This document shows positions 1 to 64,000 of a DNA stretch of 64,000 bases, one piece after another. The notes below the pieces were generated by a model. That model saw only the letters and a list, made by a program, of their open reading frames with translations, was not told where the DNA came from and did no database searches. How positions within the stretch are numbered: position 1 is the first letter of the stretch; the number at the start of each line of letters is the position of its first letter. The DNA lies in NCBI RefSeq assembly GCF_022045235.1, contig NW_027266275.1, positions 28,086,001 to 28,150,000 on the forward strand, written 5' to 3'. Source of the DNA: Haliotis cracherodii (lineage: Eukaryota). The position numbers were made by a program, and so were the translations under genes.

Positions 1-39
1 TTAATTTGTTACATGTGTCAAAAGACCTCCATGCCTCAC

Positions 40-3000
40 CTCCAGCAACAATCCGTAGTGGTGGAAGTTGGGGGTGACGTTCTCAGTGGTCAGTATGTGA
101 AACGTCTTCGATGATAGTCGACTCAACAGCCTGCTGGACTTGGCATCTGGGGGATAGCATTGATCAGAGCATGATTTATACAGTGCACGTGTTATCCTTA
201 ACAACACAACATTGACCAGAGCATGATTTATACAGTTCACGTGTTATCCTTAACAACACAACATTGACCAGAGCATGATTTTTACAGTGCACGTGTTATC
301 CTTAACAACACAATATTGACCAGAGCATGATTTATACAGTGCACGTGTTATCCTTAACAACACAACATTGACCAGAGCATGATTTATACAGTGTGCGTGT
401 TATCCTTAACAACACAGCATTGACCAGAGCATGATTTATACAGTGCATGTGTTATCCTTAACAACACAGCATTGACCAGAGCATGATTTAAACAGTGTGC
501 GTATTATCCTTAACAACACAGCATTGACCAGAGCATGATTTATACAGTGCACGTGTTATCCTTAACAACACAGCATTGACCAGAGCATGATTTATACAGT
601 GTGCGTGTTATCCTTAACAACACAGCATTGACCTGAGCATGATTTATACAGTGCATGCGTTATCCTTAACAACACAACATTGACCAGAGCATGATTTATA
701 CAGTGCATGTGTTATCCTTAACAACACAACATTGACCAGAGCATGATTTATACAGTTCACGTGTTATCCTTAACAACACAACATTGACCAGAGCATGATT
801 TTTACAGTGCACGTGTTATCCTTAACAACACAATATTGACCAGAGCATGATTTAAACAGTGCACGTGTTATCCTTAACAACACAACATTGACCAGAGCAT
901 GATTTATACAGTGTGCGTGTTATCCTTAACAACACAGCATTGACCAGAGCATGATTTATACAGTGCATGTGTTATCCTTAACAACACAGCATTGACCAGA
1001 GCATGATTTATACAGTGTGCGTATTATCCTTAACAACACAGCATTGACCAGAGCATGATTTATACAGTGCACGTGTTATCCTTAACAACACAGCATTGAC
1101 CAGAGCATGATTTATACAGTGTGCGTGTTATCCTTAACAACACAGCATTGACCTGAGCATGATTTATACAGTGCATGCGTTATCCTTAACAACACAACAT
1201 TGACCAGAGCATGATTTATACAGTGCATGTGTTATCCTTAACAACACAACATTGACCAGAGCATGATTTATACAATGTGCTTGTTATCATTAGCAGCACA
1301 CCATTAACCTGAGCATGATTATTACAGTACATATGTTATCCCAACAGCACAGGACTAACAAGAGCATGATTTATACAGAGGACGTGGTATTAACATCTCA
1401 TCATTGTCAAGAGCATGATTTTTAAAGAGCATGTGTTATCTTTAACAACACATTGACCAGAGCATAATTTCTACAGAGCACAGGACAACGAATTAAAAAC
1501 ACACATAAACGAAAGATTTAGCAGCTATTACAAATAGCGAATAGAATGTCTTTTGATATCAAATGCATCAACATGAGTTGATAAAGTAGGAAAACTCCGA
1601 GGCTTGCCGAGGATGTTTTCCACTTTTATCAACAAGTGTAGATATATTTGATATCAAAAGACACGAGGGTTTGGATTTTATTTATCATCCAACACCATTA
1701 TTCCAACTTTTTCAGTTCGTAGACAGTAATAAGCAGTGTCTTAAGTGTAAAAATTACTGCTGACAGCTTCAGTAGCAGAGCCATTAGTGATGTCATTTGA
1801 TTGTGACGTCATGGTAACCAATGGCGTCACAATGGTCTGCAAAGCATTGTGATGCAATTTCATTGCAGCGATATCTACAGTGTAGATATCGCTTGATCTC
1901 ACCCAAGCGATATCTCCTGTGGGAGCCAGTTTGGGATGATAAATATAGTCAAATTCTTTGAAATCAAATCATCATTATTCATTGTTTGTCTATCACAGAA
2001 CCTTACATTGCTCACACGTAAGAAGAATGTACATCCCATATCAGGGTGTACAGTCGATATTTACGTGGATGTTGACAGAGTGATAGTGATGTGTAATTTC
2101 CAAACAGCAATTGCCTGAGCATCCTTCCAGTACATTGTCTCACCCGGGGTAAGGTCGAGAGGTAGGCTTATGTTCTCAGCATCAGTGGGCTGCAGGAGGT
2201 TGTGCCGGGCCGTCAGGTTGGTGAGGAGTTGGAAGCCCTGACAGGTGCCCCACAAGGGGAAGTGATCCCCGGCGTCGTTAGCCTGCCGGAGACACGGGGC
2301 AACAGAACACCATGAAAAAAAACATCTTCAGAGTTCTTTGTTTACAGAATGTATTAAGCATGTGAATTAGTCGTGATTCGATTTAATCGCATACATGAGT
2401 TTCCATGGCAATATGTGTATGTTGCGTGCGTTTGTGTGTGTATCAGGGAATGAGTGAGCGTGGTTTTACTACGCTTTTAGCAATATTCCAGCAATATCAC
2501 GACCGGGTCACCAGAAGGGGACTTCACACAGTGAACCAATGAGGGGATTCGAACTCGGGTCTTCGGCGTGACGAGCGAACGCTTTAGCTACAAGGATTCC
2601 CCACCGCCAGGTAATGTTGTATACTGTATCACCTGCTGCGTACAAGGACAGTGTTTGTGTCTGATCTGAGGCTACACAGGCTCCTACCTTCACCGCCATG
2701 TCGTAGATGATCCTGGCCGCCTTGGCGTAGTCGCTGCTCACAATGCCGACACTACCCCCGGGGAACAACACTCTGTGGGACACAAGTGTTCTCATGTCAC
2801 GGCAACATAGTAAGCACTAAATCACCATACGTCCAAGCTCGCTTATGAAGAACGTGAAACAACAAGAACACAATTGCCTTACCCGTTGATCTGCGAGAAG
2901 AGCTTGGCGTAGTAGGAGCCTGGTTCCCTCACTCTGCAATGGAGGATGACAGACATCAGCGTCATGTGTCATACTTCAGTCACCGTTACAACACTTGTCT

Positions 3001-4522
3001 ACTAACTCGTGTTCTCCTGGTTATCCCAGACAATACAATCCGCGGATAGTCTTCTCAACCTCGTGCCTTGATCACCAAGTTCGGAGTTACATTGAATACC
3101 ATGAAACTGTCGTGGGGAAGCACGGGTGAACAGGAAGGGGAACTAACTCTACTACAACAAGTACCCAACTATGTTGGGAAGGTGACCACATGGCCACGTC
3201 TGTCACTCTCACCTGACTGGCACTATCCTGGCTCCGCCTACCTGAAGTATTAGATGATTGACCTCACCTGACTGGCCCTATCCTGGCCCGCCTACCTGAA
3301 GTATTAGATCATTGACCTCACCTGACTGGCACTACCCTGGTCCCGCCTACCTGAAGTATCAGATGACAGACATCACCTGACTGGCACTACCCTGGTCCCG
3401 CCTACCTGAAGTATTAGACGATTGATCTCACCTGACTGGCACTACCCTGGCCCCGGCCTGCTCCAGGTACTTGACATAGTTGGCCGGGATATAGGTGTCG
3501 CCATGTGTCTTGCTGGCTGTGGCCTGGGCGAGGACACCTGCAAGGGGGGATAACTCTTATGTGTGTGCAATGATGGATGTGTGAAAACGAGATAGATAGC
3601 TGGTATCTTTCTACCAAGCGCCGATACTGCTTTTGTTTCAATCTACCCGAGTACATAACTTGACAGTGTATAAAATACATCCTGCTTTCGGTCTCGTTGT
3701 CCCAGTTTCGTTTCCTTACACCTTTTCACTTATTCTCCTACAATCCGTTCTCTTGTTGCCATGAATACTATTTTAAAATTTCGAACGTATTTTGTTGTAA
3801 ACGTCCGGAGAATACGTATACTATACAACGTTATCTTAACCGACGTGGTGTACATGTAAGTTTGTTATACCATGCTTTATTCGTGTTATCGGTGAATAAA
3901 CCAACAGCTATGTACGAAAAGTGTGGGACTATCCCAGAATATATATATATATATATATATATACAAAAATGAGGTAAATGTTCACTCGGTGTACATGTAA
4001 TATATAATAAAATAATAAAGTCCACGTTAGTCCAACATCAGATGTTGGATTAACGTGNNNNNNNNNNNNNNNNNNNNNNNNNNNNNNNNNNNNNNNNNNN
4101 NNNNNNNNNNNNNNNNNNNNNNNNNNNNNNNNNNNNNNNNNNNNNNNNNNNNNNNNNNNNNNNNNNNNNNNNNNNNNNNNNNNNNNNNNNNNNNNNNNNN
4201 NNNNNNNNNNNNNNCACCAGTTGTATGTACCCAGTTGTATTTGCCCTACAGATCTGCACACTGACGCCACAAAACACTGTAAAGTTGTAGGTCTAAAACA
4301 CTGACATACTCTGACGTAGCTCGAGGCCGTAGAGCTGATCTGACCGAGTCGTTGTACCCCGTGAAGCAGAAGGCTCTTCCGCAAATCGAGACAAGAGACA
4401 CAATTAACCCTTGCTTCAGTAGTTACTGACTTACCTATCACTGGTCTGTTGTTGTATGTGACGTGTCCTGCTGATGTCGCCACCACCAACACGCTGAGCT
4501 GCAGCAACGCACAAATCGCCAT
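40..4522 (-). CDS. GGH: gamma-glutamyl hydrolase paralog A (exons 1-6; 3' part beyond the window)
   Basis: Exons 4522-4435, 3537-3432, 2933-2883, 2772-2688, 2282-2144 and 146-40 have GT-AG boundaries and compatible phases. Signal peptide [19 protein letters not shown], then [28 protein letters not shown], the nucleophile motif [11 protein letters not shown] and NFHHYG. The N gap lies in intron 1. Confidence 0.93.
160..1480. repeat. 52-bp minisatellite (~25 units) with a 520-bp higher-order duplication
   Basis: Unit agagcatgatttatacagtgcacgtgttatccttaacaacacaacattgacc. Variant units recur at a 520-bp offset (acctgagcat at 631 and 1151). It abuts the exon-6 acceptor of GGH-A; a 3-4-unit homolog lies at ~19285-19470. 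Confidence 0.95.
1530..1945. mobile_element. non-autonomous palindromic element, Crypton-like (second copy ~9800-10080)
   Basis: Long imperfect palindrome around CCGAGGCTTGCCGAGG and an inverted terminus (tatttatcatcc / ggatgataaata). A related copy lies in GGH-B intron 6. The family assignment is from memory. Confidence 0.55.
3200..3431 (-). repeat. 55-bp tandem repeat containing the exon-2 end and donor (GGH-A)
   Basis: About 4 units of ctcacctgactggcactaccctgg..cctacctgaagtattagatgattgac. Confidence 0.9.
4058..4214. other. assembly gap (N run)
   Basis: Run of Ns inside intron 1 of GGH-A. Confidence 0.99.
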
Positions 4523-4585
4523 ACCGTCCACGACAAAGGAGGAAGTATCTCGATTAACACTAACACAACATACAGCTTGTACTGG

Positions 4586-4594
4586 TTATATATA
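4586..4594 (-). promoter_or_regulatory. TATA box of GGH-A
   Basis: GTTACTATATATAACC on the - strand ~65 bp upstream of the ATG; the same word is present upstream of copy C. Confidence 0.6.
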
Positions 4595-5011
4595 GTAACC
4601 GCTCCACAAACACAGCTTGCAAGGAAAACGAGAGCAGCTTGTACGAAAATGAGCCCAATCATTATTTAATAATATATATTGCTAACAGATGTGGGTAATA
4701 TTATTCTTTCTTTTTTTTTATATTACTAAGTCAATCAATGAATTCAGTTGATTTCAGTCGTTTACAATTTTAGTGTCACCGAGCAAGGGTCAAGTAATAT
4801 TACTGAGATGTGTGATAATAAATAAGCGATATGAATAAGTCTTTAGGTAATATTGCAAAATAGAATAACTCGTATATTGAAACATCGACTCGACACAATA
4901 GCTACGATCACAGCAATGACGCCCCTTCGTAGATAAAATTGGAATGGGGACTCCCCCTAATTAGAGCATAGACGCCCGCCCTATGTTGCTATAGCAGGTG
5001 TTATCTGTAGC

Positions 5012-5021
5012 GTCATGTGAC
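5012..5021. promoter_or_regulatory. CLEAR/M-box-like E-box (GTCATGTGAC)
   Basis: One mismatch from the TFEB/MITF CLEAR palindrome GTCACGTGAC; ~25 bp upstream of the GGH-B ATG, inside the A/B divergent intergenic region. Confidence 0.4.
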
Positions 5022-5044
5022 CGAGATAACGGTGCTGAGTCAAC

Positions 5045-6215
5045 ATGAGTGGTGTTCAGGTAGCCTGTATTCTGCTGGTGGCGTCTCATGTCGCCTGCCT
5101 GCCCCTCAACAACAGACCGATCATTGGTAAGAAACTACAACACCAAGTCACGTTCAGTTGATGATGGCCAATGTTCTTTTCTCAGACGATGTTGAACTTG
5201 ACGTCATGGATTTGTGTCGGCCGGTGCCTCGATTGAACAGAACATGTACCCACAATCAGATCTGCAATATGTCCTTGACCTTTATAACCGAGTGACCCCG
5301 TATGGATCACGGGTAAGAAAAGGTCCCCAGCAATATATGCTGGTCGCAAGAGGCGACCAAATGGATCGGGTTGTCAAGCACCGTGACTTGATTGATAGCT
5401 GTCATCGTGCCCGACGTAGTGGATCGTTGTTGATAATATCAACCACTGGGTTGTCTGATCTCGAATATGTACTGTCCGCCGTCAAGTAGCTCAAATATTG
5501 CTGAGTTCGGCGTTAAACAATATACAGACAAAAGCATATCCGAGTGGGTAGGATTAAAGCGGCGGATGCAAGATTCATGAGAAGTCATGCTTCAAAGGGC
5601 AAAATGTTGTTTGAATAAGGGTTAACCACAAAGCAAAGCTCAGGGATCAAACAATAAGCATTCCGCAAGGGTTAAACATAGAAATGACATGTGTTGATAT
5701 TATTATTGTTGTTGTTGTTGTTGGTGGTGGTATTTTTATTGTTAGTGTTATTGTTATACATGTTGATTCTGTATGCTGACCAGGTGTTGTTGACCAGTGC
5801 GCGGGTTTAGACCAGCCATATGGCGACACTTACATCAGCGCGACCTATGTCAAGTTCCTGGAACAGGCGGGAGCCAGGGTAGTTCCAGTGAGGTGGGTCA
5901 TTCAGTCGTTGAAACCGTAGGTGTGGATAAATCATGTATGTGAATCCTGGTTGCGTCCCTTGGCCGTGCACCCCTTCTGTGGTCAAGTGGTAGAGCGTCC
6001 GCCAGGGGAGCGGAAGGTCGGGGCATACCAAAAGACGTTAAAAGATGGTACTTGTTGTTACCCTGTCTGGCGCTCGTCATTAAGGGGCTAAACACGGGCT
6101 GATCGGCTCGGAGTCAGTATACTGTGTCTGAGTGGTGTATTCATGTTCAACTGTAGCATGGTATCTCAGTGAGCTAGCTCTATAAACCGGCATCAGTCCG
6201 CACTAGCACAAGCAG

Positions 6216-6262
<47 letters not shown>

Positions 6263-9200
6263 GCTATAAAAGTGCAATAATCTTGGACGCGACGTTAAAC
6301 CCAATTTCACCTCACCTCACCTCACCTCACCTCACCTCACCCCTTGGCCGTGCGAGGATTAACTGAGTAAGGATAAGAAACATTGTATTTGGATGAACAA
6401 TTTCTTTATTACAGTTATGCGCAACATTTCGGTGTAGGTTCTAACACCGTTATCAAGCAATGATTAACTGGTTGTGATTTCTAATTTAAGACTTAACCCG
6501 AAGATGATCCTTGGTTTGACTCAAGTATGTATTTGAAGCTTGACGGACCCATAGTTGTACGTCAAGGGAGCTCAATCTCAGCTCATATATATGAAGACCT
6601 ATGATTTTTACGTCACGGGTCTCAAGTACTTGAAGCCTAATCAAACAATATCCTCATGTTCCTTGGTGTAATGGATTCTGAGAGGGCCATTGCAATACCT
6701 TGTCATAGAAAGTTAGACCTCCTGTATATTTTTATGAGGATGGTAATCGGTTAGTCTAATTCGTTCTTGTTATGAAATAGTCAGTTCAGATTACTGGGTG
6801 TAATAATGAGGCTCTTCTGCATTCCGGTTCCCTCCACAGAGTCAAGCAGCCTAAAGAATACTACGAAACTCTCCTTTCGCGCATCAATGGGTGAGTTTAT
6901 CTCGACCTTGAAGCATACGCTTATATCATGACGCCATAGTACAATAAACTATGTTTATTACGAACACGCTTTTAACGAACTAGCGAATATAAGGAACCGT
7001 TTTTGTGTCTCAGCCATTTGCTGTGTACTTGCTGTATATATGCTTATAACGAACAACGGTTATAACGAACTAAAATCAGTGTTTCCTTTGAGTTCGGAAT
7101 AACCGTAGTTTACTTACTTTGTTCACGATACTATACTTATCACGATACATTATTACACCGAGAAATGGCATAAATTGTTGTTTTTATATAAGAAAAGAAC
7201 ATATCTCGTTTATGATAAATAATATGTCAATGAAACATAAGGATTGACCTGACTCACATAACAAACCAGCGCTGATTGGAGAGATAAGATATACATAACC
7301 AGCACTGAATGACATTTCTCACTGTCCTCTGTATACAGAGTGCTATTCCCCGGGGGTGACCGCAATCTGACCTCCAGCTACCTCGCCACTGCCGCTAGGA
7401 TCATATACGACATCGTCGTCGAGGTAATCTCACGTCGGACGTGGCAACTGTAGTTGGAAGTCTTTAATAGGGCGTAGATAGCGTTGTGGGATGGAGCCAC
7501 GCTTGACGCGGCCATTGTCTCGCAATAGTGCACATGAGAGTTGGAAGGTCTCATTCCACTGGTAATTAAAACAAACAAACCTAATTCATATATAAACTCC
7601 CACATTTGAGTCAAGCAGGCTTTTTAATGACACGATTGCATGAATGTGTTCTGAATTATGCGAATCAATGAATAATGTGGGGTTTTGTTTAGTATGATGA
7701 AGAAACTGTGTTGAATGAAATCATAGAGTGTGTCGGTTAAAATATTTGACTTGAGAAAGACAAATACGTGCAGAGCTGGTGAACACCATATAAACGGCAA
7801 AACGCCGGCAGATCCTGAGACAGTTGTGGGGATTCTCACAACCGCGTCAACGTAGATTAATATGTGTATATACTGATGAGCAATAATTAAGCATTACCAA
7901 TTTTTCGGATGTGTGCTACATTGAATACATGACTGGCGTTATCCATTGTTGGAAACATAACAAAAGAATAGTACACTGACAAACAGACCGCCTGGCACTA
8001 CCATCACACAAATAATGAAGCTGACACTAGCAATCGCTACCGATTTATTGTCGTTATGCGAAGAAATATATAACCAGTGCTGAAAAGAATCAGTACCCTG
8101 CCCACACCACGAATCGGCCTGTCAATCTGACTCGGCAATCAGTATCTGGAGTTTCCACCTCTCTCACGGGTGATATTCGCGAGGCATCTCTTATTATTGA
8201 TGATCATAATTCTAATTTTCAACATTGGGATCCTCTTCTATTCCTGGTCCAGTGTCAGAGTGAGTTCATTCGGGTTTTCAACTGGAGGGTATCTAGCTCT
8301 CACTTGGAAGTCAAGGTAATTCTAAAGGCGTTCATTTGGGTGCAGGCCAGGGTTTAGCATTGTTTTTCGGAATTAAATGTTGACTATGGTGTGCTTAATT
8401 TATGCTCATGTGTAAATTTACTCAAGCAAACACTGCAAATGAAAAGAATGGGTACGGACGAGCTCTTGAACTAGATGCAGTGCGACTTCCCCTTTAATCG
8501 GATGCTTCCATTTCGTTAAGAATGTGTAGGTGAATGAAAAATTAATGTTGTTTGATGGAGTGGAGTGGAGCTGAGTGGAGGGGAGTGGTGCTGACAAACC
8601 TACAGAACCTAATCAGGGCGAACTGCGATTCCACTACCCTATGTTTCTGATGGTTTTATGATGTCACATGTGCGTACTGACCAATGAAACCGCTGGGTTT
8701 TGTCATCACTTGTCTTTGCGCCGTGTCTCCGCCAGGCTAACGACGCCGGGGATCACTTCCCTTTGTGGGGCACCTGTCAGGGCTTCCAACTCCTCACCAA
8801 CCTGACGGCCCGGCACAACTTCCTGCAGCCCACTGATGCTGAGAACATCAGTATGGCGCTAGACTTGAAGCCAGGTGAGCTGTGACAGCGTACTGGGACC
8901 TGTAAATCATCCCAGGCTTAACGATACTATTATCATATACTTTACTATACTATACTTCACACCTATTGCGGTGGAAGTAACCTAGTGGTCCAAGCTTTCG
9001 CTCGTCACGCCAAAGGCCCTGGTTCGAATCCCCACAAAAGTAGCCTACAATGTGTGAAGCCCATTTCTGGTGTCACCTGTCCGATATTGTTGGACCATTG
9101 CTAGAAGCAGCGTAAACACCATATTCACACATTCACGGACCTATTATCTCACCTGTACATTCGAAAAGGTATTTTGGTTCACCTGATGGGACTTTTTTTT

Positions 9201-12117
9201 CAAAAACTGTTTGAAGTATGGTTTGCACACACAAAAGGATGGACCCAACGTCTCGATGCTACTTATATATATCGTTGCAGTTACGGGCTTGTTGAAAACA
9301 CCAACCTCTAGAAGCATGTTGATTCCGCTTCCTTACAGATGAAACTGGCGATAATTTTAATACATGTTCTTCTCTATGCCCCATTATTTGCGAATAGTGA
9401 GATGTGCTTTTTTATTTGTAGCCTACAAGGAAAGCCGCTTGCTGGGCATGGCCAGTCCTAGCGTCATCAACACGCTCACCAAGGAGAAGGTCACGCCAAA
9501 TTTCCATCATTTCGGGGTTATGGAGGAGGTATATTAATGTTACACACACGCGCACACATACCTTTTACAAACATATCGTGTAATACACACACACGCGTCC
9601 CGTCCCGGCTTACTATATATGCAGCAATATGCAATATGAAGAGCCAGAGTCAGATTAAAGGAGGACGTAAACAAAGATACATTGTGAGGTCATAATCATT
9701 GTGAGGTGATTAAACAAAACGCAACAATGCTGTTCGAATTACGTCAACAATGGCCTTGATTCGCATAACTGAAATGTAAGGATAATAAAATGATATTATA
9801 GAGAATCCCACCTGAGCGTCTTTTGATATCAAATACGAGTGTTGATATATTTGATATCAAAAGACACGAGGATGAGATACTATTTAACATCCAACATCAT
9901 TTTTCCAACATTTTCCTCAGTTTAAAAGCAGCAATAAGCAGGACCTTGGCTTTTGTAGCAGAGATTAGTGATGTCATTTGATTGTGACGTCATGGTAACC
10001 GATGATGTCACAATGGTCTGAAAAGGAGAGATCGCTTGATTTTTTTATCTCCCGTGGAGGCCACTTTTGGATGATTAATATTTAAATACGTTTCCTCTGT
10101 TACCCACACCGTCAGACATTTAGTGCCACGCCCTCTCTCCGCGACTTCTACCGGGTCATGTCTACCAACAAGGACAGGGGAGGGAAGGTGTTCGTGTCCA
10201 CCATGGAAGGTGTGTATCTCAATAAAAATATTTTAACTCGGACATTTTTATTGTCATAGTTAGTGACGTGCAGAAACACAAGTAACTATTGTTATTTTTG
10301 GGATAACACTTTCTTAGTAAAGTACAGATTCTAGTACTTTTTTGGGTTGAGTCCCGTGCGGGATTCGAACCCACACCTGTCAGGGTGAGGCACCTAATCG
10401 CCAGCACACAAAGTCAGCGATCTAACCCACTCAGCCACCGAGGCTTCCACAATAATGAAAGTCCGACAATTGGTAGTCTAGATCACGTACTTTGAGTACC
10501 CCCCTGACAAGTGTAAATTGGCATGGCTCTCATGGCCGAAAGCCCCCAAAAGCACTAGAATCTGTACTTTACTAAGAAAGTGTTATCCCAAATATAACAT
10601 TAGTTACATTTGACCACTTTCTAAATGGCATTGTGTATTCAGAAACACAAGCAGTTGTCGTCTTGTTATAATCTCATTACGTTCAATGCTGATTCCAATG
10701 TGTGCGTAGGACCATAGTCAAAGAGAACCCATCTCTATGTGAAGGGTTGTGTCCCTTGCAGTTTCCATTCCTACTCGTGCCATTCCGGGACAAACCTTCT
10801 TGTAGGTTACGGATGGTTACGAGTGGTGACAAATGTAGCTGATTAAAGGTCCGTCCCGGCACGTGACATCTTTACCCTCGTTGTATCATCGTTGCCACTA
10901 GTATGCAAGCCGCCCTTACAAGAATCTTGAAACTCCTAGTGTAATGGTATATATATCTTGGTGTATATCTTTGGGAATGACATTCTAGTGAATTGAGAAA
11001 AGGTTGACTAATATACTATTTCCCAGATGAATTTTCGTCTGTTTGTGTAATCAGATTTGTTCGCTATTGCAGACTAACAGAAAAGAACCTCTTACAATAT
11101 CATCACACTTAATTCGATTTCTACACGGTAGTTGAAATGAAACTGAAATTCCAACTGAAAAACAAACAAAATACTTTAACTGGGGGAAGAGTATTTGGTT
11201 TGGCCACATCTTGCTGGTAAACATAACGGTCAGGTAGTTGCTGGTTCAACTCCATATACGGTTGAGGGCGCCTAACACAGTAGGTATCGCTCACACCGGT
11301 CGCAGCGACAGTATTAAAGAGAGCTCTGTACTGCGAACGGCTATCTACTATGGCCTTGAGGTGCTGAATAGTTGGCTGGGGGTTCGAATTATACTCGAAT
11401 ATATTAAGTTGTGTTTGTTTGTGTGTTGTTAAACGCCGCACTTAGCAATAGTCCAGTCCAGTCTGAGCCAGAAAATCCAGTGATCGACATCATGATAATC
11501 GATCACAGAGAGCCTGACCACCTGATCCCGTTAGTGGCCTTTTACAATAAGCATAGTCGCCTTTTACGGCAAGCATGGGTTGCTGAAGACCTATTCTACC
11601 CCGGATCTTCACGGGTGCGATTATAATACGACCCAACAAACTGTCAACTATTACACGAAAAGAATTCCCGATGTTTTATCTCACGATATCCTATTCTGTC
11701 TCCCCCAGCGTTCAAATACCCGTTTTATGCCACCCAGTGGCACCCGGAAGATATAAACTACGGTTGGAATCCCAACGACGACGTCGACCACACACGGGAG
11801 GCCATCCTCGTCACCCAGTACCTCGCCAACTTCTTCGTCGACGAGGGTAAGCGAGTTGGGATGAGTCTGTGCAGCGCGGGTCGGAAGCGAACTGTGTGTT
11901 TGTTAGGAACCTCTTAATATCTATCGTATCTTGATATATTTTAGCAACTTAACATTTCATACTTCTTTCTTCCACAGCCCGAAAAAGTCAGCACCGCTTT
12001 CCAGACGTCGCCACAGAGTCTGCAGCCGTCATTGAGAACTACCAGCCTCTGTTTCTTAAAGACGGATCTTTCTCTGAAGCATATATGTTTAATTTTACCC
12101 AAATTCCTTTTAATTAA
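5045..12117 (+). CDS. GGH: gamma-glutamyl hydrolase paralog B, ~314 aa, 9 exons
   Basis: Exons 5045-5126, 5784-5892, 6840-6890, 7339-7423, 8736-8874, 9422-9528, 10116-10209, 11709-11846, 11978-12117 (945 nt, in frame, TAA). Signal peptide, [34 protein letters not shown] at 12153-12158. Confidence 0.94.
5971..6340 (+). mobile_element. tRNA-headed SINE with V-domain-like core and (CACCT)n tail
   Basis: A-box TGGTCAAGTGG, core cataccaaaagacgttaaaagatggtac, internal (CA)n, target-site duplication (TSD) cccttggccgtgc. Antisense copies at ~15545-15915 and ~49900-50242. Confidence 0.8.
10277..10645. mobile_element. repeat with an internal tRNA-like segment and inverted/tandem termini (copies ~27090-27435, ~34690-35022)
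   Basis: Three dispersed copies share a tRNA-like segment (GGTGGCTGAGTGG..GGTTCGAATCC) with partial direct and inverted terminal repeats. Confidence 0.75.
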
Positions 12118-13426
12118 GCTATGTTTTCACACTTCTGTCTAAACTGAACAATAATAAAATGGATGCACCTCATACCAGTCGGTCATTCCTCATATTCTGG
12201 GAGGTTCTGGGACCCATTCCACAAAGCGAATTTAGCGCTAAGACGATCGTAACTCGCATACTTTAACATAAACACAGTCGTAACGCTACGGCCGCTTTGT
12301 TGAACAGGGCCCTAGTTAATAGTGTGTCTCTATATGATTGAGTGAGTACGGTTTTACGACGCTTTTAGCAGTATTCATGCGGTCCATAGCGGGGGACACC
12401 AGAAATGGTCTTCACACATTGTACACGTGTGGGGAATCGAACCCGGGTCTGTGTGACGAGGAAACTCTTTAACCACTTGGCTACCCCAACACCCCTGGCT
12501 CACTATGCTATACAGATGCCTCAGATACGCTTAACACATGTAACATAAGATTTGTGGGTGTTTAAAGATTAGAAGCATACCGCATGTTGGAATTTTTGTA
12601 TTCCCATTTATTTAAGTTTCATAACTAATAATTCAGTGGCACATATTTAATTTTCAAATTCGCTTTGATAATTTGGTTGAAACAAGTTATTTGTGATCTT
12701 CAGTCCTCACGACCTCTCCTCGTTGATTTCATCTGGCTATGATAAGATAAGATAATATTTATTGCAGAAACGTTCCATTACGGGACAGGTGCAAGACAAA
12801 ACATTATGAATCATATATACATATATACAGACATACATATGTAGGTGTGAGAGAGTGTAAGGGTGTGGGGTGTCAGACGTTTACCACTTCGGTGAAACCC
12901 ACGAGCACGGGTATGGTGCTGACAAACCTAGAAACATAATCGGGGCTCTAGTGGATAGAGCGTTTGCACGGAGCGCGTGTTGTTACCTTGCCTGGAGCTA
13001 GGCATTACGGGATTAAACAAGGACTGAAAATGCAGCCAATGCCATAAACGGTGAAATCTTTATAACAATCTTCACACAAGTGAATATCGCCTTTTTTATA
13101 TATACAATACGTGCACGGCATCGTAAAACAATACACTTCCCGAAAAGCCTGACATAATGTGTTGGGGAGGGGAGGGGGTCACGAGTACATTCTAGACCTA
13201 CTCGCCTTCGCCTTTTGCCTTCAACCCTAATCCGGAAAATTGCGCTGTGTAAAATATTACAATAGCAACAACCATTCTTACCATCCAACCACTGTTCTAT
13301 GCAAATCAAAACTTGCCGGTCTCCTCGTGATTTTGAAACAGCTATTATTTGACAAAAAAGAAACCGCCTCGTCAGAGCATTGTTGATCCTATCTTCCTGT
13401 CACACATGAGCGGTATTCCCTGTTAC

Positions 13427-13435
13427 TATATATAA
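13427..13435 (+). promoter_or_regulatory. TATA box of GGH-C
   Basis: TATATATAA ~40 bp upstream of ATG 13476, conserved with copy A. Confidence 0.6.
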
Positions 13436-13475
13436 CCTATATCTTCAAAATACTTCCTTCTTTGTCGTGGACGGT

Positions 13476-15620
13476 ATGGCGGTGTATGTGTTGCTGCAGC
13501 TCAGCGTGTTGGTGGTGGCGACATCAGCAGGACACACCACCTACAACAACAGACCAGTGATAGGTAAGTCAGTACCTATGAAAAGGTCCCTCCCTGAACT
13601 GTTGAAACGACTTATGCATTCGCTCAGCTCAGTCAGAGTAACTGAAAAAACGGAGACCTGCACAGAGCGCAGCGACCTCTGCCGGGTCTTCATCAATAGA
13701 ATACTGGGGGTCCTACATACACGACCCGCTCGTATATCGTTGTCAGGCTTATTCTAGAGAGGAGACCCCGGGGTATTCGGGGTTAGAATATAGCTAGGTT
13801 TATGGCTGGGACGGGTAACTCGGATACTCGTGTCGGGTGGGTCCTGAGTAGGACCCGGGTACCCACATGACTACCCGGACCCGTGGTTAGTCACGTGACA
13901 TACTGTTTACAATAACATGACATTAACAATAAAACTCTACAAGATAGTACAGCTATAATGTATATATGTATAGCTAATAGCTATAATGTTCACATTTCTT
14001 TCTCACTATTCGTTCTGACTTTTATATGTTCGAGTAAGGATATAGAGGTTATCACGCGAGTGTGTTTGGGGATGGTAAATATCCTGCATTAGGAATAAAC
14101 ATTGTATTTAGCGAGCCTTGGCGAGCTAAATACATAGTGTTTATTCCTAATGCAGGATATTTACCATCCCCAAACACACAAGCGTGATAACCTCTTTATC
14201 ATATAATGTCATTCTTTAATTCTGTGTTTCAAAATCGCTTTCCCTCTCTCACAAACATTACCGAAACATTGCGAGTTTTCCTGGAATGCGCGCATTAATA
14301 TTTATTACGTCACAGGGTAAGTGATGTGTCAGTCGGACAGTGACAGTAGCCAGTATAGTTCCAACTAAAATCTGTTTCTTATACAGTGGCGAAGCAACAT
14401 ATACGCAAAACAACAGTTGTTTTAAATTGTCTTTCGCGGCAATCCATCGGTCTATTCGCTAGAGTAACTGTCCTTTGTCAAAGGGAAACTACTCTAAACC
14501 TTGTCTATGAGACGTCACGGCCACAGTCAGATGTTGTTGACAGTCAGTCTGTTCTGTCATAACGTTCAGAAGTGTAGTCAGATGTACACACGGCGACAAA
14601 ACGAAACAAGGTAACAATTCAAACATATTTCGGCCAAATACAACTATTTTATTTGGGGGAGAAGGTTTCAAGCCGCAGAGGTCTACAAGCACAGATATGG
14701 CTACTGATCCCGCTTGGCTCGGCCTCGTGCCCTCGCAAAATTGTTTCGAAATTTATATCTCCAAAGTTGCTAAAACTTATAAAATGCCTTAGCTACGTCA
14801 CAGTTAGACACTGATTTTCAGTATGTTAGACTGTTTTTTTTTAAAATGATAGCAATTATCCCTGTAGTTTATCCAGATTCCCGATGGTTAATTCTGACTC
14901 GATCGCCGAATGACGAGGGCGACGCCATGTTTGTTTATAAACAGTGAAAGTAGTCCTACTTGACCTTTGATATTTGCATCTCTATCCGCATATGACCCCA
15001 ACGGATATCGTTTTTATCCGTTGGCTTTATCCTGTCGAGAAACCTACCCATTATATGATAAAAAGCGTCTATCAACTGCAGTGTATACATGATCATGTAT
15101 CTAATAGTTTTTGCCAGGGCTGCGGTAAAACGATTCCCATTCGGACATTTTGTACCCGACTCATGAGACCTATAGCGGGTATCCGGGTAGGGCCGGATAA
15201 TAGGGTGTCGGGTACCCGGGTAGTTAATTTGGACTCGTCAACCAAGCAACCTATGCTGGTCGTAAGAGGAGTCTAAATGGATCGGGTGGTCAGGGTCGCA
15301 TAGTTTATGCATGTCATCACATCCCAATTGCGTAGATTGGTGATCATGATGTCAATCACTTGATTGTCTGGTCTAGACTCGACAATTTACAGACTGCTGT
15401 CATAAAGCTGGAATATTACTGAGTGCGGCGTTAAACAACAAACATATAGTATAGCGTATAGTTACATGAGGTGATATGGATAATATGAAGCCTCATAAAA
15501 AACAAAACCACAAAAATGTAGTTATGAGTGTAATCTCATTCATGAGGTGAGGTGAAATGGGGTTTAACGTCGCATCCAAAATTATTGCACTTTAATGGCG
15601 ACGTACATGCACGTATGCCT

Positions 15621-15655
<35 letters not shown>

Positions 15656-17025
15656 GCTGCTTGTACTAGTCCGGACTGATGCCGATTTATAGTGCTAGCC
15701 CACTGAGGTACCATGCCGCAGTTTTACATGAATACCCTACTCAGACACAGTATACTGACCCCGAGCCTACCATTCACTCCCTTAATGCCGAGCGCCAGAC
15801 ATGGTAACAACAAGTACCATCTTTTAACGTCTTTTGGTATGACGCGGCAGGGGATCGAACCCTGGACCTTCCTCTCTCCGGGCAGAAGCTCTACCACTAG
15901 ACCACGAAGGCGGTCCATGCAAGAGGTAATCTTATGTCATCATAATTCCATCATTATTGAGTTTTAAAGCGCCTAATATTCGACCAGGACTGCTCAGTGG
16001 CGCTGTTACATAATAATATTAGTATTATTACCGGTCAATAAATCAGTGTGCGCTCGATAATCGTTCTCAGCTCCCTGAAAAGAATGCAACCCAAGCTGTC
16101 TGTGAGGCGCTAGGCGGTTAACAGTCGTCCTACCGGGTACCCATTCACTGCTGGGTGAACAGAGGAATGTTATTGATAAAGTCACTTGCCTGAGGTGACA
16201 TCACATGAGCTACACGTGCTTCAGTGTGGGGCGGGACCGAAGCCCAAGAAGCACTGAGGAAGTCAACGCGGTCATCCATCCGCGACCAACGTTGCATGCT
16301 TATCGCCACCTGATTTGAGACCCATGCGCTGTGCAGGGACCACGCGCCACCACGCGCAACCACGCTGTGTGACAACATAGTAATACCAACCCACTAACAT
16401 GTAAAAGTAAATCATACGAAAGAGAACCACCCTACATCCACTGGACTAGCTACGTGTATCAGCGGGAACCAGGCTCACGTTGTGTGCCGTGGTTCACTTC
16501 ACGCTCTCTTGATTCAATGCTGTTTCACTGTGTCCCTGTGTATTGGGAGTAATTCGTCCTTGGTATTTGTGTTACAACTCTCAGCCTATTGTTGAACAAC
16601 CTTCAGTAACTATGTCATGTGCATAGCTGTTAAATCCACTGATTTTTAGTATGCAGATGGTAACCGTTATAGGTTTACTGATACAAAATATGTAGGTATA
16701 CATCATCAGTGTAGATCTCGGTCTGGTATTGGGTTACCTAGCTGTTAGGATTATTCATACATAACCTAGACTCAGCGCCAAGAGAAACGCGAAACATAGA
16801 AACATATAGAGAAGTATATCCGTTAAGATGAGATGTTTCCAATGTGTACCAATTAATGACAAAACTAACCATCAGTAAAGAGATATCACAAAGTGTCTTT
16901 ATTCTTATCACTATATGCTGCACATTATTTTCCAAACTTCTTCAAACTTTACACGCTAATGCTGCACGAGACAAATGGTGCATCTCGAGTCATGATGCGT
17001 TCACATGTGATGCGTTCATGAGCAT

Positions 17026-17065
<40 letters not shown>

Positions 17066-20000
17066 ACGGAGGTACATTCTGCACGATAGGGAACACTTAC
17101 ACATTCCTGCATTAGTCATGTATGTCACACCGGAAGTAGTCAATGGCTCGTGGGTAAGTGAAAGGACAACTCGACATAGAGCTGAACACTTGCTTGAAGG
17201 CATGTGTCCTACAGATAACACCCTCTTCCTGAAGGCTGTACAGGAAGTGTATAGAGCTCATTGTCTGTTTGCTAACTTCCTCCATTTAATTGTTGAATAG
17301 ATTAAACCACCCCCCTGCTGATTCTGTTCCCATGAGAAGTGAGTGACGTCTTACGCCGCATTTAGCATAGTGCAGCATTATCTCGGCGGAGAACAACGCA
17401 GATGGGCGTAACACATGACACTGGATAGTCTGGTCCAGACTCGATTAGGGATTTTGTATGGAGACCATCTATTTTTTGGGCTACATCTGCAAGCATGAAT
17501 ATTACGTTTAGTGTCATTGCTTTCGTGATCATATCACAAAACGTATAACATATTTACATTCGTCCATCATTGTGAATTACTTATAAATTTCTTTAATCAA
17601 GTACTTACAAATCAAACATGTTATACATTTTTGGAAGTAGTAATAAATGGTATTTTTTCGATTGTACGCATCCTATATTGTAATACACAAGAGTTATCCC
17701 CCTTGCAGGTGTCCTCGCTCAGGCCACAGCCAGCAGGACACATGGCGACACCTATATCCCGGCCAACTATGTCAAGTACCTGGAGCAGGCCGGGGCCAGG
17801 GTAGTTCCAATCAGGTGAGGTCGCTCATCTAATACTTCAGGTAGGCGGGGCCAGGGTAGTGCCAGTCAGGTGAGGTCAGTCATCTAATACTTCAGGTAGG
17901 CGGGGCCAGGGTAGTGCCAGTCAGGTGAGGTCAGTCATCGAATACTTCAGGTAGGCGGGGCCAGGGTAGTGCCAGTCAGGTGAGGTCAATCATTTAATAC
18001 TTCAGGTAGGCGGGGCCAAGGTAGAGCCAGTTAGGTGAGGTCAATCATCTATTACTTTAGGTAGGCGGAGCCAGGATAGTGCCAGTCAGGTGAGAGTGAC
18101 AGACGTGGCCATGTGGTCACCTTCCCAACATAGTTGGGTACTCGTTGTAGTAGAGTTAGTTCCCCTTCCTGTTCACCCGTGCTCCCCACGACAGTTTCAT
18201 GGTATTCAATGTAACTCCGAACTTGGCTGATCAAGGCACGAGGTTGAGAAGACTATCCGCGGATTGTATAGTCTGGGATAACCAGGAGAACACGATTTAG
18301 TAGACAAGGGTTGTAACGGTGACTGAAGTATGACACATGACGCTGATGTCTGTCATCCTCCATTGCAGAGTGAGGGAACCAGGCTCCTACTACGCCAAGC
18401 TCTTCTCGCAGATCAACGGGTAAGGCAATTGTGTTCTTGTTGTTTCACATTCTTCATAAGCTAGCTTTGACGTATGGTGATTTACACAGTTATATGTGCT
18501 TACTATGTTGCCGTGACATGAGAACACTTGTGTCCCACAGAGTGTTGTTCCCCGGGGGTAGTGTCGGCATTGTAAGCAGCGACTACGCCAAGGCGGCCCG
18601 GATCATCTACGACATGGCGGTGAAGGTAGGAGCCACGTGTAGCCTCAGATCAGACACAAACACTGTCCTTGTACGCAGCAGGTGATACACAGTTAACATG
18701 TACCTGTACATCCCAAAGTGACACACGCACAATAGTATATGTCCTTGTGCGCGCACGCACACACACGCACACACATATGCGCGAAGTACACGTGACTCAG
18801 ATTCATGCGTATTATTTACCAGCTGGACACAGACAGAGAGCTATTTAGAGTCATCCAAAGCTATTACACGACTAATGCACGTGCTTAGTACCATGTAAAC
18901 CAAGGACGCTGCAACTGGTCCGTTTCATGGTGTTCTGTTGCCCCGTGTCTCCGCCAGGCTAACGACGCCGGGGATCACTTCCCCTTGTGGGGTACCTGTC
19001 AAGGCTTCCAACTCCTCACCAACCTGACGGCCCGGCACAACCTTCTTCAAGCCGTGGATGCCTCCGACATCAGCCTGCCTCTTGATCTAGCTCCAGGTGA
19101 GACAACGGTGTGACCATCAACCAGGTAGCTAGGACGTAACACTGTTTCACAGATGACGTCTCAGAAATATCGCCATTGACACGAACAACCTAGTGATACA
19201 ATTCTGTGACTGTAAGAATTGTAAGAATTTCATGGTGTAATTGTTTTGTGGTCCAGCGCCATTGTTTTGTATTTCGCCAAGGCAACGTGTAAATCATGTT
19301 CTGGTCAATGTTGTGTTGTTAAGGATAACACATGCACTGTATAAATCATGCTCTGGTCAATGTTGTGTTGTTAAGGATAACACGTGCACTGTATAAATCA
19401 TGCTCTGATCAATGTTGTGTTGTTAAGGATAACACGTGCACTGTATAAATCATGCTCTGTTCAATGCTATCCTTCAGATGCCAAGTCCAGCAGGCTGTTG
19501 AGTCGACTGTCACAGAAGACGTTTCACATACTGACCACTGAGAACGTCACCCCCAACTTCCACCACTACGGATTATTGCTGGAGGTGAGGCATGGCTGGT
19601 GGGGTACATGTATTAAAACACATCTGTGACGTCATTCTATTGTTTGAACACTCCATTATTTTTCAGGAATGGAGAGTTGCTTGTCAACTGTACATTATCT
19701 TGAAGCAGCATTTGAATTTTTCAAATATTTTCAACTACAGAATATTTTGTCAAAGTGTAAAAGTAGGGATGAGTTTTAAGTAGGGGAATATCCTCGTAAG
19801 TCTCCATTCCTTAAAAATAATGGGCCTCGGCCCCTGCGGGGCCTCTGCTCCATTATTTTTAAGGAATGGAGAGTTACTCGGACATTCCCCTCTACGTAAT
19901 GGGTAGGACACGTGTAACGAAGGGAAGGACACGTGTAACGAAGGGAAGGACACGTTTAATGAATTGTAGGACACGTGTTATGAAGGAGGGACACCTAATG

Positions 20001-22950
20001 AAGGGTAGGACACGTGTTATGAAGGGTAGGACACGTGTAATGAAGGGTAGGACACGTGTACTGAAGGGTGGAGCACGTTTATGGAGGAATGTGCACCTAT
20101 ACTGTATGTATTATCGACATTCTACTTCATGGCATAACATTATATCCACGTTTAGCTATGTCATGTTCAAATGCGCTAGATATGTACTTATGACCGTGGT
20201 TCTGGCTGATAAATATCAACATCCCTTGCCATGGCATGCCATGTTCATATGTTGTATATATTCTGTCCCCAGACGTACAACCAGACCAAGTCGCTCACCT
20301 CCTTCTACAGACTCATCTCCACAAACAGAGGCCGGAAGGGGAAGGTGTTTGTGTCCACCATAGAAGGTACAGAACACTCCTGTAACCTCCTGTAGCCATC
20401 TCGTGTTACACCCTGTAAGCCTGACATATACCACAATACCCCTATAACCTCCTGCAGCCATCTCGTGTTACACCCAGTAAGCCTGACATATACCACAATA
20501 CCCCTGTAACCTCCTGCAGCCATCTCGTGTTACACCCTGTAGTTTTGACAGATACCAGAATACCCATACATGCGTCATTGCGACCTCTGCTGTAGTACAT
20601 CTAAAGTAACGTAAGCCCATTAAGTTCCGATCTTTCTACTCTGATACCAGAGCTCCCTGTGTTAAGGTTTCACGGCATCTCCAAAGAAGGTCGGGTTAGG
20701 TGAACACTGAGCGATCTTTGATCGTTTAATCTATTCGAAGAATGAGTGGGTTCTAGAGCCAATTAGAAGTCAGCTTTCTATAAAGAGTGAAGCTTTATAT
20801 ATTATTCAGAAATTTCGATTTTAACAAAAGAAAATAACAGAAGACACAAATATGCCTCGATGGTACATCTCTTTGGGTGTAGATGCCACGGAGCTCAGGC
20901 ACGACAGGCTGTGTTCACTTTCCACAACAATATAATGTGGCGGCCTTTATTATATGTCGTTCTAGTTCGTTTTGAGAAATCAGATATGTTTGCATGGATG
21001 CTTCAATCTTCCCGAGGCAAGTGAGTTAACTGACTATAAAAGTCCAGTTTCCACCCTTGCCGAACTAGGCTGGTATTATGGAGTTACATTTTGGCTGGAC
21101 TAACGAGTCTATGCATAGTCCAATCAAAATCGCGCACCGAAATCGAAATCCGGTTCGTAGAGTGTCATGCAGATTTCGGTCGACTGCAGGATTTGCAAAG
21201 CATGTGCACCGCCAACTCGTTGTCCACAGATATTTACTAAATATTTTCATGTTTTTAATGAAGGTGCTCACGTGATTTGATGCACTTTCCGATGTAAGAC
21301 TCTTTTTATCACAATATAGATCTTGATTATCGATCAGATCGTCTTGACTGAGCGCCACCGTTTTGCTTGAAACAAATGCAAGTGATACGAGAGGTTGACT
21401 CTGATTGGTCATTAGGAGAGGCATAGAAAGGACATAACTCGTAATAGCCACTGGAGGCGCTACGATCGAGCCCAGGAATTCCAGCCTAGTTCGGCAAGGG
21501 TGGAAACTGGACTTTCAAAGTCAGTTAACTCTCTTGCCTCGAGAAGATGGGATGCTTCGCGCTCTCCTATCGAGAATTAGGAAGTATTGACGCTGAACGG
21601 CTGATCAGAAAGTTCACCTGACGAGGTGTCCTCAGATCTTCAGAGGTATCGTATCGGAGTAAAGGATCCGCTTTTGATTAGATAAGGAGTGACGATTAAA
21701 ACCTGTCTAGTGTCACCGTCTTCGCTTCAGCCTACAAGTACCCGTTCTATGGCACCCAGTGGCACCCTGAAAAGATCAACTTCGACTGGAACCCCAAGCA
21801 TGCGCTGGACCATACCAGCAATGGCGTCGCCATCTCACACTTCTTCTCCGCCTTCTTCATCGGCGAAGGTAAACGTTGTGTTCATATATAGTTAACCTGG
21901 TGACTGTTAATGAGTGGTGTATATTTTAATAAAAGTATTCGACCCATGAAAATCTGCGATAGAATAGGTCTTCAGCAAAACACTCTTGCTGTTAAAGGCG
22001 ACTATGCTCGTTGTAAGAGGCGACTAACGGGATCGGGTGGTCAGGCTCGCTGACTTGGTTGATGCATGTCATCGTTTCCCAATTGCGTGAATCTCATGAT
22101 ATCAATCACTGGACTCGAATATTTGCAGAATGCCGTCATATTGCTGGAGTGCGGCTTAAACAACAAACAAACAAACAAACAAATAACAGCTGTATTCCAG
22201 CTTTATCATGGCGGGAGACTCATTGTTATCATGAAGGGGTGCTAGATCTCCATGTGCAGGAGTTGGCATCATGTGCGCTGGGTGGAGGAGTGTTAGGCTT
22301 TACTATTTAGGTTAGACATGGGAGCTGGTTTGCACGAGAGATAGTTGCTTGACATCGGGGGCGTTAGAGGGGAGGAGTGTTAGGCTCTACTATTTTTATG
22401 ACAACGGTCTGTAAATAATCGAGGCTGGACCAGACATTCCAGTGAGGGATATCATGAGCATCGATGTACGAAATTGGGAAAGGTTGCCATGCATCGACCA
22501 AGTCAGCGAGCCTGACCACCTGATCCCATTAGTCGCCTCTTACGACAGGCATAGTCACCTCTTGCAGCATACATCGGCTGCTGAAGACCAATTCTAACCA
22601 GGATCTTCAAGGTGAATGTTTTGTGAGGGCATGGATATAACATACATATATTTTGAAGAGACAGATGTGTACGCCAGAGGGTATATGAGAATATGTCGGT
22701 GTTCTTTGAGAATAGGTATATCATTTGCAGAAATGGAATAGTTGAGAAGCTGAACAGGGCGGGGTGTTTTTTATTTCTACGGCCCAAGTGGATGAGGATG
22801 CTGTATGTTTCAGCTCGTCTAAGTGGTCACAAGTTCCCCAACGTTCAAGCCGCTGCAGACGCCGTCATCGAGAACTTCTACATGAACTACCAAGATGACG
22901 GCACATTCGAACAGATCTACTATTTCAACTACACCAAAACGTCCGCATAG
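13476..22950 (+). CDS. GGH: gamma-glutamyl hydrolase paralog C, ~314 aa, 9 exons
   Basis: Exons 13476-13563, 17709-17814, 18369-18419, 18541-18625, 18958-19096, 19478-19584, 20273-20366, 21731-21868, 22814-22950 (945 nt). Motifs RPVIG, PGG, WGTCQG, NFHHYG, QWHPEK. Close inverted relative of copy A. Confidence 0.94.
13764..15445 (+). mobile_element. nested insertions: headless SINE split by an ACCCG-rich DNA element, itself containing a Crypton-like palindrome element (~14040-15062)
   Basis: SINE 5' part at 13764-13793 and remainder from ~15241. ACCCG/CGGGT subterminal repeats at ~13810-13885 and ~15155-15222. A ~160-bp palindrome at 14040-14200 is centred on CGAGCCTTGGCGAG. Confidence 0.6.
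16030..16370 (-). mobile_element. old CORE-like SINE
   Basis: The - strand reads CAGGCAAGTGACTT...CCTCTGTTCACCCAGCAGTGAATGGGTACC. A related fragment lies at ~50330-50425. Confidence 0.5.
17815..18097 (+). repeat. 55-bp tandem repeat containing the exon-2 end and donor (GGH-C)
   Basis: 5 units starting at 17831, 17886, 17941, 17996 and 18051, each with ggccagggtagtgccagtcag|gtgag or a close variant. Confidence 0.92.
19900..20085. repeat. ~21-bp minisatellite (gaagggtaggacacgtgttat)
   Basis: About 8 tandem units in GGH-C intron 6. Confidence 0.9.
20375..20566. repeat. ~62-bp tandem repeat x3 directly after the GGH-C exon-7 donor
   Basis: Unit cctgtaacctcctgcagccatctcgtgttacaccctgtaagcctgacatataccacaatacc. 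Confidence 0.88.
21005..21549. mobile_element. non-autonomous DNA transposon with ~75-bp TIRs and a 9-bp TSD
   Basis: TIR atcttcccgaggcaagtgagttaactgact..gccgaactaggctgg and its reverse complement; ggatgcttc flanks both ends. A solo end of the family lies at ~40153-40182. Confidence 0.82.
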
Positions 22951-24253
22951 ATTATCTACATTCTGGCACATCAACTATTTCCACAATTCTACGACCTCAA
23001 ACCTACTTCGGAATAATCCAACAAATCTACTACGTTTGTAACTTAAAGCAAACTGCCGGACAAAAGAAAGTATACACACGTGTGATGGTGGCTGAAACTG
23101 GAACAAAGAAGAAATGGCTATTCGATCTTCAGCGACTGTTTTAATAACGTTTGTAATTTATTTTGTCAAATTCAATTTGCAAGTGTATAAATTCTTTTGC
23201 CCAGCAGTTTTTTTTCAGTTGGAGACATGTTGTACAGCTACTATTTCGTCTGTCTGCAAGTTCTTGCAGAACCCTATAGAAATATCATTTTCAATCTCAT
23301 ATATTTACTTAGTTGGTGAGTGAATGCTCTTTAACATTGCAGCTATATTCTAGCTATATCACCTCGTGCACATCTCCAGTAAACTAACATACCCAGAATT
23401 ATCTGCTGTTAAAGGTGATGACGTCATGAAACCAGATACGTCCGGGGCTAATATTGGGACATGCGTGTTTGTGTTTAGTGGTAATGGGTGAGATTGAGTT
23501 GATATTTAACGTCGCATCGGTATTATTTCAGCCATATAGCAACGTGAACAAGTTGATATATATACAATTAAGTCATGAATACAAAGTTATATATAAAAAC
23601 AAATATGTCAAACATATTTGGGCATAACAATATGATTAATAACTGGGTTTTTTTTACATTAATTTTCATTGATCATAATGCAAATTGTAGATTCCGTGTA
23701 CTACCACTAGGACAGGGTAAATCTTTATTCTTTAGTCTATTGGCAAGTCTTGTTATGACGTTATATGGACGTGGAAGTTCTAATGTGAGTATTTACATTC
23801 CAAAACCAATCTATGGACGGTCAAGTGAGTACAAATAAGAAAAATGTTCCGATTCCAGAAAAGGAACAATTTAAAGAATCGTTTGAAATCTATTCATGTA
23901 CTGTATAAACGTGGCCGCTGAAACAAAATTTCCAATTCTTTCATCTTGTTTGTATTGTATTGTTTACTGAATGTATATATGTATTTATGTGTACTACCTT
24001 TGGTGTGTTTTCGAGTCATAAAAAAATAACTGATCAAGGAAAGCTACACACAGTGCACACAGTACACGTTCCCCTGTCTATATTGTCTATACTGTCTATA
24101 CTGTCTGTCTATATTGTCTATAATGTCTATATTGTCTCGTCATCTCAGGCATGTTCAAGTGTTTTATTCTTATAATAAATATATCCTTATTAATGATTGT
24201 TTTGTATTTCTACCGGAATCAGCTAATGTTGAGATATGCCCACAGTTACAGTC

Positions 24254-24700
24254 GACCCGTGAAGATCCGGGTTGAATAGGTCTTCCGCAACCCATGCTTG
24301 CCGTTGAAGACGACTGCCCCTGTCGTGAGTGAGTGAGTGAGTTTGGTTTTACGCCGCTTTTAGCAATATTCCAGCAATATCACGGCGGGGGACACCAGAA
24401 ATGGGCTTCACACATTGTACCCATGTCGGGATTCGAACCCGGGTCTTCGGCGTGACGAGCGAACGCTTGAACCACTAGGCTACCCGACCGCCCCCCTGTC
24501 GTGAGAGGCGACTAACGGGATTTGGTGGTCAGGCTCGCTGACTTGGTTGATGCGAATCATCGTATCCCAGTTGCGTGGATACATGCTCATGATGTCAGTC
24601 ACTGGATTTTCTGGTCCAGACTCGATTATTTACAGACCGCCGTTTTAAAGCTGGAATATTGCTGAGTACGGCGTTAAACAACAAATAAACAAACAAACAA
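24254..24700 (+). mobile_element. headless SINE (MetaSINE-like core, (AAAC)n tail) interrupted by an antisense tRNA-SINE (~24328-24495)
   Basis: Outer TSD caca(g/a)ttacagtcga and inner TSD ccctgtcgtgag. Other copies at ~5294, 11410-11617(-), 21940, 22400-22615(-), 39215, 39666, 39853, 46415-46640(-), 50772-51037(-) and 54921. Confidence 0.8.
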
Positions 24701-24709
24701 ACACAATTA

Positions 24710-24883
24710 CAGTCGAACCTCGTTGAGTCGATCTTGGATGTGTCGAATATATTCCCTATTGTCTTGAACTCATTTGGGAGACCAAAGTATTCAAATTAAG
24801 CATAAAATCACCTGATGTCTCGAACCCCGGATAATTCGAACTTTGTTCCAGGTCCACGAGCTCGACACATCGAAGTTGGACTG
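24710..24883. mobile_element. Tc1/mariner-type MITE
   Basis: TA|CAGTCGAACCTCGTTGAGTCGA ... TCGACACATCGAAGTTGGACTG|TA. Confidence 0.7.
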
Positions 24884-25538
24884 TATGTTCAATGGCCTCG
24901 TGTCCATTGGTAGTTTTCCTCTAGACTTTGAAATTACTTCGTTAATAAATCACGATTATTTACAGGCCGCCGTCATACAGCTGCAATATTGCTGAGTGCG
25001 TCAATATTTTTTTTTAAAAAACAAACAAATATATACTCATGTCATCTATGACATCAGGTATAGACATATTACACGTGATATATATTCCAAGATGGTGTCC
25101 CAGTGTCACACGAACACAATAACCATCAAGGTTTGCTTTACACACTATTTTGTGAACTATTTGTTTGTTTGTTGTTTAACGCCGCACTCAGAAATATTCC
25201 AGGTAAATGAATAGCTGCCAGTCTGTAAATAATCGAGCCTGGACCAGACAATCCAGTGATTTTGTCATTCAAGGGATGGGACATATTATGTTTCATCTCC
25301 GTCAGTGACATGCTAGGGCGGCCATGTTGTACCCAGGTCTGTCAACACGAGTAACTAATAGGAGCCTTAGATCTCAAATTTAGCTGACACACCGTGACAT
25401 GACATATTTCCTCTATTGGACACGCGACACCAAATACAAATCATAACGATCGCGCTTTGTGCGTGCAGGGTGTGTGCGTGGTTGTGTTTATGTGGGACGC
25501 CTGTGAATCATTTAGTCAATGCAGAGTTGATGCGGAAC

Positions 25539-25668
25539 TATAAATATCAAGGAAATGCAAAGTCATCGGCCTGTAGACGCGCGTGACGCTGCACAATGAG
25601 CTTTTTCAGAAGGGTGTTGATCAAGCCGCCGTCAACACGCCTACTGAAGTCGTGCACTGTAAAATAAG
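25539..25668 (+). promoter_or_regulatory. TATA box and probable non-coding first exon of the CARD-like gene
   Basis: TATAAATA at 25539, a strong donor AAG|GTAAGC after 25668, and an acceptor TTCAG immediately before ATG 26230. Confidence 0.5.
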
Positions 25669-26229
25669 GTAAGCATAGTACGTATACAGTAGGTTTCATC
25701 ACGTAATTGTCGATGTAGGGTCCAGATTTGCGCTTCCCCCCCCCCCCCCCCGGCTGGCATGGAAGATGTTTCAGTAACTTATTACTCACAAATGTATCGC
25801 AGATAAAATGCTCATTGCTAACAAACAGGAAGTGAGTAGTCAGTTCTGACACTTAAAGCCCATGTTTTGTTAATCAGTGGGAATTTATCAACAACAAAAA
25901 ATTGTGCCAGAAAATGCTACTAAAACAATTAAAACAAATTATGGTATCACAGATTTAACTGAAAAAATATCTAGTCGCAATATAAAATCAAATGGTCCAA
26001 CCCTTAATTTTCGGGAGTTGTGAGTACACACATGTATTCATACAGTTCAGTTCAATGCCTTTATCAAAGGCGTATACAGATGTATGTACGTCTATGCCAC
26101 TATCAAGCACCCACAGTATGTATTGTTTAGAAGATTTCACAGTTTGTTCCGTTTCGCTGTAGGATCCTTCTTCCTTCCTTGATCATTGATAGTTAAAGTT
26201 GTAACAAAAGGATCTTTTTTGAAGTTCAG

Positions 26230-29200
26230 ATGGCGTCAAAAGCCAATAAGGACCAAGACCCTTGCCTGGCACAGTCCAAACGACATCAACCAGGAGTTGA
26301 TCCACCACAGATCGATGTTACAGAACAGGTTACGCCATGCTGTGAAGTGGGTCATTGTGACGCGGAACGGTTGCGTGATGGTGCAGAAAGTGAGGATGTA
26401 GCCAGTGACGCAGCCAAACACAGTGCTGGGAGAAAGGATGAACACGGGGAAGCACATGAAGATCCTGGACGGAAGGACCACAAGCAGGAAGCACAGGAGG
26501 AGGAGATAGACGAATGCGGGGAAGTGTGTTCTCAAATACAGATTGATCAGCAACAGAATGAGTTGGAGGGAGAAGAGGATCTGTCACAGGAAACTGACAC
26601 TGCACATCGGAGAAGTGTGAAGCAGTCAGTGCTACGTGATGGAAATGGATTTCTGCGTCATGCTACTGGAGATGACAGTGGACCTGGGGAGCTACCCAGC
26701 CCCCGTGCCTCCTGTTCTGACATGAAGGAAGTGAAAGAATTACTCACGGTCGTGCTGAGTTTGCAAAATGTCCTTTTGGAAGAGGTTCGCATGTTGAAAG
26801 ATGAACACAGAAAGAATGCTGTGACAATGAACGAGGCGTTAGAGAGTCACAAGTCTGACTGTAGGACGTATACTGACAACCAGGTGCGATCCCTGGACTG
26901 TCGTCTCCACGGTCTGTCTGCGGTGCTGGACCACGTTCAGACGCGGTGCATGGAGGCCGAGCTAGCAAGGGAGACACACAGGCAGTCGGAGACGTTGTCC
27001 TCATCTGACGCCCTGGACGACGACGCGGGCGACGACAATGTCGGGACAAAAGCAGGTATGATTTTCTTGAGGTCGTACCTACACCAGATGTTCTGAACAC
27101 ACAATGCCATTTAGAAAGTGGTCAAAATGTAACAAATGTTATATCTGGGATAACACTTTCTTAGTAATGTACAGATTCTAGTATTTTTGAGGGTTGAGTC
27201 TCATCCGGGATTCGAACCCTCCACACTGCCATAGTCAGGTACCAACACACAAACTTAGCGATCTAACCCACTGAGCCACCGAGGCTTCCACAAAATGAAA
27301 GTCCGACAACTGGTAGTGTAGATCACATACTTTGTGTACCCCTCTGACCAGTGTAAATTGGCACGGCTCCTATGGCCGAAAGCTGTGAACCCACAATGCC
27401 ACTTGGAGTTATCCCCAATGTAACATTTGTTACACTACATACTGCATCTTTCACACATTCTGCAGGTAGGCATTACGGCACTACTTAGGCTCCGTACATC
27501 GATATCATCGTAGTATAACCTTTCCAAAACTAACAAGTATCGCTTAACCTGCTATGAAACAATCCATCATGAAATCAGCCCTACTTCACTATGGGTGTAT
27601 GACTGGCTTTGAAGACTGATTAGACCTATAATGGAACATTTCTGAACTTCCGTTCTGAAAAGAAATGTACACTGGCAGAAATAGTTAATGAAGTTTACTC
27701 AGTGAATTTCACTGTCCACTGTTCACTCAGACACGAACATGATTTTTCTAACCTGTTACAATAATATTTGCTAACTGGAGTGGTATAGGTGGCCTATTTT
27801 AGACTAGTACAATTTACTAATGCGTTAGTAGAGATTACTATCCATCTTTCAAAGAATCTTCTCATAATTTACTAACTGCAATAGATTCAGTTTATTCAGA
27901 ATTCCAGGCCATCTGACCCATAGTACATTATATACATCTAACATTTAATGGTGCATCTTAATATCTCATTTGATACGAGGAACTTTGTACAAACATTTTG
28001 ACAACTTGAGCATTTTTGGGGAATTTAAAGACGTACTCGTACATAAGTTTGCTGCAGCCAATATATAATTCGAATATGTGTATATTCTTCCAAGGACAAA
28101 TTACGTTCTCCTGCATTACATGGGTAATAAAATAATGCACGACTTTCATCTTCTATTACAAAACAGGTTTTACACAAAATTTCAGGATCAAATAATTCAC
28201 ATTTACCTTTACAGAAATTTTGTGTACCAAGAGAATTCATACTTGATTTAAATTTTGCCAAAGCTTTTTATATAACAAATAGAGCTAATATCTGTTAAAT
28301 AAAGTTCACATTCAAAGATAGATTTACATAAAGAGTAGATTCAAGCGATTTACGGTCACACAACGAGGCATGACGGATCTTCTTTTCCCCATTGTCAAGT
28401 GGTGTTTAACTGACAATTCTGTCATTCAAAGACAAAAAAAGAGCCATGGTTTAAGTTTAGTTTCACAATACAACGAAAAGTAAATGACAGGTAAATAAAA
28501 TATACAATTCTTGTTTTACACTGGCAAACTAACCTGCCTTCTCATTGTGAACATGCAATAAAGTTCATAAGTGTGTCAGTCATTAAAGTAACATTAACAA
28601 CGTTGTCAGGTCAATATGTAGCTAACACTCTGACTCATAACCATCTCCTTATTTCCTCAAAATGACGAGCCTGACACCGACAATGGCGGATGTGGGGAAT
28701 GTCACGTGGTCTTGACGCCGAAACTGAAATATGATACCCTTTCTCTCCGCCACTTCCGCGTGCAATGTACCAGGCAGGATAGTAAATTCGCTGTTTACTA
28801 ACCTGACCACTGTTGCTAATCAAGTTGGAAGAATTCACTTGACTTTTTGCTCAGTGTAGAATTACGGCTTCGATTTCATAAATTGATTAGGTTGTAAATG
28901 TTAAACTTACTTGGAAACAACATATTTTGGGGCATTGAACATTCAGACTAATGTTATTACTACTTGTTTGTTTTGCAGGTTTACCAGACAAAATTCACCA
29001 AGTAGAAAACAGATCATGGCTTCGTCAGAATCATTTGATGTTCATCAACAATTTGGATCCTAGAAATGGACTATTAATCGACAAACTTGTCCAAGACGAT
29101 GTCTTGTTTCAGTCTGACGAGGAGACAATTCGGTCCCACTCCACAAGAAAGTGTCAGGTCCGAGAACTCGTGTCTAGAATTAATCGATGTGATTCAGATC

Positions 29201-29586
29201 AGTTCCTGAAGTTCAAGAACCACTTGAATTCAGAATATCCTCATTTGGAGTGTCTCTCGTCTGCTGAGGACAAAGAGAAGAAGAAATTTAGAGAAAAGTG
29301 TGTCGTCTGCAACCTCACAAAGATCGTCGATGTTCATGACATTGTAGATCACATGTACCAACAGAAGTGCATTGATTCTTGTACATACGAAACAATATGG
29401 AGAAGAGACGTTTCTCAAGCGGGATGGTGTCATCTGCTTCAAGGGGTGACCAGAAGTGATTCCAAATGTACAGAAGCCCTGGTGGCCGCATTGTCCAGGA
29501 AGTATCCTGTGCTTGCTCAGCGTGTAGCGTGTGCACAAGGAGACGTGCTCACGTGCTGCTGTAGCAAGATTAAGAAGGAGCATTAG
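26230..29586 (+). CDS. acidic/coiled-coil protein with C-terminal tandem CARD/death-fold-like domains, ~477 aa
   Basis: Exons 26230-27055 (AG|GTATG donor, phase 1) and 28979-29586 (TTGCAG acceptor, phase 1) join in frame. The segment LRQNHLMFINNLDP..LIDKLVQDDVL..DEETIRS..TRKCQVRELVSRI..QFLKFKNHL..EYPHL has a typical CARD pattern; a second helical unit follows (IVDVHDIVDHMYQQKCI..ALVAALSRKYPVLA). AATAAA at 30003. Confidence 0.8.
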
Positions 29587-29715
29587 ACATTCACCAGTGG
29601 GAAAAAGGTCTCAGTAACGTTGTCTCTTGATGTAAAACATGTTCAGTCAGATTTTGTACCACATTCTCAATATCGAGAAAACTTCATGAACCTCAGATGG
29701 GCGTTTTGACAATGA

Positions 29716-29956
29716 TTTGTTTGTTTGTTTGTTTGTTTTTTAACGCCTCACGGTGGTTTGTAAATAATCGAGTCTGGGCGAGACAATCAAGTGATTGATA
29801 TCATGAACCACGCAACTTGGATACGATGACATGCATCAACCAAGTCAGCAGCCTGACCACCCGATCCTGTTAGTCGCCCCACACGACAAGCAAAGTCGCC
29901 TTTTACGGCAAGCATGGGTTGCTGAAGACCTATTTTATCCCAGATCTTCACGGGTC
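29716..29956 (-). mobile_element. headless SINE in the 3' UTR region of the CARD-like gene
   Basis: TSD cgttttgacaatga; 5' end GACCCGTGAAGATC; (AAAC)n tail. Confidence 0.85.
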
Positions 29957-30164
29957 GTTTTGACAATGAACGCACATTTGTTCAATTCTAATATGTTTCA
30001 GAAATAAAACGTAAAGGGTGTTTTCATAACGTTTTTGGTGGTCTTTACCCTTACGCTATACGGATCTAGAGATCGACAAAAGAAAAATGCGACTGTGTTG
30101 TTCAATCAGAAGACACACCAATGGCAGCGACAAATGGTACCTAGGAGTGTATGCGGTTAAGTGT

Positions 30165-30225
<61 letters not shown>

Positions 30226-30329
30226 CGTACGTGCGTGCACTCAGCATTGTGAATCCTACATCCAATTCTTACAGCCGTGTCTCGACCGACTTTCCAATCT
30301 CTATTATATATTCTTGTCCTGACGCACAC

Positions 30330-31505
30330 CCAAACAACAAGCGTCATAATCCTATTCCTGTCCATACACCCAAACAACCTGCATCACATTCCTATTCCCG
30401 TCAACAAACCCTAACAACCCGCGTCATAATCTTATTCCTGTCCCTACACCCTAACAACCCGCATCTCATTCCTATTCCTGTCCATACACCCAAACAACCC
30501 ACGTCATAATCTTATTCCTGTCCATACACCCAAACAACCCGCATCACATTCCTATTCCTGTCAACAAACCCTAACAACCCGTGTAATAATCTTATTCCTT
30601 TCCATACACTTAAACGACCAACGTCACATTCCTATTCCTGTCCATACACCAAAACAACCCGTGTAATAATCGTATTCCTTTCCATACACCCAAACAACCC
30701 GCATCACATTCCTATTCCCGTCAACAGACCCTAACAACCCGTGTAATAATCTTATTCCTTTCCATACACTTAAACGACCAACGTCACATTCCTATTCCTG
30801 TCCATACACCAAAACAACCCGTGTAATAATCGTATTCCTTTCCATACACCCAAACAACCCGCATCACATTCCTATTCCCGTCAACAGACCCTAACAACCC
30901 GTGTAATAATCTTATTGCTTTCCATACACCCAAACGACCCACGTCACATTCCTATTCCTGGCCATACACCCAAACAACCCGTGTTATAATCTTATTCCTT
31001 TCCATACACCCAAACAACCCGCATCACATTCCTATTCCTGTCCATACACCCAAACAACCCGTCATAATCTTATTCCTTTACATACACCCAAACGACCCAC
31101 GTCACATTCCTATTCCTGTCCATACACCCAAACAACCCGTGTAATAATCTTATTCCTTTCCATACACCCAAACAACCTGCATCACATTCCTTTTCCCGTC
31201 AACAAACCCTAACAACCCGTGTAATAATCTTATTCCTTTCAATACACCCAAACGACCCACGTCACATTCCTATTCCCGTCAACAAACCCTAACAACCCGC
31301 GTCATAATCTAATCCTTTTCATACACCCAAACAACAAGCAACATAATCATTTTCGTGTCGACAAACCCAAACAACAAGCGTCATAATCCTATTGCTGTCA
31401 ACACATCCAAACAACCTGCGTCACTTTCCTATACCTGTCAACACACCCTTACAACCCGCGTCACTTTCCTATACCTGTCCATATACCCAAACCACCCGCG
31501 TCACA
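30330..31505. repeat. ~40-bp minisatellite upstream of GGH-D
   Basis: About 29 units of cctattcctgtccatacacccaaacaacccg(c/t)(a/g)tca(c/t)a(t/a)t, with alternating variants. A (GT)n microsatellite precedes it at ~30160-30220. Confidence 0.92.
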
Positions 31506-31846
31506 TCCATAAAAACAATCTCGCCATATTCCTGTGTGGCCACAGTGAAGTATAACCATGTACATATTGCAGTGGCTATGTGTTATGTAGAACGGGGTAG
31601 GTATTATGTAGAACGGGGTAGGTATTATGTAGAACGGTGTGGGTCGTGACGAAGATATAGTTTCCTCCAGGAATAGCAACCGACGTCGTTGTCATGTAAT
31701 ACATTGCCAAGCCTCTAGGCAGGACTGCCATTTGTAACATGCATAGAACAGTTGAAGGGATACGGGTGTCCAACTCCCATCCTCCTGATACGAGGTGATC
31801 ACGTGGTGCCTGTGTTGGTGAACCACTGTTTCAGTGTACTGGGAGG

Positions 31847-34800
31847 ATGCATGGGAGCGTGGCGTGGTGGTTCGTGGTGCTGTGTGGCGGGGCCGCTTTG
31901 GCCGTTGAGGGAGCCACTGTTTGTACAGACAGACCGGTCATTGGTAAGTGTCCGACTCGTCCGGCAATGCTGGTAAACGGGGTATTTATACTTGGCTGTC
32001 TTGCAATGTTGCAATGCAGTAATGCATGCAGACAACATTTGTAAGACTCTTTGGGGGCATGGGTGGCTCTGTGGGTTAAGTGAGTGGGTGAATGTTGTTT
32101 TATGCCGCTTTTAGCAATATTCCAGCAAGATCACGTCGGGGGACACCAGAAATGGGCTTCACACAGTGTACCCATGTCGGGAATCGAACCCAGTTCCTCG
32201 GCGTGATAAGCGAACCCTGTGGGTTAAGGCGCCGCAAATCTAAGGGTTGGATGCCAGAGCCGCCCCGTTTATGATCCTTCGGTTGTCAGCACCATAACCA
32301 AACTCGTGGGTTTCACCAACGTGGTTGTCTAACGTTACGTCACCTTGGCCTTTCTCTCACAGTACGTGACCCGCCGTGGTGTAACTGAAGCGGCATAAAA
32401 CAATACATGGTTGTAAACTCAAACACGAAGAAAAGGTAAGAAGAAGAAAAGTCCTATGAAACATTGAATATAGATATACTCCAGTACAGTCCGACTTGTT
32501 GACAGGGATCATAGCCCAGGCTTCCAGCAGCAAGCGCCATGGAGACACCCTCATATCAGCCAACTACATCAAGTGCCTAGAACAGGCCGGGGCGAGGGTT
32601 GTACCCATTCGGTGAGCAAACTTTATAACTTTCATTTATTACATGGTACTGAAAGTTGAAGTGACAATTTCGATCGCATACAATTGAATAAACTTATTTA
32701 CTTACTCAAAGAGAGACACGCATAGCTCAGTGGTCTAAGGTGCGGCATTTCGCTTTACAGAGTAGTTTCCCTTGGCCTTATAAGGAGCCGTTGATCGTTG
32801 GTTCTAATCACAGATTCCCCCTGAAACCTTGTTTTTTCAGCACCATATCGAGGTCGTGGGTTTTGATAAAGTGGTACACATGTACGTCTATACGCTGATA
32901 AACCGTGTTATAACTGAAATACTGTTCAAAGCGGCGTTTAATCCAACTCGCTCACTGTCACAATGGTAAACCTGTTAAATCTACAAAATCATTCATGATA
33001 TAGGCCTACTATGTTACAGGGGGCACGGGTGGCCGCGATTCGCTGTGCAGAGTTGCGTCCTTTGGGCACGCCAGAAACCTACGATTGTGGGTTCGAATCC
33101 CGGTTCGCCCCGGTTATGTTTCTCGGTTTGTCCTCACCATACCCGTGCTCGTGGGTTTCACCGAAGTGGTAAACGTCTGAGACCTGCATCACTTCGGGCT
33201 TTCCTCCCTCATTCAGCTGACGCGTCGTGATATAACAGGAATAATGTTAAAAGCGGCGTTAAACCCAACTCACTCACTAACTCACTCACTACTATGTTAC
33301 AGTGCCATCTGAATGTCTGACATAAATTGTTTTGCAGTGTACGACAGACCCAACAGTACTATGAGCAACTTTTCTCCAAGATTAATGGGTAGGTCTTCGT
33401 TGAGTGGACGGTCATCCCCGGTTGTTTCTAAGTGTCATGATGGTGTTGGATTTAAACAGGTTTCACTGAATGTCAACCAAATACTGCAATATCGTATCTA
33501 GTCGTGAGTTCCTTTAGTCTTGGGGTTCGATTCCCGACATGGTGCAATGTGTGAAGCCAATTTCTGGTGTCCCCCGCCGTGATGTTGCTGGAATTGTGCT
33601 AAAAGCGGCGTAAAATCATACTCACTCACTCACTCCTTTAGTCTTTGCCTCAAGTAATGAAGATGCAAGTCCCGAAAGGTGTAAACTACTTATGTCATAC
33701 ACTATTCCAGTATTTCCTTGCCGTTTACAAGAGACAAGTGTACGCTGTTAGAAACAGAGTTGTTTATGCAGCGACATGATGGTTCACTACGGTAGGACTT
33801 GTGTGGTCGGCAATGTTGATTGTGTCTATACAGAAAAGTTATGTCACTTGAATTAGCACAAAACTGACTCGCGACCAGAGAATCAAATGTATGATGGTCG
33901 ATGCGTACAACACGTGCTGAATCTCCATATTTATTACCGCAATGACGATGAAATAAGATAACTTTTACGGCATGTTGAAATCAGATACCTTTACAGCATA
34001 GTGGAATCAGATAACGTTTATATCATGTTGAAATGAGATGCGTTTACGGCATGGTGAAATCAGATACCTTTACGGCTTGGGGGAAATCAGATTACGTCTA
34101 CGGCATGTGAAATCAGATGCGTTTATGGCGTGATGAAATCAAATACCTTTACGGCATGTTGAAATCAAATACCTTTACAGCATGGTGAAATCAGATGCGT
34201 TTACGGCATATTGAAATCAGATACCTTTACAGCATATGTTGAAATCAGATATTTGTACGGCATGTTCTAATATTAACTTCATGTACCAGCGCCCTGTTTC
34301 CGGGTGGCCACGTTAGCATCGTCTCCAGTGACTACTCCAAAACTGCCAGGATCATCTACGACTTGGCTGTTAAGGTACGTTGAGCATTTCCACAAATTAA
34401 AATCCCAGGTATTTGCGATATCATAGTAATACAACATGCGTATGGTGCCGAAGAACCGGGATTACAACGCGGCGACAACGGAACATATCACGACTAAGGG
34501 GCGTAACTCTTTATTACTTTATGCAGCGCCTTAAACCATTGAGCCACTCGTCTCTCAACTTAGTCCATTCTATGGAACCGTATTAGTGCCAATACAAAAA
34601 ATGTATCATCTTGGAAAAAGGATGCTTACATCAACGTACATAATATAGTAACCTACGTAAAAGAAGGAATCATCTACTAATGAGTTATCTATGAACACAT
34701 AATGCCACTTAGAAAGTGGTTCAAATTTAACAAATGTTATCCCAAATATACCATCTGTTACATCTGACCACTTTCTAAATGGTATTGTGTGCATAGGTTT

Positions 34801-37800
34801 CGGCCATGGGAGCCATGCCGATTTACACTTGTCAGAGGGGTACACAAAGTACATGATCTAGAGTACCAGTTGTCGGACTTGCATTTTTGTGGAAGCCTCG
34901 GTGGCTGAGTGGGTTAGATCGCTGACTTAAGGTGCCTGACTCTGACAGTGTGGGTTCGAATCATGCATTGGATTTAACCCCAAAAAGTACGAGAAGCTGT
35001 ACTTAATTGAGAAAGTGTTATCGACTTAGGTAAGAATATTTTAATAGAAATAAACACTAGTTACGGGTCAGTTATATATAACCTCTGGATTAATTAATAC
35101 TGACCGATATGTTTTTGACTTTCTGCACTGACATGTCTTTATTGAGGTACGATCTAAACATTGCATAAAGTAAATCCTCATTTCAAAGTGTCGAAGTTAC
35201 TGGAGAATGACACACGCCACACTCTCTTACGACCGTAAAAAAAGAGAAGAGAGCACAAAATGTTCCCCAAACTACAAACAAACAACTATTGCCCCGCTTA
35301 TACGGACTTTAGATATCCGGAAACCTCGGTTCCCGGTCGATTTTCATTCAAAACGAAATAATTACTATATACATTTACCCGTATATACGGAAATTCAGTT
35401 TCCGGAACCGGATGGTCATTTTCATACACAAAACACTGAAATGCACACAAAATTGTCTCACTTACCCGGACAATACACTTCCGCTGGTGGCAATCCTTTG
35501 ATTCGTGAGAAGACAATTAACCAAGTGACACTGAGTTACGTTTGAGACGAGCTTGTTTATTGTACATGTAATCCCCTTCGATAAATATGGCGTCTGGCGC
35601 CCATCTCAAAATCAGAAATTAAAAGTGTAAACAAACAAAAAATAACCAAAAAATGGCATAATCAATATCAAAACTCAAATAGCCAAATCAAAAAAGTGCT
35701 CAGAAAACCACTAGCCAAACCTAAAATCCTACACCCCTCTAAAAAAATTGACAGATTAATTACAAAACTCCAAACAGGACACACCAACCTAAATAACCAC
35801 CTAAAACAACTTAAAAGACACACCACAGGCAACTGCCCCCACTGCAAACAACCCGAAACCACAGAACACGCACTCATTCACTGCACCCACTATCAAACAC
35901 ACAGAACCACACTACAAACCGCCCTCAATCTAAATAAAGTTCCTACTCTAGATGAAATACTAAACCCTCAAAATAAACTAGAAAACTTCAAGGCCCTAGG
36001 CGTATTCCTAATCAAAACAGACCTAATTAAGCGCATCTAAAAATTAATTAATCTACCAATTCAAAATCCAATAAACATACAAACACCCACCTCACCCGGC
36101 TCCCTTAGTTCCCTCCTCCACCCACCTCGGCATTTATTCCAAATTTAAAAATTTCAAAAAATCAATATAAGCAACCCCTAAAAGCCCCCTCTTGGGTTGC
36201 ACACACCACTTTCACCCTTCTCGGAATACACTAAATGGTCCGACCAGGCCCGTGTGCGAAATACGCTGTAGTCGGAAAGCGCACGTTAAATCTTTTATAT
36301 CAGTCAGCCAGTAAAAAGCTGGTTTCAGTTAAACGGAATGTATTTCAAAATTTTAGCGAAAATATATATCAACCATAAGTCGGAGAATATGTTGATTCTC
36401 ATGATTTCTCTATCACGGAAATTAGGTTAGAGTGGTAAAACGTGAATATGAAGGAGTGAGAATCACCCAAACTATAGAAACTTTATCAAACCAAAACTCG
36501 TCATTATCATATGAATGAAGATACAATTCCGCAGTTTGTATTTTTTTATTTTAGAGCTTTTGTTTGACAATCTGAAATGATATGTTGTAAAAATACGGAA
36601 AAGGCCAAATAAAAATAAACGACCAAGATGCTCCCAAACATTTAATTAAATTAGCTGTAATTAACACGTTGATCTACGTAGATGATAAAAAATGAAACTG
36701 TGGCACTAATACGCTTCCATACTATTCCTAACACACGGGATGTGATTAGTATCAATAGCAGGGGATGTGGCGACGTTGTGATGATGGGTGTATCCGTCTA
36801 TAGATAACCGATTTACGTGTCGCTATTACTTAAAGACCAAGAGATAGGGTATGTTTATTTACCCCGAAAGGTCCATATGGTCTGAATACTTGTAACATTT
36901 GCATTATGTCTGGGCTATTCAAAAATATATTTCTTACAAAATATGTCTTGACCATTTTGCCAGTAGGGGGCGGTAAAGACTTGACTCCGCACTTTTTTCT
37001 GAAGGTGACAGTAGGTTTTCAGAGATGATCAGGATATGTATGTGTTACCTGTAGTGTTCAAATTCTATGTGAAAACAAATCTTTAAAGTTGATATTTTAT
37101 TTGAAAAATTAAAAAAATGACATTGTATTTAATTTATATATTTTTTACAGTCAAAATGGCAATTTGAGTTGTTTTTTTGTTAAACTTCAACTAACCAAAC
37201 TTTTCCACAAATTCATGAAACTTATGTTGATTTGGTTAAAATGGGGCATAGCCAGTATAAAACACTGCAAAAGTTATTCATTTTCTGACAAAATAGTGTT
37301 GGGCTTGTAAAGCAAAATTACTAAGAAAATTACAAGCTTTTATTACAGGAGTAAAAAGAAACAAAAGATGGTACTTTGCAAACAAAATCATAAATATTAT
37401 GATATTTCCTATCACAGATAAGACATTTTGCAATATTGTGTTCTTTTATAAAGTATATGCTCATACCTTCACTTCAATACCCAAATAACTTTAGTCATTC
37501 TCATTTTTTTATTAAACTTGTCGCATTTTTCTTTATCACATGGGCGCTAAAACAATTGCTGAGTCATGCTTTTTTATGGCATACTGTAAGGAAATGGTCA
37601 AGATACAATTTGTAAGAAATTGATTTTTCGAAAATATAATCAGTTTTCTTCATGATCCACATTTCAAACCTTTTGGACCTCTGAGGTAAAAACAGTCCAT
37701 TCTATCTCTTGGACTACTAAAGAATGAGACCACAGCCCCGTTCCACAAGGCGATCTTAGCGTTAAGGTGGCCTTAACTCCGATACTTTAGGCTAACAGTA

Positions 37801-40800
37801 AGCTGTAGCGTTAAAATCGCATTGTAGAACGGGGCCCAACACGTCAATGTTCAAGGACAAGGCAACGCAAGGAAAAGCACCATTGTTACATATGGCGTGT
37901 ATGTGAGACCCCTCCACACTGTTACCTGTCGCAGGGATTTACCTGGGTATAGCCATATTTGTTCCAGGGGACTCTCTGTAATCGGGAATCCAGAAGGGTC
38001 CCATGCTGGCAACCTGTGGAACGCTTAACTTGATTTCCAAGAATATTAATTGATTTCACTAGCTTGTTTTAGATGGTAATTTCAATGTCAGATTGTAGAA
38101 AAGCAACCACTGACACCCAAAACTTTGAGTGTAGTTTTTATAACAGAATAGAAGTGTCAGTTATATGAAATCGTCATTAAGAGGCCTCAATTCGATGTGC
38201 AGAGTTGCGTCTCTTGGGTACGCCAGAAACTATGCTTGTGGGTTCGAATCTCGGTGCTCCCCGAAAATGCTTCTTGATTTTTCAGCACCATAGCCATGGT
38301 ATAGCGTCTGAGACCTGCATCACTTCGAGCTTTCCTCCCACATTAAGCTGACACGCCGTAATATAATTGGAATATTGTTCAAACCGGCCTCATTCACTCA
38401 CTCCCTTCATACAGTCTACAAGTTTGATAACTGTAATATTTTTTTGGCATCCTTCAGGACAATTATTTGCCTCCGTTATAATTTGTACACGTACAGGACG
38501 CAATATTCGGCCTGAGGAGACCATCACTACAGGGATTCATGGTCATTCAAGGTTTCCCGTTGTTCGATTTTGATTTATCCATTCATATGTTCACCGCTAT
38601 TTTGCCCCTCACGTCCAATGCCATCTTTTTCGGTGGATAATCGAGACTGGTTATTCTCTGGTGTTGACGTTTTGTATTTATTGCTTTGCATGCCAGAGCT
38701 CCGTGCCACAAAGCGATCTTAGTGCTATGATTGTCATAGATCAAAAGTCGGTAATGTAAAGGGGAGTAACGGCTAAGAGTGAGTGAGTGAGTGAGTGAGT
38801 ATGGTTTTACGCCGCTTTTAGCAATATTCCAGCAATATCACGGCGGGGGACACCAGAAATGGGCTTCACACAATGTACCCATGTCGGGAATCGAACCCGG
38901 GTCTTCGGCGTGACGATCGAACGCTTTAACCACTAGGCTACCCGACCGCCCCTGTAACGGCTAAGATCTTCCATAAGGAGAGTTTAAGGGCTGTCGTAGA
39001 TTTAGGGTGATCTTATGACTCAGTGTTAGTGACGGCTTTGTGTAACGGCCTTAAAAGGTAAGACATGGTTTACGACGTGGTTCGGATGGTCGTAGCGCTA
39101 AGAGGCTTTCGTGAAACGGCACCCTGGTCCAGATTTGTATTTTTTTATTGGATGTGATATAACTGGAACATTGCTCTCCGATGTCTTTTAACTACACTCA
39201 CTCCCCGAAATGACGCGACTATGTTTGTCGTTAGAGGAGACTAACGGGATCGGGAGGTCAGACTCGCTGACTTGGTTGATGCATGTCATCCTATCCCAGT
39301 TGCGTGGATCCGATGCTCATGGTATCAATCACTGGATTGTCTGATCCAGACTCGATTAGTTACAGACCGCCGTCATATAACTGGAAAATTGCTGAGTGCG
39401 GCGTTAAACATCAAACGAACAAACCCCCAAATGACTGCTTGTGTAGGCCAACTCTGAGGGCGAGGTGTTCCCCCTGTGGGGTTCGTGTGAGGGGTTCCAG
39501 CTAATGACGTACTTAAGTACAGGACACAGACTGCTGCACTCATCAGAGGCCTACAACGTCAGTCTGCCTCTCATCCTGCAAACAGGTAGGCAGCCACTGT
39601 CACTGGAGGAATACAAAACTGCATGTCAATATAGTAGAGGAGAAACTTGTCCTTGACATACATTTGGCCCGTGTAGGGATTTCGGATAAGAAAAAGTCCC
39701 TAGTACCCAATGCACGTAAGAGGCGATTGATGAGAATCGGGTGGTTAAAATGTGTGATCTAACAGACCGTCTGCCATGATCTCATGGCATGGATCGTTGG
39801 TCGGGATATCAACCACTGGTGTACTTTGACGGGACGAGATGATTACATACCCATCCGTGAAGATCCCGGTTAGAATAGGGGTCTTCAGGAACCCATGCTT
39901 GTCGTAAGTGGCGACTAAATTAATGGGATCGGGTGGTCAGGCTCGCTGACTCGGTTGATGCATGTCATATTATCCCAATTGTGTGGATTGATGCTCATGA
40001 TATCAGTCACTGGATTGTCTGATCCAGACTCGATTACTGTAAATCTTGAACTTAACCCGAGCGTGAATTAAATGCGAAAAGGAGAGTGCATGGTGCACAA
40101 GTTAGATCTATTTATTGTCTTTGGTGGTAATTTATCCGCCCATGACTTGTATAGTCAGTTAACTCTTTTGCCTCAGGAAGATGCGTACAGTTGGTTCCGA
40201 GTTCCATCACACTGTCACTCGAGGCACTTGTACTTGGGAACTTGATGACTAACCAAACGTTTGGATAAACGATGTGTGTATTTTTTTGTTGTTGCAGGTT
40301 ACGAAACAAGCAGAATGCTCGGAGGACTGACATCCCAGCTGACCACAATTCTGACCAGCGAGAATGTTACGCCTAACTTCCATCACTACGGCGTGTCGGT
40401 TGAGGTACACCGGTCATCATTTTATATGTAAATTCGCCGAATTAATACATTAGGAGATTGAGAAGAGTCATCATGTTCAGGGTGTCAGGTATCCAGTTAT
40501 CCGCGACATTTCGGCTTATTCCGCCGCATACAGAATACATCGGGTTGCACTCATGACCAACTCGTCCCATTCCGGGACAAGCTTATCGTAGGTTACGGAA
40601 ACATGCGAGTGGTGACGAATGCATCGGGTTGCAATGTCGTTGTGACATTGCATGAATTTACTGGAAACGATGAAACCACGGTCCCGCCGCATGTAGTTCG
40701 TATAACACGACGGACGTTTTTGGAGACAGATTATGCCGAGGTTAAAACTAAACATGTCTTCTCTTTGATATGAAGACAAAAGCAAAACTTTTTGAACATT

Positions 40801-42833
40801 CGTATAAGGTTCACTACTGCCGCCACGAATAAAACTGGTTCCAAAATGGACTATCTGCCAGTGCTGTCTGAGATCCTATGCTGGACTGAGACCAATCACA
40901 TTAAAATGACATCTTTGTTTAGTGGTAGCAAGAACTAAGATCTGATATTAATAAAATTGGACGTGACGAGCCGGCTGGTGACACAGTTGTCTCCCTTGGA
41001 CTAGAGGCCCTGATTATCAGTACACACGTATTTGACGTTTTCGCGATACCAGTTTGCGTAGTTTATTTGTTCATTTGTTGTTTAACGCCGCACTCAGCAA
41101 TATTTCGACTATATGACGGCTGTCGTCAGTATATTAATGTGTTTTCATATATCGGAACAAAACAATTTTATATACAATGGAATCAGGACATTAATTGTAT
41201 AATACTATTTTCTGACGGAACAAGATTTCTCAAGCTATCAGTACTTCAGCTGATCAGGTTTACTGGCAATGACTGGTGTGTTTTCACTGGATCTCTAGTT
41301 CGTGAAGTGTAAACGTATCATATTCATAATGTATCGTGTACTGTATATAGCGACCTAACTTTCGAATTTTGTCACGACACAGAGTATCGTTGTAGTTTTT
41401 GATGCTCTGCCTTGTTAATTCGTGATCTCACAGTATGATTTTAGAGGCGCTTCTGTCAGTTTTGCTAATGTTTTATTATGAAATCGTTACCTGCATTGTT
41501 AACGAGATACATTTGTTTAAATACGCACCCACTCTATATCTTTGCAGACATACAACAAGTCGGCGTCTCTAAGACACTTCTTCCGTGTTTTATCCACAAA
41601 CAGGGACAACAAGGGGAAGTTGTTTGTCTCGACTGCTGAAGGTGAGTGAGTGAGTGAGTGAGTTGGGTTTTATGCCGCTTTTAACAGTATTCCTGTTATA
41701 TCACGGCGTGTCAGCTTAATGTGGGAGGAAAGCCCCAAGTGATGCAGGTCTCAGACGTTTACCACGTCGGTGAAACCCACGAGCACGGGTATGGTGCTGA
41801 CAAACCTAGAAACATAATCGAGGCGAACCGGGATTCGAACCCACAATCATAGGTTTCTGGCGTGCCCAAGGGACGCAACTCTGCACAGCGAATCGCGGCG
41901 CCTTAGACGACTGGGCCACCCGCGCCCCCGACTGTTGAAGGTAAAACTAATGAAAACAGTGAAGTTACAGGCCTACCGGGACTTCTTGTATTTAAGCCCC
42001 AGGACAGATTACGGAAAATGGCGCCTTCTCATCCAAAATACGTTATCCTAAATTAAGCCCAGGGCTCAATTTCGGAAGCGCTAACGCTTTCTTACCTAAA
42101 TAGGGGACGCCCTTGACTGAAAAATCAGAAACTAAAAAATGTACATGAATTTTGAACCGGAAATAACTGCATAAAATGAAAAACTTGAACTTGCATTTAC
42201 AGTAAACTACGGTTATAACGAACTCAAATGGACCACTAATTTTTGTTCGTTATAACCGTAGTTCGTTATAAGCATTTATACAACATCTATACAGCAAATG
42301 GCCGGGGCCAAAAATTAAGTTGGTAACATTCGTCAGTTCGTTATAAACGTATTTTACTGTACTGTTGAATGAATATCGGGATTTGCCTCGTGTAGTGCAT
42401 CACCACGTATCACCTTTCGAAGGGAGTTCAGTTATGAAGTTAAGGAAGATCACTTCCAAATAAACATCCGAATTGAAGTCCATGGACCTAAATACGGAAC
42501 TATTTCTCTGTTTAGGCCCATGAGCGTAATTAAGTGTGGAGTGAGTGAGTGAGTGAGTTTGGTTTTACGCCGCTTTAAGCAATATTCCAGCAATATCACG
42601 GCGGGGGACATCAGAAAAGGGCTTCACGCATTGTACCCATGTCGGGATTCGAACCCGGGTCTTCGGCGTTAACCACTAGGCTACCCGACCGCCCCAATTA
42701 AGTGTGGACATAAATACGGGAGGTCCGGGTACATTGACCATCACGGCTGGATTTCTGTAGCCGAACACTGAGATTGGGATATAGTCGAGATCCTTGCAGT
42801 GCGTGTGTGTGTGGTGGTGGTGGTGGTGGTGGT

Positions 42834-42872
<39 letters not shown>

Positions 42873-44594
42873 ATACTGTTGTGGTATTATACCGTAGCAC
42901 TTTGGTAGGAGTATGGTGGTAGGTCCGGCACAGCATACAGCATGACGTATTGCTCAACACTCCTACCTATGCTGCCCGCATAGTACCTCTGCCACAGGCT
43001 AGCGCCATGTGACGATCCGTCACATCTTACACAGTCCATTCAAGATATTGCATATGTTTTTCATCTGTTTCATATTTACAAGTCTACATATCTAGATAAA
43101 CATATGTCACAGAATAGTTAACTTTCATTGAGAAAATATCCTAAATCGTGAAAAACTATTTCAATTTGCGTAGTTATCCTATGTTTACATTGGTTGTACG
43201 GCTCCACGTGCTGCCGTCAAAGCCCAAAGGAGAGCTAGCGATTTGGTCACTTTGACTTTTGTATAAATATATATTGTCATGCAAATCACTGTCGCAGATG
43301 TTATTAGCATATCTATATAATAATGCAAAACAATATTCAAAGCGACCCCAAATACTTGCATTAGTCCGTTCTGTTCCGATTTCTGAAAAAGCGCGTTTAT
43401 TTACAAACATGTCCGGTCACGTGATATGCAAATTGGCCTGTGGCAGTGGCGTTATAACAAGGGCAAAAACCAGTCCCCGGGAATTGCTTTAGATCAGTGC
43501 CCCTTTAATAGTTTGTTTGGGACGTTTGACAGTGGACCATTGTGACACAGCCATCAACATACTTTATCGTGATATTACCTAACTAGAAGTGTCGGAATGA
43601 TAATCTGTCGAAGTACCACCGGAAGTAGCGAAGTGTGAAAAAGGTCAGTAGCCTGTATCTATACGTTTAGCTTCAGCAGATTGCGCCACAGGCTTTATAA
43701 TAATACCTGTATTATTCATGTCAGTCTAATGTTCCATTCCCAGCCTACAAGTACCCGTTCTATGGCACACAATGGCACCCGGAGAAGATCAATTTTGAAT
43801 GGAACCCCAGTCTTGCTATCAACCATGGAGCTAATGGGGTCCTTGTGTCACAGTACTTCGCCAACTTCTTTGTCAATGAGGGTAATAGTGCTCACAACCT
43901 ATTGTTCTTGTAAAATCCAGTTATAATGACAGTCATGGAATTATCGGTTTTATAATGGAAATGAGGGGAAAAGTGCTCACAACCTATTGTTCTTGTACAA
44001 TCCAATTATAATGACAGTCATGGAATTATCGGTTTTATAATGGAAATGAGGGGAAAAGTGCTCACAACCTATTGTTCTTGTACAATCCAATTATAATGAC
44101 AGTCATGGAATTATCGGTTTTATAATGGAAATGAGGGTAAAAGTGCTCACAAACTATTCTTGTAAAATCCAATTATAATGACAGTCAAGGAATTATCGGT
44201 TTTATAATGGAAATGAGGGGAAAAGTGCTCACAACCTATTCTTGTAAAATCCAATTATAATGACAGCCATGGAATTATCGGTTTTATATACATACACATT
44301 TACACAATGGGGTTGGAAATAAGGGTAAAAGTACGTACAACCTATTGTTCTGTATAATTAAATTATAATGACAGTTGTGGAATTATCGGTTTTATAAACA
44401 CACACCTTTACACAATGGGATGGAATGCTTTTTCTATTACAGCTAGAAGAAGTTGCCACCAGTTCCCGAGTGACAGAGAAGCCGGTCACTTGCTCATAGA
44501 GAAGTTCTTCATGAATTACTGGGATGACGGTTCTTTCAAACAGATCTACTACTTCAACTTCACTCAGCCTGTGGGCAGCCACTTGGTCGGCTAG
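31847..44594 (+). CDS. GGH: gamma-glutamyl hydrolase paralog D, ~322 aa, 9 exons
   Basis: Exons 31847-31943, 32506-32611, 33338-33388, 34290-34374, 39447-39585, 40298-40404, 41548-41641, 43744-43881, 44443-44594 (969 nt). Signal peptide, RPVIG, ALFPGG, WGSCEGFQ, NFHHYG, QWHPEK. Confidence 0.93.
33019..33290 (+). mobile_element. tRNA-derived SINE with (ACTC)n tail
   Basis: B box GGTTCGAATCC; TSD ctactatgttacag; same family as the copies at 41644-41928 and 52281-52561. Confidence 0.85.
33955..34266. repeat. ~26-bp minisatellite ending near the GGH-D exon-4 acceptor
   Basis: About 12 units of catgttgaaatcagatacctttacgg. Confidence 0.88.
35640..36312 (+). mobile_element. 5'-truncated LINE (I/Nimb-like): ORF2 C-terminal CCHC zinc finger and 3' UTR
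   Basis: ITKLQTGHTNLNNHL..CPHCKQPETTEHALIHC is the usual end of a non-LTR ORF2. The DNA is strongly A/C-skewed and ends in cgttaaa plus a (CAGT)-like tail. It is nested inside a TIR element (~34569-36721). Confidence 0.82.
36833..37715. mobile_element. non-autonomous DNA transposon with ~50-bp imperfect TIRs
   Basis: ccaagagataggg..tttacc..aggtcca..ggtctgaa matches the reverse complement at ~37662-37712; AT-rich interior. Confidence 0.6.
38778..38952 (-). mobile_element. short tRNA-derived SINE (~170 bp, (ACTC)n tail)
   Basis: A/B boxes TAGCCTAGTGG / GGTTCGATTCC; TSD gtaacggctaaga. Other copies at ~2452, 8970, 12340, 24328, 32080, 33520, 42540 (TSD aattaagtgtgga), 45738 and 46240. Confidence 0.88.
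41644..41928 (-). mobile_element. full-length tRNA-derived SINE inserted at the GGH-D exon-7 donor
   Basis: TSD cgactg(c/t)tgaaggt at 41630-41643 and 41929-41942; the antisense tail reads (GTGA)n. Confidence 0.9.
42199..42360. mobile_element. MITE with CAGTAAA termini and TA TSD (copies ~6940-7115, 48078-48181)
   Basis: tacagtaaactacggttataacgaac ... gttcgttataa..tttactgta. Confidence 0.72.
43875..44425. repeat. ~85-bp tandem repeat forming most of GGH-D intron 8, including the exon-8 end
   Basis: aatgaggg recurs at 43875, 43960, 44045, 44130 and 44212. Confidence 0.9.
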
Positions 44595-45435
44595 CTTCAC
44601 TCAAAGGACAGCCATTCTGGACCACTTGTCACTCACAGGAGAATAACCACTGGAGTGGCTAGACCATGCGGAGTAGAACCACTTGGTCGGGGGCTAGCCC
44701 ATCCAGTGGAGATTTACTTGGTAGGTTAGTCTATCCTGAGGAGAACCCCTTGATCGGCTAGCCCATCCAGTGGAGATTTACTTGGTAGGCTAGTCTATCC
44801 TGAGGACAAACACTTGGTCGGCTAGCCCACCTGGAGGAGAACCCCTTGGTCGGCTAGCCCATCCAGTGGAGATTTACTTGGTAGGCTAGTCTATCCTGAG
44901 GACAGACACATGGTCGGCTAGCCCACCTGGACGAGAATCACTTGGTCGGCTAGCCCATCCAGTGGAGATTAACTTGGTAGGCTAGTCTATCCTGAGCAGA
45001 ACCACTGTGTCGACTAGCCCCTCCGGATTTGCTTGGCAGGCTAGTCTATCCTGAGGACGAACACTTGGTCGGCTAGCCCACCTGGACGAGAATCACTTGG
45101 TCGGCTAGCCCATCCAGTGGAGATTTACTTGGTAGGCTCGTCTATCCTGAGGACAAACACGTGATCCGCTAGCCCACCTGGAGGAGAACCACTTGGTCGG
45201 CTAGCCCATCCAGAGCAGAACCACTGTGTCGACTAGCCCCTCCGGATTTGCTTGGCAGGCTTGTCTATCCTGAGGACGAACACTTGGTCGGCTAGCCCAC
45301 CTGGAGGACAACCCCTTAGTCGATTAGCACATTCGGGGGAAGATTACTTGGCCGGCTAGCCCATTCAGAGCAGAAACCCTTGGTCGACTAGCCTACCCAG
45401 AGCAGAACCAATTGGTCGACTTGCCAACTCCATGG
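44579..45435. repeat. ~32-bp minisatellite starting in the last codons of GGH-D
   Basis: Units of cacttggtcggctagccca...; the first unit contains the TAG stop at 44592-44594. Confidence 0.88.
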
Positions 45436-46645
45436 ACAACCGCTTATCTGTGTCTTAATCTCCTGTGCGTGGTCACGTTGTATTGGCCTTGAGGTGATGT
45501 TTCACCTTGTACATAACTATCTGACTCCGGCAACTGTACCAAGACAAGGAAGTAGGTTGAATACCTCATGATGTCCAATTATTATCTAGCATATTTTCCG
45601 TGTTGACAAGTTAATAAATAATAAATATAAAGAGTACGTGATTTTTGCCTCATGCCGCATCATCAACCCAGATGAGAATTAGGATGATGATCCTACGGTT
45701 GGCTGCACATCCATCAGTAGTTCCTCATAGCCCAAGAGGGGCGGTCGGGTAGCCTAGTGGTTAAAGCGTTGGCTCGTCACGCCGAAGACCCGGGTGGGTA
45801 CAATGTGTGACATGGGTACAATGTGTGAAGCCCATTTCTGGTGTCCCCCGCCGTGATATCGCTGGAATATTGCTAAATGCGGCGTAAAACCATACTCACT
45901 CACTCACTCCTAGTCCAACAGGAAAAAAAATGTCTGATTTTAACTACCGCATTATGTAATAAAACATTTTCCTCACATCTTTCAACTTGGGAGGACAAAG
46001 AGGTGTTCATTTTGTAGTTTTTCTTTTCTGCCCACACTTTAATCCACCACCTCCCTCTGACAGGGTAAACCATGCTGTCTGGTCGTCTGCAGATAACCGC
46101 AGCTCCATACATAGCCCAGAGACCCACATCTTCATATCCCATGCATAATACATTTCGGTTGAAGAGTCAAGGGAGTCTGGAACACAGATACTACACAAGG
46201 ATACTATTTACCACGGCCAGTTAGCCTTCGTTCGTGTGGAGGGGCGGTCTGGTTGAAGCGTTCGCTCGACACGCCTAAGACCCAGGTTTCGAATATCCAC
46301 GTGGGAAGATGTGTGGTATCCCTCGCCGTGATATTGCTGGCCTTTTGCTAGAAGCGGCGTAAAACTAAACTCATTCATCCACTCCTTTGAGTGGTCATTT
46401 CACAATCGTTTGTTCTTTCGTTTCTTTGTTGTTTAACGCTGCTTTTACAGCAATTTTACAGCTATACGACGGCGATATTTAAATAATCGAGTCTGGACCA
46501 GTAAATGTATTGATTGACATCATGAGCATCCCTCTACGAATTTTGGATACGATGACGTTCAGCAATCATGTCAATGAGTCTGACCATCCGATCCCGTTAG
46601 TGGCCACTCACAAGCATGGATCACTGAAGACCAATTCTAGACCAG

Positions 46646-46753
46646 GGCCCACTTGCACAAAGCGATCTTAGCGCTAAGGTAATCGTAACTCCCATACTTT
46701 AGCATAGGCTTACGATAGACTTAGCGCTAAGATCGCTTTGTGCAAGTGGGCCC
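46646..46753. mobile_element. ~110-bp fold-back MITE (copies ~12209, 37735, 47251)
   Basis: GGGCCCACTTGCACAAAGCGATCTTAGCGCTAAG ... CTTAGCGCTAAGATCGCTTTGTGCAAGTGGGCCC, a perfect inverted repeat. Confidence 0.85.
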
Positions 46754-48187
46754 GGATCGTCACGGGATTCACAAACGTCATGCGTGTAGGCTTGATGTAA
46801 CACATACTCGGAGCACTATACAATCTCTACCTTATCAACTATTGTTGTTTTTTGCGAGATTATGTGTTTAATCAAGATATTGTGCCGCTGATGGGTGCAT
46901 AAAGAAAATTCCTTTTGGCTCAAACCTAATATTACCATAACACCCTGTGCATGGTAGCATACTTTCACCTATATACATGCCTGACCTAGAGGTCGCCTAT
47001 AATAGCACCTGCGGCTACTGGCCCCGTTCCGATTAAAATTGGTCCACGGTAATCTGTTCGTGCAAGGTGACAAACAGGATCTGGCGGTCAGACTCGTGAC
47101 CTGGTTGTGTCATCGTACCCCGACCGGGGCTTGGGACGTTGCTCATGATATCAATCACTGGTTCGTCTGGCCCAAATTCGATCATCTGCTCTGCTGGGTG
47201 GGCGTTAAAAAAATAAGCCTGCAACTGCATGTCCACGGCTCCAAACCCCAGGGCCCCGTTCCACAAAGCGATCTTAGTGCTACGTTGATCGTAAGCCTAT
47301 GCTGAAGTATGGGAGTTGCGACCAACTTAGCACTAAGATCGCTTTGTGGAACGGGTTCCAGGACTACAATAGATATGTCCAGTCGTTGACGCCATCTACA
47401 GACGTCTCAAAAAGCGCATGTCTGTCAGCGCGTAAAAACCGTGTGTGGAAATAGTATGGACATATGATACACTGCTGGATAATTGCGGATGCCCATCATA
47501 TAGAAACAGTTTTCATGAACACTAATAACTATTTCCTTATTTGATTTCATAATCTTTGTTTCCTGAGATGAAGGTCAAGAAATTGCATGACCTACAGTTG
47601 TTTTTCACCACGTTCTCTAGTGCTGGTCACACGTTGTTGGATTTGTATGGAGGTGATTCTCCATTTGATAGAGTACAGAAGATTGGCTTCAGACAGTCCG
47701 CCTGCATTACTGCTTTCGGACCTTAAACCTGCTCAGTGTGTTGAAGCTTTCGTTTCCTGTCGTAGTTCGGACCTGTTTGTACTACAACTGCCGTATGTCT
47801 GTGTTAAGGTGGGGGAGTTAAAAAGTCTAAGAACACTTTGTGGGAGAGGCACGGGGCATTATACGTTTTTATATAAGATATCTACGCGAAAAATCGCAAA
47901 GAACAATAAAGAAAAAGCGTGCGGTTTATTTCACGATAAAACATTGTTCTGTCATGGCGTCATTTCTGGAGATTCGAATATGTGCTTGCAACTTGTCATA
48001 TATTGGACGACGTTATTTTGGAGAGGGAAGTGTCAAGTAAGTTGTTCCCCATAGATGTAGCTAGGCATCTATATTATTACAGTAACCTACGGTTATAAAG
48101 AACATGCTTATAACGAACTACGGTTATAACGAACTAAAATTAGTTGTCCCTTTGAGTTCGTTAAAACCGTAGTTTACTGTAATATAC

Positions 48188-48310
48188 CACAGAAACAGAT
48201 CTTGTCACTGTGATCTTCATTGGACCCGTCCTTTTACTTTTTGTACACTCGTATATTCGGGCAAAGCATATGCTTTCGTTTCTATGTCTCCAGGGATTTG
48301 GTCGTCGTAT
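48188..48310 (-). pseudogene. degenerate duplicate of part of the PH-adaptor last exon
   Basis: Encodes ETKAYALPEYTSVQKVKGRVQ* versus ETKPDALPEYATVQKVKESGQ at ~49213-49310. The DNA aligns; the fragment ends at a MITE (48078-48181). Confidence 0.75.
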
Positions 48311-48969
48311 CTTGGTAAGATACGCAGTGGCCGAACGATCGCATCCAAAAGTGGGAGAGATGTGACAATCGGTATTAGGAGCAAAGGTACATATGATCGA
48401 CGTGAGGATTGTGAGATACTACACGTAACCCACCTGTCGTGAAATGGACTTGTCCGACATTTCCGAGGTCGGATTCTACTCAGGGAGACATCATTATTAA
48501 AATTTGGGTAAATATTTTTAAAGCTTGTACATTTTATCAACATCCTTAAAGAGGCTGCACATAATGTTCATATCTCATATAAGAAATAAACGACTCGTGT
48601 TCGTTTTTTATCGTACAATAAACCACTGCAGGGAGAATAAACCACTCGGGGCTGCACTCCTCATGGTTTATTCTCCATGTTGTGCATCATTGTTGGATAA
48701 ACAACGACCAAAAGTCGTTTATTTCTTACATATATGTAATATAGTCGTCAGCATATAGTCTTTGGTATCGTTTATACAATAAATTGAAATATCACTGTTT
48801 TAACAATAAAACAATAAAACAATTAGGGTATACTTTTCACAGTGATATAGTGTAAGATATGAACACTTCTTTTGCGACTAAACTTCAATTTTATTTAAAA
48901 TGAAATGTACAACATGGCATTTGTCATTTATGTTTGTGTAGAACTAACGGGAATGTGTCAGAGAGTAGG

Positions 48970-51900
48970 TCAACCAATTTCTTGCAGAAGTCCCTTAAGT
49001 CTCGCCACAGGGTCGATGTTGTCGTCAAGCCTCGTATAAGATGTGCGACAAAGTTCGCGATTATTAGCCAAAAATTCCTTGAGATCATCCAAAGGTTTCC
49101 TGTCGCCTGCCGTCAAGCTGTTCCATATGGGAAGATCAGACGCCGCAGGAATCCTTTTAAGTGCACTATCCAGATTCTCAATTGCAGCACCCTCTACCCA
49201 TTCCTCGTCCATGGAAACAGATTTTGTCACTGTCTTCTTCATTTGACCACTTTCCTTTACTTTTTGTACAGTCGCATATTCGGGCAAAGCATCTGGTTTA
49301 GTTTCATGGGGCGGGTTCTTCGTCTCCTGTGTTTTAGCCGTCGTATCTTGGTAACTGTCCAGTGTAGAGTAACCAATGGCCGTGTCGTCTGCGCCAATGG
49401 GTGTTGTCTGCTGACGTTCTTCTTGCATTGTTTCTTTAGCCTTGTTGATCACATACAGAGAATTCTCCCGAAACACATCTGGGTTGGTTTTGGGAGGTCC
49501 TGACCCGTCGTCTGTCGTCCTTGGGAGAAAGTCGGCGACTTCAGCATACATGTTTGACGAGGAAGATAACACCCTCTCTGGTGGGCCACCAAGTGCGAGG
49601 CAGTCTACGACGTCGGCGTACATTGCAGACGCCGTGTTGCTGCCGGAACCCGTCTTATTTTCAGGTGGCGCTAGGGAAGGAGCCGCGGCGTCGTCGATGA
49701 CGATCTCTTCATAGCCGGCATCAGGGGCAGCACGTCTGGCGGACATTAACGACAATGTAACCATGGCCTGACTCAATTAAAACACAGATTTGCAATAACA
49801 TTGAAACAGAAACAGCCCAATCATATACAAATTGATACACCTCATAGTTCACTATAGGACAGGTCAATTAAATTTGGTGACCAAGGTAGTGGTTGGAGAG
49901 ATGAGGTGATATGGTGTTTATCGTCGCGTCAAAGATTACTGCACTTATATAGCGACGTGCATGCACGTGTGTGTATGTGAGACTGCTTGTACTAGTCCGG
50001 ACTAATGCTGATTTTATACCATGCTGCAGTTTAACACAAATAACCCACTCAGACCCAGCATACTGACTCCGCGCCGACCAGCCCTTGTTCTAGTCCCCTT
50101 GGAATGCCGAGCGCCAGGCAGGGTAACAACAAGTACTTTCAACGTCTTTTTTAACGTCTTTTGGTATGATGCGGCCGGGGATCGAACCCCGGACCTTCCG
50201 CTCTCCGGGTGGACACTCTACCACTTGACCACGAAGGCGGTCTAGTGGTAGGTATTAACGTTTAAAAAATAATGAATGACTATTTAAAATGTAGTCTTTC
50301 GGATCCTATCGGAGGTAATGGTGTGCTGAAATGTCTACAGCGCACATCGGAAGACTTTTATGACAACTTACACCGCAAGAAGGTTAACAGTCACATAACT
50401 ATCTCGTCCTGCCGGGTACCCATAAGTGACATATTGCACATCTGATCATAACCTGAAGTAATGAGGGGCTAGGGTAACAGCAGTCACTTTAAGATGAGAC
50501 TAGAGGTATGGGAATGTGTTAAAGCCAGACGGAGGTCTTGTGTGAGGAGGTAGTGTCTCCTCGTGGTGTACTCACCTTCTGCCGGAGGCCGTCCTGTCCT
50601 TGTGAATCATGGCTTGTTGGAGATGTCGCACCCAGTTGCTGCACTCGATGGCTGTTGCTGCCGTCTAAACATGTGGCATGCGATTTCATCATAATATATT
50701 CAAGTCGAAATGTAATTAAGAATTTACTTCTGTTTTAAATACGATGGTTTTGGTTGTGCACACAACACAATTGTTTGTCTGTTTCTTTATTGTTTAACGC
50801 CCCACTCAGCTACATTCCAGCTACATGACGGCGGTCTGTGAATACTGTGGACCAGACAATCCAGTGATTGACATGATGAGCATCGATCCACACATTTGAG
50901 ATACTATGACATGCATCAACCAAGTCAGCGAGCCTGAGCACTCGATCCCATTAGTCGCCTCTTGCGACAAGCATAGTCGCCTTTTACGGCAAGCATGGGT
51001 TGCTGAAGACCTATTCTACCCCGGATCTTCACGGGTCCGTAACAAAATTGAGAAATGGAGAGGGAGAGTTCTAGTTTCACGTTAAAAACCCTTTTACTTA
51101 ATATACTGATGAAATTCTACATCTTTTATCGTGGTGGGGTCGGGGAGGGGGCTGGGTTTTTTCGTCAGAGTTGCGTCCCTTGAGCACGCCAGACTCCTTT
51201 GATCGTGGGCTCGATGACCGGTTCGCCCTGATTAGGTTTCTGGGTTTGTCAGCACCATACCATACTCGTGAGTTTCATAATCGTGGCAAATGTCTGAGTC
51301 TTGCATCACTTTTCTCCCACATTAAGCTGGTATATCTGGAATACTGCTAAAAGCGGAATTAACCCCAACTCACTCATTCACTATATCAATGGCCATGGTT
51401 AAAGAGTCTCCATCTTGGTCCTTCTTCCCCCGCCGTTCACACAAGATACCTCTAGTTGTCCAGCCGGACTCGATTATTGACAGCGAGTTTCACTTCGGGC
51501 TTTCCTCCCACATTAAGCTGACACGCCGTGATGTAACTGGAAATCTGTTCAAAGCGGCGTTTACCCCAACTCACTCACACACTAATAATGCTGACTGTAG
51601 CGTATGGGGTCATTTAGTCAGTCACTGACTCTTAGAACAGCCTGTCGTGGCTAACCTAACGAGATAGGGAAACAGGGAAACAGGTGTGAAAGATTATCAC
51701 CATACAGGAAGTGGGGGTAGATATCTCTGATAACACGTTCCGCCTGAAGTGGGTGTAGGTGTGATTTGATCGTGTAATCTGTGAGGTGATAATACAGGTG
51801 ACCTACAAACAACAGCGTCCTTTGCTTCTTTGTGATGATCTCAAACTGTGTTCCCTGTTTGGCTCCACTTGTCTTTCTCACCATCTGGGCCTCGTTCAAC

Positions 51901-54900
51901 ATCAGCGACTCCACCACTGACGACCTCTGAAACACACAGCAGTACGGCACAACGGGAAAAGACAGCACAACGTGAAAAAACGATGACGGCACAACAAAAC
52001 CACGAGGCGCCATTTTATCACATTAATCCGTATTTTAAGATCTTAGTTATTTCTTGTTTTTAAATATCAATAAATATATATATTTGATATAAAAAATCGA
52101 TTTTTAGATATCTTACAATTTTATATTATATTATAAATTAGATATTTAGATATAGTTAACTACATGGTGTCTAAAATCGATAGAGACATACCAGGAAGCC
52201 ATTTAAAGATCTCTATATATAAATAAGTTAAGAAATATTTAAGTTACATACAGTTAGTGACATCTCAATTCCGATTTAGGGTGAGAGAGTGAGTGAGTTG
52301 GGTTTTATGCCGCTTTTAACAGTATTCCTGTTTTATCACGGCGTGTCAGCTTAATGTGGGAGGAAAGCCCAAGTGATGCAGGTCTCAGACGATTACCACT
52401 TCGGTGAAACCCACGAGCACGGGTATGGTGCTGACAAACCTAGAAACATAATCGTGGCGAACCGGGATTCGAACCCAAAATCATAGGTTTCTGGCTTGCC
52501 CAAGGGACGCAACTGCACAGTGAATCGCGGCGCCTTAGACGACTGGGCCACCCATGCCCCCTCCGATTTAGGATATCACCAAAGACGTATATACATACAA
52601 ACACACAAACACACTGCATGCACGTCGCTATGTTTGATAGGAGGATCGTGTAACTGATAAGCACAATGTGCAAGAAAAGTCCATTGTACAACTTCCTAAA
52701 AAAAAAAGTACTGTCGGAAATGCTAGAAAACTGCTTTTCTGACTTCATTTAATAAATACGAGTCGTGGGACTATAAAAAGAGCATATAATATTATCAAAA
52801 TAACGCGAATTGCCCTAATCTAGCCTGTCCTATCTGGCACTGTGATTACCCTTAAAATGTACTTTTACATGTAAATGATGATAAAAATATTCGTGTGTTG
52901 TCATGCATGTATGTAATGGTCTATAACCTGAGGTAATTACCTAACACCTGTCCCGAGGTGATGACCTCACACCGTCCCGTGCATTCTCACATGTGGAAAT
53001 GTCACCGAGTTGGGGGTGGTGTCAAAATATTGCTGTTATTGTACTTAATTGTCATGCGTTGATGAGGTAGCAATTGTAGGATATGTACTGCGTTATATTT
53101 GCTTGGAAACATGATGGACAAGTTAACAGCTATGAAATGGGATGAGTATTGGAAGGTTGCGGTTTTGGAATCCAGAAGTATTTGTTGTTCTACAGATGAT
53201 TTCTTGAGGTAGCATTTTTCTCCGCTGATGACGTATATGAATCTGTACTTTTGAATGTTGTGTTATGTCTTGCCACGAACCCTGTACATTTAGCCAAGAT
53301 AGACACAACAGGGTTGACCTCACAATGTCTGAGTGTCGTACGTAAGACAACGTGACCGTGTGGTGCCGCCAGCACATATGTCTTGTACTTTGCTGGTTTC
53401 TTTTTCAGCCGAATTTTCTCCATGAGTTGAACTTTCGTTTCATATGGTCTGTATGGACGCCTTCAGACTACTCATGGTTTGGGCGACAGTATCTGATTCC
53501 CGGACGTTATATTAACTGGCGTTATCTATGACAATCACACCGGCGTTGTTTACAATGGACAATAGCTAAAGTACCAACCAGTCTATGAAAACATCATATC
53601 CTATTATTTCCTTATGAAAATCACCAGTTTTCTTTTTCGCCTCGAAAACATCCGTCAATAAGCCCCATATCATGGGTTTGCAGCGTGCAAAACAATGACA
53701 CAATTACCTGTACCTGATGGTAAAATGGGTGCTTTTTGTCCATCTGCCAATAGCCACATGATTCACCAAGGTAAATTATCTGGACGCCCTGACTGTGATA
53801 GTTATGAATGGTTCGGAGATAATGTGACCTCAGACAGGATGGAATATTTTCCCCTGAAAAGTGCTCGGTCCTCGCCACGCGCAGTGTATCGAAATCCCAT
53901 CTCTTGGAGAGCAATAGTGCAGTCCGGGGAACATTAATTGTATTTTTAATTCCTCCCAAATTCTACCACAAGTCAGGGTTACCTTCTGCTCATAAAGCTT
54001 GTACACTATACCCCTAATCACCCTGTATCAAAGCTGTCTAAAATCCATTTACGCCCCAGTTTTGTTTTTGAGACCACCCCTATACCTGTTTGGTTTTCAA
54101 ATCATACCGTAAACTTGATGGTATGAATTGAAAACACCATAGCTTGGGCAGTTCGATAATTCGCCCTATCTAAATAAATACATGGTTTCCCTCTATCTCT
54201 CTAAAGTGTAAAGAACTTGTATGCATTTCCAAATACAGATTCCATATCGTGTACCTTGGTTATAGCTATGCAAGTGTAATGTAACATGCATCATGGGAGC
54301 AATGTTAACCAAAAAACCGCAGCGTCATTTTGTCATTTTAGAAGATGCACATCTAGAATTTTCTCCAAATGATGTTTGTGTGTGGAGTAGATGTTTTATC
54401 ATTGTAACGGAGTCACGTGTGCATATTTCTATAGTTCGTTTCAGACTGCCATCATTGGAATAAATGTGAACTTCCTGTTTTCGTTCGAATTTGTCTCCTG
54501 TAAACTTGTCGATAGGACTCCTTGTGACTGAAATACTTCAAACCACAGGTAGGGCGATCGGAAGTTATTCGATATTCAATAACAACAGTCTGTGAAAAAT
54601 TATATTCCTTTTTAACAGGCAAAAAGCAGTTTTCTAGCATTTCCGACAGTACTTTTAATGCTACCCAGTGTGTCCTCTCACCTTGGATTCCTTATAGTAC
54701 TGCAGACACTCCCCCTGCAGTGTGCACCAGAACCGCGACTTGCCCAGGAAACGCTGAAACAGTCCCTCGATTATCGTGTGTCTGGGAGTAGATACGTCAC
54801 ATCATCTTGCAGTATGTTTGTAAAATTGGGTATCTGACAATGCATTTCGTCACAATGAGCATCGTGCAGTATGTTTGTGAAATTGGGTATCTAGCAATGT

Positions 54901-56229
54901 ATTACGTCACAATGAGTATCGACCCGTGGAGAAAAAAGAGACTATGCTTGTGGTAAAAGGCGACTACCGGGATCGAGTGTTCAGGCTCGCTGACTTGGTT
55001 GATGCATGTCATCGTATCCCAATTGCGTAGATCGATGCTGATCACTAGATAGTCTGGTCCAGACTCGATTATTTACAGACCACCGTCATATACTGCCGAG
55101 TGCGACGTTAAACAACAAACAAAACAAAATACAATGAGAATATTGCAGTGTATATTTGGGTATTACGTCACAATGAGTATATTGTAATGTATATTTGTGA
55201 CAATGGACATCTAGCCAGGTATTACGTCACAATGAGTATCTTGCGATGTATATTTGTGACGATAGGCATCTAGCCATTTATTACGTCACAATGACTATAT
55301 TGTGATATATATTTGTGACAATGGGCATCTAGCCAGATATTACGTCATAATGAGTATATTGCGTATATTTGTGACAATGGGCATCTAGCCAGGTACCTTG
55401 CAGTATGTGCATGCAGCATTAAGTATCTCTGTAAATTACACCATGTGCATTGTGAGGTAATAGTACATACACATCAATCTCAAGCCAACAGTAACAACCT
55501 TTGTGTCGAAGGTGTTGTTTCTTGTAATTAGTCGGATAATGCTTCCTATTCCTTCAGTTACATTGGATGTCGTGTAAACTGACGACTCATTAGAACCTGA
55601 CATCAGTGATCCTATACTTATATGGTCTCTGCGTACACACGACACAAGGCCAACCATTAGCCTTTGGCGTGGTTGGAGGTAACCATAAAGAAAGCTGAAA
55701 AATGCCTACAAACTCATTATCTCATTACCCCCACTCTGTATCCGCCCATGGGTGTGCCCCGAGTCGGGTTACCCCAACTGCGATCGCACACTCGTACACT
55801 GCGTTTACTTTGTACAGTGTACAGAGTGACATGATTAAAGAAATATGTATGTCACATGCTATTCACTAACACTGGCGTTATTCGTATTTATATATCCTTG
55901 TAACGAGGCCATCCCTACAAGCTGGCAGTACACGTGTCCACGGTCCACTTAACACAAAATCATTATGTATATATACGCGACTGCGTTTGTATACTACAGA
56001 TCCGTTCTACCGTGTTGTTAATCATTGACCGAACAGTACAGCGGTCACAAAGACCCTAACAATAAATCAAGAGCCATACAGGTCCTGGCTATACACTTCA
56101 ACGCGAGTCCACTTCCTACATGACCTTAACTGTCAACAGAGCTTTTCCCGACTCGATCACACTTACCGACACGCCACTACTCTGCTTTTCCAGGTAACCC
56201 TCCATTACAGGTGTGTCCAGGGACGCCAT
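48970..56229 (-). CDS. PH-domain docking/adaptor protein with tyrosine-motif-rich tail, ~369 aa, 5 coding exons
   Basis: Exons 56229-56167, 54753-54682, 51926-51807, 50664-50576 and 49735-48970 (phases 0,0,0,2). The spliced N-terminus reads PVMEGYLEKQSS..KSRFWCTLQGECLQYYK..QFEIITKKQRTLLFTAATAIECSNWVRHLQQAM, a complete PH fold with the conserved C-terminal Trp. The tail carries YEEI, YADV, YAEV, YSTL, YATV and YTRL. Confidence 0.86.
52281..52561 (-). mobile_element. tRNA-derived SINE, same family as the 41644 copy
   Basis: TSD tccgatttagg; near-identical to 41644-41928. Confidence 0.88.
52705..54655 (-). mobile_element. ~1.95-kb DNA transposon with ~34-bp TIRs and a decayed Tc1/mariner-IS630-type transposase
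   Basis: TIR aaagtactgtcggaaatgctagaaaactgctttt at both ends. Frameshifted fragments at ~53700-54040 read IRGIVYKLYEQK / LQEMGFRY / RSHYLRTIHNYHSQGVQIIYLGES, where YLDE has become YLGE. Confidence 0.72.
55140..55395. repeat. ~58-bp tandem repeat
   Basis: Repeated tattacgtcacaatgagtat..tatatttgtgacaatgggcatctagcca; related units at ~54790-54920. Confidence 0.8.
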
Positions 56230-56919
56230 TTCACCTGTACACCGACGAACACTGTGGCTGGGGAATTGTCAAACACGAACCAGTACCTGCCTAGGATTGT
56301 GTATGTGGTCTTTATGGCGTTGTCACGTGACTGAGTTTTACTTCCTTGTTGTGACACGGAACGGAAGATTTATCAGCGAGGAATGTCGTAGTGAATACAT
56401 AGTAGTCACACTGATCAGGGCTTACTGACATCTGATACCAATGCATCACAGCTTAACATGGACAGATTCGGAAACAATAGACTGAAAGTTTAGGGGTGGG
56501 TTGCGAAAAATATTTCCCTTGTGCATAAATCTTTCAAACAGTAATTCACTACGAGTAGGCAACTTTATTATTACAAAAACACCACTTGCCAACCCAGGAA
56601 TGTTTCGGTCTTAGGATTGGTGGATAATTAAAATTGAAGTTATTGATTTTGAATAAGAATACAGGAAAACTGGAGTAGTATTCCCCTTGTCAATTTTTAT
56701 TCCTGACATCTGACACCAATGCATCACATCATAACATGGACAGATTCGGAAACAACAGGGGTGAAAGATGGATATCCTCGATCCCCCCTTGTCAATTATA
56801 TAAATCAAACTTTCATGAATTGAGGTTTAACAGCTTATGTCATTTGTGGTGGCATTTACTTAAGAAGTGTCAATGGTGCCTAGGTACATGGTCTCTCTCA
56901 GGAACATGTTCTTGATCTG

Positions 56920-57546
56920 GTGTCAGTGTCTGTTAGAGGTACATGTTCATCAATAGGAGACAATGGTGTGTCTATCAGAGATACATGTTCATCATTAGGA
57001 GACAATGGTGTCTGTCAGAGGTACATGTTTAACATTAGGAGACAATGGCATGTCTGTCAGATGTACATGTTCATCCATAGGAGACAGCGGTGTGTCTGTC
57101 AGAGGTATATGGTCATCATTAGGAGACAATGGTGTCTGTCCAAGGTACATGGTCATCATTAGGAGACAATGGTGTCTGTCAGAGGTACATGTTCATCCAC
57201 AGGAGACAGTGGTGTGTCTGTCCAAAGTACATGTTCAACATTAGGAGACAATACTGTGTCTGTCAGAGGTACATGTTCATCCATAGGAGACAGCGGTGTG
57301 TCTGTCAGAGGTATATGGTCATCATTAGGAGACAATGGCATGTCTGTCAGAGGTACGTGTTCATCATTAGGAGACAATGGCATGTCTGTCAGAGGTACAT
57401 GTTCATCATTAGGAGACAGTGGTGTGCCTGTCAGAGGTACGTGTTCATCATTAGGAGACAATGGCATGTCTGTCAGAGGTACATGTTCATCATTAGGAGA
57501 CAGTGGTGTGCCTGTCAGAGGTACATGTTCATCATTAGGAGACAAA
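56920..57546. repeat. ~42-bp minisatellite upstream of the PH-adaptor gene
   Basis: About 15 units of tgtctgtcagaggtacatgttcatcattaggagacaatgg. Confidence 0.93.
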
Positions 57547-60500
57547 AGTGTGAACAACTCATGTTGCCATGGACTGAATGTGTGAATTAGTGCATGTGCA
57601 CACATGTTCACAAATATACATGACAATACCAAACTTCGCTTAAAACATATTTGTGTAGACTGCACCATAAAACATGAAACATCTATACGCATAAGGATGT
57701 ACAAATGTAGGTATGTATGTTTCCTGGTTATACAGGCTTTCACAGGAAAGGCTTCCCTTCACCAGTCCATAAATAGACATCCATATTCAGCACATAAAAT
57801 ACGTGAAAAGAAAAGTCAAACACATGTGGTGCACAGACAAAATCACTTTTTTATTTTCTGCATGTGTTGACCGCCCATGTATGCATGTTGCCCCCCTTAT
57901 ATTTATATTTACAACCCCCTCACCAGTGTAGAAACACTGGGGCAAGGAGCACAAGGGCCATCATGCGAGGCGTCGCTGTACATGCTGTACAAAAATAAGG
58001 ACATGTGTACACAGCCTCAGACTAAAAAACCAACAGCTTGTTCTGTCCTAGACTTGCACATCGTTGATGCTGAGAGTGGAGAACCAACTGGCTGGCAGCT
58101 GGCTTTGTTGCATTGAACGAGGACTCACACAGTCACACACTCACTCGCGCTCACAGGCTCTCACATATGACACAGTCAGTCTGGCAACACACGCTTCCTA
58201 CATGGACTCTGTGAATGAGATGGGTCATGATGGATACAACAGAATAAACTAAATCATCATAGCTTGAGATGCAGTAAGGCAACTAGTATGGATAGTAGGC
58301 TTCCCGTGAAAAACTGTCTACATTACACAAATAATGTATCTGGGTCATGTTTACGTTTCCACATTAGTTGACCCCTGTTCATGGTCTGGCATTGAACGAG
58401 ACAAGTGTAAATTACTATTTTTAAGCTCAGAATACTTTATAAAATTATAAACGTCTGAGTTCCTCTTCTTTAAGACTTTGGGTTCCCTTCAAATTTCTGA
58501 TACATGAGAGGGAACTGATGTTTCATCTCAAAATGTTTCAACAGTGTCCATAAAATCATATGCCACAATACAGCTAAAGCCAAACGCTGTGAACTAGTGA
58601 GCATAACTCTGTAATACTAACCACACTATTTTTATAAATGAGGACAGAAAATGGAGCCTATCCGACAGAGAAGCTTAGAGAACCTGAGCAAATACATCAC
58701 ACCATGGCAGTGATGAAATACAATCTGGTGTCTAGCTAGACCTGTCCACCATCATCACCAAGGCTTCTCGCATCCTGATGATATGTTTTGGTTATCACAG
58801 ACATTATACAGGGAATACAAGTAAAGGACTGTGACAGAACATCTCAAGATTTGTCAGAAGTAGGCACAGTAATAATTGCATTAAACCTGGTAAGTTATCT
58901 GACCTACAACAGAATGGATTCAAGCAAATATTATTTGGCGTGCTTCTATAATAGTTTGCGTGCAGCTGACAAGCCTGATATCCCAAGGTACATAATAAAC
59001 TTCCACAAAAGCAACAACTACCTCCTTACTCTACATAGCAAGTGACAGACAGTAGAAACATTCACAAGAATGATCATTTCCTTTTTGTCTCCTTTAGTTG
59101 ACGTAAAATACAGAAACTACAGCTGCAGGAATTTGAATCTGTGCAGGTAAGAATTTTTTTTTGAAATTATGTGTTGCGCGATGAAGTTCAGCTTGTTCTC
59201 TTTAAAATTATCAGCAATCAGAACCTGCACCCTGTCATAAAAAATCAATTGGCAGGAAGCTTTAACACGCAAGATTGTGAGATCGGAAAACATTAGCTCT
59301 GGTCCCGAGGCAAATGCTAAATACAACCTGTGAATGATAAACCTGCCACCCAAATGCCTGTGGTGTGATATGCATAATGGCACACACAAACAAACCTCTC
59401 TGAACAAGTGTATGTACATCCATATCACAGTTTACAAAGGGCTCATAACATTCCTTGAATGACAACTAAGACCAATGACCTCTCATTCTAAAGCATTTTG
59501 TCTTTATGATAATCTTCTCAAGCTGTATCGATTGAATGATACCCAGAAATATGGGCGAGGCAACCCAAGTACATAGTCAAACAAGGCATCGTCAAGTCCT
59601 GCTACACTAAACTGATTTAACAATTCCCTCACCCTGGTAATAATGAAAGTACTAACTCATCTTGTTGGACAACCTATCGTGCTTGGTGATTTCATGAAAG
59701 GAGGAAATAGACCAAAACATAACCTTTACACCTTTTAAGAAATTTCCTTGTTTACTTAACTTGATATTCTACATAGTTTTGTTCACTAATTAATTACATA
59801 TGAGGAAATACTGATCAGTATGCTACCTGCTTAGTCCTTCATGCAACATCTGTAACAGGATTGCCCTTTGATTATCAGACTCTCATACCACATTTCTGAT
59901 ACATTCATTAAACAACCTAACAATGTATGTCTTCCCTGCAAAATTATAAATGAGCATAATTGAGTAGCCAAACTCTGGATGAATGCACAACACAGGTGAA
60001 ATGATATCATGACTTGTGTACATCATCAGCTAACTGTTTCAGTCACCATCATACACAGAAAAGGGATGGTAGCAGTGGAATCTAATGGAGTGGCGTTACC
60101 ACAATAACATTGCACAAAAACAGTGAAGAAATGATGTGCTCAATAATAGCACCATATCTCATCAGACCAGGAAAATGCTTTGTGTCATCGGTGCTGCTCT
60201 CATTCACACAAGACAGGGCACAGTAGTGTTACTCAGTATAACAGATCCAAGACCACTTCTCATTCGCTCTCACTCGGTTCATTGTGTTATGTGCTAGACG
60301 TATCTAAATGACTATGCTAACTGGTTCAAACTGTCTGCCTGCCCACCTATTCTGCCCATCAAAAGTTATCTACTTCAGTCAAATAAAGCATCAGCTACAC
60401 ATGTAATCATACATCAATTACCATAAAGAAATATAGGATAAACATCTAATGACAGTCGACCCATGTCGTCAGTATGTTGAGGAGCTGCAATGGGCTCAAC

Positions 60501-61275
60501 AGCAGTTCTTGGTGGCTAAGGTTGGCATCCATGACAACAAAAAATCACATAAGAAAAGAAACATACACTCAGTGTACAGCATAAAAACCATAACCTCAAC
60601 TTGTTTGATGTTTGAAATTTTCATGAAATAAATCACATAAAAGTATGTCTGAGCCAATTTCAGTATAGCACACCCACCCGTACTGTTTTCGACACAGAAC
60701 TGAGCCAATATATGAAGCTACATCTGACATAATTGGCAGCACTTATAATAAACATAGCACTTTCTAAAAACTCATTGCATTATGACAGATTCATAAGCTT
60801 CATATATTTGACACAATCTTCTGTAACAGGTTCTAAAAATAACTGCGTTGTTGGGTTAAAAGTGAATATGAGAAAATGATAATTATTTTGATTAGCACTC
60901 TTCATTTCAGACAACAAGAGAAAGAGAACCTAGCACATGATAAAGGACAATGGTGGGTCTAAAGTATTTCCCAAAAGTTTTCAAGTTTTGTTAACACATC
61001 AGGCACTATAAGCTAACCAACCTAGTAGACAGACAGGTAGACAGACAGACAGGTAGACAGCCAATGAGGCAGTGGATCAGTGTAACGGATGTTCCAGTGT
61101 TGAGGGTATGAGATCAACTCGTTCACTGCCACTGTCATGTGGTGCACATGGTCCTCCATTCCTCTCAAGGGTAACTTCAATGTCCAGCATTTTTAGTCTG
61201 TCCATTCTCGATGCTTGGCAAGCGAGAGGTAACAAAATGGCAGATCCACATCACATTGCTCTCTCGGCACTAACA

Positions 61276-64000
<2,725 letters not shown>

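Follow-up and report, generated by a model that had tools for sequence, protein, structure and literature searches.

About a dozen copies of one repeat, 250-270 bases long and ending in a CAAA-type tail, lie within the window, the whole 64-kb stretch of Haliotis cracherodii DNA that was analysed (Table 1). The seven copies listed in a first-pass annotation of this DNA do exist, and they start at or within 1-2 bases of the start given there, with the head of the 54921 copy mostly deleted. Three subfamilies of this SINE can be distinguished. Subfamily A is common, B is older and C is older still. The terminal hairpin of the head, P4, is duplicated (22 nt) in 66 of 87 subfamily-A copies, a point that the first-pass annotation had missed. 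The 39666 copy belongs to the third subfamily and is old and decayed. It has a 3-nt deletion in the terminal hairpin, and no other DNA of this genome matches it better than at 82% over 59 bases. A 464-kb unselected sample, consisting of 40 stretches at round coordinates plus the window (genome 1.18 Gb, 80 contigs), yielded 176 profile matches, 56 of which start within the first 10 model positions; when scaled from this sample, the number of SINE heads is about 10^5 per genome.

The window also holds a second kind of SINE. It is inserted within the 24254 copy, is tRNA-headed and has the same Nimb-type tail, and it occurs again at 10349-10444 (- strand). ARAGORN reports one tRNA-Thr-like stretch, at 10349-10444 (-). 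Elsewhere in the genome, contig C6 carries a tandem array at 11.04-11.06 Mb (L005, L006, L015-L023) made of units of ~1.9 kb with one SINE copy each.

Table 1. SINE copies in the window and elements of the head of the 39666 copy
Feature	Position	Strand	Basis
SINE copy, subfamily B, head 5296-5360	5294..5530	+	
SINE copy, subfamily A, duplicated P4	11416..11617	-	
SINE copy, subfamily A	21941..22173	+	
SINE copy, subfamily A	22394..22612	-	
SINE copy, subfamily A, interrupted by an antisense SINE insertion at ~24330-24490	24254..24691	+	
SINE copy, subfamily A, head abutted by a 14-bp target-site duplication	29726..29956	-	
SINE copy, subfamily C, old, decayed, without tail	39666..39822	+	sequence; profile model positions 4-160
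S1 5' strand, leader CCG, predicted partner 39683-39685	39669..39671	+	cross-lineage test; 39666 copy scored 0 in fixed register
P2/S2 5' arm	39674..39681	+	sequence, covariation
12-nt loop: CGG (S1 3' strand), then conserved AGAAUA with one change here	39683..39694	+	
P2/S2 3' arm	39695..39702	+	sequence, covariation
P3 hairpin region, damaged in the 39666 copy	39702..39714	+	
P4 hairpin, conserved 7-nt loop; outer pairs lost through the 3-nt deletion	39715..39726	+	
SINE copy, subfamily A, single P4, head 39853-39918; next after the 39666 copy	39852..40029	+	
Decayed SINE copy	46420..46658	-	
SINE copy, subfamily A, duplicated P4	50778..51037	-	
SINE copy, head mostly deleted	54921..55123	+	

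The position of the SINE 5' end was determined from target-site duplications. There were 125 anchored heads, 78 of them with a tail and 26 of these with a duplication of at least 9 bases, tandem near-duplicates on contig C6 having been removed before the count. The duplications abut the first G exactly in 14 of the 26 and within ±1 in 19, as the first-pass annotation had proposed. In a control displaced upstream by 45 bases the figure was 4 of 77, scattered in position. Neither a shared upstream sequence nor a tRNA head was seen among 68 SINE heads inspected, which bears out the earlier statement that a tRNA head is absent. The base at which the SINE starts is the first base of S1, a stem of the head that is 6 bp long in the subfamily-A copy tested, which has a single terminal hairpin. 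SINE subfamilies are typically founded by few master loci, and a fixed start could be historical, that is, due to a few masters with an upstream host promoter or ribozyme, with the motif having its job elsewhere, in LINEs and viruses. However, three subfamilies of different age, the scallop elements discussed below and the families of Haliotis, Littorina, Ostrea and Saccostrea would each need a master with the same edge, and this explanation is decidedly improbable.

The head comprises 65 nt and is predicted to form a 5'-terminal H-type pseudoknot plus two hairpins. The predicted order is S1 (3-6 bp, leader with loop), a single U as linker, S2 of 7 bp, a loop rich in A, and then P3 and P4. A stem S1, one U, a stem S2, no linker, the S1 partner, an A-rich loop of 8 bases and the S2 partner are the classic order of an H-type pseudoknot. 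The arms of S2, the main stem, had been correctly placed in the first-pass annotation, and the four compensatory pairs that it described relative to the common stem are present. Two of the four are subfamily-level differences, A-U in A versus G-C in the older B (subfamily-A copies without the extra T against 26 B copies). Covariation of the main stem holds up across 13 lineage representatives, which are not all mutually independent: S2 is paired in 85 of 91 cases versus 58.0 when shuffled, and none of 20,000 shuffles is as high. For P3, a hairpin of 3-4 bp between the main stem and the terminal hairpin, the figures are 33 of 36 versus 23.0 and 1 of 20,000 (the same representatives less one deletion copy). 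With the seven viral representatives alone, 1 of 5040 permutations was as high for S2 and 24 of 5040 for P3. All seven S2 pairs and all three P3 pairs have changes on both sides, a score that 0 of 500 shuffles reach in a pair-count test, and RNAalifold recovers S2, P3 and P4 unprompted.

Two elements of this fold had been overlooked at first, P3 and the S1 pseudoknot, in which the leader strand pairs with the opening bases of the first loop. S1 is paired in 53 of 65 cases versus 45.2 when shuffled (46 of 50,000 shuffles as high; 72 of 5040 permutations for the viral representatives alone), with registers placed by hand; slid registers give 16-32 versus 45 of 52. Double changes occur in S1 of viruses L170 and L182 and, judged by eye, in the scallop heads. 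In two viruses the stem is down to 3 bp, and it is disrupted in the second L197 copy and, in the fixed register, in the 39666 copy. Folding of single sequences chooses S1 in four of six motif sequences and S2 in two of six, as is expected of two stems that cross. P4 is invariant and could give no covariation signal because it served as the search pattern; its 7-base loop presumably resembles a T-loop. The fold contains invariant loop bases. Two pairings suggested by the first-pass annotation did not survive comparison with shuffled sequences. Its pseudoknot between the loop and a downstream strand had 43 pairs versus 41.5 (6409 of 20,000 shuffles as high) and its closing stem 54 versus 54.5 (3188 of 5000 as high). 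Rfam matched nothing in the window at its gathering scores; over the motif, seven outside loci searched at E values up to 5 gave no match, nor did the LINE head.

The head is shared with LINEs of the Nimb clade, and the head pattern has 749 exact matches in the Nimb LINEs of this genome. In a pattern scan of prokaryote assemblies, two animal-like contigs (L179 and L187) were found to carry the motif upstream of ORF1 and of an ORF2 with an endonuclease. The L187 endonuclease, when used as query, retrieved 40 stretches with long ORF2 frames from this genome (L255-L294). The motif lies ~1.8 kb before ORF2 in 37 of them, and in all 37 the same 57 bases stand directly upstream of it (e.g. L257:2592-2648). 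This 57-base LINE start resembles Rfam RF02682 with an E value of 0.0024 and 29 bits, which is below the gathering score of 44. At the sequence level, Nimb bases 1-57 have the P1-P4 pairing of an HDV-like ribozyme with a conserved L3, and the element starts at G+1. Target-site duplications of the LINEs abut the first ribozyme base in 23 of 35 cases and lie within ±1 in 29, a precision that the SINE start comes near. Judged from sequence and duplications together, a predicted HDV-like ribozyme sets the start of Nimb LINEs. The nearly invariant 5' end made of HDV-like ribozyme and motif is common to many diverged Nimb families (L255-L294).

The SINE thus appears to be a Nimb head minus the ribozyme, joined to a middle without a traced source and to a Nimb-type tail. 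Its tail is 86% identical over 37 bases to that of one of the 40 Nimb stretches (L280), and the other tails are alike by eye only. The exact partner LINE was not found among the LINEs collected, and the extreme LINE 5' end is missing from the SINE. When the same genome was searched with patterns in which the head continues differently, there were 0 matches in one case and 2 in another, one due to chance and one a decayed remnant. LINEs bearing RNase H (20 stretches of two families, L134-L153) were considered as the parent and rejected; their start is different and they have neither the head nor the tail. Both of these families are young, start with CAGTT and have an antisense fragment of the SINE tail fixed in the 5' UTR. 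A short, internally deleted Nimb derivative, L322, starts at the motif edge without a ribozyme and is a possible model of how the SINE originated. Nimb heads are densely clustered on contig C2 at 20.8-21.75 Mb, where more than 60 of the first 100 matches listed lie, many of them nested; the region resembles a piRNA cluster or a favoured site of insertion. For the LINE in a Solemya contig, a target-site duplication was looked for and not found.

The LINE starts bear on several of the functions that the first-pass annotation had offered for a structured RNA at the 5' end. What stands of that proposal is that the structure coincides with the SINE start and that its main stem covaries beyond this genome. 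The self-cleaving site, the promoter and the stop to reverse transcription fare poorly, and a nuclease block is the best-fitting option of the four. A novel ribozyme cleaving itself immediately 5' of the first stem would agree with a start at the 5' edge of a fold that is compact and has invariant loops, and in several LINE clades the 5' end is made by a ribozyme (PMC5786205). However, the upstream ribozyme is kept in 70 of 72 LINE heads examined (mismatched rows judged by eye), and LINE copies starting at the motif edge make up ~1% of ~714. Starts at this edge amount to three events versus 1, 1 and 0 in three control windows, and among heads chosen regardless of edge there were two starts at the motif edge versus one inside the ribozyme; the edge is not clearly enriched, and the counts lean the way expected of an exonuclease block. 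Self-cleavage is very improbable since ~99% of the LINE copies retain the 57 bases upstream. No ribozyme in Rfam matches the motif, and a cut at this place would presumably sever the 3' end of the linear viral genomes that carry it. Fits of the motif to the consensus features of twister, hatchet, pistol, hairpin and hammerhead cores were also attempted by eye and rejected. According to the accessible part of PMC10085705, no natural non-circular forms of twister have been reported. A structure that halts reverse transcription, or that guides the joining of the second strand at its edge, would also be compact and sit at the junction, but the LINEs are copied through both motif and ribozyme, and the ends made by such a stop would be expected 3' of the fold and not 5'. 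This role is the most improbable.

The motif is not limited to retroposons. It was found in eight IMG/VR contigs, seven of them distinct. L174, L182 and L197/L252 have a tombus-type polymerase, L192 is toti-like, L170 (near-identical to L173) has a tetravirus-type capsid, L181 has an S-domain capsid and lacks a recognisable polymerase, and L191 is a 212-kb DNA virus contig. An RNA-dependent RNA polymerase is present in four of the six small contigs. In all six, the motif lies on the sense strand after the last ORF, 6, 11, 24, 74, 101 and 123 bases past the stop codon. Tandem pairs occur in L181 and L252, and the extra L252 copy was recovered at 37 bits by a model untrained on that copy. Flavivirus xrRNAs (exoribonuclease-resistant RNAs) likewise lie in 3' UTRs and are repeated in tandem. 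In the DNA virus, a complete motif (L191:2982-3045) lies between two genes in an A+T-rich spacer, ~120 bases before an ORF of 959 codons. Each virus has stem sequences of its own, and this speaks against assembly chimeras.

Viral scans yielded 5 true copies among 9 loci, 5 of 5 that were already known, and 3 new ones among 14 loci; further scans gave none new among 47 loci and none among 36. A metagenome scan returned one locus only, a copy of the same SINE, and a protein-based search for relatives of one virus recovered that virus alone. Scans of prokaryote genomes turned up none but animal-like contigs (3 true of 4, 1 new of 7, none new of 11). Contigs L178, L179, L180/L184, L187/L253 and L254, which are filed as bacterial genomes, contain LINE or repeat sequence of animal type, likely as host contamination.

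The viral copies also bear on a possible promoter role of the motif. In this reading the head is an internal promoter for RNA polymerase II, with transcription beginning at the first base of the head itself, and is perhaps also a folded RNA like Pr77 of L1Tc. A promoter was proposed for the LP-SINE head (PMC4758252) and would give a fixed SINE start. Nimb copies, however, start 57 bases upstream at the ribozyme, and the exact abutment seen in most of their duplications speaks against it. Internal promoters are often carried by LINE 5' ends. Yet the motif is also carried by viruses that have an RNA polymerase and no DNA stage, and its stems stay paired while their sequence changes, and a promoter is quite improbable. 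A promoter or a self-cleaver at the motif predicts that LINEs should start at the motif too, and they do not.

In the main rival reading, the motif serves uncapped RNAs as an enhancer of cap-independent translation or as a protein- or ribosome-binding element, through which the SINE would reach Nimb proteins on ribosomes while its start is fixed in some other way. The motif stands directly behind the ribozyme in the coding LINE RNA and in the 3' UTRs of tombus-like and toti-like contigs, and 3' translation enhancers are known from plant relatives of such viruses (PMC12397905). The invariant loop bases suggest a binding surface, and the copy in the DNA virus L191 precedes an ORF. The positions in LINEs and viruses are equally compatible with a translation or protein-binding role and with an exonuclease block. 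However, the former does not account for a start at the first base of S1 in subfamilies A, B and C and in the scallop elements. This rival is unlikely, and the two roles may coexist.

The reading that we favour is that the motif most likely works like an xrRNA, outside classes 1-3. An exonuclease block is favoured because it fits the SINE start at S1, the LINE start 57 bases upstream and the copies in viral 3' UTRs; the start at the first S1 base, the place in viral 3' UTRs and the tandem copies are counted for an xrRNA-like role. The SINE head would have been taken from the 5' untranslated region of a Nimb LINE. Host read-through transcripts would carry the SINE, and Xrn1 or Xrn2 would degrade them from the 5' side until arrested by the fold, which may be ring-like at its 5' end, leaving an RNA of unit length. 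The Nimb reverse transcriptase would then probably copy this RNA through the shared 3' tail. In viral RNA the motif would give rise to a subgenomic RNA from the 3' part, in the manner of known xrRNAs. A ribozyme cut leaves a 5'-hydroxyl end, and Xrn1 does not attack such ends. LINE copies would therefore retain their ribozyme, with the motif as an additional safeguard. The chances that a new kind of exoribonuclease-resistant RNA trims read-through transcripts to the fixed SINE start are, in our estimate, evenly balanced. The fuller proposal is put forward more tentatively, as somewhat short of an even prospect: an xrRNA of a new structural class, made of a 5'-terminal H-type pseudoknot with two docking hairpins, would have moved among animal retroposons and unrelated RNA and DNA viruses; the SINE, needing neither promoter nor ribozyme, would have its RNA cut from read-through transcripts by host decay; and ~10^5 copies would seed nuclease blocks in introns and UTRs.

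A search of sequencing runs listed no carrier among RNA data sets. In three runs of small RNA from a related organism, 32 reads fell on the SINE and 157 on the LINE head. Sense reads did not pile up at a common start on either, though such reads carry little weight for an RNA of 260 nt. One run (X20) contained 127 antisense reads of ~31 bases with a single start over the LINE-head pseudoknot (L257:2655-2685). They are piRNA-like and are possibly copies of one molecule.

If the favoured role is true, exonuclease arrest would be a third way of setting retroposon 5' ends, beside internal promoters and ribozymes. It would also explain the puzzle posed by LP-SINEs, in which a 70-base piece has been swapped between Nimb and RTE LINEs and replaces the tRNA head. 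Whatever its function, a covarying pseudoknot found in mollusc LINEs and SINEs and in unrelated viruses, with no Rfam family, is a new RNA motif. A stabiliser behind a ribozyme-cut 5' end could be useful for uncapped RNA templates and for gene insertion based on retrotransposons. No prior description of the fold, of the ribozyme before the motif in Nimb or of the viral copies was found in the open literature searched. The words of the terminal hairpin were absent from the main text of the open literature searched. Titles and abstract beginnings among the xrRNA and retrotransposon matches listed mention no natural retroposon xrRNA, and the xrRNAs described in PMC12397905 are viral. Among the papers listed for ribozymes in Nimb non-LTR elements, none, judged by its listing, treats the subject apart from PMC4758252, and Nimb is not among the six ribozyme-bearing LINE clades in the accessible part of PMC5786205.

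The SINE family itself and its shared head have been in print since 2016, when headless, LINE-headed SINEs were described from Haliotis, and the family fits the LP-SINEs of PMC4758252. Hdi_LP and Hmi_LP are described there as 255 bases long with a head of ~70 bp common to Nimb-17_LMi, I-3_DR and RTE-9_CPB; this head recurs at the 5' ends of two Nimb LINEs and one RTE LINE, and LP-SINE families occur in Haliotis, Littorina, Ostrea and Saccostrea. The family described here likewise has a LINE-derived 5' head of ~70 bp without a tRNA head, a length of ~255 bases, target-site duplications and a tandem-repeat tail. The family is presumably identical with Hdi_LP. The heads of scallop elements marked 'Nimb-17 homology' (PMC4758252 fig. 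S2) match the motif by eye and start at its edge; these elements have a tRNA-derived region downstream of the head, yet they too start at the head. The accessible part of the PMC4758252 text gives no head structure, partner LINE, Nimb ribozyme or viral copies. It proposes a promoter role instead and mentions the parallel with the Pr77 ribozyme, which it leaves undecided.

The likeness to MetaSINEs suggested in the first-pass annotation goes little further than that both are SINEs of molluscs and that scallop MESC elements carry the head before their tRNA-derived region. All MetaSINEs have a tRNA head according to PMC4824008, and the Meta/MESC domain, which follows it, is another sequence; by eye, in the PMC4758252 supplement, it lies downstream of the head in the scallop elements. 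The present SINE has neither a tRNA-derived head before a domain nor the Meta/MESC central domain, and three head words had no match in the MetaSINE supplement.

Class 3 xrRNAs (PMC12397905) and the class 1 and 2 xrRNAs of flaviviruses also resemble the motif. All are compact pseudoknots near the start of viral 3' UTRs that may occur in tandem, and in class 3 an apical loop with a pseudoknot strand is followed by a conserved purine-rich segment (PMC12397905). The motif shares with xrRNAs a pseudoknot that involves the 5' end, as indicated by S1 covariation, and the sense-strand place in the 3' UTR of every small viral contig. Class 3 xrRNAs halt Xrn1 at the base of the first stem (PMC12397905). 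The loop of the motif, however, pairs with the 5' leader and not with a 3' strand as in class 3, a pairing that did no better than the shuffled sequences above. Nor does the motif have the three-way junction with double pseudoknot; the closing stem expected of class 1 or 2 is unsupported and Rfam gives no match. It has two extra hairpins, occurs also in host retroposons, and its fold matches none of the three classes. The HDV-like ribozymes at the 5' ends of R2, RTE and Ingi/L1Tc (Pr77) elements (PMC5786205, PMC3383444) are the other close comparison. The SINE head has no nested double pseudoknot P1-P4, conserved L3 or J4/2 of this kind. Nimb LINEs start in the same way as those elements, whereas the SINE starts without a ribozyme, at a motif that is a separate fold directly downstream of the ribozyme in its LINE relatives.

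What the first reader, a model, noticed from the sequence alone, without database searches (positions are those of the whole stretch)
41630..41946. Antisense SINE tail has replaced the 5' splice site of GGH-D exon 7
Seen: a SINE lies between two copies of a 14-bp target (cgactgctgaaggt / cgactgttgaaggt) that is the exon-7 end plus its GT. The original donor GAAG|GTAAAA is displaced ~300 bp downstream. The exon now ends GAAG|GTGAGT, where AGT and the following repeats come from the antisense (ACTC)n tail, giving five stacked GTGAGT donors 4 nt apart (41642, 41646, 41650, 41654, 41658). Reading on in frame gives GGT GAG TGA, so use of the old donor would include a premature stop. Inference: at least two abundant SINE families here carry tails that are consensus donors in antisense. 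Such insertions at exon ends could rescue splicing and remodel donors genome-wide.
Basis: partly seen in the sequence, partly recalled or inferred. Interest (0 to 1): 0.8.

Follow-up and report, generated by a model that had tools for sequence, protein, structure and literature searches.

The report
SINE insertion inside abalone splice donor
A short mobile element landed two bases into an intron of an intact abalone enzyme gene, and its repeat tail happens to complete a good splice signal; the same thing is seen at a few other genes, at about the rate chance predicts.

Summary
Observation confirmed. A 286-bp tRNA-type SINE lies antisense at 41644-41929, between 13-14-bp target duplications, at the exon-7 donor of an intact gamma-glutamyl hydrolase gene. 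The duplication keeps the exon end and GT; the (ACTC)n tail replaces +3..+6 (AAAA to GAGT). A related organism has the empty site. Only donor 41641 gives the full protein, identical to an NCBI model. An RNA contig fits normal exon 6-7-8 splicing, but that organism's SINE status is unknown.

It is not a one-off: temptin-monooxygenase, galactose mutarotase and methyltransferase genes have the same anatomy. There, however, the duplication keeps the donor and the tail changes 0-1 base. Rates (1 of 43; 2 of 12) match assumed chance priors (1-2%; 11-19%), and about 14-24 such events are expected among 39,599 tails. These SINEs join targets through about 2-nt tail microhomology, and their favourite site at a donor is the exon end itself, where the tail would break the frame.

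Verdict: tolerated, recurrent accident, not genome-wide donor remodelling.

The parts
31847..44594 (+). GGH copy D, nine coding exons, 322 aa, open frame; Peptidase_C26 family
   Evidence: the model with donor 41641 is identical to P0001 (XP_071107856.1)
41548..41641 (+). exon 7 (94 bp, phase 0 to phase 1)
   Evidence: bin depths of X12 fit cover from 41546
41631..41643 (+). upstream copy of the target duplication (41630 is an ambiguous 14th base): exon end plus GT; keeps the ancestral C at 41636
   Evidence: X7 record 28; Ala in all four abalone orthologues
41642..41647 (+). present donor GTGAGT: GT shared by target and tail, GAGT from the tail
41644..41663 (-). SINE 3' terminal repeat (ACTC)5; four further GTGAGT at 41646, 41650, 41654, 41658, each preceded by GA and out of frame or past the stop
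41644..41929 (-). full-length tRNA-type SINE of the longer family (F1, about 286 bp); 3' 61 bp 88.5% alike to the shorter family F2
41831..41841 (-). B-box-like motif (consensus recalled)
   Evidence: sequence; no Rfam or ARAGORN call
41908..41918 (-). A-box-like motif (consensus recalled)
   Evidence: sequence
41930..41942 (+). downstream copy of the duplication with the displaced donor (GT at 41941-41942, then AAAA); derived T at 41935
42539..42695 (-). second antisense SINE (family F2) deep in the same intron, with its own duplication and (ACTC)5 tail
43744..43881 (+). exon 8 (QWHPEK motif)
   Evidence: X12 record 8

Best explanation
An ordinary LINE-driven SINE insertion that happened to be splice-neutral. 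Shown: the element sits antisense right after intron base +2; the 13-bp duplication keeps exon end and GT upstream; the tail turns AAG|GTAAAA into AAG|GTGAGT; the site is empty in a related organism. Inferred: the target strand was nicked after GT (or at the exon end, which cannot be told apart) and paired with the RNA's terminal AC to prime reverse transcription. Inferred: exon 7 is still spliced at 41641, because this donor is first in line and pairs best with U1, while the old and tail-internal donors give truncated messages that would be rare or degraded. Such insertions arise at about the random rate, survive when the duplication ends 2-6 bases into the intron, and touch tens of donors per genome. 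The duplication does most of the preserving; the tail matters only when the cut is at +2 to +4, as here.
For: Empty site in organism B, filled site in organism A. Only donor 41641 gives 322 aa; alternatives give 245 or 228 aa. One RNA contig of organism D has the same depth (7.85) at exons 6, 7 and 8, no cover of the unique intron bins, and an exon-8 piece starting at 43742, which needs an upstream exon ending in AG and so excludes the GA-ended tail donors. The four exonic differences listed are synonymous (40 of 217 rows were shown). Microhomology mean 2.0 against 0.68 simulated; 51 of 74 have 2 nt or more, as described for tail repeats of RTE and I elements (PMC6007223, passages). Naive U1 pairing: new 7.5, old 6, tail-internal 6. 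Recurrence at chance level: 1 of 43 AG|GT targets besides the focal one, 2 of 12 in the AGGTAAG set, priors 1.0-1.7% and 11-19%.
Against: No RNA from a known SINE-bearing animal was seen; the joint itself was not listed, because SINE contigs flooded the table. The NCBI model is a prediction that may rest on this same DNA. Priors use assumed donor numbers (150,000-250,000) and assumed shares of AG|GT (55%) and AG|GTAAG (10%). Exon detection was insensitive: Pfam missed the focal exon, the mutarotase exon and the methyltransferase exon, so a several-fold enrichment is not excluded. Copy D has two changes at otherwise conserved residues (Y56C, V86A), so it may be under relaxed constraint.
Confidence: 0.75

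Rival explanations
1. One reading: the tails are consensus donors that are targeted to, or selectively kept at, exon ends, and have remodelled donors across the genome.
For: Four confirmed genes in a partial survey. When the duplication ends at +2 or +5 the tail raises modelled U1 pairing by about 0.9. At least 39,599 tails exist. Exon counts are lower bounds.
Against: The tail changes 1, 1 and 0 donor bases in the three other genes. Observed rates match priors. Modelled insertion weight at +1..+5 averages about 1.1 per position, against 6.9 at the exon end. Expected total 14-24, about 0.01% of donors. At +3 and +4 the modelled change is negative.
Confidence: 0.08
2. The insertion is mildly harmful: stacked out-of-frame donors and the old donor divert part of the splicing to truncated messages, and it persists because copy D is one of four paralogues under weak constraint.
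For: Five competing donors all truncate the protein and score the same as the old, working donor in the naive U1 count. Y56C and V86A in this copy. Four copies in the cluster.
Against: Open frame, catalytic Cys and His-Glu motifs present (triad recalled). Listed exonic differences are synonymous. The insertion is also on a second, different haplotype with depth near full (X2 records 11 and 14). The duplication's single change fell in the intronic copy.
Confidence: 0.15
3. Not an insertion: assembly error or a chance repeat.
For: None found.
Against: An independent DNA run has both junctions (X2 records 11 and 14), another has the exact empty site (X7 record 28); family-typical duplication length.
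Confidence: 0.01

Closest known systems
Canine merle allele (antisense SINEC_Cf at a PMEL intron-exon boundary; PMC6091007, passages read)
   Same: Antisense SINE at a splice boundary; the reversed tail supplies a splice signal; original and SINE-derived sites compete.
   Different: Merle is at an acceptor, the tail gives a pyrimidine tract and splicing is disturbed in proportion to tail length. Here it is a donor, the tail spells the donor consensus and the frame appears kept.
Tail-repeat microhomology in LINE/SINE integration (RTE-related SINEs; I factor, R1Bm, R2Ol; PMC6007223, passages read)
   Same: The end of the duplication matches the terminal repeat by one or two bases; duplications of about 10-15 bp.
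   Different: The repeat here is (ACTC)n, whose complement is a donor consensus; the partner LINE was not identified.
Mollusc tRNA SINEs with shared LINE-type 3' ends (PMC4758252, PMC4824008, PMC11481361; abstract or passages read)
   Same: tRNA-like head, 3' region shared between families, terminal tandem repeat. PMC4758252 reports (CACT)n ends in Bathymodiolus MESC SINEs.
   Different: The Haliotis MESC/Meta SINE is said to end in (CACCT)n; no consensus comparison was possible, so F1 and F2 are not assigned. The word stem 'splic' does not occur in PMC11481361.
Exonisation by antisense Alu or L1 splice sites (PMC2176070 search listing only; Alu recalled)
   Same: Retroposon sequence used as a splice signal on the antisense strand.
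   Different: No new exon is made; an existing donor is rebuilt in place.

Membership tests
tRNA-derived SINE | Short interspersed repeat with many copies | tested here: met
   95 near full-length F1 hits in fetched loci, median 92% identity; 39,599 tail motifs of both families
tRNA-derived SINE | Variable target duplications | tested here: met
   74 of 224 unselected tails, 10-17 bp, mode 13; empty site
tRNA-derived SINE | tRNA-related head with A and B boxes | tested here: inconclusive
   Box-like motifs seen by eye against recalled consensus; Rfam, ARAGORN and folding gave no tRNA call
tRNA-derived SINE | Terminal tandem repeat and a 3' end shared with a partner LINE | tested here: inconclusive
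   (ACTC)n tail and 61-bp 3' region shared by F1 and F2; no LINE with this end found (the one LINE seen, in L310, is broken and ends otherwise)
tRNA-derived SINE | Polymerase III transcription | not testable with these tools
   Only contigs were available
MESC/Meta, V, CORE or Deu SINE superfamily | Central conserved domain | not tested
   Consensus sequences are in figures and supplements that were not read
Retroposon-derived splice donor | Donor bases come from the element | tested here: met
   +3..+6 from the tail, +1/+2 shared with the target
Retroposon-derived splice donor | The donor is used in RNA from the filled allele | tested here: inconclusive
   Spliced contig in organism D, whose genotype is unknown; joint not listed
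Gamma-glutamyl hydrolase (peptidase C26) | Family match and intact frame | tested here: met
   PF07722 E 8.7e-17; PDB 1L9X match of exon 8; orthologues in three other abalones

The most novel reading that the evidence does not exclude
Because the tail is the complement of the donor consensus and joins targets in phase, (ACTC)n SINEs are a class of retroposon that is unusually well tolerated just inside introns, completes weak donors to consensus and also makes new AG|GTGAGT donors, so that hundreds of abalone donors are tail-built, well above what poly(A)-tailed elements could leave.
Probability: 0.12. Interest if true: 0.7.

Novelty: new variant of a known kind. Interest (0 to 1): 0.36.

Why it matters
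It is a clean, dated example of a retroposon rebuilding a 5' splice site in place, with an empty allele in a relative and three sister cases, so donor competition can be measured directly. It links a known integration rule (tail-target microhomology) to splice-site evolution and makes a sharp prediction: insertions ending at +2..+6 survive, while the more frequent ones at the exon end are purged. At tens of sites per genome the effect on gene structure is small.

Tried and rejected
Own-genome search with PF07722 found no GGH exon. Rfam, ARAGORN and folding did not call the SINE head a tRNA. The run search listed no holder on record as RNA. X21 (organism B, RNA by guess) had no cover of exons 7 and 8; this is no evidence either way. 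The exon 7-8 joint was not among the 15 listed of 3,886. Pfam scans of frames upstream of SINE tails were insensitive: 1 clear hit among 112, 1 weak among 36, 0 among 21; the scan of 122 frames round L287 found only a LINE. PDB search with the L287 exon gave nothing; the Atlas hit was 0.76, a lead only. Of 60 AGGTAAG matches, 13 in tandem clusters were not fetched; of 202 matches only 20 new ones were fetched. The 44 and 12 denominators come from an automatic filter and include some doubtful calls in tandem repeats (L005, L025, L123, L145, L158; L271, L293, L304). L305, L303 and L272 look exon-like but are unconfirmed; L267 (weak Sushi hit) has only a tail remnant without duplication; none was counted. 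Literature searches for a retroposon tail rebuilding a donor found no such report; three returned no paper, and subscription papers are not in the library. Earlier findings of the scan: none. A recalled family name for these SINEs was not in PMC4758252 and was dropped.

Full report
Setting. The window lies in a 1.18-Gb genome (G000) and holds four tandem gamma-glutamyl hydrolase genes: A on the minus strand running off the start, and B, C, D on the plus strand. Copy D has nine coding exons from 31847 to 44594. Its translation is identical to NCBI XP_071107856.1, labelled Haliotis cracherodii, with orthologues in H. rufescens, H. asinina and H. rubra. That record is a gene prediction and may rest on this same DNA, so it confirms the frame but not the splicing.

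Anatomy. Exon 7 is 41548-41641. A SINE of about 286 bp lies on the minus strand at 41644-41929, with A- and B-box-like motifs (seen by eye, consensus recalled; Rfam and ARAGORN call nothing) and an (ACTC)5 tail next to the exon. The duplication is 41631-41643 and 41930-41942, with one mismatch and an ambiguous 14th base. The upstream copy carries the exon end and GT; the tail gives +3..+6, so AAG|GTAAAA became AAG|GTGAGT.

It is a real, recent insertion. In one search, one 438-bp contig of organism B (X7 record 28) maps to 41335-41636 and 41936-42071, skipping exactly 299 bp, the SINE plus one duplication. The join implies C at the mismatch, so the exon copy is ancestral and the intronic copy changed; all four orthologues have Ala there. 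Organism A (X2) has contigs running from the exon into the tail (41080-41681) and from the head into the intron (41907-42207), on a haplotype that differs from the window at three listed places. Two animals or haplotypes with the insertion do not show fixation.

Splicing. Only a cut after 41641 gives 322 aa; 41645 gives 245 aa by frameshift, and 41649, 41653, 41657 and 41940 give 228 aa. A 1,077-nt contig of organism D (X12, RNA by guess) has depth 7.85 at exons 6, 7 and 8; bin depths fit cover of 40296-40402 and from 41546, with none in the unique intron bins. Its exon-8 piece starts at 43742, two bases early, as expected if the upstream exon ends in AG; tail-internal donors end in GA. It has 675 letters upstream of that piece against 677 for the coding exons, which leaves no room for the SINE unless the contig is cut short. 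This shows normal splicing of GGH-D in organism D, but no DNA of D was listed, so it may be an empty allele, and the joint was not printed. Use of the tail-built donor is therefore likely but not shown. A naive U1 pairing count gives 7.5 for the new donor and 6 for both the old and the tail-internal ones. Four exonic differences listed are synonymous. Against full constraint: Y56C and V86A are private to this copy.

How the element inserts. Two families (F1 about 285 bp, F2 about 168 bp) share a 61-bp 3' end and the tail; an exact tail-plus-body motif occurs 39,599 times. Among 224 tails not chosen for donor context, 74 had a clear duplication: mode 13 bp, microhomology to the tail averaging 2.0 nt against 0.68 simulated, ends GA in 30, AG in 20 and GT in 3, next base A in 45. 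This agrees with tail-target pairing described for RTE and I elements (PMC6007223, passages). The focal GT is such a shared pair; a nick at the exon end with the tail joined at GT cannot be told from a nick at +2.

Is it general? I fetched all 117 matches of AGGT plus four or five tail units, 20 more of the F1 type out of 202 in a wider pattern and 47 of 60 matches of AGGTAAG plus tail. Three further genes have a full SINE with duplication exactly at a coding donor: a temptin-copper monooxygenase gene (L019; Pfam E 9e-18, exons on both sides), galactose mutarotase (L299) and a methyltransferase (L287). The donors changed from GTGAGG to GTGAGT, from GTAAGC to GTAAGT, and not at all. So the duplication did the preserving there and the focal case is the deepest replacement seen. 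Rates were 1 of 43 targets with a prior AG|GT besides the focal one, and 2 of 12 in the second set, against 1.0-1.7% and 11-19% expected if such insertions are neutral (donor numbers and shares assumed, motif frequencies). Had they been purged, none would be expected in the second set. Detection was uneven: two of the three were spotted by eye after Pfam missed them, so the counts are lower bounds.

Model. Weighting 24 real donors of the cluster by the measured three-base preference, duplications ending at +1..+5 sum to 5.65, about the random rate, whereas the exon end itself weighs 6.9. There the tail's T follows the exon's AG, the GT shifts by one base and the frame is lost. This gives 14-24 donor-keeping events among 39,599 tails and as many or more breaking ones. 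At +2 and +5 the tail improves modelled U1 pairing by about 0.9; at +3 and +4 it lowers it by about 1. The model rests on 74 insertions and 24 donors and is rough.

Comparison and verdict. Retroposon-derived splice signals are well known; the nearest case read is canine merle, an antisense SINE whose tail makes an acceptor signal (PMC6091007, passages). Six searches found no report of a tail rebuilding a donor in place, but the library lacks most subscription papers. The mollusc SINE papers (PMC4758252 abstract and passages; PMC4824008 and PMC11481361 passages; supplements not read) do not let F1 or F2 be named. The finding is real and recurrent, a new variant of a known kind, and best read as a tolerated accident. 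The genome-wide claim is not supported, though a moderate enrichment is not excluded.

Noticed in passing
L019:1373-1690 (G000:C4:5843385): F2 SINE with a perfect 14-bp duplication at a donor of a temptin-copper monooxygenase gene; the tail changes +6 only.
   Followed up: yes
L299 (G000:C45:69319241): F1 SINE at a donor of one of two tandem galactose mutarotase genes; NCBI model XP_071079936.1 matches this copy across the junction.
   Followed up: yes
L287:1405-1693 (G000:C23:11611425): Young F2 SINE at a donor of a five-exon methyltransferase gene; the whole donor lies inside the duplication.
   Followed up: yes
L267:1480-1720, L305, L303, L272: A Sushi-like exon followed by a tail remnant without duplication, and three exon-like stretches followed by SINE tails; not confirmed as exons.
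   Followed up: partly
window 32506-34374: Copy D carries Y56C and V86A at positions conserved in three other abalones; may indicate relaxed constraint.
   Followed up: partly
window 32079, 38777, 42539 (antisense); 33268, 33620 (sense): Introns of GGH-D hold several more (ACTC)n SINEs in both orientations, so stacked GTGAGT deep in introns is common here.
   Followed up: partly
L002-L031, L052-L081, L112-L168, L321-L340: Many insertions at AGG followed by A create a new AG|GTGAGT at sites that had no GT before; possible raw material for new exons.
   Followed up: no
window 8694-8879, 18916-19101, 2135-2375; 2625-3590 and 17658-18689: Exon 5 and flank are 83-94% alike among copies A, B and C, and A and C share long intronic blocks, suggesting recent duplication or gene conversion.
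   Followed up: no
L310:5155-8640 and about 9340-9390: A broken LINE with endonuclease and reverse transcriptase pieces, and a further repeat family with an ACTC-type end.
   Followed up: partly
window 10349-10444: ARAGORN calls a tRNA-Thr(TGT) inside a repeated element in an intron of copy B; probably a SINE head.
   Followed up: no
window 41644-41663: The sense RNA tail is complementary to GUGAGU donors, like the 5' end of U1 (recalled); whether SINE RNA pairs with pre-mRNA donors is pure speculation.
   Followed up: no
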